Shown here: one piece after another, positions 1-32,000 of the stretch | How the letters are laid out: each line of letters begins with the position of its first letter | How positions within the stretch are numbered: the stretch's first letter is position 1 | Assembly: GCF_051201565.1 (NCBI RefSeq) | Contig: NZ_CP179200.1 | Location: 240,001 to 272,000, forward strand | DNA length: 32,000 nt | Origin: Pseudothioglobus sp. nBUS_23 | GTDB taxonomy: Bacteria > Pseudomonadota > Gammaproteobacteria > PS1 > Pseudothioglobaceae | Reading direction: 5' to 3' | Position numbers and translations under genes: made by a program | Notes under the pieces: model-generated | Seen by the model: only the letters and a program-made list of their open reading frames with translations | Told to the model about the DNA's origin: nothing | The model's database searches: none

Positions 1-618
1 CTGGATGTTGTCAAAGACAATAATGCACTGGATTTAGTTTCTGAAATCTTTGGTCCAAATATCACTCATTTGGGAAACAAAATAAATCTCAAGTTACCTG
101 GTGCTGGAACTGAAGTAAAGTTCCACCAAGACTTTCCTTTTGAGCCGCATTCAAATGAGGACATTATGACGGTGCTTTATTTTTTGGATGATGTGACTCT
201 GGATAATGGGCCATTAGAGGTCGTCCCAGGGACACATAACGGGCCACTCCACTCTCATTGGCAGAATGGTATTTTTACAGGTGCAGTGGATGACAAAGTT
301 ATGGAGTCGAACAAGAACAAAGCTATAAAGTGCACTGGAAAGGCGGGCTCTGCTTGCCTCATGCATTCAAAGTTACTGCATGGTTCAGCGCCGAATTTAT
401 CGGCCCATTCAAGATCTCTCTTTATTGTGACCTATAAGGCTGAGGATGCAGTAGCTCTTTCACCAAACCATCTCCCTAGTGAGCTTGTTGGAATGGTTGT
501 TAGAGGGAAAGAAACTGGAACTGTCAGGTGTACTAGTTACAGTATTGAGTTACCAGAGTACCCTAAAGAGGTCTCTTTCTTTGGCCAACAATCAAAAAGT
601 AAAAACATGGCAATGTAA
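1..618 (+). CDS. Fe(II)/2-oxoglutarate dioxygenase, phytanoyl-CoA dioxygenase (PhyH) family; 5'-partial
   Basis: Frame 1 is open from nt 1 (LDVVKDNNALDLVSEIFGPN...), so the TTG at 70 is not the real start. It has the HxD triad motif KFHQDF, LDNGPLEVVPGTH, and a distal His in LLHGSAPN, all typical of the PhyH fold. Confidence 0.8.
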   Translation: MDVVKDNNALDLVSEIFGPNITHLGNKINLKLPGAGTEVKFHQDFPFEPHSNEDIMTVLYFLDDVTLDNGPLEVVPGTHNGPLHSHWQNGIFTGAVDDKVMESNKNKAIKCTGKAGSACLMHSKLLHGSAPNLSAHSRSLFIVTYKAEDAVALSPNHLPSELVGMVVRGKETGTVRCTSYSIELPEYPKEVSFFGQQSKSKNMAM

Positions 619-703
619 AGCCAATCTTAACTTTTAGTACTTTATACATGAAGGGGATACAATCGACTTAATCAAAAAAATTTCTATAGTCGGCGACGAG
701 CTG

Positions 704-1795
704 GTGATTGACTGGAATGATGGGAATAAAAGCTCACTCTTCAGCTACTGGCTCAGGGATAACTGCCAGATGCCTGAATCAAGAAACGAGAATAATGGCC
801 AAAGACTCTTTAGTGTTAAAGACTTACCTGAAGATGTATCCATAGAGAAGGCTTATAAGGATGAAAACGGAGATGTTTGTATCCTATTTCAGCCTGAAAA
901 TCACTTATCAGTCTTTACGCAAGATTGGCTACTCTCCAATTGCTATGACCTCAATGATCACTTTGATGACAGGAGCGAGAAACAAAAAATGCTCTGGCAA
1001 AAAAATAGTTTTGAGAATGGACTGCCACTAATTGACTATGATTTAATGAGCAAGGATGAGATAAAATTAAAAGCGCTTTGCTCCTTGAGAGACATAGGTT
1101 TTTTTGTTTTAATGGGTGTCCCGACAGTTGAAGGACAAGTATTAAAAGTCATCAGTGAAATGGGTTACACTCGGGAGACCAACTATGGAGCTCTGTTTGA
1201 GGTGAGAACTGAAGTCAACCCAAACAATCTTGCTTATACCAACCTAGGGCTTGGATCTCACACCGATAATCCATACCGAGACCCTGTCCCAACGGTGCAG
1301 CTGCTGCATTGTCTCGAGAGCTCTACCGAGGGCGGAGATTCAATCTTGGTTGACGGCTTTAAGGCCGCCTCAATTCTTCGTGATGAAAGCGAAGAGAGCT
1401 TTCTAACCTTGGCTAGTAACTGGATTAATTATCGATTTACTGATTCTAAAACTGATCTCCGCTCAAGGGTCCCGATGATCGAGTTAAATGACAATCATGA
1501 GATTATCAAGGTCAGATATAACAACCGATCAATCGATACAATTAATGTCCCAAAAGATAAAGTAAGGCTTTTTTATAAGGCCTACCGTCACTGGAGCGAG
1601 GTCATTGAGAGAGACGAATTGAAGATTCAATTCAAGCTTTCTGAGGGGGATTTAATGCTGTTCGATAACACTCGAGTTATGCACGCCAGAACTAAGTTTT
1701 CAAAAACTGGAAAGCGCCACCTACAAGGAGCCTATACAGATTTAGATGGACTTTACAGTCTCCTAAATACATTAGAAGATAAAAAAAATGACTGA
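704..1795 (+). CDS. gamma-butyrobetaine hydroxylase-like / TmpA-like Fe(II)/2OG dioxygenase (TauD/BBOX superfamily)
   Basis: BBOX-type N-terminal domain (LVIDWNDG...LFSYWLRDNC), HxD in GLGSHTDNPY, distal His in RVMHAR, and Arg in GKRHLQGAY. The in-frame coding signal continues upstream of GTG-704 to about 650, so the true start is probably earlier (see finding). Confidence 0.8.
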   Translation: MIDWNDGNKSSLFSYWLRDNCQMPESRNENNGQRLFSVKDLPEDVSIEKAYKDENGDVCILFQPENHLSVFTQDWLLSNCYDLNDHFDDRSEKQKMLWQKNSFENGLPLIDYDLMSKDEIKLKALCSLRDIGFFVLMGVPTVEGQVLKVISEMGYTRETNYGALFEVRTEVNPNNLAYTNLGLGSHTDNPYRDPVPTVQLLHCLESSTEGGDSILVDGFKAASILRDESEESFLTLASNWINYRFTDSKTDLRSRVPMIELNDNHEIIKVRYNNRSIDTINVPKDKVRLFYKAYRHWSEVIERDELKIQFKLSEGDLMLFDNTRVMHARTKFSKTGKRHLQGAYTDLDGLYSLLNTLEDKKND

Positions 1796-2351
1796 GATTA
1801 CTTCGCAAAATGTTGTAGACCTTATTGAAGATATTTTTCTTCGGCGCGGCGCTGAATCATACCTTGGTGAACAGGTCACGATGGCACAGCACATGCTTCA
1901 AACGGCCCAATGTGCTGAAGAGGCTGGCGCTGATGGTGCTCAAATAGTGGCAGCACTTCTTCATGATATAGGTCATTACAAAAACGAAATTCCTGAGTCA
2001 TCTTTGGCAAAGGGAGTGAACAACTTTCATGAGGAGGCAGGTGCAAATTTTCTGGAAGAATATTTCCCGGCTTCCGTTGTCGAACCGATTCGTCAGCATG
2101 TTGCAGCAAAACGTTATTTGTGTGCAGTTAAAGCAGATTATTTTGAGCGCCTATCTGCAGCCTCAGTTCATACTCTTAATCTTCAGGGTGGACCAATGAA
2201 TGAGAAAGAAATAGAAGAATTTGAAAATAATGATTATTTAGATCACTGCATAAATTTAAGATATTGGGATGAAGAGGGGAAAGATCCAGATAGAGAACAT
2301 CCTCCATTTTCATACTACCGCCCATTAATTGACTCTTTATTAAAAAATTAA
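1788..2351 (+). CDS. HD-domain protein with diiron-oxygenase ligand pattern (PhnZ/TmpB-like candidate)
   Basis: 187 aa with H35, H59-D60 (LLHDIGH), H81, H104 (RQHVAAKRY) and D161 (RYWDEEG). This is the H..HD..H..H..D six-ligand pattern. It overlaps the upstream dioxygenase by 8 nt (ATGACTGA). Confidence 0.7.
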   Translation: MTEITSQNVVDLIEDIFLRRGAESYLGEQVTMAQHMLQTAQCAEEAGADGAQIVAALLHDIGHYKNEIPESSLAKGVNNFHEEAGANFLEEYFPASVVEPIRQHVAAKRYLCAVKADYFERLSAASVHTLNLQGGPMNEKEIEEFENNDYLDHCINLRYWDEEGKDPDREHPPFSYYRPLIDSLLKN

Positions 2352-2508
2352 CTATATAAATTTAGTTCTTAACTAGACTCTTTCAAAAGAGTAAGATTAA
2401 GCCCATATACATTAAACCTTGAGGTATATATAATATCCCAGAGTGTTAGATAGGCCTTATTGCACGGAATATTTGTTAATTTTATAAAATGATGGACTAA
2501 ATCAATAA

Positions 2509-2973
2509 ATGAGTAACGGTAAATTATTAATAATAAATGGACCTGGATTATCAGATTTAAGTGATCATAATGAGGTAGCTAATGATGACTTATCTTTGTC
2601 TGTTATAGAGCAAAAATGCATTGAGACTTCAGGTAAATTTGGTCTCGAAGTGGATTTTCGTCAAAATGATGATGAATCTGAGCTTTTGAGTGGCTTGATT
2701 AATGATATTAATAATTTTGATGCTTTCATAATTAATCCAGCTGCACTCTCAAAATCATCAGTGATAAATTACGATGCTTTTAGTTCAGCAATTAGTGAAA
2801 TTAGCAATCAAAGTAAGCCAGTTATTGAAGTCCGTATAGAAAATATCTTCAAGCGGAATGTCAGTAAGCCTTTGCAAGTCCCTGAGAGTGGGTTAGGCTT
2901 TATTGGCGGACTTGGTAAGCATGGTTACGTGCTGGCTATTCGGTCAATTAACAAAAAACTAAGCAATCAATAA
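2509..2973 (+). CDS. type II 3-dehydroquinate dehydratase-like protein, catalytically degenerate paralog
   Basis: Collinear with AroQ (LLIINGP..., IINPAA, EVRIEN, GLGKHGY). The lid Arg/Tyr (REPxxYG) is absent, the His of AYTHTS is absent, and HISN is replaced by RIEN. Its stop directly abuts the ATG of the canonical aroQ. Confidence 0.65.
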   Translation: MSNGKLLIINGPGLSDLSDHNEVANDDLSLSVIEQKCIETSGKFGLEVDFRQNDDESELLSGLINDINNFDAFIINPAALSKSSVINYDAFSSAISEISNQSKPVIEVRIENIFKRNVSKPLQVPESGLGFIGGLGKHGYVLAIRSINKKLSNQ

Positions 2974-3417
2974 ATGAATATATACGTCATAAATGGTCCA
3001 AACATAAATCTTTTAGGTACGCGTGAGCCTGAAATTTATGGCAGAGATACTCTAGAAGGTATTGCTATAGATTGCCAAGAAAAAGCATCAAAAGATGGCC
3101 ATATTGTTAAATTTATGCAGTCTAACTATGAGGGCGAGATTGTAGAATGGATCCAAGATGCAATTATGCAGAAAGTAGATGCGATTGTAATCAATGCTGC
3201 TGCATATACTCATACATCAATCGCCATTCATGATGCATTAAAGTCATATTCAGGTTACAAGGTTGAGTTACACATTTCCAATCCACATCTGCGTGAATCA
3301 TTTCGCCACGTTTCTTTTATTTCTCCCGCAGTTGATGCAGTTATTGCTGGGTTGGGGGCTGAAGGTTACGGCCATGTTGTTGATCTATTATCAGAGTTAC
3401 CAATTAAGGTTAATTAA
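2974..3417 (+). CDS. aroQ: 3-dehydroquinate dehydratase, type II
   Basis: Canonical motifs are all present: VINGPNINLLGTREPEIYG, INAAAYTHTS, ELHISNPHLRESFRH, GLGAEGY. Length is 147 aa. Confidence 0.9.
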   Translation: MNIYVINGPNINLLGTREPEIYGRDTLEGIAIDCQEKASKDGHIVKFMQSNYEGEIVEWIQDAIMQKVDAIVINAAAYTHTSIAIHDALKSYSGYKVELHISNPHLRESFRHVSFISPAVDAVIAGLGAEGYGHVVDLLSELPIKVN

Positions 3418-4922
3418 AGAAGAATAGGGTAATATCTTCTAATTGAAGCCTCAATCTCATCCGATAAATAATTTGGATGGTGATTCAGTAATTCTTTGGC
3501 TTTAGTTTTGGCTCTGCTAAGATGATCTAGGGCTCCTTGCTCTTGCCATACAGTCGGCTCCTCTCGGTCAGCAATCGATGGATAAAAATAATCCCTTTCC
3601 ATAGATAGCATGGTTTCTGGTTGACCTAGAAAATGACCCGTATCACTGACGACAGATTGAATCGAATCAAACTCTAAACTTTGGTTATTGACCTCTATGC
3701 CTCTTATCATTCTATAAACAAGCGACAGCATCTCATCATCCATAACGAAGGCCTCAAATGATGCGCCCAATAAACTTGCCATCATTCCTGATGATTCATA
3801 GATCATATTTCCACCTGCTAAACCGCATGCCAAGGCAGTGAGGGCTTTCTCCATTCCCATTTGAGCATCGGGTGCTTTGGCATCGCTCATACTTGAAGCG
3901 CATCCCGAGGGTAAACCTAGAGAGTTCGACAACTGCGCCGATGCAGCATTGAGTAATGCCATCTCGCCGCTTCCTCCTCTGAAAGCGCCAGTTCTTAAAT
4001 CGATAGCAAGAGGCCAATTACCAAAAATCATTGGGTATCCAGGTTCAAAAACATTCGTCATTATGAGGGTTGAGAGAGTTTCAGCTAAGGTCAGTGAGAG
4101 TGACCCTGCGATTGGTCCAGGTGAGGTGGCTCCTGGCATGGCAGCAATAATATTATTAATCGGAACGCCTCTTTTCATGCAGGCTATGGCAACCATGACC
4201 GCATCTTCGCCAAATTTAAGAGGCGATATGACAGGACTGATATGAGCTTTGCAAAAAGGCTTTTCAGAAAACTTACCTTTCCCACCAAGAGCCATATCAA
4301 ACATGTCAATTATGGGATCAACATGTTCGTCAATATGAAAGCTCATTCCTACCGGCTTGGTTGTTCCTTTGAGAAGGGCGTAGGCGGTATTGACGTCAAG
4401 TTCATAGTTATCATGAACATCGGTTGCAATGCAGCAGCGTGTAAACCAACTTACATTTGGTAACTGATCTATCAGACGAGTAAAGTCATATAAGTCTGCT
4501 AAGGTCGAAGGACGATACTCTTCAGTATCAATATCTAAAGTCTGAACTGCTGCGCCTCCTGTACCGAAATATACTTTATCACCGCCAACGACTATGTCAT
4601 GCTTTGATTCTCGACCGAAGAATGTAAATTCTTTGCAGGAGGATGAGATGATGCTTTCAACCATTGATGCTGGGAAACATAATCTATTCTGAGAGTTAAT
4701 TTTTGCTCCATGTTCTAAGGCCTGCTTTTCAAGAACTTTTGGAACGTCGGTCATTCCAATTTGCTCTAGAATCCGTAATGACTCGTTATAAATTGTTTTG
4801 ACTTGAGAGTCTGAGAGTGGCTTGTATTGACCTCCAGACTGACCAGGGGGGCATGGGTTGATTTCAGGAGCCTTGGCTCTCTGGGCTTGTTTAGCTGCTC
4901 GTGCTGATTGTCTTCTTGCCAT
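3414..4922 (-). CDS. trimethylamine methyltransferase (MttB) superfamily protein, non-pyrrolysine; quaternary-amine methyltransferase candidate
   Basis: 502 aa uninterrupted ORF with no in-frame TAG. It has the Arg/Ala-rich N-terminus (MARRQSARAAKQAQRAK) typical of proteobacterial MttB homologs and a TIM-barrel-length body. An AGGAA RBS is present, and it lies 14 nt downstream of the DMGDH-family gene. Confidence 0.8.
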   Translation of the reverse strand: MARRQSARAAKQAQRAKAPEINPCPPGQSGGQYKPLSDSQVKTIYNESLRILEQIGMTDVPKVLEKQALEHGAKINSQNRLCFPASMVESIISSSCKEFTFFGRESKHDIVVGGDKVYFGTGGAAVQTLDIDTEEYRPSTLADLYDFTRLIDQLPNVSWFTRCCIATDVHDNYELDVNTAYALLKGTTKPVGMSFHIDEHVDPIIDMFDMALGGKGKFSEKPFCKAHISPVISPLKFGEDAVMVAIACMKRGVPINNIIAAMPGATSPGPIAGSLSLTLAETLSTLIMTNVFEPGYPMIFGNWPLAIDLRTGAFRGGSGEMALLNAASAQLSNSLGLPSGCASSMSDAKAPDAQMGMEKALTALACGLAGGNMIYESSGMMASLLGASFEAFVMDDEMLSLVYRMIRGIEVNNQSLEFDSIQSVVSDTGHFLGQPETMLSMERDYFYPSIADREEPTVWQEQGALDHLSRAKTKAKELLNHHPNYLSDEIEASIRRYYPILL

Positions 4923-4936
4923 CGATTATTCCTAGG

Positions 4937-7372
4937 TTACGCTAGTATTCTACTATAGCTTTCATCGTAGGGTCCAAATGGAATGACCTCAACAGAGACC
5001 AATTCTCCTAATAAATCTAAATGCATTTGTGTCCCCTCTTTTGATTTGTCAATGTTTACAAATGCATAGGCAAGGTTGAGATTAACTCTGTGACCCCACT
5101 CACCAGATGTAATTGTTCCAACTACTTTTCCACTCTCCATTAGCGATGCTCCACCATATGCTGGGGCATGTTTGCATGCTACCTTTAGACAGACAAGTTT
5201 TTGATTTGGGCTTTGTTTAATTCTATTTTTTAATGCCTTTTTGCCAATAAAGTTATCTTTCTTTAGATTCACGAAGCGGTCAAGGCCAGTTTCAAAAGGA
5301 TCAAACTCAGTGATTAAATCGGACTTCCATCCCAGAAACCCTTTTTCCATTCTCATAGACTCTACCGCTCTGGACCCAAAGAGTTTTATTCCAAACTCTT
5401 CTCCTGCTTCAGTGAGTGCTAGGTATGCGGCATACAGAGATTCATTGGGTACATGCACTTCATAAGCGAGCTCACCAGAGAAACTCACTGACATTACGGT
5501 GGCCGGAGAAAAGCCAATGAAACATTCTCTTACACTGAGCCATGGAAATGACTCCTTGCTCCAATCTTCGCGACTGCATTTGGAGAGGACTTCTCTCGCT
5601 TTTGGTCCAGCTAAAAGGAGTATTGTTTGGTCATTTGTTAGGCTTTTGATTGAAGTATCTTCATCATCTTTTAATTGCTGAACTAGCCAATCCATATCGT
5701 GAAACTCAGAGGCCGCAGCTGAGCCATACCACATTCTTTTTGGGCCACGGTCTGAAGCTGGAATGTTGGATATAGTGGCTTCACTTTTTATCATTCCAAA
5801 CTCATTAAGAAGGTAACCTAAACCAACTCGGCCTGATTTCTGGGTAATGTTGCCGCAAAACATTCGGTCAACAAAACTGTTGGCATCTGAGCCAGTAATT
5901 TCAAATCGATTAAAGCCATTCACCTCGGTAAGTCCTACATTATTTTGGACATTTTTTACTTCGTTTGCGATAACATCAAATGCTTCATCAAAGTGAAACG
6001 AGAGAGAAGGGTGGAAGTCTTTTGAGGGCTTAATATATTCAACACGCTCCCATCCATTAATCACAGTAAATTCTGCATTTGCATTTGCCATGACTGGAGT
6101 TAGAGGAGTAGTTTTGGCAGGGCGAGCTGCGGGGCGGTGCTCGTGTGGAAAGTGAAAACGAAATTCGTTTTGATAGTCTTCGATAGCCTTTAACGAAGTC
6201 ATTTCAACATTTGTGTGAGAGGTAAATCTTCGAGGATCCAGGCACCACGTATCATAACATGCTTCACCATGAACAATTTGTTGAGCAAGGAGCCAGCCAT
6301 GCCCGCCACCTTCACCAAGGCCTGCTCTTAGACCTATGATGCAGAATGCGTTTTCTTTTCCAGGAATTTTTCCAACCAGTGGGGCTCCATCAATTGTATA
6401 AGTAATTGGGCCATTAATGACACTTCTTATTCCAGCATTCATTAACGCAGGCATTCGATCAAATGCTCCCTCTAATACATCTGTAACTCTCTCTAAATCA
6501 TCTGGACAAAGAGCATTGACAAAGTTTGGATCAATCCCATCCATTCCCCATGGTTTACAATTCTGTTCATAGAATCCAATCAAAAGTCCATTCTTATCTT
6601 GTCGACAATAATAGTCAGATATTGGGCACCTTAAAAGAGGCATTCGGCGACCTGAATCTATAATCTCTTGAATATCTTCGGTCAGAAAATACTGATGCTC
6701 CATTGAGGCTACTGGATGATGAACACCCATCATTGCGCCAACCTCATTAACCCTATATCCGCAGGCATTTACAACAACATCACAATCAACCCCACCATTT
6801 TTGGTGGTTACTTTCCAGGTCCCATCCTGGTATTGCTCTAGAGCAGTTACTGGAGTATTTGTGTAGACCTCAGCGCCAGCCTGTCGGGCTTTTCGCGCCA
6901 AAGAGTGACATAACTGATATGGATCTATATCACCATCTAATGGATCCCACAACCCACCAATTAAGTTTTTTGTTGAAATTAATGGGTGACGTCGATGACA
7001 TTCTTTGGCATCTATTACTTCAAAATTAACATCCATGCCCCGAGCCATTGAGGCGAAGTGATGATAACCTTGCATTTGCTCTTTGGTATTGGCAAGCCTT
7101 ATTCCACCATCACCATGATTATAGTTAATTGGATAATCAGGGTCGTCAGCCAATTCTTTGTATAGATTAATGGAATGTGTTTTTAAACCAACCATTGTTT
7201 GATTCATTCCAAAATTAGTAACCTGAGCTGCTGAGTGCCAAGTCGTACCACTAGTCAAATCATTTCGCTCAAGAAGAACAACATCTGTCCAACCCTCTTG
7301 GGTCAGATGATAAAGGGTCGAGCAGCCTGCAATACCACCGCCAATGACAACAACCTTTGTTCTAGTTTTCAT
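4937..7372 (-). CDS. dimethylglycine/sarcosine dehydrogenase family flavoprotein (DAO FAD domain fused to GcvT-type folate-binding domain)
   Basis: 811 aa. N-terminal VVVIGGGIAGCS Rossmann motif, flavinylation-type His in SGTTWHSAAQ, and a C-terminal aminomethyltransferase-like region. AGGAG RBS. Confidence 0.85.
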   Translation of the reverse strand: MKTRTKVVVIGGGIAGCSTLYHLTQEGWTDVVLLERNDLTSGTTWHSAAQVTNFGMNQTMVGLKTHSINLYKELADDPDYPINYNHGDGGIRLANTKEQMQGYHHFASMARGMDVNFEVIDAKECHRRHPLISTKNLIGGLWDPLDGDIDPYQLCHSLARKARQAGAEVYTNTPVTALEQYQDGTWKVTTKNGGVDCDVVVNACGYRVNEVGAMMGVHHPVASMEHQYFLTEDIQEIIDSGRRMPLLRCPISDYYCRQDKNGLLIGFYEQNCKPWGMDGIDPNFVNALCPDDLERVTDVLEGAFDRMPALMNAGIRSVINGPITYTIDGAPLVGKIPGKENAFCIIGLRAGLGEGGGHGWLLAQQIVHGEACYDTWCLDPRRFTSHTNVEMTSLKAIEDYQNEFRFHFPHEHRPAARPAKTTPLTPVMANANAEFTVINGWERVEYIKPSKDFHPSLSFHFDEAFDVIANEVKNVQNNVGLTEVNGFNRFEITGSDANSFVDRMFCGNITQKSGRVGLGYLLNEFGMIKSEATISNIPASDRGPKRMWYGSAAASEFHDMDWLVQQLKDDEDTSIKSLTNDQTILLLAGPKAREVLSKCSREDWSKESFPWLSVRECFIGFSPATVMSVSFSGELAYEVHVPNESLYAAYLALTEAGEEFGIKLFGSRAVESMRMEKGFLGWKSDLITEFDPFETGLDRFVNLKKDNFIGKKALKNRIKQSPNQKLVCLKVACKHAPAYGGASLMESGKVVGTITSGEWGHRVNLNLAYAFVNIDKSKEGTQMHLDLLGELVSVEVIPFGPYDESYSRILA

Positions 7373-7492
7373 ATGAACTCCTATTTATTTTTATATTTTT
7401 AACCTTTTTTTTTCGAAAAAGTTGTTAAAAAACTAAACATACTGTTCGAATATATTTGACAGGAATATGATAGGATGGGTTAAACTTGCAAA
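7373..7492. promoter_or_regulatory. divergent control region between the DMGDH-mttB operon and lysR
   Basis: Two palindromic TTCGAA hexamers (7412-7417, 7445-7450) lie 33 bp apart. Candidate leftward promoter: TTCGAA-N16-TATAAA (7417->7390). Candidate rightward promoter: TTGACA (7456-7461)-N17-GTTAAA (7479-7484), ending only ~8 nt before ATG-7493. Confidence 0.3.
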
Positions 7493-8389
7493 ATGAAATT
7501 CAGATCTTTTGACTCATTTAGAGTATTTGAAAAAGTTGCTCAACTCGAGAGTATTACTCTAGCAGCAGAAGCATTAAATTTATCAAAAAGTGCCATTAGT
7601 TATCAGATTACTAAGCTTGAGAACGAGCTTGGATTTTTACTTTTTGATCGTGTTAATTCAAGATTGGTATTAACAACTAAAGGTCGAAGATTATGGTACG
7701 TTGCTGAATCATCATTGAATCAAATTGAGAGAGAGATTAACCTGCTTCGTGGTGAGAATTCAGGGACAGTCAAAGTAGGAATTGTCTCTTCATTTGCTTC
7801 AAGATGGCTATCACCAAGATTAACTAATTTTTTTGAGCAATGTCCCGATTTAGGTCTAAAAATTGAGTCTATTAATTCAATAGATGAGTTTAGTAATGCT
7901 GATTTTTCATTAGCCATATTATGGGGAGATTCCTGGAGTGATTTTGAGTATGAATTATTAATGCCCACTTCATCATTCGTTCTTGGTAACAGGAAAATCT
8001 ATGAACAAACTAGATCCATTACGTTAGAGGAAGCAATGAAAAAAATTCCTTTGCTTAATGACGGTTTTTATGGAGGTAATGGAGGAATGCAGGCTTGGCA
8101 TAGGCAAGCTAATCTTGAATATAATCCATCAAAGAGTAGCCTCAAAATTACTGATGCCTCTACAAGACTTCAGGCAGTTGTTGATGGACAAGGTATTGCC
8201 TTGTGGGATGAGTTAGTAAATGAAGAGATTGAGTCTGGAAAATTATTTTATATTTCTGATATTATGCTTCCAGGTTTTGGTTATCACCTGGTATATAAAA
8301 ATAAAAATTCATTATCTATTGAAGAAAAAAATTTTTGTAAATGGATCAAGAGTGAGCTTCCGAAACAAACTAATAGTAAAACTCTATAG
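7493..8389 (+). CDS. LysR-family transcriptional regulator
   Basis: N-terminal wHTH (FEKVAQLESITLAAEALNLSKSAISYQITKLENELGFLLFDR) followed by a LysR substrate-binding domain. It is divergent from the catabolic operon. Confidence 0.9.
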   Translation: MKFRSFDSFRVFEKVAQLESITLAAEALNLSKSAISYQITKLENELGFLLFDRVNSRLVLTTKGRRLWYVAESSLNQIEREINLLRGENSGTVKVGIVSSFASRWLSPRLTNFFEQCPDLGLKIESINSIDEFSNADFSLAILWGDSWSDFEYELLMPTSSFVLGNRKIYEQTRSITLEEAMKKIPLLNDGFYGGNGGMQAWHRQANLEYNPSKSSLKITDASTRLQAVVDGQGIALWDELVNEEIESGKLFYISDIMLPGFGYHLVYKNKNSLSIEEKNFCKWIKSELPKQTNSKTL

Positions 8390-8972
8390 TTGAGACTGAA
8401 ACATCGGAAATATGATCTCTGCCATAGGCAACAATACCAAAACTCCTAATTTTTTTAGGATCTAATCTCGAATCTTTTGACCATCTGCGTTCGAATTTAT
8501 TGAAAGGGAGGTCAATCATTTTCCAATCTGCATCAGCTTTGAAAGTTGTAGCATAATAGTCAGAGGGAGACCAGCTTTCATTGGTTCTAATATGTATGTA
8601 ATAGGTTTCTCCATTTCCTCTTACATTAAGACGAACACCTTGGAGGTTTTTTCCCTCTTTTTCTGAGTTGGCGAATGAGACACTGGCTCGCAACTGAATG
8701 AAGCCACCATTATTCGCAGTGCTAACGTTCCCTGTAAGTCTCGCATAATACATTTCTCCGTCTTGCTCAAGTGAGACTTGACCATCTGAGACTCCACCCA
8801 TTACGCGATCGCTAACATATTGCCAGTACCTCCCACTGTCAGCATTAAATGGATAAGAGAGAGTCTCCTCATCTGCAAAAGTCTTTGTGTTGAATACGAG
8901 CATTGATAAAGACATGAGAACTAGAGTTAAAAAATGATTTAATTTATTTATATAAATGGATTTAAAGCGCAT
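8370..8972 (-). CDS. secreted CIA30-domain protein (complex I intermediate-associated protein 30-like)
   Basis: Signal-peptide-like N-terminus (LTLVLMSLSMLVFNTKTFA/DEE). The WQYVSDRVMGGVSDG motif is characteristic of CIA30 domains. Its 3' end overlaps lysR by 20 nt, convergently. Confidence 0.6.
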   Translation of the reverse strand: MRFKSIYINKLNHFLTLVLMSLSMLVFNTKTFADEETLSYPFNADSGRYWQYVSDRVMGGVSDGQVSLEQDGEMYYARLTGNVSTANNGGFIQLRASVSFANSEKEGKNLQGVRLNVRGNGETYYIHIRTNESWSPSDYYATTFKADADWKMIDLPFNKFERRWSKDSRLDPKKIRSFGIVAYGRDHISDVSVSTIEFYY

Positions 8973-9044
8973 AAATAGGTAATGAATTTTTCAAGGAAAT
9001 TTTATTATAGGTTTTTTATTGTTTCATTAAATTTTTTTGTTGAA

Positions 9045-9070
9045 AAAAGCCGGCAATTGCCGGCTTTTAG
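9045..9070 (-). terminator. rho-independent terminator after amtB
   Basis: Perfect palindrome AAAAGCCGGCAATTGCCGGCTTTT followed on the minus strand by a T-run (TTTTTTCAACAAAAAAA). Confidence 0.75.
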
Positions 9071-9093
9071 TTTCTTAAATTAAGAGTCTAGAG

Positions 9094-10365
9094 TTAAAGG
9101 TTGTAACCCGTTTCTCCATGGCTATCAAGGTCAAGACCTTGGGTTTCAGTCTGTGAATCCACTCTTAATCCAGTTACAACATCAACAATTTTAAGAATCA
9201 CGAATGTCGCAAGAGCTGTATAGACTGCAGTAGCCACAACAGCTGTTAATTGAATCTGTAATTGATCACTAATCACAATCGCTTCATGGCTCCAGCCACC
9301 TTGGCCTGAAAAAATTCCAAGCTCTTTCGATGCAAAAAATCCAACCAAAATTGTTCCACATATACCTCCAACGCCATGCACTGGAAAGACATCAAGAGAG
9401 TCATCAATCTTGAATTTTTGTTTGATAATGATGACTGCATTGAAACATACAGCACCAGCAATAATTCCAATAACTAAGGCTCCAGCAGGTCCCACAAAGC
9501 CAGAGGCAGGAGTAATGGTTCCAAGACCTGCAACCATTCCAGTTACTGATCCAAGAGCGGTTGGTTTTCCAAATTTAATCCATTCATAGAACATCCAGGT
9601 CATAGCACCTGCTGCCGCAGAGATATGAGTAGCAAGGATTGCCATTGCAGCATCTCCACCAGCAGAGAGTGCAGAGCCACCATTGAAACCGAACCATCCA
9701 ACCCAAAGCATTGCAGCGCCTATAAAAGTCATAGTCATATTGTGAGGTGGAATTGGCTTTTTAAGAAATTCCTGTCTTGGACCAAGTACAATAGCCGCAA
9801 CCAAAGCAGCAACACCTGCGGTGATGTGAACGACTGTTCCGCCAGCATAATCAAGGGTATCGCCAAGCCATCCGCCGCCCCATACCCAGTGAGTAATTGG
9901 AGCATAAACGACAAATAACCAAATGCTACTAAATAACAGTACAGCAGAGAACTTCATTCTCTCTGCAAAGCCACCCACGATAAGGGCAGGCGTTATAATG
10001 GCAAATGTCATCTGAAACATTGCAAAGAGCGACTCTGGAATTGAGCCACTGACACTGTCTATAGTGACTTGGGCTAACATAAAGTTAGATAAGTTTCCTA
10101 TAAATGGGTTATCACCTGAGAATGCGAGGCTGTATCCAGCAATAAACCATAACATGCTAACAATTCCAGCAATGGCAAAACATTGCATCAGAACCGATAA
10201 AATGTTGTTTGAGCGGACAAGTCCTCCATAGAATAGTGCGAGTCCTGGAAGCGTCATAAACAAGACTAGTGCAGTAGATGTCATGATCCAGGCAGTATCG
10301 GCGCCATTTATGACGTCCGCAAAGGCCGTCATTGGCAATAAAGCCAATAGTATAAATTTTTTCAT
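9094..10365 (-). CDS. amtB: ammonium transporter
   Basis: Signal peptide followed by DTAWIMTSTALVLFMTLPGLALFYGG, plus the twin-His region and other Amt family motifs. It lies 9 nt downstream of glnK. AGGAGAG RBS. Confidence 0.95.
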   Translation of the reverse strand: MKKFILLALLPMTAFADVINGADTAWIMTSTALVLFMTLPGLALFYGGLVRSNNILSVLMQCFAIAGIVSMLWFIAGYSLAFSGDNPFIGNLSNFMLAQVTIDSVSGSIPESLFAMFQMTFAIITPALIVGGFAERMKFSAVLLFSSIWLFVVYAPITHWVWGGGWLGDTLDYAGGTVVHITAGVAALVAAIVLGPRQEFLKKPIPPHNMTMTFIGAAMLWVGWFGFNGGSALSAGGDAAMAILATHISAAAGAMTWMFYEWIKFGKPTALGSVTGMVAGLGTITPASGFVGPAGALVIGIIAGAVCFNAVIIIKQKFKIDDSLDVFPVHGVGGICGTILVGFFASKELGIFSGQGGWSHEAIVISDQLQIQLTAVVATAVYTALATFVILKIVDVVTGLRVDSQTETQGLDLDSHGETGYNL

Positions 10366-10374
10366 TGAGCTCTC

Positions 10375-10713
10375 CTAAAGTGCGTCGTGGTCCGTTTCGC
10401 CTGTGCGAATACGAACTACTTTTTCGATGTCAGTGACAAAGATTTTGCCATCACCTTTTTTTCCGGAACGAGCGATATCGCTAATTGTATTAATTAGCAG
10501 ATCCAAATTTTTATTTGAGATTGCGATTTCAAGTTTTACTTTGTGAACAAATTCAACGGTAAACTCAGTACCACGATATAACTCCGTGTGACCTTTTTGT
10601 TTTCCAAAGCCTTTAACTTCAGTTACTGTCATGCCTGGAATATCGACATCACAAAGAGCCTCTCTAACTTTATCTAGGTTTTCGGGCCTTAAAATTGCTG
10701 TAACTAATTTCAC
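10375..10713 (-). CDS. glnK: nitrogen regulatory protein P-II (GlnK)
   Basis: (M)KLVTAILRP...TVTEVKGFGKQKGHTELYRGTEF...GDGKIFV...IRIRTGE. A GTG at 10713 gives exactly the canonical 112 aa and is preceded by AAGGAAG-N7. The ATG at 10752 in the track adds 13 non-homologous residues and has no RBS. Confidence 0.9.
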   Translation of the reverse strand: MKLVTAILRPENLDKVREALCDVDIPGMTVTEVKGFGKQKGHTELYRGTEFTVEFVHKVKLEIAISNKNLDLLINTISDIARSGKKGDGKIFVTDIEKVVRIRTGETDHDAL

Positions 10714-10796
10714 TTTTATCTTCCTTGAACTATTAATATCTTCCGTAGACATCTTGGAATAATATCCGACATTGGCTCCTTGGAAGCTACATTGCT

Positions 10797-10822
10797 AAAA
10801 AACAGCCGCTTCATTGCAGCTG
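10797..10822 (-). terminator. rho-independent terminator after the HAD-family gene
   Basis: On the minus strand: CAGCTGC-AATGAA-GCGGCTG followed by TTTTTT. Confidence 0.55.
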
Positions 10823-10840
10823 CAAGTCTATTATAGATTA

Positions 10841-11533
10841 TTAGATTTTTTTTTGATGCTTAATCTGATTTTCAAATAAAAGATTTGGTGAAAGATCTTC
10901 AGTAACAAGGTGAGCATTACTAAAGTTGTTGTCATGAGCAAGTGCTCCAGGAAATGCAATACATTTCAAGTTTGCGTCAATTGCCGATCTCATGCTGACT
11001 TCGGTGTCCTCTATTGCAATACATTCATCTGCACTTAAGTTAAGTTCAGAGAGCGCTTTAAGGTAAATTTCAGAATTAGGTTTAGGCTGAGAAACAATCT
11101 TGTCATTTCCTATGAAGCTAAAGTCACTTTTTTTAATTTGATTATCAAGCGCAAAGAACATAGCATCAATGTTGGCCTTCGAAGTGCTAGTCACGAATGC
11201 TAAATGAATACTATTTTCATGAGCATAATTAATCAAGTGAGATACTCCAGAACGAAGTGAGATTTTTTCATCACTCATCAAGCTGTCAAAGATCTCAGTT
11301 TTTCTTAGATGAAGTTCATCAGCATTGACCTCGATTCCAACTTGATTTGCAAAATCATTGATACGATTTCGTCCACCAGACTTTTTGAGCATTGTTTGAT
11401 ATTCTTCAATTGACCAATTCCAGTCAAGGCCTGCTTCAGAAAAAGCTTGATTAAAGGATTTGAGCTGAAGCTCAGAAGTTTCAACTATTGTTCCTATAGA
11501 TCCGAAGAGAATTGCTTTGTAATTTATTGTCAT
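10841..11533 (-). CDS. HAD-superfamily hydrolase-like protein (subfamily IA type) with degenerate motif I
   Basis: Motif II (AFVTSTS), motif III (Lys in QPKPNSEIY) and motif IV (AIEDTEVSMRSA) are present. Motif I reads ILFGSIGTIVETSE instead of hhhDxDGT. Confidence 0.7.
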   Translation of the reverse strand: MTINYKAILFGSIGTIVETSELQLKSFNQAFSEAGLDWNWSIEEYQTMLKKSGGRNRINDFANQVGIEVNADELHLRKTEIFDSLMSDEKISLRSGVSHLINYAHENSIHLAFVTSTSKANIDAMFFALDNQIKKSDFSFIGNDKIVSQPKPNSEIYLKALSELNLSADECIAIEDTEVSMRSAIDANLKCIAFPGALAHDNNFSNAHLVTEDLSPNLLFENQIKHQKKI

Positions 11534-11627
11534 ATCTATTAATTTTTCTTATTTTTCACAAACCACTCAAGGGATGAGGTAGTTTGTAATTGTTAAAATG
11601 AGGATGGATAAAAAAAGAGGCATTTAA

Positions 11628-11717
11628 TGGTGGAGGGACAGGGATTCGAACCCTGGAAGGGTATTAGCCCTTGCTGGTTTTCAAGACCAGTGCATTCAAC
11701 CGCTCTGCCATCCCTCC
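11628..11717 (-). tRNA. tRNA-Ser (anticodon UGA)
   Basis: The reverse complement reads GGAGGGATGGCAGAGCGGTTGAATGCACTGGTCTTGAAAACCAGCAAGGGCTAATACCCTTCCAGGGTTCGAATCCCTGTCCCTCCACCA. It has a 7-bp acceptor stem, anticodon loop CTTGAAA, a long variable arm, a GGTTCGAATCC T-arm, and an encoded CCA. Confidence 0.93.
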
Positions 11718-11829
11718 AAAAGATTGGTATGATACCGTTTTTATGCATAAAGTATATAAAATTTATTTAAAAAAACTACATTTTTTTGCGTATAATTCTC
11801 ACTTTTTAGAAATTCATTAGGTAGTCGTA

Positions 11830-12066
11830 ATGTCTAAAGTATGTCAAGTAACTGGTAAGAGACCAATAAGCGGAAATAACGTTTCGCATGCTAACAATAA
11901 AACGCGTCGCCGTTTTTATCCAAACCTTCATACACACCGTTTTTGGGTTGAAGCTGAAAACCGCTTTGTTAAGCTTAAATTATCAGCACGTGGCCTTCGT
12001 GTCATTGACAAGAAGGGTATTGATGCTGTTTTAGAAGAGATCCGTGGACGCGGCGAAAAGGTATAA
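11830..12066 (+). CDS. rpmB: 50S ribosomal protein L28
   Basis: [33 protein letters not shown]... gives a full-length match to the L28 pattern. Confidence 0.95.
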
Positions 12067-12076
12067 GGAGTAATTT

Positions 12077-12232
12077 ATGAGAGAGAAAATTAAACTAGTT
12101 TCTTCAGCTGACACTGGTCACTACTACACTACAACAAAAAATAAAAGAATTCATCCTGAGAAGGTTGAGGTAAAAAAATTCGATCCCGTCGTTAGAAAGC
12201 ACGTGATGTATAAGGAAGCCAAGATCAAGTAG
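12077..12232 (+). CDS. rpmG: 50S ribosomal protein L33
   Basis: Not in the ORF track (51 aa): [51 protein letters not shown]. An AAGGAG RBS sits 7 nt upstream. The rpmB-rpmG order is conserved. Confidence 0.9.
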
Positions 12233-12250
12233 TTATAAGATAGGATTTAA

Positions 12251-12277
12251 AAAAAGCCGCTTTACGCGGCTTTTTTA
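12251..12277. terminator. bidirectional rho-independent terminator between rpmG and acnB
   Basis: AAAAAGCCGC-TTTAC-GCGGCTTTTTT, with an A-run and a T-run flanking a GC-rich stem between convergent genes. Confidence 0.8.
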
Positions 12278-12288
12278 TTACCTATTAT

Positions 12289-14847
12289 TTAGCTTTGGAG
12301 AATTACTTCGAGTGCAATATTAGATGAAGACTCTTGATAATCTGCAATCTGATCAAAGTTTAGGTATTGATAAATTTCACCAGACAAAGGCTCAATATCT
12401 TTCATTAACGATAGGTACTCCTCAGGTGTAGGAATGTAGCCTAATTTTGCTGAGATGGCAGCAACCTCTGCAGAAGCCAAGAAAACGTCACTGTTGTCAC
12501 CGAGCCTATTTGGGAAGTTCCTTGTGGACGTAGATACAACTGATGCACCTTCTTCTACCCTAGCTTGATTACCCATACAGAGGGAGCAGCCAGGGACCTC
12601 AGTTCTGTCTGTCAGGCGCTCAAATGTCTCATAAATTCCTTCTGCCCTTAACTGTTTTTCATCCATCCTTGTGGGCGGTACTACCCACAAAACAGTATTC
12701 AGCTCAGATTTATCTTTGAGAAGCTGAGCTGCTGCTCTAAAGTGCCCAATGTTAGTCATACAAGACCCAATAAAGACTTCATCGATAGAGGTTTTGGCTA
12801 CTGATGAAAGAAGTCTGACATCATCTGGATCATTAGGACATGCCAATATAGGCTCTTTAATTTCTGCTAGATCTATTTCAATAACTTCTGCATACTCGCA
12901 ATCTTCATCAGCCTCAAGAAGCTCTGGATTATCAAGCCATTTTTTCATGTCCTGGATCCTCTTTGCTATTGTTTTTTTATCATCATAGCCAGAGTCAATC
13001 ATAGAGCCAAGAAGTGTAATGTTTGAGTTGAGGTATTCCTCAATAGGCTCTTTATTTAGTTTGACAGTGCAGCCATTAGCTGAACGCTCAGCAGTAGCAT
13101 CTGCAAGTTCAAAGGCTTGTTCAACCTTAAGGTCACCGAGCCCTTCAATTTCCAGAACGCGGCCAGAGAAAATATTCTTTTTGTTGGATTTATCAACAGT
13201 AAGTAGTCCTTTTTGGATAGCAACATAAGGAATTGCATTGACCAGATCTCTTAGAGTAATTCCCGGCTGCATTTCACCTTTGAATCTGACTAACACAGAC
13301 TCAGGCATGTCAAGAGGCAGTACGCCAATGGACGCTCCAAATGCGACGAGTCCAGAGCCTGCTGGAAAGCTAATTCCTATTGGGAAGCGTGTGTGTGAAT
13401 CTCCGCCAGTGCCAACTGAGTCAGGAAGAAGCATACGATTCAGCCACGAGTGAATAATGCCGTCCCCAGGTTTGAGAGAGACGCCACCCCGGGAATGCAT
13501 AAAATCTGGAAGTGTATGTTGAAGTTCTAGGTCAATCGGTTTTGGATAAGCAGCTGTATGACAAAAACTCTGCATCACAAGGTCTGCCGAAAACCCTAAA
13601 CAGGCTAACTCTTTTAGTTCATCACGAGTCATTGCACCTGTTGTGTCTTGCGATCCAACGGTACTCATTCGGGGCTCACAATACGTTCCAGGTCGAATAC
13701 CCTTAACGCCACAAGCTTTACCCACAATTTTTTGAGCCAAGGTAAATCCTAATTCGCTATTCTTTGGGTCAACCGGACGAAGAAAGACATCACTGACATC
13801 AAGCCCTAGTTCAGATCTCGTTTTGTCGGTGAGACCTCTACCAATAATTAGAGGAATCCTGCCGCCTGCCCTGACTTCATCTGGCATCGTGCTTGGAGCA
13901 AGATCAAACTTTGAGACAACTTTTCCAGACGCATCTTTAATAACCCCCTCATATGGAAATATTGTAATTTCATCCCCCATATTCAGTTCAGAAACATCGC
14001 ACTGTATTGGAAGCGCCCCAGAATCCTCTGCAGTGTTAAAAAATATTGGAGCAATCTTTCCACCAAGCACTATTCCACCACTATTTTTGTTTGGGATATA
14101 GTCTATTGGTTCTCCCATATGCCATAACACTGAGTTAATGGCTGATTTTCTTGAAGAGCCAGTACCCACTACATCGCCTACATAGGCTAAAGGAAGACCT
14201 TTTTGCTTAAGTTCTTCAATTTTTTCAAGAGGCCTATCCATTTTTTTGATGAGCATCGCTTTCGCATGAAGCGGAATATCTGGTCTTGACCAGGCCTCAG
14301 TGGCTGGAGACAGGTCATCTGTATTGGTTTCACCATCTACGCGAAAAACAGTCACATTGATGCTTTCAGGAAGAGGCTCTTTCGATGTAAACCAATCTGC
14401 CGATGCCCATGAATCAACAATTTTTTTGGCGTACGAGTTGCTTGAGGACTTTTCTAGGATTTGTTGATGAGCTTCGTAAATTAGAATAGTGTGCGAGAGC
14501 GCCTCACAGGCTGCCTCAGCAGTTTCCTCATCATCAAGAAGGTCGATTAACGATGCAATACTATAGCCACCAAGCATCGTTCCTAATAGAAAAGTAGCGT
14601 GTTTTTTTGTTATGGCATTGCATGTTTCTTCACCCTTAGCGACACTAGTGAGAAAGCCTGCTTTGACGTATGCTGCCTCATCAACCCCTGGCGGCACTCT
14701 GTGCGTTAGAAGATTCAAGTAAAAATCATCATCATTGCCCTCTAAAAGGCATTCAACTACTGATTTTGTTTGTTTGGCGTTTAGCGCCAAAGGTGGAAGA
14801 TTTTCTGACTCTCTTTCATCGCAATGCTTTAGGTAAGCTTCTTTCAT
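12289..14847 (-). CDS. acnB: aconitate hydratase B (bifunctional aconitase 2 / 2-methylisocitrate dehydratase)
   Basis: The homologous N-terminus begins at [26 protein letters not shown] (ATG 14847), giving 852 aa. Cluster-ligand motifs IGSCMTN and GCSLCMGNQ are present. The 43 extra residues in the track ORF are AT-rich promoter sequence and would overlap purB. Confidence 0.93.
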
Positions 14848-14908
14848 AACTGTACTGAATATAAGGTGATTAAATAAATAGAGTATAATTTTATCCTTTT
14901 TGATATGA

Positions 14909-16306
<1,398 letters not shown>

Positions 16307-16362
16307 AACTGATATAATTTCCCGCCTTAATAATTTAACAATCAAAAAGGAGCAAAAAACCC

Positions 16363-16944
16363 ATGGTTAAGATTAGACTAGCCCGAGGTGGAGCCAAGAA
16401 AAACCCTTTTTATTCGATTGTAGCAACAGACTCTAGAAAGAGAAGAGACAGTGGTTACATTGAGCGTATTGGATACTTTAATCCTGTTGCTCGCGGACAA
16501 GAAGTCAGGCTTCAACTCGAAGAAGACAGACTGTCATACTGGATTTCTCAGGGAGCACAGATTTCAGATCGCGTCAAGCAGCTTGTTAAGGAATATAAAG
16601 ACCCATCTATTCGTGAAAAGCAGTTAGCAATGCAGGCAGCTAAAGCTGATGAAAAGGCTAAAAAGATTGCTGCAGAAGAAAAAGCAAAGGCAGATTTAGA
16701 GGCTAAAGAGGCTGCTGAGGCCGCAGCTCAAGAAGCGGCAGCAGAAGAAGCCGCAGCAGCAGAAGCAGAAGCAGAAGCTCCAGCAGAAGAAGCTCCAGCA
16801 GCAGAAGCAGAAGCAGAAGCTCCAGCAGCAGAAGCAGAAGCTCCAGCAGAAGAAGCTCCAGCAGAAGAAGCTCCAGCAGAAGAAGCAGAAGCTCCAGCAG
16901 AAGAAGCCGCAGAAAAGCCAGCTGAAGAGCCTGAAGAAAAATAA
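16363..16944 (+). CDS. rpsP: 30S ribosomal protein S16 with long C-terminal Ala/Glu/Pro-rich extension
   Basis: The first ~80 aa ([41 protein letters not shown]...) form canonical S16. The remaining ~113 aa are low-complexity KA/EA/AEEAP repeats. AAGGAG RBS, with a TATAAT at 16313-16318. Confidence 0.92.
16735..16912 (+). repeat. in-frame imperfect tandem repeat (15/18-bp units GCAGAAGAAGCTCCA / GCAGAAGCAGAAGCTCCA) inside rpsP
   Basis: Visible directly in the sequence. It encodes AEEAP/AEAEAP units and also creates the spurious antisense ORF 16728..16955. Confidence 0.85.
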
Positions 16945-16945
16945 T

Positions 16946-17467
16946 TTGGTGTCATTGACGCCTCAAGAAAACAATAAAAAGCTGTTAGTCGGAAAGATTA
17001 ATGGCTTTTTTGGTTTACAGGGCTGGGTAAAAGTATTTTCATACACCAATCCCAGAGCAAACATCCTTAACTATTCACCCTGGTCTATTAAAGTCGATGG
17101 AAATTTCCAATCCATTGACATTACTAGTGGGCGTGAACAGTCAAAAACAATTGTCGCTCATATCAAAGGGATAGATAATCGAGAGGACTCTCAAAAATTT
17201 ATTGGACAAGATATTTATATAAATAAAGAGCAGCTCCCTGAACTCACGCAGGGTGAATACTATTGGCATGAGCTCATTGGATTTGATGTTATCAATAAGG
17301 ATGAAGAGCGGCTTGGAACTGTTGATTATTTTGTTGAAACAGGAGCTAATGATGTCCTCGTGGTTAAAGGTAAAAAAGAATATTGGATTCCATATATTGA
17401 GCCCTTTTTAGTTTCTATTGACTCTAAAAATAATAAAATACTAGTTGATTGGGACAAAGATTTTTAG
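16946..17467 (+). CDS. rimM: 16S rRNA processing protein RimM
   Basis: LLVGKINGFFGLQGWVKVFSYT (RimM N-domain), a PRC-barrel-like C-terminus, and conserved position after rpsP. TTG/GTG start (16946/16949). Confidence 0.88.
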   Translation: MVSLTPQENNKKLLVGKINGFFGLQGWVKVFSYTNPRANILNYSPWSIKVDGNFQSIDITSGREQSKTIVAHIKGIDNREDSQKFIGQDIYINKEQLPELTQGEYYWHELIGFDVINKDEERLGTVDYFVETGANDVLVVKGKKEYWIPYIEPFLVSIDSKNNKILVDWDKDF

Positions 17468-17552
17468 TCAGAATTAAAAAAAATCTGCGTTTATCTGTTC
17501 TAGTTAGGTACACTTATTAGTGGATTAAAACTTAACTTCAGAAACATATTTC

Positions 17553-19421
17553 ATGATTTGGATAACAAGATTATTTCCATTTTTGTTATGGATTAAAGAC
17601 CTTAGTAACCCAAAAACTCTCAAAGCTGATGTGGTGGCAGGTGCAACTGTTGCTTTCGTTTTAATTCCTCAATCAATGGCTTATGCACAGCTTGCCGGGC
17701 TTGGTCCTGAGTATGGGCTTTATGCCTCTTTTTTGCCGGTACTGATTGGTGCAATGATGGGCTCATCAAGACAGCTCTCAACAGGCCCGGTTGCTGTAGT
17801 TTCTTTGCTGACAGCGGCGGCGCTTGGTGAAATAGTAACTGATCCTGCAAGCTATGCTGTCTACGCTGCTCTGTTGGCTTTAATCGTTGGGGTGTTTCAA
17901 TTTTCACTAGGCATCCTTAGGTTAGGTTTTGTAATTAACTTCCTTTCTCTCCCTGTAGTCACAGGTTTTACAAACGCAGCAGCAATCATTATTGGAACAT
18001 CTCAGCTCCCTAAAGTTTTTGGAATCAGAGTAATTAATTCGAACGACACTGATTGGGAGAGTGCGTGCCAGCCTTTAACTATTATTGAAAGAATTGAGAA
18101 AGTCGACATCAATGGACTTCATACAATTTGTAATGCTGATCAAAGTTACCAGACGATTGCAAGGCTGCTTGAGGCAGCAATCTACCATACTCATCTTCCA
18201 ACACTGGCTATGGCTATTGCAGGGGTACTAGGTATTATTATTTTTCAGCGTTATTTCCCTAGATTGCCAGCAATCTTATCGGTCGCAGTGATTTCTACTG
18301 CCGCATCCTTCTTGATTGACTATCAAGGCATGGGGGGCGCTATAGTAAGTTCAATTAACATCGAGGGATTGGTAAGTTTTAAATTACCAAGCTTTGATTT
18401 TAATGCTGTTGGAACATTATTTATCTATGCAATTACAATATCATTAATTGGTTTTATGGAGGCCATCTCTGTTGCCAAGTCAATGGCTGCAACAACGAAG
18501 CAGCGTTTAGATGTGAATCAGGAGCTCATTGGTCAGGGGTTATCGAATGTAACCTCAAGCTTCTTTCAGGGTTATGCTGTCTCGGGTTCTTTTTCAAGGT
18601 CCGCAGTGAATCTGACTGCTGGCGCGGTTACTGGGTTCTCATCTGTCGTTACAGCGATTATTGTAGGTTTGACAATTATCTGGTTAACGCCTTTACTCTA
18701 TCACCTCCCACAAGCAACGCTAGCTGCAATTATTCTGATGGCTGTTGTTAATCTGATTCATTTCTCACCCTTGAGGCATGCCTGGAAGGTTGAAAAGCAT
18801 GATGGTCTTGTTGGCCTCCTGACTTTTATAATGACACTCACTTTTGCACCGCATCTAGAAAATGGTATTGCTTTTGGGGTGATCATGTCTCTTGGGCTAT
18901 TCCTCTATAGAACTATGGAGCCTAACTTTTCAGAATTATCTGTTGAGCATGGTTCGATCATTGCCTCAAGGTTTGCTGATGAGTCAGTTGAGGTAAGTCC
19001 CTCAGTTAAAGTTGCAAAATGGAGTGGCTCTCTTTATTTTGCTAATGCTGCATATTTTGAGACAAAGTTGCTGGATTTAATAGCAAGGCATAATGATGAC
19101 TTGAAGTACATAATAGTTGATGTTGCCTCTATAGTTCAAGTTGATGCCAGCGGCGAACAGGTTTTATCGAGCTTAGTTGAGACATGCTCAAACTCTGGTG
19201 TGGAGATCCTTTTTGCCAGAACAGAAAGGCTGGAGGCAGAGTTATTTAGATCAGGATTTAAGAAGCGCTATGGGGATAATCGATTCTTTGATCTTAGAGC
19301 AGACGCCTTAAAGTATGTTTGGCAAGAGATGGAAAACCTTGAAAACGAAATCGAGGATGATAATCATACGGACGCTGAGCAAGATTTTGACATACAAAAT
19401 CCTGAACTAGAGCCAAGCTAG
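17553..19421 (+). CDS. SulP-family anion transporter with C-terminal STAS domain
   Basis: The N-terminus DVVAGATVAFVLIPQSMAYAQLAGLGPEYGLYAS is the SulP signature. There are multiple TM segments, a STAS-like region (KYIIVDVASIVQVDASGEQVL), and an acidic tail. Confidence 0.88.
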   Translation: MIWITRLFPFLLWIKDLSNPKTLKADVVAGATVAFVLIPQSMAYAQLAGLGPEYGLYASFLPVLIGAMMGSSRQLSTGPVAVVSLLTAAALGEIVTDPASYAVYAALLALIVGVFQFSLGILRLGFVINFLSLPVVTGFTNAAAIIIGTSQLPKVFGIRVINSNDTDWESACQPLTIIERIEKVDINGLHTICNADQSYQTIARLLEAAIYHTHLPTLAMAIAGVLGIIIFQRYFPRLPAILSVAVISTAASFLIDYQGMGGAIVSSINIEGLVSFKLPSFDFNAVGTLFIYAITISLIGFMEAISVAKSMAATTKQRLDVNQELIGQGLSNVTSSFFQGYAVSGSFSRSAVNLTAGAVTGFSSVVTAIIVGLTIIWLTPLLYHLPQATLAAIILMAVVNLIHFSPLRHAWKVEKHDGLVGLLTFIMTLTFAPHLENGIAFGVIMSLGLFLYRTMEPNFSELSVEHGSIIASRFADESVEVSPSVKVAKWSGSLYFANAAYFETKLLDLIARHNDDLKYIIVDVASIVQVDASGEQVLSSLVETCSNSGVEILFARTERLEAELFRSGFKKRYGDNRFFDLRADALKYVWQEMENLENEIEDDNHTDAEQDFDIQNPELEPS

Positions 19422-20161
19422 ATCTCCTTATAAAATGCTTTTATGAAATACAGCCCTTGAGGCTCTGCAGTTGGACCGGCTTTTTTTCGATCTTTGCTAG
19501 CTAAGACCGATGACATCCATTCGACACTCTTTTCACCCCTACCTATTTTTAAAAGGGTTCCAACAATGTTTCGAACCATATGATGAAGGAATGCATTAGC
19601 TTTGATGCTAAAAATCAACTCATCTTCAAATGTTTCAATCTGAATATGCTCAACCGTTTTAATGGGAGACTTTGCTTGACAGAGGCTTCCCCTAAAGCAA
19701 GAAAAATCATGTTCACCTAAAAGCAAAGCTGCTGCCTCTTTCATGTGTTCAACATTAAGAGGTCTAGGTTCCCAGAGAAAGTAATCTGCTTTGAGTGAGG
19801 ACCTTACAGGGTGGTGATGAATTTTATATTCATATAATCTAGCAAAGGCACCAAACCTGGCATGAAAGTCTTCAGTGACAACCTTAGCCCATTTAAAGTT
19901 GACATCACTGGGAAGGTTTACATTGCCACCAAAAAGCCAAGCTCTGTTTGTTCTCTTTGTTTCAGTCTCAAAATGAATAACTTGTTCAACTGCATGCACT
20001 CCAGAATCAGTCCTCCCACTACAGAATACACGAACTGGATGATTGGCTACTTTAGATAGCGCTGTTTCAACAACGCTTTGTACTGTTCGAAGGCCAGATT
20101 TTTGTATTTGCCAGCCATGATAATTTTTTCCAAAGTACTCAACACCAAGCGCAACTTTCAT
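19418..20161 (-). CDS. truA: tRNA pseudouridine(38-40) synthase
   Basis: MKVALGVEYFGKNYHGWQIQ with the catalytic SGRTDSGVHA motif. The ATG at 20161 is preferred over the TTG at 20167. Confidence 0.92.
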   Translation of the reverse strand: MKVALGVEYFGKNYHGWQIQKSGLRTVQSVVETALSKVANHPVRVFCSGRTDSGVHAVEQVIHFETETKRTNRAWLFGGNVNLPSDVNFKWAKVVTEDFHARFGAFARLYEYKIHHHPVRSSLKADYFLWEPRPLNVEHMKEAAALLLGEHDFSCFRGSLCQAKSPIKTVEHIQIETFEDELIFSIKANAFLHHMVRNIVGTLLKIGRGEKSVEWMSSVLASKDRKKAGPTAEPQGLYFIKAFYKEI

Positions 20162-20254
20162 AATCAACCATTGATTTTATTTGTTGTAAAATTAAGGTTT
20201 ACATTTTAACAAACTATTTCGACTCACTTGATGAGTCTCTTGGAAGCTATTCAT

Positions 20255-20617
20255 ATGAATGAAAACCAAAAACCGACTGGTATAAAAAAACTTTGGTCTG
20301 CCTCTGTTTACTCTGCAAAAGGACTCAAGGCTTGCTATCAATCAGAGTACGCATTTCGTCTTGAAGTTTGGTTGGCAGTCGTTTTGATACCTCTTGGCTA
20401 CTGGCTAGGGGAAAACTCTATTGAACAAGTGCTTTTAATCACTCCAATTTTTTTGGTTTTGATTGTAGAGCTGGTTAATTCTGCAATCGAGGCTGTAGTT
20501 GATCGCGTTGGGATGGAGCATCATGAACTATCAGGCTTTGCAAAAGATACAGCTTCAGCGGCTGTTCTAATTTCCTTAATCATTTTCTTAGTCACGTGGA
20601 TCATTATTCTTCTTTAA
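20255..20617 (+). CDS. dgkA: diacylglycerol kinase
   Basis: Collinear with enterobacterial DgkA (SAKGLKACYQSEYAFRLE..., VELVNSAIEAVVDRVG, HELSGFAKDTASAAV). ATG-20255 gives 120 aa and has a GGAAG RBS. The track start at 20228 is a TTG. Confidence 0.88.
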   Translation: MNENQKPTGIKKLWSASVYSAKGLKACYQSEYAFRLEVWLAVVLIPLGYWLGENSIEQVLLITPIFLVLIVELVNSAIEAVVDRVGMEHHELSGFAKDTASAAVLISLIIFLVTWIIILL

Positions 20618-21351
20618 AGAAGCGTTTAGATTATGATTTAGATTGTCACTTTTTTGACTCAATCGACAGCACCAACGCCTTTCTTGCAAATTCTCCATAC
20701 GAAACCAAGACACAGTTATGTGTTACTAGGGAACAAACCAAAGGGTATGGACAGCATGGCAGAAAATGGGCCTCACAAAAAGATGGAAGTATCATTTTTT
20801 CGATTCGAAAGAGTTTTCATGAGCATACAAATATAAATGGACTTAGTTTAGTTGTTGGGTTGGCAATAATAAAATCTATAGAGTATCAATGCCAGTCTTT
20901 TGGTCTTAAAATTAAATGGCCTAATGATATTTATTATGAAGATAAAAAGTTAGCTGGAATTTTGATGGAAAATAACATACACAATGGGAAGCAATATGTC
21001 TTAATTGGAGTTGGCGTTAACTTTAAACTATCGAATAAAATTGTAATTGATGCGCCTTGGGTTGATCTATCTAGAATTGCTAACAGGCTTCCTAATTTTC
21101 AGCATTTAACTGCCTCAATAATCAACAATATCATAGACTTTTCAGACGACTTTCAGGCGAATGGTCTTTCAAGCTTATTATCTCACTGGGAAGACTACGA
21201 TATGCTTAAAGGGGTTTTGATTAAATCAAAAGAGTCTGGTCAAGAGTTTCAAGGCAAAATTGACGGAATAACCAATCAAGGTGCGCTCAAAGTTTTAACA
21301 GAAGACGGCGTCAAAGAGCTCTATAGCTCTATGCATATTGAGTACATTTAG
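20596..21351 (+). CDS. birA: biotin--[acetyl-CoA-carboxylase] ligase, class I (no N-terminal HTH)
   Basis: FFDSIDSTNAFL, the biotin loop GYGQHGRKWAS, KIKWPNDIYY, LAGILME, and an SH3-like C-terminus. Length is 251 aa. A GTG start overlaps the end of dgkA by 22 nt. Confidence 0.85.
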   Translation: MDHYSSLKKRLDYDLDCHFFDSIDSTNAFLANSPYETKTQLCVTREQTKGYGQHGRKWASQKDGSIIFSIRKSFHEHTNINGLSLVVGLAIIKSIEYQCQSFGLKIKWPNDIYYEDKKLAGILMENNIHNGKQYVLIGVGVNFKLSNKIVIDAPWVDLSRIANRLPNFQHLTASIINNIIDFSDDFQANGLSSLLSHWEDYDMLKGVLIKSKESGQEFQGKIDGITNQGALKVLTEDGVKELYSSMHIEYI

Positions 21352-21389
21352 GGTAAGATAGCTTTCCAATACAAAGCCATTAAAATTGA

Positions 21390-22121
21390 ATGATGGGACA
21401 TCAGCTAGAAGTAAAAAATCTATATAAAAAGTATGCAAGACGTGAGGTTGTAAACGATGTTTCGTTTTCAGTTAAAGGCGGTGAAATTGTAGGATTACTT
21501 GGTCCAAATGGTGCAGGAAAGACAACCTGCTTCTATATTGCCTGTGGGCTGGTCAGATCTAGCAAAGGCGAGGTCAATTTAGATAACAAAAGTATAGGCA
21601 ACATGCCGATGCATAAACGCGCTAATCTTGGTCTTGGCTACCTTCCTCAAGAACCCTCAATTTTTCGTAAATTAAGTGTTGAAGACAACATTTTGGCTGT
21701 TTTAGAAATGAACAAATCAGTTTCTGCAAAAGATAGGCCTGGTCGATTAGAAGAGCTGTTATCTGAATTCAAAGTTGAGCATGTCCGCCACATTAAGGGA
21801 ATTACTCTCTCTGGAGGAGAACGAAGAAGGGTAGAAATTGCGCGTGCCTTGGCAATGGATCCAAAATTCATATTGCTTGATGAGCCGTTTGCAGGAATAG
21901 ATCCAATTTCAGTTGGTGATATTCAAGAAATTATTTATCAATTAAGAGACAAAGGAATTGGCATTCTAATTACAGATCATAACTACAGGGAAATGTTAGA
22001 TACCTGCAACCATTCCTATGTATTAAGTGCTGGAAAAATTATTGCTCAAGGCGGTAAGGATGAGATTTTGGCTAATGAAGAAGTGAAAAAAGTTTACTTG
22101 GGTGAGACGGTAGGTGGCTAA
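21390..22121 (+). CDS. lptB: LPS export ABC transporter ATP-binding protein
   Basis: Collinear with LptB: [63 protein letters not shown], and the C-terminal VKKVYLGE. Confidence 0.9.
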
Positions 22122-23136
22122 TCAAAATCTGATCACATTAGGTATTGAATCTTCTTGTGATGAAACTGGAATTGGAATTTATAGTAGCGATGATGGTCTG
22201 ATATCTCATAAGCTATTTTCTCAAGTCAAATTGCATGCAGAGTATGGTGGAGTGGTCCCTGAACTGGCGTCAAGAGATCATATTCAAAAGGCTATACCTC
22301 TTATTAAAGATGCACTCAAAGAGAGTAATGTCAAATTAAATCAACTCACCGGAATTGCATATACTGCTGGGCCTGGCTTGTCAGGCGCGCTCTTGGTCGG
22401 AAGCTCTATAGCTCAGAGCTTAGCTTGGGGTTTAGGTATTCCAGCTCTTGGTGTTCACCATATGGAGGGGCATCTTTTGGCTCCATTACTTGAATCAAAA
22501 AAGCCTAAGTTTCCATTTGTTGCACTCCTAGTCTCAGGAGGTCATACGCTGCTTGTTGATGTTCCCAGGATAGGTGAGTATAAAATTCTTGGAGAGTCAC
22601 TTGATGATGCGGTTGGCGAGGGATTTGATAAGACTGCTAAGATTCTTGGGTTGGGGTATCCTGGAGGACCTGCATTAGCAAATCTTGCAAAAAAAGGATA
22701 TAAGAATAGGTTTACTTTTCCTAGGCCAATGACAGATAGGCCAGGTCTTGATTTTAGCTTCAGTGGCTTAAAGACGTTTGCAAGAAATACCTATTTTGAT
22801 TTTCCTGATGAAAAAGCTAATATTGCTAAAGCATTTGAAGTTGCTGCTACTGAAACTTTGACAATCAAATGTAATCGAGCAATCAAACATACTGGCTATA
22901 AAACTTTAGTAGTCTCTGGAGGAGTGAGTGCAAACCTTTCTCTTCGTCAATCATTAAATCAGATGGGAACTGAAAATGATGTAAGTGTATTCTATCCAGC
23001 ACTGAATTTCTGCACAGATAATGGAGCTATGATTGCACTTGCTGGGCATTACCGACTGCTTGCTGGACAGTCTAACGAGAATTATGAAATATCTATCAAA
23101 CCTAGATGGAGCCTTGAGGAGCTCCTTCCAGTCTAG
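22114..23136 (+). CDS. tsaD: tRNA N6-adenosine threonylcarbamoyltransferase
   Basis: [33 protein letters not shown], and [13 protein letters not shown] start overlaps lptB by 8 nt. Confidence 0.93.
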
Positions 23137-23158
23137 ACATATCAGGAAACTGAACACA

Positions 23159-23186
23159 TTCAAGTTAAAAGTGCATAGAGTATAAT
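23159..23186 (+). promoter_or_regulatory. candidate sigma70 promoter for hisA
   Basis: TTCAAG (23159-23164)-N16-TATAAT (23181-23186), 40 nt upstream of ATG-23227. Confidence 0.4.
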
Positions 23187-23226
23187 TACTTCTGTAAATT
23201 GAAGTAATAAACTAAAGAAGAATTTT

Positions 23227-23964
23227 ATGATTATTATCCCTGCAATTGATTTAAAAGATGGCCAGTGCGTAAGGCTACGTAAAGGAGTTATGGAGGACAC
23301 AACGGTGTTTTCAAATAATCCAACTGAGATGGCTTCAAAGTGGGTTGAGGAGGGCGCAAGAAGACTTCATTTAGTTGATCTTAATGGAGCATTTGAGGGC
23401 AGACCTATCAATGCAGACTGTATTAACGAAATCACTAAATCATTCCCAAAACTGCCAGTCCAAATTGGAGGAGGTATTCGTGATCTTAAAACTGCAAGCG
23501 CATACATTGAGGCGGGAATTAGTTATTTGATTATTGGCACTATGGCTGTTAAAAACCCAGATTTTGTCGAAGAGCTCTGCCTCGAGTTTCCAGACAAAGT
23601 CATTGTTGGTCTTGATGCAAATAATGGTTTTGTGGCAACAGATGGATGGGCAGAGCAAACAAACATTAGTGTTGTTGAACTAGCAAAAAAGTACGAGCAG
23701 TATGGAGTCAGTTCGATTGTCTATACCGATATAGCCCGAGATGGAATGATGCAGGGTGTAAATGTAGATGCTACAGCAGCTCTTGCTGATCAAACTTCAA
23801 TTCCAATCATTGCTTCTGGAGGCATAACTAATCTGGATGATATAGCTGCACTTTTAAAAAATGCGCATCATGGAATAATTGGAGCTATTACTGGTCGAGC
23901 AATTTATGAAGGCCAACTTAACTTTAGAGATGCGCAAGCAATGAGTGATATTTATGATAGTTGA
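23227..23964 (+). CDS. hisA: 1-(5-phosphoribosyl)-5-[(5-phosphoribosylamino)methylideneamino]imidazole-4-carboxamide isomerase
   Basis: [37 protein letters not shown], and ASGGI. Length is 245 aa. Confidence 0.92.
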
Positions 23965-24250
23965 AGTAGCATATGCTCTAGCAGAAAAGCAAAGTCTTAT
24001 TAGCCTTGAAGTTGAAGAGGGAACAACGCTCAAAGATGCTATTGAAGCCTCAGGCATCCTTGAAAAGTATAATGAAATTGATTTGTCAAAGCAGCAGGTG
24101 GGAATTTTTTCTAAGTTTGCAACTTTAGATACTGTTCTAAGAGAAAAAGATAGAGTTGAGATATATCGATCTCTTATTGCTGACCCAAAGGAGGTTCGCA
24201 AAGAGAGAGCCGCCCAGGTTAAGGCAATGAGAAGCATTAAAAAAGCCTAA
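23954..24250 (+). CDS. rnfH: RnfH-family ubiquitin-like protein (UPF0125)
   Basis: [36 protein letters not shown]...VGIFSK...[21 protein letters not shown] is collinear with E. coli YfjF/RatB. ATG-23954 is preferred over GTG-23945. It overlaps the end of hisA. Confidence 0.85.
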
Positions 24251-24290
24251 ATCAGGGTAAAATACATATCAAAATATATTTATAAATTAT

Positions 24291-25145
24291 ATGAGCGAAG
24301 ACAAACCTCCGAGTAGACCATCTTTATTCAAGATATTTGATAAGTTTTTTCCTAAAACTTTAAAACCACGAGCACAACTTATGCAAGCCTTAGAAGAGGC
24401 TGAGGAAAACCTTGTTATTGATCCTTATAGTCGATCTGTAATTGAAGGCGCATTACAGGTTGAGAGTCTTAAAGTAAGGGATGTTATGGTTCCACGTTCT
24501 AAGATGATTATGATTAGCTCTGAGGCTAGTACTAAAAATCTTCTACAAATTATGGTAGCCTCTTCCCACTCTAGATTTCCTATACACAACGAAGAGCAAG
24601 ATTCTATTCTAGGGGTTATTCTGGCTAAAGACCTCCTTGCGCATTTGGCAAATAATCAAGATGATGAATTTAACTATAGAGAGTACTTGAGGGACGCTTT
24701 ATCGGTTCCAGAGAGTAAGCCATTAGGGGCTTTATTGAGGGAGTTTCAACAGAATAAATCTCATATGGCAATCGTCTTAGATGAGTATGGTGAAATTGCA
24801 GGGCTAGTGACACTCGAAGATGTGATCGAACAAATTGTTGGTGAAATAGAGGACGAGCATGATAAAGAAGAGGACAATATCATTGATTATGGTGATGGTC
24901 GATTCTTGTTACAAGCCAATACAACACTGAGTGAATTCAATGATTTTTTTGACTCAAATATAAAGAGTGATGATTATGACACAGTAGCTGGATTGGTTAT
25001 TTCAGGTTTTAGTTATTTACCTGAACAGCTCAGTGAAATTAGCCTTCATGGGTTTCAATTTAAAGTTTTAAAAACGGATAATCGAAGGCTACATTTATTA
25101 GAGGTTCAGCATCAAACTTCCGACGAAAAGCTCAAAGATAACTAA
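24291..25145 (+). CDS. corC: CorC/YbeX-type magnesium/cobalt efflux-associated protein (CBS pair + CorC_HlyC domain)
   Basis: VRDVMVPRSKMI, SHSRFPI, HMAIVLDEYGEIAGLVTLEDVIEQIVGEIEDEHD, and the C-terminal FQFKVLKTDNRR. Confidence 0.9.
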   Translation: MSEDKPPSRPSLFKIFDKFFPKTLKPRAQLMQALEEAEENLVIDPYSRSVIEGALQVESLKVRDVMVPRSKMIMISSEASTKNLLQIMVASSHSRFPIHNEEQDSILGVILAKDLLAHLANNQDDEFNYREYLRDALSVPESKPLGALLREFQQNKSHMAIVLDEYGEIAGLVTLEDVIEQIVGEIEDEHDKEEDNIIDYGDGRFLLQANTTLSEFNDFFDSNIKSDDYDTVAGLVISGFSYLPEQLSEISLHGFQFKVLKTDNRRLHLLEVQHQTSDEKLKDN

Positions 25146-25196
25146 AGCAATCTTTGATGCTTTAATTAATTGTAATCACTTAGTATAATCCCCACT

Positions 25197-26513
25197 ATGA
25201 ATCCTTTAGATCAAACAACTCAATTAGTCATTGACCTAATCAAGCAAAATAAAGCGACAGATTTTGAATTTTCAGTTGGTAGGAGTTCTGGCGTCTCTAC
25301 TGCAGTTCGATTATCTAAAGTTGAAACGTTACAATATCATTTAGATACCAGCTTTGATGTCAGTGTTTATTTTGGTAAAAATAAAGGACAAGCTTCGAGT
25401 GTTGATCTTAGCAAGGATAGTTTAAAAAAAGCGATTGAATCAGCTTGCATGATTGCTAAATATACTCAAGCTGACCCATTTAACGGACTAGCTCCAAAAG
25501 ATAGAATGGCTTGGAATGCTCCAGATTTAGATCTCTATCATCCCTGGAGTTTGGATGCTCAAGAGAGTATTGAAATTGCTAAAGAGTGCGAAGAAATAGC
25601 CCTAGAGCAGGACGAAATAGATAACTCAGATGGTGCTGAGTTGTCAAGCCATGAAGGCGAAACATATTATGCAAATTCAAATGGATTGATTACAAGTATA
25701 AAAAATACTAAGCATTCGTTGCATTGCTCTTTAATTGCTAAGAGAGACTCAGAAATGCAGACTGCTTATGAGTACTCAATTGCTCTGGACTCAAATAATT
25801 TAATGAGCCCCTCTATGGTTGGCAAAGAGGCATCTCGTTTTGCCCAAAAGAAATTGGGTTCACGAAATCTCAAGTCACAAAAATGCCCTGTTATTTTTAT
25901 TCCAAGACAGGCTTCAGGGCTCTTTTCTCAACTATTAGGTGCACTAAGTGGATCAAGGCAATTTAAAAAAACATCTTTCTTGCTTGACTCGGTTGGTAAG
26001 TCTGTAGTGACAGATTCAATCAGTATTTATGAAGATCCACTTCAGTTGAAAACTCTAGGTTCGAGATCTTTTGATCTTGATGGTGTATTAAAAAAGAAAC
26101 AATTCTTCGTTCAAAATGGAAAAGTTGTTAGCTACTTGATGGGACAATATTCAGCAAATCAGCTTGGGCTAGAAACAACTGCAAATGCTGGTGGAGTGAG
26201 TAATTGCCAGGTCGAATCAAACTTTGATGGAGGGCTCGAAGAATTAACTAAGATCATGAATAAAGGTCTTATTGTGACCGATTTGATGGGGCATGGCGTC
26301 AATGCTACAACGGGTGACTATTCGCGAGGAGCGAGTGGTTTTTGGGTAGAAGGTGGACAGATTCAATATCCTGTGTCAGGGGTTACGATTGCAGGTAATC
26401 TGAAAACGATGTTAAAAAATATAACCTATGTTGGAAATGATATTGACCTCAGAAGTAATCTGAAAGTTGGCTCCACACTCATTAATGAAATGACTATCGC
26501 TGGGGAAGGGTAA
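25197..26513 (+). CDS. pmbA: metalloprotease PmbA (TldE)
   Basis: Collinear with E. coli PmbA through to the C-terminus (GDYSRGASGFWVEGGQIQYPVSGVTIAGNLKTMLKNI...VGNDI). Confidence 0.92.
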   Translation: MNPLDQTTQLVIDLIKQNKATDFEFSVGRSSGVSTAVRLSKVETLQYHLDTSFDVSVYFGKNKGQASSVDLSKDSLKKAIESACMIAKYTQADPFNGLAPKDRMAWNAPDLDLYHPWSLDAQESIEIAKECEEIALEQDEIDNSDGAELSSHEGETYYANSNGLITSIKNTKHSLHCSLIAKRDSEMQTAYEYSIALDSNNLMSPSMVGKEASRFAQKKLGSRNLKSQKCPVIFIPRQASGLFSQLLGALSGSRQFKKTSFLLDSVGKSVVTDSISIYEDPLQLKTLGSRSFDLDGVLKKKQFFVQNGKVVSYLMGQYSANQLGLETTANAGGVSNCQVESNFDGGLEELTKIMNKGLIVTDLMGHGVNATTGDYSRGASGFWVEGGQIQYPVSGVTIAGNLKTMLKNITYVGNDIDLRSNLKVGSTLINEMTIAGEG

Positions 26514-27682
26514 TCAATAATTTTGATGTTGTTATAATCGGCGGTGGTATTGTTGGACTATCCATGGCTGCTGAGCTTGCCAACAAGATGACTCTCAGCA
26601 TCGCTGTGATTGACCCAAATGATTTAAATCCAACAATCAGTCCAAAATTTCATACCCGAGTGAGTGCTATAACACCAGCCTCAATAGACTTTTTGAAATC
26701 GATCAATGTATGGAATGAGTTAGAGAGAAAGAATGCTTTTGAGGCAACCAAAGTGTGGGATCAGAATTCACATGGTCGGCTAAACTTTCATGCGAAAGAT
26801 GAGGGAATGGAATACTTAGGTTACATTGTTGAAAATGATGTGATTCAATCTGCTCTCTATAGAGCAACTGAACCATCAACTACCGCCATGATTCAGGCCA
26901 GTTTAGTTGAGCTAATTGCTAATGATGTTGGCTATCAAGTTGTTCTAAATAATGGCCAAACCTTGTCTTGCAAATTATTGATTGGAGCAGATGGCCCCCA
27001 ATCAAAAGTCAGAAGTTTAGCCAATATAGAGTTCAAGGAGCAGAACTATAACCAAGCAGCTATCATTGCTAATGTTTTAACTGAAAAGCCACTCAATAAA
27101 ACTACTTGGCAAAGATTTTTATCGGATAGCATTCTTGCTTTTTTACCGTTATCGGATCATCAAGCATCGATTGTGTGGTCTTGTAAAAATTCTTTAGCTA
27201 ATACACTTGAAAAACTAGATGATATTGCATTCAATAAACGCATTACAGAAGCTTCAGAGTATCAATTTGGTTCACTAGAACTTCAAAGCAGTAGGAAATA
27301 CTTTCCTTTGGTTGCAAGGAGTGCAAATCAATACGTTCTTGAGAATCTTTCCTTGATTGGCGATGCAGCCCATAACATTCATCCTCTAGCAGGCCAAGGA
27401 GTAAATTTAGGGTTTTCTGATGTAATAGAGCTAAGCAAACAGTTGCAAGCAAGCAACTCAGACACTCTGGGTGAATTCCTAGTTCTTAGGAAATACGCAA
27501 GAGCTAGAAGGCTTGATAACGAATTAATGGACAAAACCATGACGGGCCTGGATTGGGTCTATAAAGAGAATATGGAGCCACTCAGATGGCTTAGGGGTTA
27601 TGGAATGAATCTGATTGATGAGACTCCTGCACTGAAATCCTTTTTTCAAAGACAAGCACTGGGGAAGATTAAGAAAAATTAA
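26513..27682 (+). CDS. UbiH/UbiF/UbiI(VisC)/Coq6-family FAD-dependent ubiquinone-biosynthesis hydroxylase
   Basis: GADGPQSKVR and GDAAHNIHPLAGQGVNLGFSD. The FAD-binding FDVVIIGGGIVGLSMA motif is encoded in frame upstream of the track start (ATG-26564), where no ATG/GTG/TTG exists. The start given here (ATC in TAATC) is tentative. Confidence 0.8.
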   Translation: MNNFDVVIIGGGIVGLSMAAELANKMTLSIAVIDPNDLNPTISPKFHTRVSAITPASIDFLKSINVWNELERKNAFEATKVWDQNSHGRLNFHAKDEGMEYLGYIVENDVIQSALYRATEPSTTAMIQASLVELIANDVGYQVVLNNGQTLSCKLLIGADGPQSKVRSLANIEFKEQNYNQAAIIANVLTEKPLNKTTWQRFLSDSILAFLPLSDHQASIVWSCKNSLANTLEKLDDIAFNKRITEASEYQFGSLELQSSRKYFPLVARSANQYVLENLSLIGDAAHNIHPLAGQGVNLGFSDVIELSKQLQASNSDTLGEFLVLRKYARARRLDNELMDKTMTGLDWVYKENMEPLRWLRGYGMNLIDETPALKSFFQRQALGKIKKN

Positions 27683-28237
27683 TCATCTTATAAATCTTGT
27701 TGGGGTAACTATGCCGTCAACTGGAACATCCCAAGGCTGAGCGGTCAAGAGATCAATCTCTTGAGAGTCGAAAGCCAGCCCAAAGAGTTTTGGAACTCTA
27801 AATTTTTTTATTTTATTATGGAAGCTGAGAGTTTTGTCGTAAAAACCACCACCCATACCTAGGCGATTTTTATGTTTATCAAAACCAACAAGTGGCATAA
27901 GAATAATGTCCATTCTGTGAGCTCCTTGAAGAGGGCTAAAGATTGGTTCTTCAATACCAAATCTGTTTTTTTTGAATAATTTACCCATCTTTGCAAACTT
28001 TAGCTTTTCCCCTGCAAGTATTGGTAAATAGACAAAATACCCTTGCTTCAATAAGAATTTTATTGTGTCAGCTGTTTCGATTTCACCATCATTTGGAATA
28101 AAAATTGCTATATGCTTTGCATTTCTAAAAATGGCCCGCTTTTGGCATTGGTAAAGAAGCTGCCTGCCAAACTTTTTTCTCGAAGGCTGGTCAATCGATC
28201 TTCTGATTTTTCTGAGCTCTTTTCTTAGTTCTTTCAT
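27683..28237 (-). CDS. ygfA: 5-formyltetrahydrofolate cyclo-ligase
   Basis: MKELRKELRKIRRSI..., MGGGFYDKTL, and a DVPVDGIVT-type C-terminus. It lies immediately downstream of a 6S RNA gene, as in enterobacteria. Confidence 0.85.
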   Translation of the reverse strand: MKELRKELRKIRRSIDQPSRKKFGRQLLYQCQKRAIFRNAKHIAIFIPNDGEIETADTIKFLLKQGYFVYLPILAGEKLKFAKMGKLFKKNRFGIEEPIFSPLQGAHRMDIILMPLVGFDKHKNRLGMGGGFYDKTLSFHNKIKKFRVPKLFGLAFDSQEIDLLTAQPWDVPVDGIVTPTRFIR

Positions 28238-28311
28238 GTTTGATTATGAAGATTTTTAGTCTAATTTTAGCAGCAGAAAAAAATGAAAGAATAGATAATT
28301 CTTTGACGAAT

Positions 28312-28492
28312 AATGGGTCCGTTGTGCCGCGTTGACATGGTCCTGAACCATTCTGGTTCAAGGCGGAAGTTCGATGTTTACCGTAGGTTTCCCGCTTCAA
28401 GGCGGGCTTACACAAAAGCACCCAATCTCATCTCCTTTTCTATACTTAATCGGCTCAGGGAAATAAATCAACCACGAACACAACAGATAAAT
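28312..28492 (-). ncRNA. ssrS: 6S RNA
   Basis: The minus strand reads AUUUAUCUGUUGUGUUCGUGG...CCCUGAGCCGAU...CCUUGAACCAGAAUGGUUCAGG...GCGGCACAACGGA. This shares the CCCUGAGCCGAU block, the CCUUGAACCA/GGUUCA hairpin, and complementary 5'/3' closing-stem arms (UCUGUUGUG / CACAACGGA) with E. coli 6S. It has its own promoter and lies upstream of ygfA. Ends are approximate (+/-5 nt). Confidence 0.8.
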
Positions 28493-28494
28493 AA

Positions 28495-28523
28495 ATTATC
28501 ACCTTTTAGGGGTATGTTTGCAA
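28495..28523 (-). promoter_or_regulatory. sigma70 promoter of ssrS
   Basis: On the minus strand: TTGCAA (28523-28518)-N17-GATAAT (28500-28495). The predicted start A lies at ~28488-28492. Confidence 0.55.
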
Positions 28524-28648
28524 TGCAATTTCTTCTTTTCTATGAAATTAAGTTAGTAGCATAGAGTTCAGATATTTTCCAAATAAGGTACTTTTAAAAA
28601 CCTATTGCTATAAAATCCCTTTTTCAATTTTTTAATAGGGCTCTCTAA

Positions 28649-29236
28649 GTGACTGTATTAGCTTCAATTTTATTACTTGTTATTATTATGGATCCAATAG
28701 GCAATGTGCCTGTATTTTTAAGTATTCTTAAAAATATTCCAATGGAAAGACGAAAAATAATCATCATCAGGGAGTTGATTATTGCATTCTTAATTTTGAT
28801 GTTTTTTATGTTTGTTGGAAGGTTTCTGCTTCAACTCCTTCAAATTGCTCAGTCATCACTAGGAATTGCAGGTGGAATCATACTATTCATTATTGCCATC
28901 AGAATGATTTTTCCTGGAACCAAGCCAATGTTTAGCCATGATGAAGAATCAGAGCCTTTAGTTGTCCCCCTTGCAGTTCCAATGCTTGCTGGACCATCTG
29001 CAATCGCTGCAGTAATTTTACTAATGGCTCAAGAGCCACATAGATGGTTAGATTGGACGTTAGCTGTATTTGTAGCTAGTTTAATTTCAGGAATCATTTT
29101 GGTTTCATCAGAATCACTTGGGAGAAAGCTTGGCAATAGAGCTTTAACAGCGATTGAAAGATTAATGGGTATTTTCTTAATAATGATCTCAGTTGACTTT
29201 GTTCTAGACGGAATTAAACAGACTTTTAATATTTAA
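28649..29236 (+). CDS. MarC-family (UPF0056) integral membrane protein
   Basis: The N-terminal IIMDPIGNVPVFLSIL motif, six hydrophobic segments, and PLAVPMLAGPSAIA. GTG start. Confidence 0.8.
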   Translation: MTVLASILLLVIIMDPIGNVPVFLSILKNIPMERRKIIIIRELIIAFLILMFFMFVGRFLLQLLQIAQSSLGIAGGIILFIIAIRMIFPGTKPMFSHDEESEPLVVPLAVPMLAGPSAIAAVILLMAQEPHRWLDWTLAVFVASLISGIILVSSESLGRKLGNRALTAIERLMGIFLIMISVDFVLDGIKQTFNI

Positions 29237-29330
29237 TATTAAATTTTCAAAATTCACAATCTATTACGACCAATTCAAATTTGCTATGTAGCCCTGAAAA
29301 GACTATAATGGCGCCTTTTTTAACAATTTA

Positions 29331-30458
29331 ATGGCGAAGAATTTGGCACCTATAGTTATGAAATTTGGGGGAACGAGTCTCAGAGACGAGGATTGTCGTT
29401 CTCATGCTTTACATCATATCAAACGCTACCATGAGGCTGGTGAAAGAATTGTGGTTGTCGTTTCTGCTATGGGACGAAAAGGTGAGCCATATGCTACAGA
29501 TACTTTAGTGGCCCTTCTAAGGGATGTTGGACACAACATCAATCCTAGGGAGTTAGACCTTGTAATGAGTGTTGGCGAGACTTTAAGCTCTGCCTATTTT
29601 TCTCACCTATTAAGTCATAATGGAATGCCAGCAGAGTCTTTTAATGGAAGGCAATCTGGAATTCTGACTGATGACAATGCTGGAAATGCTGAAATTTTAG
29701 AGATTAATCCATCACGAATTGTTGAAGCGCTTGATAATGGATTTATAGCAGTAGTGGCTGGCTTTCAAGGAGTTAATGATAAGGGAGATATTCGAACTTT
29801 AGGTCGAGGTGGTAGCGATACCTCTGCAGTTGCACTTGCATCTGCACTGGGCGCTGAAAAAGTTGAAATTTTTTCTGATGTTGATGGCATAGCAAACTGT
29901 GATCCACGACAGGTTGAAGGTTCAAGTTATTTGGAGTCCATTAGTGTTAATCAGATGCTGGCTATGGCTGATGAGGGGTCTAGAGTGATTCATCCCAGAG
30001 CTATAAAGGCTTCATTAAAAACTAAAACACCTATTATTGCAAAAAACAATTTTAATGATTCTGAAGGAACTTTAATCCACCATGATGAATCAAAAAAAGA
30101 AGAGGTCGTGGCAATTGCCCATCGTGAGAGCATGGTTTTGATTGAGTTTGCTCTTGAACACAAAGCTGCGAGCCACGTCAATGGTGTTGTTAATATAGAT
30201 TCTAGAAGACTACTACTGAATGATGATGTTTATTTAAGCGACAAGTTGGCTCAGCTTGAGGAGAAGCTCGGTTTTTATAAGTTGAGTAGGCACTGGGCAA
30301 CAATTTCAGTGGTTTTCAATAATAAAGTGTCAAAAAAACCTGCTGAATTGGACTATGCGGAGTTGCTTGATGCACCAGATACGATTATTAGATATCTCCT
30401 TAAAGAACCAAAGGTTAGGGAAACCCTAAAATTCTTACATGGTAGATACACTTCATAA
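29331..30458 (+). CDS. aspartate kinase (short form)
   Basis: IVMKFGGTSL, VVVVSAMG, GRGGSDTSAVALASALGA, and VDGIANCDPR. Only ~115 aa follow the kinase domain. Confidence 0.85.
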   Translation: MAKNLAPIVMKFGGTSLRDEDCRSHALHHIKRYHEAGERIVVVVSAMGRKGEPYATDTLVALLRDVGHNINPRELDLVMSVGETLSSAYFSHLLSHNGMPAESFNGRQSGILTDDNAGNAEILEINPSRIVEALDNGFIAVVAGFQGVNDKGDIRTLGRGGSDTSAVALASALGAEKVEIFSDVDGIANCDPRQVEGSSYLESISVNQMLAMADEGSRVIHPRAIKASLKTKTPIIAKNNFNDSEGTLIHHDESKKEEVVAIAHRESMVLIEFALEHKAASHVNGVVNIDSRRLLLNDDVYLSDKLAQLEEKLGFYKLSRHWATISVVFNNKVSKKPAELDYAELLDAPDTIIRYLLKEPKVRETLKFLHGRYTS

Positions 30459-30459
30459 G

Positions 30460-30759
30460 TTAAGGTTTGTAACCAGAATTGTTTACATAACTTAGAAGTA
30501 TTTCATCAGTAAACTCTGCTTCAAGTTCTGCTGCTTTCTTCTCAACTGGCTCTCTTAAGTCCCCATCCTCAATTTCAGTGACATCATTGTGCCAATCAGT
30601 CAGGTAGGCGTCCGCATCTGTTGAGTCACCTACCGTTGCGGCAGAGTCAACGGCTTCCATAAAGCGATTATCTAGCTGAACTTTCTCAACCTCTCTTCTG
30701 CTTTTTTTTATCATCACCTGTGTGGGTATATCACGCCATTTTATTACCGTAAGCTTCAT
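30460..30759 (-). CDS. small acidic conserved hypothetical protein
   Basis: 99 aa: MKLTVIKWRDIPTQVMIKK...ADAYLTDWH... From memory it resembles the ~100-aa proteobacterial family mislabelled 'virulence factor' (YWRDIPAQV-type N-terminus); this is unverified. It is divergent from the DMGDH-family gene. Confidence 0.5.
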   Translation of the reverse strand: MKLTVIKWRDIPTQVMIKKSRREVEKVQLDNRFMEAVDSAATVGDSTDADAYLTDWHNDVTEIEDGDLREPVEKKAAELEAEFTDEILLSYVNNSGYKP

Positions 30760-30883
30760 CTAATTCTCCAAGAAAACAAAAAACAATTAATCAAATAAAT
30801 TTCGCAAAATTCTACCATTAAGTTATTGATGCAATTGCTATAATTAAAGTATATAATTCACGTTTTTTGAGTTTGGATAGGTT

Positions 30884-32000
30884 ATGAAAAATAAAGCACA
30901 AGTAGTTGTCATTGGTGGTGGTGTTGTAGGTGCAGGAACTCTCTATCATTTAGCTAAGAAAGGGTGGACTGACGTTGTTTTAGTTGAGCGTAAGGATTTA
31001 ACATCCGGATCCACTTGGCATGCAGCTGGATTACTGCCATTATTCAATATGAGCTACTCGGTCGGAAAACTTCACCAATATTCAGTCGACTTTTATCACG
31101 ATCTTGAAAAAGAAACAGGGATGAACGTTGGGTTTAGTGTTGTTTCTAATATTCGTCTTGCTAATTCTCAAGATAGAATGGATGAGTATAAATATTACTC
31201 AGGAGTTGGAAGTACTGTGGGTGTAGATGTTAAATTTCTGACCCCAGATGAAGTTAAAGAGGTTTGGCCACTTTGTAATACTGAAGGACTAGTTGGCGCA
31301 ATACAGCATCCAGACGATGGTTATATTCAACCAGCAGATTTAACCCAAGCTCTTTGCAAGGGCGCAAGAAATAGGGGTGCTGAAATATATGAGCATACTT
31401 TGGTAGAAGGCATTCAGCAGCAAAAGGATCAAAGCTGGGTTGTTTCAACTGACAAGGGCGATATTTCATGTCAACATGTTGTCTCTTGTACTGGGAGTTT
31501 TGCAAGAAAAACAGGAGAGATGGTTGGCCTTGATGTTCCTGTCATTCCAGTTGAACACCAATTCTTAGTTACAGAGCAGCACCCAGAAATCATGGAAAGA
31601 AAAAAACAAGGTTTGCCTGAAATGGCCGTTCTTCGTGAATCTGATTCAGCATATTACTTGCGAGAAGAGGCTGGAGGAATGATTCTGGGTATTTATGAAA
31701 AAGGAGCGCCAGCGTGTTATGTTGATGGTCCAAGTAAAGATTGCCAATATGAATTATTTAATGGCGAATTGGACCGCATTATGCCGCATATTGATCGCTG
31801 CATTAGTCGAGTGCCCGCCTTTGGAGAGGTTGGAATCAAAGATATCTATAATGGTGCTATCGCATACACCCCAGATGGTAATCCAATAGTTGGTCCAGCG
31901 CCTGGCTTAAAGAATTTCTGGCTTAACGAAGGCCATAGTTTTGGAATAACTGCCGCTGGCGGTGCTGGTTGGCAATTAGCTGAGTGGATTGTTGACGGAG
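30884..32000 (+). CDS. dimethylglycine/sarcosine dehydrogenase family flavoprotein, 3'-partial (runs off window)
   Basis: Absent from the ORF track because there is no stop. I translated it by hand without stops to nt 32000: MKNKAQVVVIGGGVVGAGTLYHLAKKGWTDVVLVERKDLTSGSTWHAAGLLPLFN...PVIPVEHQFLVTE...GHSFGITAAGGAGWQLAEWIVDG. Track ORFs 31254..31505(-) and 31695..31889(+) lie inside it. Confidence 0.88.
   Translation, partial: MKNKAQVVVIGGGVVGAGTLYHLAKKGWTDVVLVERKDLTSGSTWHAAGLLPLFNMSYSVGKLHQYSVDFYHDLEKETGMNVGFSVVSNIRLANSQDRMDEYKYYSGVGSTVGVDVKFLTPDEVKEVWPLCNTEGLVGAIQHPDDGYIQPADLTQALCKGARNRGAEIYEHTLVEGIQQQKDQSWVVSTDKGDISCQHVVSCTGSFARKTGEMVGLDVPVIPVEHQFLVTEQHPEIMERKKQGLPEMAVLRESDSAYYLREEAGGMILGIYEKGAPACYVDGPSKDCQYELFNGELDRIMPHIDRCISRVPAFGEVGIKDIYNGAIAYTPDGNPIVGPAPGLKNFWLNEGHSFGITAAGGAGWQLAEWIVDG

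Follow-up and report, generated by a model that had tools for sequence, protein, structure and literature searches.

Of the oxidative pathways for phosphonates, the one that runs through TmpAB has, to our knowledge, received the least study. Its characterisation comes from one alphaproteobacterium, Leisingera caerulea, whose TmpA and TmpB (PDB 6npb and 6npa) were reportedly found by Rajakovich et al. in 2019 to convert 2-(trimethylammonio)ethylphosphonate (TMAEP) to glycine betaine and Pi. Comparable is PhnY*/PhnZ of the marine fosmid HF130_AEPn_1, in which a PhyH-superfamily 2-oxoglutarate (2OG) hydroxylase acts ahead of a diiron HD oxygenase to convert 2-AEP to glycine and Pi. GmPhnY*/GmPhnZ1 of Gimesia maris, again a PhyH-type hydroxylase plus an HD oxygenase, converts methylphosphonate to formate and Pi.

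Here, we analyzed a 32,000-nucleotide stretch of the Pseudothioglobus sp. nBUS_23 chromosome (contig NZ_CP179200.1, positions 240,001 to 272,000; hereafter, the window), which begins with three co-directional genes. Checking the open reading frames and the sequence bore out the layout described in a first-pass annotation, that is, a PhyH-family 2OG oxygenase gene cut by the window edge (gene 1), a gene of the TauD/BBOX fold (gene 2), and a 187-aa HD gene (gene 3).

1..621, forward strand: gene 1, the 3' 70% of a PhyH-family Fe(II)/2OG oxygenase (full length ca. 291 aa), cut by the window edge
124-126 (H), 130-132 (D), 379-381 (distal H) and 412-414 (2OG Arg), forward strand: 2OG-oxygenase motif residues of gene 1
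622..661, forward strand: short spacer between genes 1 and 2, with a Shine-Dalgarno-like AAGGGG at 651-656
662..1795, forward strand: gene 2, predicted TmpA-type 2-(trimethylammonio)ethylphosphonate hydroxylase; TGA at 1793-1795, start uncertain (ATC 662 or 671, or GTG 704)
1226-1228 (Asn), 1259-1261 (His), 1265-1267 (Asp) and 1523-1525 (Asn), forward strand: key residues of gene 2 from the TmpA residue list
1526-1528 (Arg), 1682-1684 (His) and 1715-1717 (Arg), forward strand: remaining key residues of gene 2 from the same list
1788..1795, forward strand: 8-nt overlap of genes 2 and 3, ATGACTGA, joining the gene 2 stop with the gene 3 start
1788..2351, forward strand: gene 3, predicted TmpB-type mixed-valent diiron HD-domain oxygenase; ATG 1788, TAA 2349-2351, 187 aa
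2406..2434, forward strand: promoter-like site, TATACA-17-TATAAT (10 of 12 consensus matches), in the 157-nt gap 3' of gene 3

Gene 3 had been proposed to be a PhnZ/TmpB-type diiron HD oxygenase carrying a six-ligand H...HD...H...H...D pattern. All six residues (H35, H59, D60, H81, H104, and D161) were found, invariant between gene 3 and seven relatives in an 8-sequence alignment, and they make up the motif that defines TmpB/PhnZ-type mixed-valent diiron HD oxygenases (PMC8177086). They aligned with PhnZ residues 34, 58, 59, 80, 104, and 161, in keeping with the near coincidence of numbering noted earlier. The loop Y25-L-G-E28 aligned with Y30/E33 of TmpB, the substrate-gating YxxE loop that is Y24/E27 in PhnZ (PMC8177086). 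TmpB (6npa) was the best PDB match (E value of 2.5e-55, 190 bits, 50% identity), ahead of PhnZ (E value of 5e-34, 121 bits), values that indicate homology rather than chance and place gene 3 closer to TmpB. The best NCBIfam model was also TmpB (NF049941), although the score of 259 bits was below the equivalog cut-off of 300, which an alphaproteobacterial TmpB used for comparison exceeded (351). Scores on the Phn-HD and GmPhnZ-type models were likewise below the cut-offs (199 versus 215 and 151 versus 300 bits, respectively), and Pfam labelled the protein only as "HD." Together, the six ligands, the YxxE loop, and the top solved-structure and NCBIfam matches sustain the original assignment. An exact-match look-up of gene 3 gave matches solely on contigs of <2 kb.

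Gene 2, with TauD and GBBH-like N domains in Pfam, matched TmpA (324 bits, 45% identity) far better than human BBOX (187 bits, 32%). It passed the TmpA equivalog model NF049936 (424 bits; cut-off, 400) but scored still higher on the older BBOX model TIGR02409 (478 bits; cut-off, 415). The alignment showed that gene 2 keeps the equivalents of the phosphonate-binding residues N187, N287, and R288 of TmpA (PMC9296572), together with the HxD...H triad of metal ligands and the 2OG-binding Arg. The R288 position is Arg in both gene 2 and TmpA and Ala in human BBOX. The aromatic cage for the trimethylammonium group is kept as Y, F, Y, Y, as in TmpA, in an alignment with human BBOX, for which we took Y177, W181, Y194, and Y366 as the cage residues. 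Human BBOX has WLRDNCPCSDC, whose Cys residues we take to belong to the N-terminal Cys3His zinc site, where gene 2 has WLRDNCQMPESR, so that the Cys cluster is absent. The TmpA-type assignment made in the first pass is thereby upheld. As for the start of gene 2, conservation with relatives reaches back to ca. nt 662 (an ATC codon with AAGGGG just before it) and several relatives lack a start codon at the position of GTG 704, so that GTG 704 is probably not the true start.

Genes 2 and 3 overlap by exactly 8 nt (ATGACTGA), as noted before, and since the stop of gene 2 overlaps the start of gene 3, this indicates translational coupling. The overlap is 4 nt in the tmpA/tmpB pairs on the alphaproteobacterial Aliiroseovarius and Labrenzia plasmids, and the annotated ends of the Phyllobacterium pair have 1 nt in common. 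This pairing of TauD and HD genes, which recurred in ca. 40 of the 80 metagenomic loci and was also present on three plasmids of alphaproteobacteria, is a signature of the TmpAB pathway. The score above the BBOX cut-off and the bare "HD" label of gene 3 could be read to mean that there is no phosphonate pathway here, gene 2 being a genuine gamma-butyrobetaine hydroxylase and gene 3 an HD phosphohydrolase. However, the human and Pseudomonas BBOX enzymes, which have the two-domain fold and aromatic cage in common with gene 2, lack an HD partner; gene 2 has the phosphonate-binding Arg, no BBOX zinc site, and a far better TmpA match; and the diiron ligands, YxxE loop, and E values of gene 3 (ca. 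1e-55 and 1e-34) speak against a phosphohydrolase. We consider this explanation very improbable.

Judged by their sequences, genes 2 and 3 are divergent orthologues of TmpA and TmpB, sharing 45 and 50% identity, respectively, with the Leisingera proteins solved by crystallography, and have the same two folds, the same order, and translational coupling. Since gene 3 fell below the TmpB and Phn-HD cut-offs and gene 2 scored higher on the BBOX than on the TmpA model, the pair appears to form a divergent branch, and its N-substituent preference could differ. Unlike in Leisingera, there is no adjoining divergent LysR gene, a PhyH oxygenase gene lies directly upstream, and the locus is found in the chromosome of a streamlined gammaproteobacterium, beside betaine-demethylation genes. 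By homology and the conserved substrate-binding residues, the TmpA-type enzyme would use Fe(II), 2-oxoglutarate, and O2 to hydroxylate C1 of TMAEP, and, on the same grounds, the coupled diiron HD oxygenase would oxidatively cleave the C-P bond of the (R)-1-hydroxy product to give glycine betaine and phosphate. No TMAEP transporter was found in the window or its relatives, and upstream of nt 1 the relatives have only housekeeping genes, which extends the earlier remark that no transporter is visible.

Three further genes of the window bear on the predicted product.

3414..4922, reverse strand: MttB-superfamily methyltransferase without pyrrolysine, MtgB-like; putative sink for the glycine betaine product
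4937..7372, reverse strand: dimethylglycine-dehydrogenase (DMGDH)-type protein of 811 aa with DAO and GCV_T domains; putative next betaine-demethylation step
7493..8389, forward strand: GcvA-like LysR regulator, divergent from the DMGDH gene; part of a variable betaine block

Many Thioglobaceae loci carry MttB-like, BHMT-like, and DMGDH genes on their downstream side. The MttB-like position is taken in other genomes by a homocysteine S-methyltransferase-family gene (BHMT-like by context), and the presence of the DMGDH-type gene varies between genomes. The GcvA-like LysR gene belongs to this variable block, and its control of the trio is no more than putative. The MttB-like and DMGDH genes fit a glycine betaine product, and the literature reports MtgBCD, and with it MtgB-type demethylation of betaine, for SUP05 (PMC12478193). 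From this context, the betaine would probably be demethylated by the MttB/MtgB-like or BHMT-like enzyme and then by DMGDH, so that the locus would yield P and methyl groups and possibly, after further demethylation, N.

The role of gene 1 was less straightforward. Its reading frame (frame 1) runs uninterrupted from nt 1 until the stop codon at 619-621 (205 codons, the C-terminal 70% of the protein), and, because of the cut at the window edge, the N terminus and the upstream region are known from relatives only, among them the full-length protein P0001 (99% identical). It belongs to Pfam PhyH (PF05721; E value of 1.5e-24), has a conserved C-terminal tail, LPEYPKEVSFFGQQ, and its residues H128, D130, H213, and R224 (P0001 numbering) do not vary among 11 homologues. 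An AlphaFold2 model of P0001 (mean pLDDT, 33.6) was unusable; it was built on an 11-sequence alignment, the homologous proteins found all being at least 72% identical. On the GmPhnY* model (NF052437, methylphosphonate hydroxylase of the G. maris type) gene 1 scored 31 bits against a cut-off of 500, and it was 25% identical to a PhnY*-like protein of a Dietzia plasmid that itself scored 261; these comparisons covered the G. maris-type model and the Dietzia homologue, and the likeness to both was at the superfamily level only. The best, albeit weak, match in both NCBIfam and PDB was ectoine hydroxylase EctD (TIGR02408, 63 bits against a cut-off of 336; PDB E value of 1.6e-10). We thus rejected gene 1 both as a PhnY* relative and as EctD. 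By these scores it is a member of an uncharacterised PhyH subfamily, not PhnY*-like and clearly distinct from EctD, with which it would have in common, by homology, the hydroxylation of small zwitterions; an Acidimicrobiia homologue adjoins a EutA-like gene.

True relatives of the Gimesia system were found in a search of plasmid PhnZ matches, where Dietzia and Rhodococcus plasmids carry a GmPhnY*-like PhyH-HD pair (in Dietzia, 261 and 202 bits on the GmPhnY*/GmPhnZ models). There was no hydroxylase beside the plasmid PhnZ matches of Nostoc, Variovorax, and Hymenobacter, in which the HD genes were C-P-lyase-associated or solitary, and none was found beside those of Asticcacaulis and Novosphingobium. 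In the window, TmpA separates gene 1 from the HD gene, in contrast to PhnY*/PhnZ.

PhyH and TmpA are 40 to 80 nt apart in the window and its relatives with no terminator, and CATAAT and GGAGG, the sole conserved promoter-like element, are invariant upstream of PhyH in 8 relatives; PhyH is therefore probably co-transcribed with TmpAB from this element. A scan for consensus promoters and terminators, with counts no higher than chance, found no terminator-like hairpin between the genes. Within the spacer, a 7-codon mini-ORF starts at an out-of-frame ATG (648) and ends at TAA 669-671. The site at 2406..2434, a consensus match only and of a kind not more numerous in the region than expected by chance, suggests that the trio is a transcription unit apart from the aroQ pair. 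Neither GC nor GC3 of the three genes gave any sign of recent transfer.

The host belongs to the Thioglobaceae (SUP05 clade) and is a relative of marine sulfur oxidisers. Across ca. 35 Thioglobaceae loci, the trio occupies a single, constant place in the chromosome, with PhyH and TmpA always together, on the same strand and closely spaced. However, synteny is equally strong throughout the neighbourhood, from FolC to NfeD, flanking housekeeping genes included, so that adjacency within one family is weak evidence, and we discarded it as proof of PhyH function. In two lineages, PhyH and TmpA are separated by unrelated genes. For the accessory genes of 324 aa and 432 aa found in relatives, Pfam and NCBIfam gave nothing useful. 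TmpAB pairs 71 to 78% identical to those of the window occur without PhyH in two other contexts, and none of 77 more distant TmpB loci had a window-type PhyH. Conversely, the PhyH sister clade stands alone between ftsK and a MORN-repeat gene, with no adjacent TmpA or TmpB gene in any of five loci (downstream sequence was visible in four). PhyH homologues from other phyla (53 to 59% identity) adjoin EutA-like, M24, and Rieske (GbcA-like) genes, and no HD gene was found within 10 kb of them in seven loci. PhyH thus neighbours an HD oxygenase at the Thioglobaceae site only, not consistently across taxa. Extra 2OG oxygenases do appear at other TmpAB loci; they are HalD-like in two of these (L012 and L140), and L137 has a second gene of the TmpA-like kind. 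Given this recurrence, and since ca. 35 loci keep PhyH and TmpA together, the extra oxygenase may have a role in the pathway.

The first-pass annotation suggested PhyH as a second hydroxylase feeding the same C-P-cleaving enzyme, a claim that the results did not bear out in that form: the low PhnY* score, the single syntenic site, TmpAB without PhyH, and PhyH without TmpAB leave it possible yet unproven. In its specific form, PhyH would be a PhnY*-like C1-hydroxylase of 2-AEP, N-methyl-AEP, N,N-dimethyl-AEP, or methylphosphonate, and the same HD oxygenase would cleave the product to glycine, sarcosine, dimethylglycine, or formate plus Pi. The shared strand, spacing, and promoter-like element, the constant neighbourhood with TmpA, and the second 2OG oxygenases elsewhere agree with this, and PhnY* enzymes fall within the same superfamily. 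PhnZ-type enzymes tolerate more than one substrate; GmPhnZ, for example, acts on both HMP and (R)-HAEP (PMC10574752), so that there is precedent for a single HD enzyme acting on different hydroxylated phosphonates. The adjacent DMGDH could take dimethylglycine or sarcosine. N-methyl-AEP occurs commonly in nature, and accessory enzymes are already known to widen AEP pathways (PMC10590968). Against these points stand the better match to ectoine hydroxylase, the PhyH genes with no HD oxygenase within 10 kb, the close TmpAB pairs that lack PhyH, the synteny of the flanks, and the intervening genes in two lineages, and we regard the proposal as doubtful. A broader version is equally tentative: PhyH would add a new, third type to the phosphonate C1-hydroxylases, without a family-level relationship to PhnY* or TmpA, and would open a route to un- or partly N-methylated AEPs or to another phosphonate, with one TmpB-type oxygenase serving both hydroxylases and TmpAB as a modular core that recruits varied 2OG oxygenases (PhyH, HalD-like, and second TmpA-like).

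PhyH might also act on the same carbon skeleton away from C1, either demethylating TMAEP or its betaine products through N-methyl hydroxylation or hydroxylating C2 with release of trimethylamine. The methyl-group-removing enzymes around the locus (MttB-like, BHMT-like, and DMGDH) provide context for this, and PhyH homologues elsewhere adjoin GbcA-like Rieske betaine oxygenases, but gene 1 has no sequence link to known 2OG N-demethylases, no phosphonatase is present for the phosphonoacetaldehyde product, and the association is again non-obligate. This seems unlikely.

We favor, with a probability of roughly 55% and on sequence grounds, the reading in which genes 2 and 3 are the working TmpAB unit and PhyH is a probably co-transcribed, lineage-specific, and non-obligate neighbour. 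PhyH would then be an intact 2OG oxygenase, accessory rather than obligate to the pathway, acting most likely on another small zwitterionic or N-methylated solute, whether a phosphonate or not. The question is directly testable, since cultured strains such as “Candidatus Pseudothioglobus sp.” Uisw_041 (locus L022) carry the trio.

The Thioglobaceae (SUP05/Arctic96BD-19) rank among the bacteria that are most abundant in the dark ocean. Among the papers searched, none linked phnZ or tmpB with SUP05. The window puts a divergent yet well-conserved TmpAB in this family, beside genes that would use up the glycine betaine it is predicted to form. These findings suggest that, in mesopelagic water, P and methyl groups really are drawn from trimethylated aminophosphonates and that some of what ocean surveys record as "phnZ" may be tmpB. 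If the extra oxygenase acts on phosphonates, it would represent a new hydroxylase class and provide the first oxidative route for partly methylated AEPs, and, with a modular TmpAB and a PhyH hydroxylase, SUP05/Arctic96BD-19 would couple the recovery of phosphonate P to the catabolism of methylated amines.

The first 2,351 bases of the window hold three co-directional genes, as the first-pass annotation had described, and reading the sequence confirmed that the second and third overlap (common stretch ATGACTGA).

Genes at the left edge of the window
1 to stop codon 619-621, plus strand: gene 1 (PhyH), open frame from nucleotide 1, C-terminal 205 residues of a ca. 291-aa protein
to 1795, plus strand: gene 2 (TmpA-type), GBBH-like N domain and TauD domain
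1788-2351, plus strand: gene 3 (TmpB-type), HD gene

The full-length homologue of gene 1 (P0001) is 99% identical to it. For gene 2, comparison of window positions 644 to 710 with relatives revealed no canonical start codon that is conserved. The conserved part of the protein starts at an ATC (662) located 3' of a Shine-Dalgarno-like AAGGGG, so GTG 704 is probably not the start. This GTG position is absent from three related loci (L004, L005, and L010), and in two others (L029 and L030), the gene starts at an ATG a few codons upstream of it. An out-of-frame ATG (648) opens a 7-codon mini-ORF ending at TAA 669-671, abutting a second ATC. Automatic gene callers shorten the N terminus of gene 2 in relatives (340 to 343 aa versus about 377).

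The translated gene 3 has the metal ligands reported earlier (H35, H59, D60, H81, H104, and D161) and also a Y25-L-G-E28 loop; such a set of ligands, together with a YxxE loop, has been described as characteristic of HD-superfamily proteins in the oxygenase branch (PMC8177086). When gene 3 was aligned with thioglobaceal, alphaproteobacterial, and actinobacterial relatives, neither Glu28 nor any of the six diiron ligands varied. It matched the solved TmpB structure (6npa) at 50% identity (E value of 2.5e-55, 190 bits), compared with 121 bits for PhnZ. Its top NCBIfam model was the TmpB equivalog, at 259 bits, below the 300-bit cutoff, and it also fell below the generic Phn-HD cutoff (199 versus 215). 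Gene 2 was closer to TmpA (6npb; 324 bits, 45% identity) than to human gamma-butyrobetaine hydroxylase (BBOX) (187 bits, 32% identity) and passed the TmpA equivalog cutoff (424 versus 400); the older BBOX model scored it higher still (478 versus a cutoff of 415). Its metal triad and 2OG-binding Arg match those of TmpA. The residues aligned with the cage positions Y177, W181, Y194, and Y366 of BBOX are as in TmpA. TmpA contacts the phosphonate through N187, N287, and R288, of which human BBOX has just the Asn pair (PMC9296572). Gene 2 keeps the equivalents of all three (nucleotides 1226-1228, 1523-1525, and 1526-1528), with Arg at the R288 position, where BBOX has Ala, and it lacks the Cys-rich zinc motif of BBOX. 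From these sequence comparisons, we concluded that genes 2 and 3 encode a diverged TmpA/TmpB pair, whose predicted substrate is 2-(trimethylammonio)ethylphosphonate (TMAEP) or another quaternary-ammonium phosphonate very similar to it.

The TmpAB chemistry is already known, and genes 2 and 3 are further members of known families; a tmpB-type clade was found in ocean data by Murphy et al., with abundances comparable to those of phnJ (PMC8316502). The three-gene arrangement appears to be new at the level of locus architecture. Literature searches returned no description of a PhyH-TmpA-TmpB arrangement, nor did the searchable literature yield any paper linking phnZ or tmpB to SUP05 or Thioglobus.

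Gene 1 is an intact PhyH-family 2OG oxygenase, with a match to PF05721 (E value of 1.5e-24) and with H128, D130, H213, and R224 invariant in an alignment of its homologues. It lies outside all characterized PhyH subfamilies, scoring 63 bits with the ectoine hydroxylase model (cutoff of 336) and 31 bits with the Gimesia maris methylphosphonate hydroxylase (GmPhnY*) model (cutoff of 500); its closest solved structure is EctD (E value of 1.6e-10). As a positive control for the GmPhnY* model, a plasmid-borne PhyH-HD pair of Dietzia and Rhodococcus scored 261 bits, and the control PhyH was only 25% identical to gene 1. Thus, the comparison with PhnY* suggested by the first-pass annotation leaves a relationship at the superfamily level only.

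The window was assigned to the Thioglobaceae (Candidatus Thioglobus, Candidatus Pseudothioglobus, and the SUP05 cluster) from gene 1 homologues with source names and from 33 species-representative genome loci. The trio was also found at 70 to 100% identity in L009 (CALKDH010000028.1) and L039 (JBLIAG010000095.1), labeled "PS1 clade bacterium" and "Bacteriovoracaceae bacterium," respectively, probably through binning or labeling errors. PhyH directly precedes TmpA on the same strand in 26 of the 33 genome loci (2 more end inside PhyH) and in each of the 10 metagenomic loci of the Thioglobaceae type, and TmpB always follows wherever the contig reaches that far. The spacer between PhyH and TmpA (40 to 80 nt) is poorly conserved, and a scan found no terminator-like hairpin in it. 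Just 5' of PhyH, eight relatives from across the family share an invariant CATAAT plus GGAGG. A candidate promoter-like site, matched by consensus, lies in the gap 3' of TmpB. Given the shared strand, the short terminator-less spacer, the conserved element before PhyH, and the promoter-like site after TmpB, the three genes are likely cotranscribed.

Adjacency itself carries little weight, because the whole neighborhood, unrelated housekeeping genes included, is equally syntenic across the family. The sister clade in the PhyH tree comprises five loci (L020, L023, L025, L028, and L031). PhyH adjoins ftsK in L020, L025, and L031, followed by a MORN-repeat gene in L020 and L031, and has other neighbors in L028; none of these four has TmpAB nearby, and the L023 contig is too short to judge. 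Neither TmpA nor an HD gene lies within 10 kb of seven further PhyH homologues (53 to 59% identity; Acidimicrobiia, Poriferihabitaceae, SAR116, and Halieaceae). Where the neighbors of these distant homologues were examined, most were of types usual in the breakdown of compatible solutes or betaine, namely, EutA-like (216 bits), M24/creatinase-like, GbcA-like Rieske oxygenase, and TRAP transporter genes. In the acidimicrobial locus L042 (9989-12803), a 55%-identical PhyH homologue precedes an EutA-like gene (216 versus a cutoff of 318) and an M24/creatinase-like hydrolase, an arrangement that resembles an ectoine/hydroxyectoine utilization cluster; a methionine-gamma-lyase-like PLP enzyme is encoded 5' of PhyH.

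The TmpB-anchored searches agreed with the PhyH-anchored ones in that the link is not obligate. Three alphaproteobacterial plasmids carry LysR-TmpA-TmpB only. A TmpA-like gene adjoins the HD gene in ca. 40 of 80 metagenomic loci, and this PhyH occurs in none of the 77 outside the Thioglobaceae; one metagenomic locus has an EctD-like PhyH on the opposite strand. Two TmpAB clusters, with TmpA/TmpB 71% and 77 to 78% identical to those of the window (as close as other Thioglobaceae genera), occur in clearly different surroundings that lack PhyH. One is L140, from a 2.76-Mb circular contig (45% GC), in the order HalD-like 2OG oxygenase, dehydrogenase, TmpA, TmpB, and an uncharacterized 434-aa protein; a transposase gene lies nearby on the opposite strand. 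The other (L142-L147) consists of TmpA, TmpB, and a PF01663 phosphodiesterase. In a SUP05 single-cell genome (L032, 8905-9879), a 324-aa secreted protein (signal peptide, HELYH motif) is encoded between PhyH and TmpA, so this junction tolerates insertions.

The layout of two 2OG oxygenases before one HD oxygenase stands. The suggestion that PhyH acts in the same pathway, hydroxylating a phosphonate that the gene 3 enzyme then cleaves, is possible but less likely than not. In its favor, enzymes of the PhnZ type can act on different substrates (PMC10574752), N-methyl-AEP occurs commonly in nature and requires accessory enzymes for its breakdown through the hydrolytic pathway (PMC10590968), and TmpAB loci repeatedly carry extra 2OG oxygenases.

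Accessory 2OG oxygenases at TmpAB loci
PhyH: Thioglobaceae site
HalD-like oxygenase: L012 10904-11692 (between PhyH and TmpA); L140 3010-3885 (5' of TmpA)
Second TmpA-like gene: L137 4856-7759 (HD gene flanked on both sides)

The two HalD-like oxygenases are only 27% identical to each other, and that of L012 makes three 2OG oxygenases ahead of one HD oxygenase. On the high-GC metagenomic contig L137, a TmpA-like gene (395 bits), an HD oxygenase gene, and another TmpA-like gene that is more divergent (247 bits) are consecutive, so that here, independently, two hydroxylases flank a single HD oxygenase. Overall, TmpAB acts like a core that moves between loci and whose accessory genes vary, with extra 2OG oxygenases recurring among them. 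Several Thioglobaceae encode a 432- to 434-aa protein 3' of TmpB (L029 12626-13924, L033, L038, and L152), absent from the window, without a Pfam match and scoring 19.6 bits with a methylcobalamin:CoM methyltransferase model; since the unrelated L140 (6580-7884) has it at 80% identity, it travels with TmpAB. A PF01663 phosphodiesterase/alkaline-phosphatase-family gene lies directly 3' of TmpB in a single lineage of marine metagenomes (L142-L147, 5617-6447) and in a Labrenzia plasmid (L050, 7570-8415); its product may release TMAEP from an esterified form, e.g., a phosphonolipid head group.

The absence of a visible transporter holds beyond the window edge, because relatives always carry housekeeping genes 5' of gene 1 (in order, FolC, FxsA, TrmB, exo/endonuclease-phosphatase, phosphoribosyltransferase, and a divergent NfeD). 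On the 3' side, the trio is followed by two tandem type II dehydroquinase-like genes (2509-3417), as in most Thioglobaceae loci; of these, the first (68 bits, under every NCBIfam cutoff) is a diverged paralogue, and the second, at 175 bits, is an ordinary aroQ. Apart from the block described below, the remaining genes of the window are housekeeping genes (amt, glnK, acnB, purB, rpsP, rimM, a SulP permease, and others). The ribosomal protein S16 ORF (16363-16944) encodes a 193-aa product, over twice as long as usual, with a Pfam match only at residues 8 to 68.

The block from the dehydroquinase-like pair to a CIA30-like gene varies among genomes (window 3414-8389; L010-L038). An MttB-family gene is present in the window and in L033, and many other genomes carry a homocysteine S-methyltransferase-family gene (BHMT-like by context); next comes an 811-aa dimethylglycine-dehydrogenase-type (DMGDH) gene, followed in the window by a GcvA-like LysR gene.

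Versions of the variable block
MttB, DMGDH, and LysR: window
BHMT-like and DMGDH: among Thioglobaceae loci
BHMT-like, MttB, and DMGDH: L033
DMGDH alone: L022 (cultured Ca. Pseudothioglobus Uisw_041)
Nothing: L005

This block resembles a betaine-demethylation island in which the first-step enzymes can be exchanged. MtgB-type cobalamin-dependent betaine demethylation has been reported for SUP05 (PMC12478193). The nearby MttB-family, BHMT-like, and DMGDH genes fit glycine betaine as the predicted product of TmpAB, a link suggested by their genomic context.

Follow-up and report, generated by a model that had tools for sequence, protein, structure and literature searches.

The window analysed here, a stretch of 32,000 nt at positions 240,001-272,000 (forward strand) of NZ_CP179200.1, comes from the genome of Pseudothioglobus sp. 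nBUS_23 (GCF_051201565.1), a marine gammaproteobacterium of the SUP05/PS1 clade (Thioglobaceae). The genes at the locus follow each other in the order PhyH, tmpA, tmpB, aroQ' and aroQ on the forward strand, MttB and DMGDH on the reverse strand, and LysR again on the forward strand (Table 1). The TmpA/TmpB set and the LysR-DMGDH-MttB set lie ~1 kb apart, and the gap between tmpB and the MttB gene is filled by two type II dehydroquinase genes.

All gene families on which the original prediction was built were found where it had placed them. However, its view of the two modules as immediately convergent had to be amended: the two dehydroquinase genes, which like the PhyH gene had been absent from its description, stand between them, and it is aroQ, not tmpB, that meets the MttB gene, the two 3' ends overlapping by 4 nt. 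The aroQ product exceeded the cutoff of the NCBIfam model NF003806 (196 bits; cutoff, 171), and aroQ' scored below the cutoffs of all NCBIfam aroQ models. The aroQ'-aroQ tandem is conserved in SUP05 loci with or without either module, and aroQ' is an intervening core gene that belongs to neither of them.

Table 1. Genes and other features of the locus, with positions in the window
Feature	Position	Strand	Supporting match
PhyH-family Fe(II)/2OG dioxygenase, 5' end cut by window edge	1-618	+	Pfam PhyH, 83 bits
TmpA-like TauD/GBBH-family Fe(II)/2OG hydroxylase	704-1795	+	NCBIfam TmpA, 423 bits
TmpB-like HD-domain diiron oxygenase	1788-2351	+	Best PDB match TmpB 6npa, 191 bits
aroQ', divergent type II dehydroquinase paralogue	2509-2973	+	Pfam DHquinase_II, 68 bits
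aroQ, canonical type II 3-dehydroquinate dehydratase	2974-3417	+	Pfam, 175 bits; NF003806, 196 bits
MttB-superfamily protein, 502 aa, no in-frame stop	3414-4922	-	Pfam MTTB, 338 bits
DMGDH/SARDH-family flavoenzyme, 811 aa	4937-7372	-	DAO, FAO_M, GCV_T, GCV_T_C domains
Divergent intergenic region, 120 bp, presumed promoter/operator	7373-7492	.	Position only
LysR-family (GcvA-like) regulator	7493-8389	+	HTH_1 and LysR_substrate domains

The PhyH-tmpA-tmpB module

The tmpA product scored above the cutoffs of both the NCBIfam TmpA model (NF049936; 423 bits, cutoff 400) and the TIGR02409 model 'gamma-butyrobetaine dioxygenase' (477 bits, cutoff 415), so that the HMMs alone do not discriminate between TmpA and a gamma-butyrobetaine dioxygenase (BBOX). 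Among solved structures, TmpA (6npb) was matched with 321 bits versus 186 bits for human BBOX. The protein is 46% identical to Leisingera caerulea TmpA and keeps the H-x-D...H iron ligands and the 2OG-binding Arg. Phosphonate is bound in TmpA by N187, N287 and R288, and in the alignment to 6npb the window protein has N175, N274 and R275 at these positions; this N/N/R triad is invariant in the 8 aligned sequences, whereas human BBOX carries NNAT at the site, with Ala replacing the phosphonate-binding Arg. For tmpA, a canonical start codon is first met at GTG 704, ~20 codons inside the N-terminus of the homologues, and the true start probably lies ~20 codons upstream of it.

The tmpA gene overlaps the HD-domain gene by 8 nt, and TmpB adjoins TmpA in 74 of 80 loci, each from a different GTDB species. 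The HD protein matched TmpB (6npa) with 191 bits versus 121 bits for PhnZ. It remained below the cutoff of the NCBIfam TmpB model (NF049941; 259 bits versus 300), although this was its best-scoring model, and also below that of the Phn-HD model TIGR03276 (199 bits versus 215). The traits ascribed to TmpB in a review, namely, the diiron ligands H..HD..H..H..D and a substrate-gated YxxE loop (here YLGE), all align with 6npa. The assignment of the left module to the TmpA/TmpB type, already made in the original prediction, is thus well supported by the N/N/R triad, the TmpB partner and the better match to solved TmpA and TmpB than to BBOX and PhnZ.

In SUP05 genomes, and only in SUP05 loci, a PhyH gene is found upstream of tmpA as the first gene of a PhyH-tmpA-tmpB unit. 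Its full-length orthologue in another SUP05 locus (L001; 291 aa, 98% identical) resembled the NCBIfam models of ectoine hydroxylase (63 bits, cutoff 336) and methylphosphonate hydroxylase (31 bits, cutoff 500) only weakly, and its best PDB match was EctD (44 bits).

The closest known system is the L. caerulea TmpA/TmpB pair (Rajakovich et al. 2019; PDB 6npb-d, 6npa), in which a GBBH-like Fe/2OG hydroxylase is likewise followed by an HD diiron oxygenase. The two systems share the iron and 2OG ligands, the N/N/R triad, the TmpB diiron ligands and the YxxE loop. They differ in the host, a roseobacter in one case and a SUP05-clade gammaproteobacterium in the other, in the additional PhyH gene, which is peculiar to the SUP05 lineage, in the lack of an adjacent transporter or regulator gene next to the tmpAB of the window, and in the score of the TmpB-like protein below the equivalog cutoff. 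The PhnY*/PhnZ pathway of 2-aminoethylphosphonate degradation comprises the same two steps, and PhnZ is the second-best solved match of the HD protein. However, the hydroxylase adjoining the HD gene in the window is of the GBBH/TauD rather than the PhyH type, and the upstream PhyH protein is only remotely similar (31 bits) to any characterised phosphonate hydroxylase.

The LysR/DMGDH-like/MttB-like cassette

The MttB protein matched Pfam MTTB (PF06253) over its full length (residues 4-497), and its PDB matches were MtgB (209 bits), pyrrolysine-containing MttB (169 bits) and Sinorhizobium meliloti 4yyc (145 bits). Its clade extends across Gamma- and Alphaproteobacteria at 62-77% identity. A pyrrolysine-dependent MttB was considered and rejected: the ORF is uninterrupted, the codon equivalent to that of pyrrolysine is ATG (Met345, 3890-3888), and the score against TIGR02369 is 345 bits (cutoff, 525). 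On these sequence grounds, we assign the protein to the non-pyrrolysine MttB superfamily, as a member of a widespread uncharacterised clade.

Glycine betaine is bound in MtgB by Y97, R312, H348 and F356. All four residues are replaced in the window protein, by G123, G340, E376 and L384, respectively, and G/G/E/L is invariant at this site in 9 taxonomically diverse members of the clade. In MtgB mutants, activity was not detectable for R312L and only trace activity was left for H348E. The homologue from an aerobe, S. meliloti 4yyc (405 bits to MtgB), keeps Y97, R312 and H348, including both carboxylate binders. Because the MttB protein lacks all four MtgB binding residues, the glycine betaine step of the originally predicted route is weakened, an argument that rests on a single characterised enzyme and is to be read with the possibility of another binding mode in mind.

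Characterised MttB-family enzymes require a corrinoid protein, a pterin methyltransferase and a reactivase as partners. No corrinoid protein, pterin-binding methyltransferase or reactivase is encoded in the 32-kb window, and MtgC- and MtgA/MtgD-type genes are not among the recurrent neighbours of the MttB clade. Aerobic marine bacteria can have the mtg partner genes dispersed over the genome. Downstream of the MttB gene and in the same orientation, close SUP05 relatives carry a homocysteine S-methyltransferase gene (PF02574, MtgE-like).

The operon begins with the DMGDH-like gene, which is separated from the MttB gene by 14 bp; a DMGDH-like gene directly precedes MttB in 72 of 80 MttB-clade loci. 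Its product aligned with rat DMGDH (515 bits, residues 2-794) and with Arthrobacter dimethylglycine oxidase (253 bits), and it reached the cutoff of no NCBIfam equivalog; for human DMGDH itself, published docking failed to separate dimethylglycine from sarcosine. The divergent LysR gene that the original prediction had placed beside this operon is present, across the 120-bp intergenic region. The best NCBIfam model of LysR was GcvA, below the cutoff (169 bits; cutoff, 288), and promoter-like matches in positions 7373-7492 were no commoner than in shuffled sequence. At least 38 of the 80 MttB-clade loci have a divergent LysR gene with the cassette, as do alphaproteobacterial plasmids, and the LysR/DMGDH/MttB trio recurs in Aliamphritea, in other gammaproteobacterial MAGs and on plasmids of Leisingera, Roseobacter and Mesorhizobium. 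The orthologous cassettes are often adjoined by betaine/choline-type ABC transporters, and a GlxA-family regulator also occurs next to them. Four loci outside SUP05, as well as L008/L009, have a PhnD-like 'Phosphonate-bd' gene beside the cassette LysR.

The best solved relative of the window MttB, Desulfitobacterium hafniense MtgB (2qne/9yce), is likewise a non-pyrrolysine TIM-barrel protein, but the two are only 29% identical and differ in the binding residues throughout the clade. The MtgB-like homologue is S. meliloti 4yyc, to which the window protein scores only 145 bits. Ruegeria pomeroyi has an MtgBCD(E) system (Mausz et al. 2025), of which MtgC and MtgD genes are missing from the window; the PF02574 gene of close SUP05 relatives is MtgE-like. 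A DMGDH-family gene has been described in marine mtgB neighbourhoods, and one also adjoins the window MttB in its aerobic or microaerobic marine host. The flavoenzyme has the same four-domain architecture as mammalian DMGDH (4p9s, 5l46) and Arthrobacter dimethylglycine oxidase (1pj5), but its obligate pairing with an MttB-clade gene (72 of 80 loci) is no feature of the characterised enzymes.

Distribution of the two modules

We compared two samples, one of 80 TmpA loci, each representing another GTDB species, with neighbours up to 10 kb away, and one of 80 loci of the window's MttB clade. Within 10 kb of TmpA, an MttB-family gene was found in 2 of the 80 species loci and a DMGDH-family gene in 3. 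Conversely, TmpA/TmpB was found only at MttB-clade loci of the SUP05 type, where MttB identity is 84% or higher, and at none of the ~60 others. Within SUP05, both modules are present in the window and in other loci (L014, L098-L100, L103, L105 and L109), and they occur together in 9 of the 13 MttB-ascertained loci in which the TmpAB side is visible. TmpAB stands alone in L001-L003, L013 and L018, and is accompanied by DMGDH without MttB in L017, whereas L006/L107 and L101 have MttB/DMGDH without TmpAB. The same probably holds for L095 and L102, whose visible flank extends for only ~2 kb. The place of TmpAB is taken in L006 by an MFS-kinase-NirBD block, and in L004 an inositol-type catabolic island directly follows tmpB. 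In one unrelated gammaproteobacterial MAG (L062), tmpB-tmpA lies ~3 kb from a LysR/MttB-like/DMGDH-like set consisting of distant paralogues.

The original prediction of a single-locus route from 2-(trimethylammonio)ethylphosphonate (TMAEP) to sarcosine had itself named the co-conservation of the two gene sets as a check, and it did not withstand this comparison, given their rare association outside SUP05 and the occurrence of each module alone within it. Since each set is found without the other in other genomes, they are probably two ordinary nutrient-scavenging modules rather than one pathway. Considering the co-occurrence in SUP05 and in L062, a selective advantage of their proximity is possible.

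Two modules around a conserved gene pair

We favour, with moderate confidence, the interpretation that two separate nutrient-acquisition modules flank the conserved aroQ'-aroQ pair in a variable stretch of the SUP05/PS1-clade chromosome, and that the locus does not encode a dedicated pathway. In the first module, PhyH-tmpA-tmpB, TmpA would hydroxylate C1 of TMAEP, and TmpB would then cleave the C-P bond, yielding phosphate and glycine betaine; we infer this chemistry from orthology and the conserved active-site residues. The second module, the presumably LysR-controlled DMGDH-like/MttB-like operon, is a self-contained cassette of many Gamma- and Alphaproteobacteria. Its MttB-like enzyme may demethylate a quaternary amine once, with a corrinoid protein, presumably encoded elsewhere in the genome, as the methyl acceptor, and the DMGDH-like flavoenzyme may take off the next methyl group by oxidation and pass it to tetrahydrofolate. 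The adjacency of the modules would then reflect shared ancestry together with gains and losses of genes near aroQ in a single bacterial family. Glycine betaine stays a plausible substrate of the second module, if one that is rather more probably wrong than right, because of the betaine-type ABC transporters, the GlxA-family regulator and the published MtgBCD model of glycine betaine demethylation in marine bacteria including SUP05. Use of TmpB-derived glycine betaine by the second module would be an ordinary metabolic hand-off and not the mark of a co-evolved unit, and such a lineage-specific hand-off is chemically possible. The chemistry fits: TmpB would yield a quaternary amine, the class of compounds used by MttB-family enzymes.

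The single route of the original prediction, in which TMAEP would be converted to phosphate and glycine betaine, and the latter through dimethylglycine to sarcosine, with the proximity of the modules selected and their expression coordinated, appears unlikely. It is favoured by the order of the chemical steps, which matches the gene families, by the short distance between modules that share a locus in several SUP05 contigs, by L062, in which paralogous sets have come to lie together independently, by the betaine-type transporters next to orthologous cassettes, and by the report that marine bacteria including SUP05 carry MtgB together with MtgC/MtgD for glycine betaine, often with downstream demethylases nearby. 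Yet, co-conservation is confined to one family, inside which each module also occurs solo; the modules run towards each other with two core aroQ-type genes between them, so that they cannot share a transcript; the MttB protein has Glu at the position of H348 and Gly at that of R312; a true MtgB-type protein with the binding residues exists in aerobes (4yyc); and a corrinoid or pterin partner is missing from the window.

We regard it as very improbable that the left module is a true BBOX acting on gamma-butyrobetaine or carnitine and not on a phosphonate. The higher score of TIGR02409 and the annotation of most homologues in public records as gamma-butyrobetaine dioxygenase speak for such an activity, but the invariant equivalent of TmpA R288, the far better match to solved TmpA and the frequent TmpA-TmpB pairing speak against it, as does the translational coupling of tmpA to a PhnZ/TmpB-type HD oxygenase, the sole known role of which in such a context is C-P cleavage. 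Equally improbable is a scheme in which MttB and DMGDH demethylate aminophosphonates, from TMAEP via dimethyl-AEP to methyl-AEP, and the PhyH and HD oxygenases finish the less methylated products, so that the whole locus would serve one compound family, with its steps ordered otherwise than in the original prediction. This scheme would account for the otherwise unexplained PhyH dioxygenase, weakly similar to methylphosphonate hydroxylase and joined to the SUP05 tmpAB unit, for the PhnD-like gene beside the cassette LysR in some loci, and for an MttB active site unlike those of all carboxylate-binding members. However, the cassette is widespread without a nearby TmpAB or PhnZ-type gene, the adjacent transporters, where present, are of the betaine/choline type, and the loss of the acid-binding Arg and His counts equally against a phosphonate. 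Moreover, we know of no FAD enzyme of the DAO/FAO_M/GCV_T/GCV_T_C (DMGDH-like) architecture that acts on aminophosphonates; the PbfB/C/D enzymes lack a GcvT domain.

Beyond our preferred interpretation of two separate modules, the LysR/DMGDH-like/MttB-like cassette might be a widespread uncharacterised two-step N-demethylation system of marine and soil Proteobacteria, with a binding site unlike that of every characterised MttB-family enzyme, which in SUP05 is truly coupled to PhyH-tmpA-tmpB. We consider this quite unlikely as a whole; if true, the coupled cassette would allow the SUP05 bacteria, which are abundant in oxygen-minimum zones, to use trimethyl-aminoethylphosphonate as a source of phosphorus, methyl groups and nitrogen.

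Gene content and the PhyH-tmpA-tmpB module

An ORF listing and profile searches over the window confirmed the genes on which the original prediction was built, namely a TmpA/TmpB-type pair and the MttB, DMGDH and LysR genes, and also revealed genes that it had missed: a PhyH-family gene upstream of tmpA and two dehydroquinase genes between the modules. By its homologues, the window is assigned to the SUP05/PS1 clade (Thioglobaceae; Candidatus Thioglobus or Pseudothioglobus). The remaining genes are of the housekeeping type (CIA30, amtB-glnK, acnB, purB, rpsP, rimM, truA, birA, hisF and others), and no corrinoid-binding or pterin-binding methyltransferase gene was found among the genes of the 32-kb window. 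The CIA30 family is known from eukaryotic complex I assembly; its gene occupies the same position in SUP05 relatives. Ribosomal protein S16 (16363-16944, +) carries a C-terminal tail of ~110 residues with AEAPAEE-like repeats, and the richness of this tail in Ala, Glu and Pro explains why the AT skew spikes to 0.30 between 16 and 17 kb.

Features of the window discussed in the text
Feature	Position	Strand	Remark
PhyH-family Fe/2OG dioxygenase	1-618	+	profile search; truncated at window edge
GBBH/TauD-family dioxygenase (TmpA-like)	704-1795	+	profile search
HD-domain protein (TmpB-like)	1788-2351	+	8-nt overlap with preceding dioxygenase gene
Divergent type II dehydroquinase paralogue (aroQ')	2509-2973	+	Pfam 68 bits, under every aroQ cutoff
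Canonical aroQ	2974-3417	+	profile search
MttB-family protein, 502 aa	3414-4922	-	internal stop codon absent
DMGDH-like protein, 811 aa	4937-7372	-	DAO, FAO_M, GCV_T, GCV_T_C (dimethylglycine dehydrogenase architecture)
Intergenic region, 120 bp	7373-7492		separates DMGDH-like and LysR genes
LysR-family gene, divergent	7493-8389	+	
CIA30-domain protein gene	8370-8972	-	20-nt overlap with LysR 3' end
tRNA-Ser(TGA) gene	11628-11717	-	
6S RNA	28312-28492	-	Rfam, 96.6 bits

The reading of the left module as a TmpA/TmpB pair, putatively degrading 2-(trimethylammonio)ethylphosphonate (TMAEP), was borne out. The dioxygenase scored 321 bits against the solved TmpA of L. caerulea (46% identity) versus 186 bits against human gamma-butyrobetaine hydroxylase (BBOX). 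Two NCBIfam equivalog models were passed, one for TmpA (423, cutoff 400) and an older one for gamma-butyrobetaine dioxygenase (477, cutoff 415), and hence HMMs alone left the choice between the two undecided. According to a structural paper, distinct from the original TmpA/TmpB report, TmpA contacts the phosphonate through N187, N287 and R288, whereas BBOX relies on two asparagines. At the aligned positions the window protein has N, N and R, the Arg being an Ala in human BBOX, and the triad is unchanged in all 8 aligned sequences. The HD protein matched solved TmpB with 191 bits versus 121 bits for PhnZ and retains the diiron ligands and the YxxE loop; its score against the TmpB equivalog model was below the cutoff (259 versus 300). 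Furthermore, tmpA and tmpB are translationally coupled, and when each species was represented by a single genome, a TmpB homologue lay alongside TmpA in 74 of the best 80 TmpA loci.

By orthology, module 1 thus quite probably converts TMAEP into phosphate and glycine betaine. In the literature, TmpAB is the sole known TMAEP degradation pathway, with these same products, and it has been suggested, in a general way, that TMAEP might supply carbon, energy or nitrogen as well. The SUP05 "gamma-butyrobetaine dioxygenases" adjoining HD genes are, judging from their sequences, TmpA proteins mislabelled in public records. A plasmid search with TmpA did not return a match in Leisingera caerulea, a species that has MttB paralogues on plasmids.

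Homologues of TmpA begin ~20 codons upstream of the earliest canonical start in the window, GTG at 704 (region 620-760, +). At the homologues' start position, none of ATG, GTG and TTG occurs in the window; the upstream frame reads ...YFIHEGDTIDL..., with ATA at the position of a relative's start codon. The gene has either a rare start codon or a shortened N-terminus. The PhyH-family gene upstream of tmpA, confined to SUP05 genomes and full-length in the relative L001 (9103-9978), encodes a protein without a close characterised relative (63 bits to ectoine hydroxylase and 31 bits to methylphosphonate hydroxylase, for the L001 protein), which could be a second hydroxylase supplying the same HD oxygenase. 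When Pho boxes were sought upstream of this gene in five relatives, only weak candidates with 4-5 mismatches came up. Some relatives carry genes inserted in the tmpAB unit. The one between tmpB and aroQ' (11735-13063 in L003; also in L013, L014, L098, L100, L103 and L105) encodes a soluble protein of 442 aa. The other, which separates the PhyH gene from tmpA (8954-9943 in L002), encodes a protein of 329 aa whose N-terminus has a hydrophobic segment. Neither product was accepted as a transporter, both being devoid of Pfam matches and having at most one hydrophobic segment.

The DMGDH-like/MttB-like cassette

Relatives of the window MttB with 62-77% identity occur in many Gammaproteobacteria (among them Aliamphritea, Leucothrix, Arenicellales, Granulosicoccus and Oceanospirillaceae) and in Hyphomicrobiales, and plasmid-borne orthologues with 56-64% identity in Leisingera, Ruegeria, Roseobacter and Mesorhizobium. 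Of 80 loci of this clade from metagenomes, 72 have the DMGDH-like gene directly upstream of MttB, the exceptions being mostly at contig ends, and at least 38 have a homologue of the divergent LysR gene. The complete trio is also found in Aliamphritea ceti and on alphaproteobacterial plasmids, where its common neighbour is a betaine/proline/choline-type ABC transporter; in Mesorhizobium, the cassette is adjoined by a GlxA-family regulator. In several non-SUP05 lineages, the pair stands beside a conserved block of genes for a PALP enzyme, a DegT-type aminotransferase, an amino-acid racemase and a HisD-like dehydrogenase, located after the MttB gene in the non-SUP05 locus L008 and beyond the flavoenzyme gene in Leisingera. 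This block spans 11643-15924 in L008/L009 and 1120-5309 in L172, and its PALP enzyme is annotated as D-cysteine desulfhydrase. Together with the ABC transporter, the block hints at a quaternary amine derived from an amino acid or amino alcohol as the substrate. The pair clearly forms a functional unit, predicted to act on a quaternary amine that the cell takes up.

The original prediction had this MttB homologue demethylate glycine betaine. Its best solved match is the glycine betaine:corrinoid methyltransferase of D. hafniense, MtgB (209 bits, 29% identity). In a 2026 structure-function study, MtgB was found to bind glycine betaine through Y97 and F356 (cation-pi) and R312 and H348 (carboxylate). 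The activity of the R312L mutant was undetectable and that of H348E was a trace, seen at 1 M or more substrate, and R312 is conserved in MtcB, MtpB, MthB and MtyB, whose substrates are other quaternary amines with an acid group. After correction for an offset of 2 in the numbering of the MtgB PDB chain, verified on all four residues, the window protein has G123, G340, E376 and L384 in place of Y97, R312, H348 and F356. It thus lacks the glycine-betaine-binding residues that define MtgB. The G/G/E/L set is invariant in 9 members of the MttB clade from distant taxa, and GxPS and the G-N...S-E-F-MDDE string anchor the alignment locally, which makes a shift unlikely. In contrast, the S. meliloti MttB-family structure 4yyc scores 405 bits against MtgB and keeps Y97, R312 and H348, while the window MttB scores 145 bits against 4yyc. 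Enzymes of the MtgB type therefore exist in aerobes, and the window MttB is not one of them.

The replacement of all four binding residues weakens the case for glycine betaine, whereas the transporter and regulator contexts make a betaine plausible. On balance, the protein may work in an MtgB-like manner on some quaternary amine; glycine betaine itself, bound in another mode, is a possible though less likely substrate.

Where MttB has its pyrrolysine UAG, the homologous codon of the window gene is ATG (Met345). An Rfam PYLIS_3 match (3791-3890, -; 40.8 bits, gathering score 38) begins exactly at this codon, inside the non-Pyl MttB ORF; since UAG is absent, we rejected it as an echo of coding-sequence homology.

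Distribution and arrangement of the two modules

To the original prediction, the adjacency of the modules suggested a single-locus route from TMAEP via glycine betaine and dimethylglycine to sarcosine. The check on co-conservation that it had itself proposed was carried out by sensitive phmmer searches of every ORF within 10 kb of TmpA. These covered 80 loci, all of different species, drawn from SUP05, other Gammaproteobacteria, Kitasatospora/Streptomyces, Ruegeria, Kiloniella and further groups. An MttB-family gene was present in 2 of these loci (L014 and L062) and a DMGDH-family gene in 3 (the same two and L017). Conversely, among 80 MttB-anchored loci, TmpA/TmpB occurred only where MttB was at least 84% identical to that of the window, on SUP05-type contigs, and in none of the ~60 loci outside SUP05. 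Furthermore, the DMGDH-MttB operon is convergent with module 1, and no transcript is therefore shared. The strongest promoter-like match of the region lies in the 157-bp gap between tmpB and the aroQ'-aroQ pair. Over 1-9100, sites resembling promoters or terminators are no commoner than in shuffled sequence.

One independent locus outside SUP05 brings both kinds of gene set together, in L062, an unrelated gammaproteobacterial MAG (9385-18378). There, a LysR gene diverges from a pair of MttB-like (26% identical) and DMGDH-like (30% identical) genes, and ~3 kb separate it from tmpB-tmpA-HAD. The nearest TmpA relatives of L062 (L019-L022, L028 and L037) lack this set. According to the literature, marine proteobacterial genomes can carry up to seven MttB paralogues, and by a rough, uncalculated reckoning one or two chance co-localisations in a few dozen such loci are thus unsurprising.

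The SUP05 backbone reads NfeD, PhyH-tmpA-tmpB, aroQ'-aroQ, a variable slot, and CIA30-amtB-glnK ... acnB. The tandem aroQ'-aroQ pair (2509-3417, +) is kept across SUP05 genomes, also in L001, L002, L003, L006, L013, L014 and L017, and forms an anchor with variable cassettes on either side. The slot holds a PF02574 homocysteine S-methyltransferase-family (SMT) gene alone (L001-L003, L013), this gene with MttB-DMGDH (L014, L098, L100, L103, L105), DMGDH alone (the complete genome L017) or MttB-DMGDH-LysR (the window, L092-L094, L099). Elsewhere, MttB-DMGDH is present and other genes occupy the PhyH-tmpAB slot (L006/L107, L101); in L006, nirBD stands there with genes for an MFS transporter and a kinase. 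Two further loci, L095 and L102, with ~2 kb of flank visible, probably belong to this group. In L004, an inositol-type catabolic island directly follows tmpB. All three testable presence/absence combinations of the modules therefore exist. The adjacency is found in one family only and, on this comparison, is explained by common ancestry together with losses and gains around the aroQ pair that differ from genome to genome.

Because the PF02574 gene occupies the same slot in relatives, we considered MttB/DMGDH as a functional replacement of a BHMT-like gene. This was rejected: in eight SUP05 loci (L095, L096, L098, L100, L103-L105 and L014) the gene lies downstream of MttB in the same orientation and almost without a gap, giving the order DMGDH-MttB-SMT; the closest relatives that retain it are L095 (6216-7136) and L096 (11502-12374), with MttB 95% identical. 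It is also a poor match to the BHMT model (88 bits versus a cutoff of 338). The gene order agrees with published work that sees MttB-family proteins as the methyl-donating modules in a split system resembling methionine synthase and dependent on cobalamin. No remnant of the PF02574 gene was detected in the window by tblastn, and the window has lost it. Beyond the PF02574 gene, L003 (15145-18504) carries genes for an NTP-transferase, a CDP-alcohol phosphatidyltransferase and a class V aminotransferase, a set reminiscent of phosphonolipid or phosphocholine head-group metabolism.

Thus, comparative genomics does not support the single-locus pathway, although a simple metabolic hand-off of glycine betaine might still take place in the SUP05 lineage.

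Implications for the SUP05/PS1 clade and the MttB family

In marine Alpha-, Gamma- and Deltaproteobacteria, SUP05 included, mtgB genes of the MttB family have been reported to lie together with genes for downstream demethylases. Our literature search found no paper tying tmpAB to MttB or DMGDH genes, and the linkage is therefore undescribed; the evidence says that it is not a conserved feature. If the coupling were true, a very abundant clade of oxygen-poor ocean water would completely mineralise a quaternary aminophosphonate, and the marine phosphonate cycle would be linked to methyl-group and osmolyte metabolism.

The supported outcome is more modest, yet still useful, and consists of two annotation points, the identity of SUP05 TmpA and the distinctness from MtgB of the MttB clade next to the DMGDH-like gene. 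This clade is large and highly conserved. Family membership alone is insufficient for its annotation as a glycine betaine methyltransferase, and with it a widespread DMGDH-like/MttB-like cassette is recognised. The TmpA/TmpB orthologues would extend predicted TMAEP use to the SUP05/PS1 clade.

Follow-up and report, generated by a model that had tools for sequence, protein, structure and literature searches.

A paired MttB-family methyltransferase and DMGDH-type flavoenzyme with a probable corrinoid carrier encoded in trans and recurrent links to cysteinolate genes

Introduction

In Ruegeria pomeroyi, genetic analysis of glycine betaine demethylation has established that scattered MttB paralogs, of which up to seven with the PF06253 domain occur per genome, use one core MtgC/MtgD, and SUP05/Ca. 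Thioglobus has been named as a carrier of this MtgBCD system (Mausz et al., PNAS 2025, PMC12478193). For the D. hafniense methyltransferase MtgB, the glycine betaine ligands are Y97, R312, H348, and F356; the R312L variant has no measurable activity, H348E shows only a trace at glycine betaine concentrations of at least 1 M, and R312 is conserved in MtcB, MtpB, MthB, and MtyB (Picking et al., JBC 2026, PMC13080624). A third relevant system, the published D-cysteinolate pathway, begins at unmethylated D-cysteinolate and comes without demethylases or a betaine-type importer (Liu et al., JBC 2025, PMC12814064).

Here we describe a gene pair from Pseudothioglobus sp. nBUS_23, a marine sulfur bacterium of the SUP05/Thioglobus group with a genome of 1.79 Mb, in which an MttB-family gene stands beside one for a flavoenzyme of the dimethylglycine dehydrogenase (DMGDH) type. 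The pair lies in a 32-kb stretch of DNA that was analyzed as a whole and is referred to below as the window.

Organization of the gene pair

The methyltransferase gene (positions 3414 to 4922, minus strand) encodes a protein of 502 aa that was classified by Pfam and NCBIfam matches and PDB alignments. In a profile search it matches PF06253 (MTTB) with 338 bits over residues 4 to 497, and this full-length match, against a gathering cut-off of 25 bits, places it in the MttB superfamily. The pyrrolysine MttB equivalog (TIGR02369) was rejected as an assignment, as the score of 345 bits falls below the 525-bit cut-off and the uninterrupted reading frame has no internal stop and no in-frame UAG; in the alignment with Methanosarcina barkeri MttB (7xcl, 169 bits), Met345 occupies the pyrrolysine position. 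The nearest solved structure by sequence is that of MtgB (9yce/2qne; 209 bits, residues 32 to 497).

The upstream gene (4937 to 7372, minus strand) encodes an FAD-dependent amine oxidoreductase of 811 aa fused to a folate-binding GcvT-type domain. Its four-domain architecture (DAO, FAO_M, GCV_T, and GCV_T_C in Pfam) and its covalent-FAD histidine, present in TSGTTWHSAAQV at residues 40 to 51, make it a member of the dimethylglycine/sarcosine dehydrogenase family, and it aligns over its full length with rat DMGDH (4p9s) at 515 bits. The 1.8-Mb genome holds five DMGDH-type paralogs, this one included. Another of them, starting at 30884 of the window, has TSGSTWHAAGLL at the flavinylation site; the first-pass annotation of this DNA had quoted the two motifs correctly and had taken their difference as a hint of a different substrate. 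The hint is probably right, in that the substrate is probably other than dimethylglycine. The flavinylation histidine is followed by SAAQV or AAAQV in the ortholog group of the upstream enzyme, as against AAGL in the canonical sequence.

Between the two genes lies a 14-nt spacer (4923 to 4936, minus strand; cctaggaataatcg) that includes the AGGA ribosome-binding site of the MttB gene, and scanning of this spacer found no terminator-like site; most orthologous loci have a 4-nt overlap instead. The pair is probably co-transcribed, as the first-pass annotation had supposed, and the reading frames and domain matches likewise bear out the gene pair, its spacing, and the non-pyrrolysine nature of the methyltransferase that it had reported. 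The partnership is persistent: the MttB ortholog is directly beside a DMGDH-type ortholog (50 to 95% identity) in 72 of 80 loci compared, from Gamma- and Alphaproteobacteria, and in the present genome three of the six MttB paralogs are abutted by a DMGDH-type paralog.

Ahead of the DMGDH start, an AT-rich region of 120 nt (7373 to 7492) contains an AGGAG ribosome-binding site and separates the pair from a divergent gene for a LysR-family regulator (7493 to 8389, plus strand), which is GcvA-like with a score under the model cut-off. Promoter-like matches in this region occur only at chance level, and for that reason we claim no promoter there. The LysR gene, which points away from the pair in about 35 of the 80 loci and in several is located between the pair and cuyA/cuyC, probably encodes the local regulator of the pair.

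A rebuilt substrate pocket

At the positions of the four MtgB ligands, Y97, R312, H348, and F356 (D. hafniense numbering), the window methyltransferase has G123, G340, E376, and L384, respectively, and these columns are invariant across its 80 orthologs, which form a clade with 62 to 98% identity spanning two proteobacterial classes. All four ligands being replaced, an MtgB-type glycine betaine pocket was rejected; the substrate would not be glycine betaine bound as in MtgB, and it is probably not glycine betaine. The protein is about 25% identical to the MtgB-like paralogs of the same genome and falls in a separate, deep clade of MttB proteins. In the paralog adjoining MtgC, Y, R, and H are retained, and the score of this paralog to MtgB is 413 bits versus the 209 bits of the window protein.

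This comparison bears on the idea that the pair constitutes a second glycine betaine route, in which the MttB protein would convert glycine betaine to dimethylglycine and the flavoenzyme would carry the latter to sarcosine. Such a route would be in keeping with the full-length homology of the flavoenzyme to DMGDH, with the GcvA-like regulator, and with an SHMT gene that neighbors and follows the pair in 14 of the 80 loci. Moreover, the betaine could be supplied from 2-(trimethylammonio)ethylphosphonate by TmpA and TmpB, which score 321 bits to 6npb and 191 bits to 6npa, respectively, and whose genes at 704 to 2351 of the window converge on the pair, about 1 kb from the end of the MttB gene. 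However, some of the ligand replacements fall where substitutions in MtgB abolish its activity, and the genome offers both paralogs far closer to MtgB that keep the ligands, one of them next to MtgC, and a more canonical DMGDH paralog. Further, tmpA and tmpB were not found beside the orthologs at the other loci among the 80 compared. We consider a second glycine betaine route quite unlikely.

Corrinoid machinery encoded in trans

The first-pass annotation had described the MttB protein as an orphan whose methyl acceptor was an open question. Its statement that the 32 kb contain no corrinoid gene stands: a Pfam scan of all window reading frames of at least 100 aa found no B12-binding, Pterin_bind, or RACo domain, and a corrinoid gene in cis is absent from all 80 loci of the clade. 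The label of orphan does not, as one complete MtgC-DUF1638-MetF2-MtgD-GFA-RamA-MttB-Fhs cluster lies 95 kb upstream of the window. There, at 144.5 to 151.7 kb of the genome, we found the component set of the aerobic MtgBCD type, namely, the stand-alone corrinoid protein MtgC (144572 to 145276), which is the only B12-binding protein of the genome, the pterin-binding methylcorrinoid:THF methyltransferase MtgD, a RamA-type activase, DUF1638, and the MTHFR paralog MetF2, these components together taking up 144.5 to 150.1 kb. As to presence, this is the corrinoid/methyltransferase set elsewhere in the genome that the annotation had itself named as the alternative to its view. The whole-genome search that it had proposed thus recovered MtgC, MtgD, and RamA, along with a TonB-dependent receptor preceded by a cobalamin riboswitch, and did not find the cobalamin synthesis genes CobS and CbiC. 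By its gene content the organism is a B12 auxotroph with uptake, predicted to be unable to make B12 and, since the synthesis genes are absent, to import cobalamin.

The distribution of these genes points the same way. An MtgC ortholog, never adjacent, is present in 30 of the 30 other genomes tested that have this MttB ortholog, and in a 299-genome sample of the class MttB-family genes occur in 17 genomes and MtgC in exactly the same 17 (17/17 versus 0/282 of those without), although these counts overstate independence because the genomes compared are relatives. One further genome of the class sample has only a distant corrinoid protein, 39% identical. An Arg-rich N-terminal tail (MARRQSARAAKQAQRAK...) precedes the TIM-barrel domain of the window MttB protein and is kept in 74 of 78 orthologs; similar tails are found on all six MttB paralogs of the genome, on MtgD, and on RamA, and the N terminus of MtgC is acidic. 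The probable B12 carrier of the pair is not missing but encoded in trans. This explanation matches the system published in 2025, and as the absent corrinoid partner is already explained by it, it should not count as new.

A different explanation for the lack of a nearby corrinoid gene, implied by the first-pass annotation, is that the MttB protein passes the methyl group directly to tetrahydrofolate (THF) bound in the folate domain of its neighbor, the flavoenzyme. It would account for that lack in 80 of 80 loci and would suit the tight coupling of the two genes, which overlap by 4 nt in many of them. Against it speak the complete co-occurrence with MtgC and the Arg-rich, putative docking tail also found on MtgD and RamA. 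To our knowledge, the characterized members of the MttB superfamily all use Co(I), and the folate domains of GcvT-type proteins capture formaldehyde or iminium equivalents rather than methyl cations, both of which also count against direct transfer; we regard it as highly improbable.

Links to cysteinolate and sulfonate genes

Out of the ordinary, along with the pocket and the adjacent flavoenzyme partner, are the repeated links of this MttB clade to a betaine-type importer and to the D-cysteinolate genes cuyC, hpsN, cuyA, and cuyB. Orthologs of CuyC are encoded within 10 kb of the pair in 25 of the 80 loci, those of CuyA in 10, and those of HpsN in 8. In a related MAG (L012), all four genes form one operon with the pair, in the order DMGDH-MttB-CuyA-CuyC-CuyB-HpsN, and the arrangements at two more loci (L050 and L065) are operonic too. 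Of the HisD-like neighbors, each of the eight contains GRY[AS]H, the sulfonate motif of HpsN, and the CuyA and CuyB neighbors score above their equivalog cut-offs. A binding protein of the OpuAC (quaternary-amine) type is encoded beside cuyC in nine alphaproteobacterial loci and, at locus L011, in one operon with cuyA-cuyC-cuyB. At the genome level, and again among relatives, CuyC occurs in 28 of the 30 genomes that have the pair and, in the class sample, in 7/7 genomes with a strict MttB ortholog versus 5/292 others. In the window genome none of these genes adjoins the pair: CuyC, with 67% identity to its L012 counterpart, is encoded at 1.588 Mb, HpsN with GRYAH belongs to a DHPS/suyAB-type cluster at 1.592 Mb, and a CuyA-like gene at 0.959 Mb reaches 407 bits where the cut-off is 450 bits; a search of this genome did not find CuyB.

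The same neighborhoods were weighed for a substrate without a sulfonate, that is, choline or another N-methylated amino alcohol, from which the MttB protein would yield dimethylethanolamine for further demethylation by the flavoenzyme. In the pocket, the loss of the carboxylate-binding Arg and the gain of a Glu would suit a hydroxyl or neutral tail. Choline sulfatase neighbors the pair in four to five alphaproteobacterial loci and, with its LysR regulator, adjoins it in Pelagibius-type loci; OpuAC-type binding proteins are nearby, and at L011 a betaine-aldehyde-dehydrogenase-like gene precedes the pair. However, choline sulfatase is confined to one lineage, whereas the recurrent partners are sulfonate specific by their motif and equivalog scores, and the genome-level co-occurrence with CuyC is strong. 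A choline-type substrate thus appears unlikely to us. A sulfonate substrate, for its part, should require a basic ligand, and in the window MttB protein no basic residue was identified that replaces the lost pocket Arg, which counts against the sulfonate reading, as does the distance between the pair and the cuy and hps genes in this genome. In the literature searched we found no mention of N-methylated cysteinolate.

Discussion

On balance, we favor the view that the pair is a module for the stepwise N-demethylation of a quaternary ammonium compound, run by cobalamin machinery encoded in trans, with an N-methylated amino-alcohol sulfonate as the best candidate substrate. Going by homology and co-occurrence, the TIM barrel of the MttB protein would bind a trimethylammonium substrate and transfer a methyl group to Co(I) of MtgC, with the Arg-rich tail probably docking onto the acidic MtgC N terminus. 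MtgD would pass the methyl group from MtgC to THF, MetF2 would oxidize the resulting methyl-THF to methylene-THF, and RamA and DUF1638 would re-reduce oxidized cobalamin. In a second step, the co-transcribed flavoenzyme would demethylate the tertiary amine product oxidatively, its folate domain capturing the C1 unit as 5,10-methylene-THF. As the acceptor in both steps would be folate, both methyl groups would enter one folate pool. The identity of the substrate is the least certain part, N-methylated amino-alcohol sulfonates such as N,N,N-trimethylcysteinolate being the best-supported candidate class; the demethylated product could then be broken down through CuyC, HpsN, and CuyA to give pyruvate, ammonium, and sulfite.

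More tentatively, it is possible that this widespread pair marks the B12-dependent catabolism of an undescribed marine N-methylated cysteinolate-type “sulfobetaine,” which an OpuAC-type ABC system would take up and which the pair and then CuyC, HpsN, and CuyA would process. Pyruvate, ammonium, sulfite, and C1 units bound to folate would be the products, and the sulfur-oxidizing SUP05 and many sponge- and alga-associated Proteobacteria would be the beneficiaries.

The useful outcome is a sharper, testable problem, which is the substrate of the pair rather than a missing corrinoid partner. The clade combines a rebuilt pocket and a near-obligatory flavoenzyme partner with a genetic tie to the cysteinolate and sulfonate genes of 2024-2025, and its pocket substitutions provide a defined contrast to MtgB for studying substrate selection across the superfamily. 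The substrate may be an undescribed N-methylated sulfonate osmolyte; if so, it would add a new compound class to the marine dissolved-organic sulfur and nitrogen pool, raise the number of processes in the ocean that rely on scarce vitamin B12, and supply the sulfur-oxidizing SUP05 with an organic source of sulfite.

Comparison with known systems

Mammalian DMGDH (4P9S/5L46) shares with the window flavoenzyme its four domains, full-length similarity, and flavinylation histidine; the window enzyme differs in having SAAQV or AAAQV rather than AAGL past the histidine and in being one of five paralogs. In the D-cysteinolate cluster CuyC-HpsN-CuyB-CuyA (PMC12814064), the orthologs flank or share an operon with orthologs of the pair in many genomes, unlike the window genome, where the cuy genes are not adjacent to the pair and CuyB was not found. 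M. barkeri MttB (7XCL) belongs to the same superfamily and resembles the window protein locally in the active-site loop around the pyrrolysine position, which has the SDAK-PD-Q-G-EK motif, but the window gene lacks an amber codon and has Met345 in place of pyrrolysine, and an enzyme without pyrrolysine would not be expected to activate a tertiary amine. D. hafniense MtgB (2QNE/9YCE; PMC13080624) is likewise a TIM-barrel quaternary-amine:corrinoid methyltransferase without pyrrolysine; in the window protein its Y97, R312, H348, and F356 become G, G, E, and L, with loss of the arginine common to MtcB, MtpB, MthB, and MtyB. Also comparable is the R. pomeroyi MtgBCD(E) glycine betaine demethylase/split methionine synthase (PMC12478193), which comprises a PF06253 enzyme with MtgC, MtgD, RamA, DUF1638, and MetF2. 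As in the window genome, its genes are dispersed and classical MetH is absent, and its several MttB paralogs have a single MtgC in common, as those of the window genome probably do; the window methyltransferase differs in belonging to another deep clade, in its replaced pocket, and in having its own DMGDH-type enzyme as a constant partner.

The gene pair and its surroundings

The window covers positions 240001 to 272000 of the genome. This genome is a single contig of 1.79 Mb with a G+C content of 37.8% and a rated completeness of 99.9%; its closest relatives in public data are Candidatus Thioglobus and Piscirickettsiaceae MAGs of the SUP05 group. The window MttB gene (3414 to 4922, minus strand) is an uninterrupted ORF coding for a 502-aa protein of the MttB family (PF06253, 338 bits). 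Separated from it by 14 nt, with an AGGA ribosome-binding site in the spacer, is the gene for an 811-aa flavoenzyme (4937 to 7372, minus strand), which possesses the complete series of DAO, FAO_M, GCV_T, and GCV_T_C domains and scores 515 bits against rat dimethylglycine dehydrogenase (DMGDH). A terminator scan found no terminator-like site between the two genes. Since a promoter scan returned matches around the pair only at chance level, no promoter is claimed for it; a gene for a GcvA-like LysR regulator (7493 to 8389) is divergent from the pair. B12-binding, pterin-binding, and RACo domains are absent from every ORF of the 32-kb window. These ORFs and domain matches bear out the first-pass annotation as regards the pair, its 14-nt gap, and the lack of a corrinoid gene nearby, and both flavinylation-site motifs that it quoted are correct. 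A second, 841-aa DMGDH-type paralog (30884 to 31999, plus strand), which continues past the window edge (genome positions 270884 to 273409), bears the canonical motif TSGSTWHAAGLL and lies near a 5-formyl-THF cyclo-ligase gene (27683 to 28237, minus strand).

Several other genes in the window merit comment in their own right. Two tandem type II 3-dehydroquinase genes are found at 2509 to 2973 and 2974 to 3417 (both plus strand), the first being strongly divergent (PF01220, 68 bits versus 175 bits for the second) and the second sharing 4 nt with the stop end of the MttB gene, on which it converges. In the 193-aa ORF of ribosomal protein S16 (16363 to 16944, plus strand), the S16 domain is confined to residues 8 to 68 and is followed by a long C-terminal extension. 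About 44 residues precede the family match in the longest ORF for AcnB (12289 to 14976, minus strand), which shares 35 nt with the start of the divergent gene for adenylosuccinate lyase (14942 to 16306, plus strand); translation of AcnB probably begins at a site further downstream.

Related loci were fetched, their ORFs called, and the neighboring ORFs clustered, giving 80 loci from Gamma- and Alphaproteobacteria with an ortholog of the window MttB (62 to 98% identity). Cultured strains that carry such an ortholog include Pelagibius litoralis DSM 21314, Denitrobaculum tricleocarpae R148, and Pseudohalocynthiibacter aestuariivivens BS-W9. An ortholog of the flavoenzyme (50 to 95% identity) immediately adjoins the MttB ortholog in 72 of the 80 loci; in most cases its gene lies upstream in the same orientation and overlaps the MttB gene by 4 nt, and a divergent layout is seen in Kiloniellaceae, Pelagibius, and Rhodobacterales. 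Within the genome itself, three of six MttB paralogs adjoin one of the five DMGDH-type paralogs, and the accessory genes differ from pair to pair. The simplest reading is that the two enzymes act in successive steps of one pathway, and that the flavoenzyme is not itself an alternative methyl acceptor. The B12 enzyme, MttB, would remove the first methyl group from a quaternary amine, after which the flavoenzyme would remove the next one oxidatively, and the C1 unit would be captured by folate.

The substrate pocket

The fold of the window MttB is not in doubt. Its relation to characterized enzymes was gauged by bit scores to PDB chains, used as a proxy: against the glycine betaine methyltransferase MtgB it scores 209 bits, versus 413 bits for the paralog adjacent to the gene for the corrinoid protein MtgC. 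The glycine betaine site of Desulfitobacterium hafniense MtgB has been established by structure and mutagenesis, with Y97 and F356 making cation-pi contacts and R312 and H348 holding the carboxylate; activity is undetectable in R312L, H348E shows only a trace at glycine betaine concentrations of at least 1 M, and R312 is also conserved in MtcB, MtpB, MthB, and MtyB (Picking et al., JBC 2026, PMC13080624). In a HMMER alignment to 9yce, the equivalents of Y97, R312, H348, and F356 in the window MttB are G123, G340, E376, and L384. This G/G/E/L combination is invariant in 80 of 80 orthologs and is shared by the paralog at genome position 1621171; the four "typical" paralogs of the genome all keep the Arg, and three keep the His. 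Further, Met345 aligns with the pyrrolysine of Methanosarcina barkeri MttB, and the score of the window MttB falls below the cutoff of the pyrrolysine equivalog. With all four MtgB ligands replaced and Met345 at the pyrrolysine position, we consider an MtgB-type glycine betaine enzyme unlikely and reject a role as trimethylamine methyltransferase. The window MttB represents an uncharacterized clade, the substrate of which is probably not a betaine.

The paralog with the same pocket belongs to a further MttB/DMGDH-type pair (genome positions 1621171 to 1625159, plus strand) and is preceded by an aldehyde dehydrogenase gene. A third such pair (1701437 to 1705473, minus strand) forms an operon with genes for a GMC oxidoreductase, a SnoaL-like protein, and a creatinase/prolidase-like M24 protein. 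Each of these two pairs probably handles a different methylated amine.

Gene neighborhoods and a predicted sulfobetaine substrate

Immediate neighbors in the window suggest one candidate. Homologs of TmpA (704 to 1795, plus strand; 321 bits to 6npb) and TmpB (1788 to 2351, plus strand; 191 bits to 6npa versus 121 bits to PhnZ) overlap by 8 nt and converge on the MttB gene at a distance of about 1 kb; judging by homology, they would cleave the C-P bond of 2-(trimethylammonio)ethylphosphonate oxidatively, yielding glycine betaine and phosphate. A PhyH-family dioxygenase gene that enters from the left edge upstream of tmpA (1 to 618) may encode a PhnY-like hydroxylase. That tmpA and tmpB define the substrate of the pair is nevertheless kept as only a minor rival, because their linkage to window MttB orthologs is not conserved.

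The recurrent neighbors suggest a sulfonate. A DegT-family protein is present in 25 of the 80 loci, with 43 to 79% identity to the Thioglobus copy, the level that delimits CuyC, the cysteinolate racemase termed the marker of D-cysteinolate degradation (Liu et al., JBC 2025, PMC12814064). CuyA, from the same pathway, occurs in 10 of 80 loci, the copy in one Candidatus Thioglobus locus (L012) reaching 539 bits against a 450-bit cutoff; CuyB in that locus scores 270 bits against a 190-bit cutoff. HisD-like proteins are found in 8 of 80 loci, and all eight display the HpsN-specific sulfonate-recognition motif G-R-Y-A/S-H. ORF clustering also recovered a binding protein of the OpuAC type and its ABC partners. 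Individual loci combine these genes: L012 is a single operon of the form DMGDH-MttB-CuyA-CuyC-CuyB-HpsN; L050 is likewise a single operon, CuyA-CuyC-DMGDH-MttB; L065 has DMGDH-HpsN-CuyC with MttB divergent; and in L011, a few genes separate the pair from an OpuAC-ABC-ABC-CuyA-CuyC-CuyB operon downstream. CuyC orthologs are encoded by 28 of 30 pair-holding genomes. In a class sample of 299 further genomes, evenly drawn and each at least 90% complete, CuyC occurs in 7 of 7 genomes with a strict window MttB ortholog versus 5 of the remaining 292. Taken together, an importer and a methyltransferase of quaternary-amine type, a demethylase for tertiary or secondary amines, and enzymes converting cysteinolate to sulfite suggest that the substrate is an N-methylated cysteinolate-like sulfobetaine. 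As no mention of N-methylated cysteinolate was found in the literature searched, such a substrate is predicted here rather than identified.

Certain observations run against a sulfonate substrate. In the genome to which the window belongs, the cuy and hps genes lie scattered, CuyA is subthreshold, and a search for CuyB was negative; for a substrate with an anionic tail, one would naively expect the Arg to be kept; and both an SHMT neighbor in 14 loci and a choline sulfatase in one alphaproteobacterial lineage hint elsewhere. The HpsN ortholog of this genome (GRYAH motif) lies within a DHPS-type cluster (genome positions 1590428 to 1595772, plus strand), preceded by a small ORF and an altronate-dehydratase-family protein (SuyAB-like) and followed by an SDR and a Zn-dependent alcohol dehydrogenase; a CuyC ortholog is found 3 kb upstream on the opposite strand.

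Corrinoid machinery and comparison with known systems

Alongside its six PF06253 paralogs, the genome encodes exactly one B12-binding protein, 95 kb upstream of the window. Its compact cluster comprises, in order, the corrinoid protein MtgC (B12-binding_2 and B12-binding domains), a DUF1638 protein, the methylene-THF reductase paralog MetF2 (167 bits to 7xg9), the pterin-binding methyltransferase MtgD, a GFA protein, a RACo/RamA-type activase, an MttB paralog, and formate-THF ligase. A corrinoid/MtgA-type pair elsewhere in the genome, which by the first-pass annotation would tell against an orphan MttB if it proved to be the functional partner, is therefore present as a candidate for that role.

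A stand-alone MtgC ortholog (64 to 90% identity) accompanies the window MttB ortholog in 30 of 30 other sampled genomes and is remote from the pair in every one (e.g., by 0.45 to 1.3 Mb in four closed chromosomes). MttB-family genes occur in 17 of the 299 genomes of the class sample, and MtgC orthologs (at least 65% identity) in precisely those 17; one other genome has a distant corrinoid protein only. No exception to this co-occurrence was seen, among genomes that are related and hence not independent. Such complete co-occurrence with MtgC counts against a cobalamin-independent mechanism, which we reject. Further, all six MttB paralogs of the genome have an Arg-rich tail at the N terminus, MtgD and RamA have poly-Arg at their C-terminal ends, and the N terminus of MtgC is strongly acidic. 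In the 32 residues ahead of the catalytic domain, window MttB orthologs have a median of 7 basic residues and 1 acidic residue, and 74 of 78 carry an RR or RxR motif in this tail. These features would fit docking onto one common carrier.

CobS and CbiC of cobalamin synthesis were not found in the genome. The only BtuB-like receptor match in the genome is a TonB-dependent receptor gene that directly follows a cobalamin riboswitch scoring 33.8 bits, which exceeds the gathering score (positions 927147 to 929265, minus strand, for the two together). The organism therefore seems to be auxotrophic for B12 and to import the cofactor, for which the demethylases are the only visible use besides two homocysteine S-methyltransferase-domain proteins.

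The cluster upstream of the window contains the set MtgC/DUF1638/MetF2/MtgD/RamA that was described by Mausz et al. (PNAS 2025, PMC12478193), who list SUP05/Candidatus Thioglobus among its carriers. Their Ruegeria pomeroyi knockouts showed scattered MtgB genes to be served by MtgC and MtgD, and they proposed that the PF06253 paralogs, up to seven per genome, channel other methylated compounds into one core. The earlier view of an orphan MttB with an open acceptor is superseded by that work and by the genome's own MtgC cluster. What remains new is the MttB clade with its flavoenzyme partner and its probably non-betaine substrate, for which a sulfonate offers a concrete, testable hypothesis.
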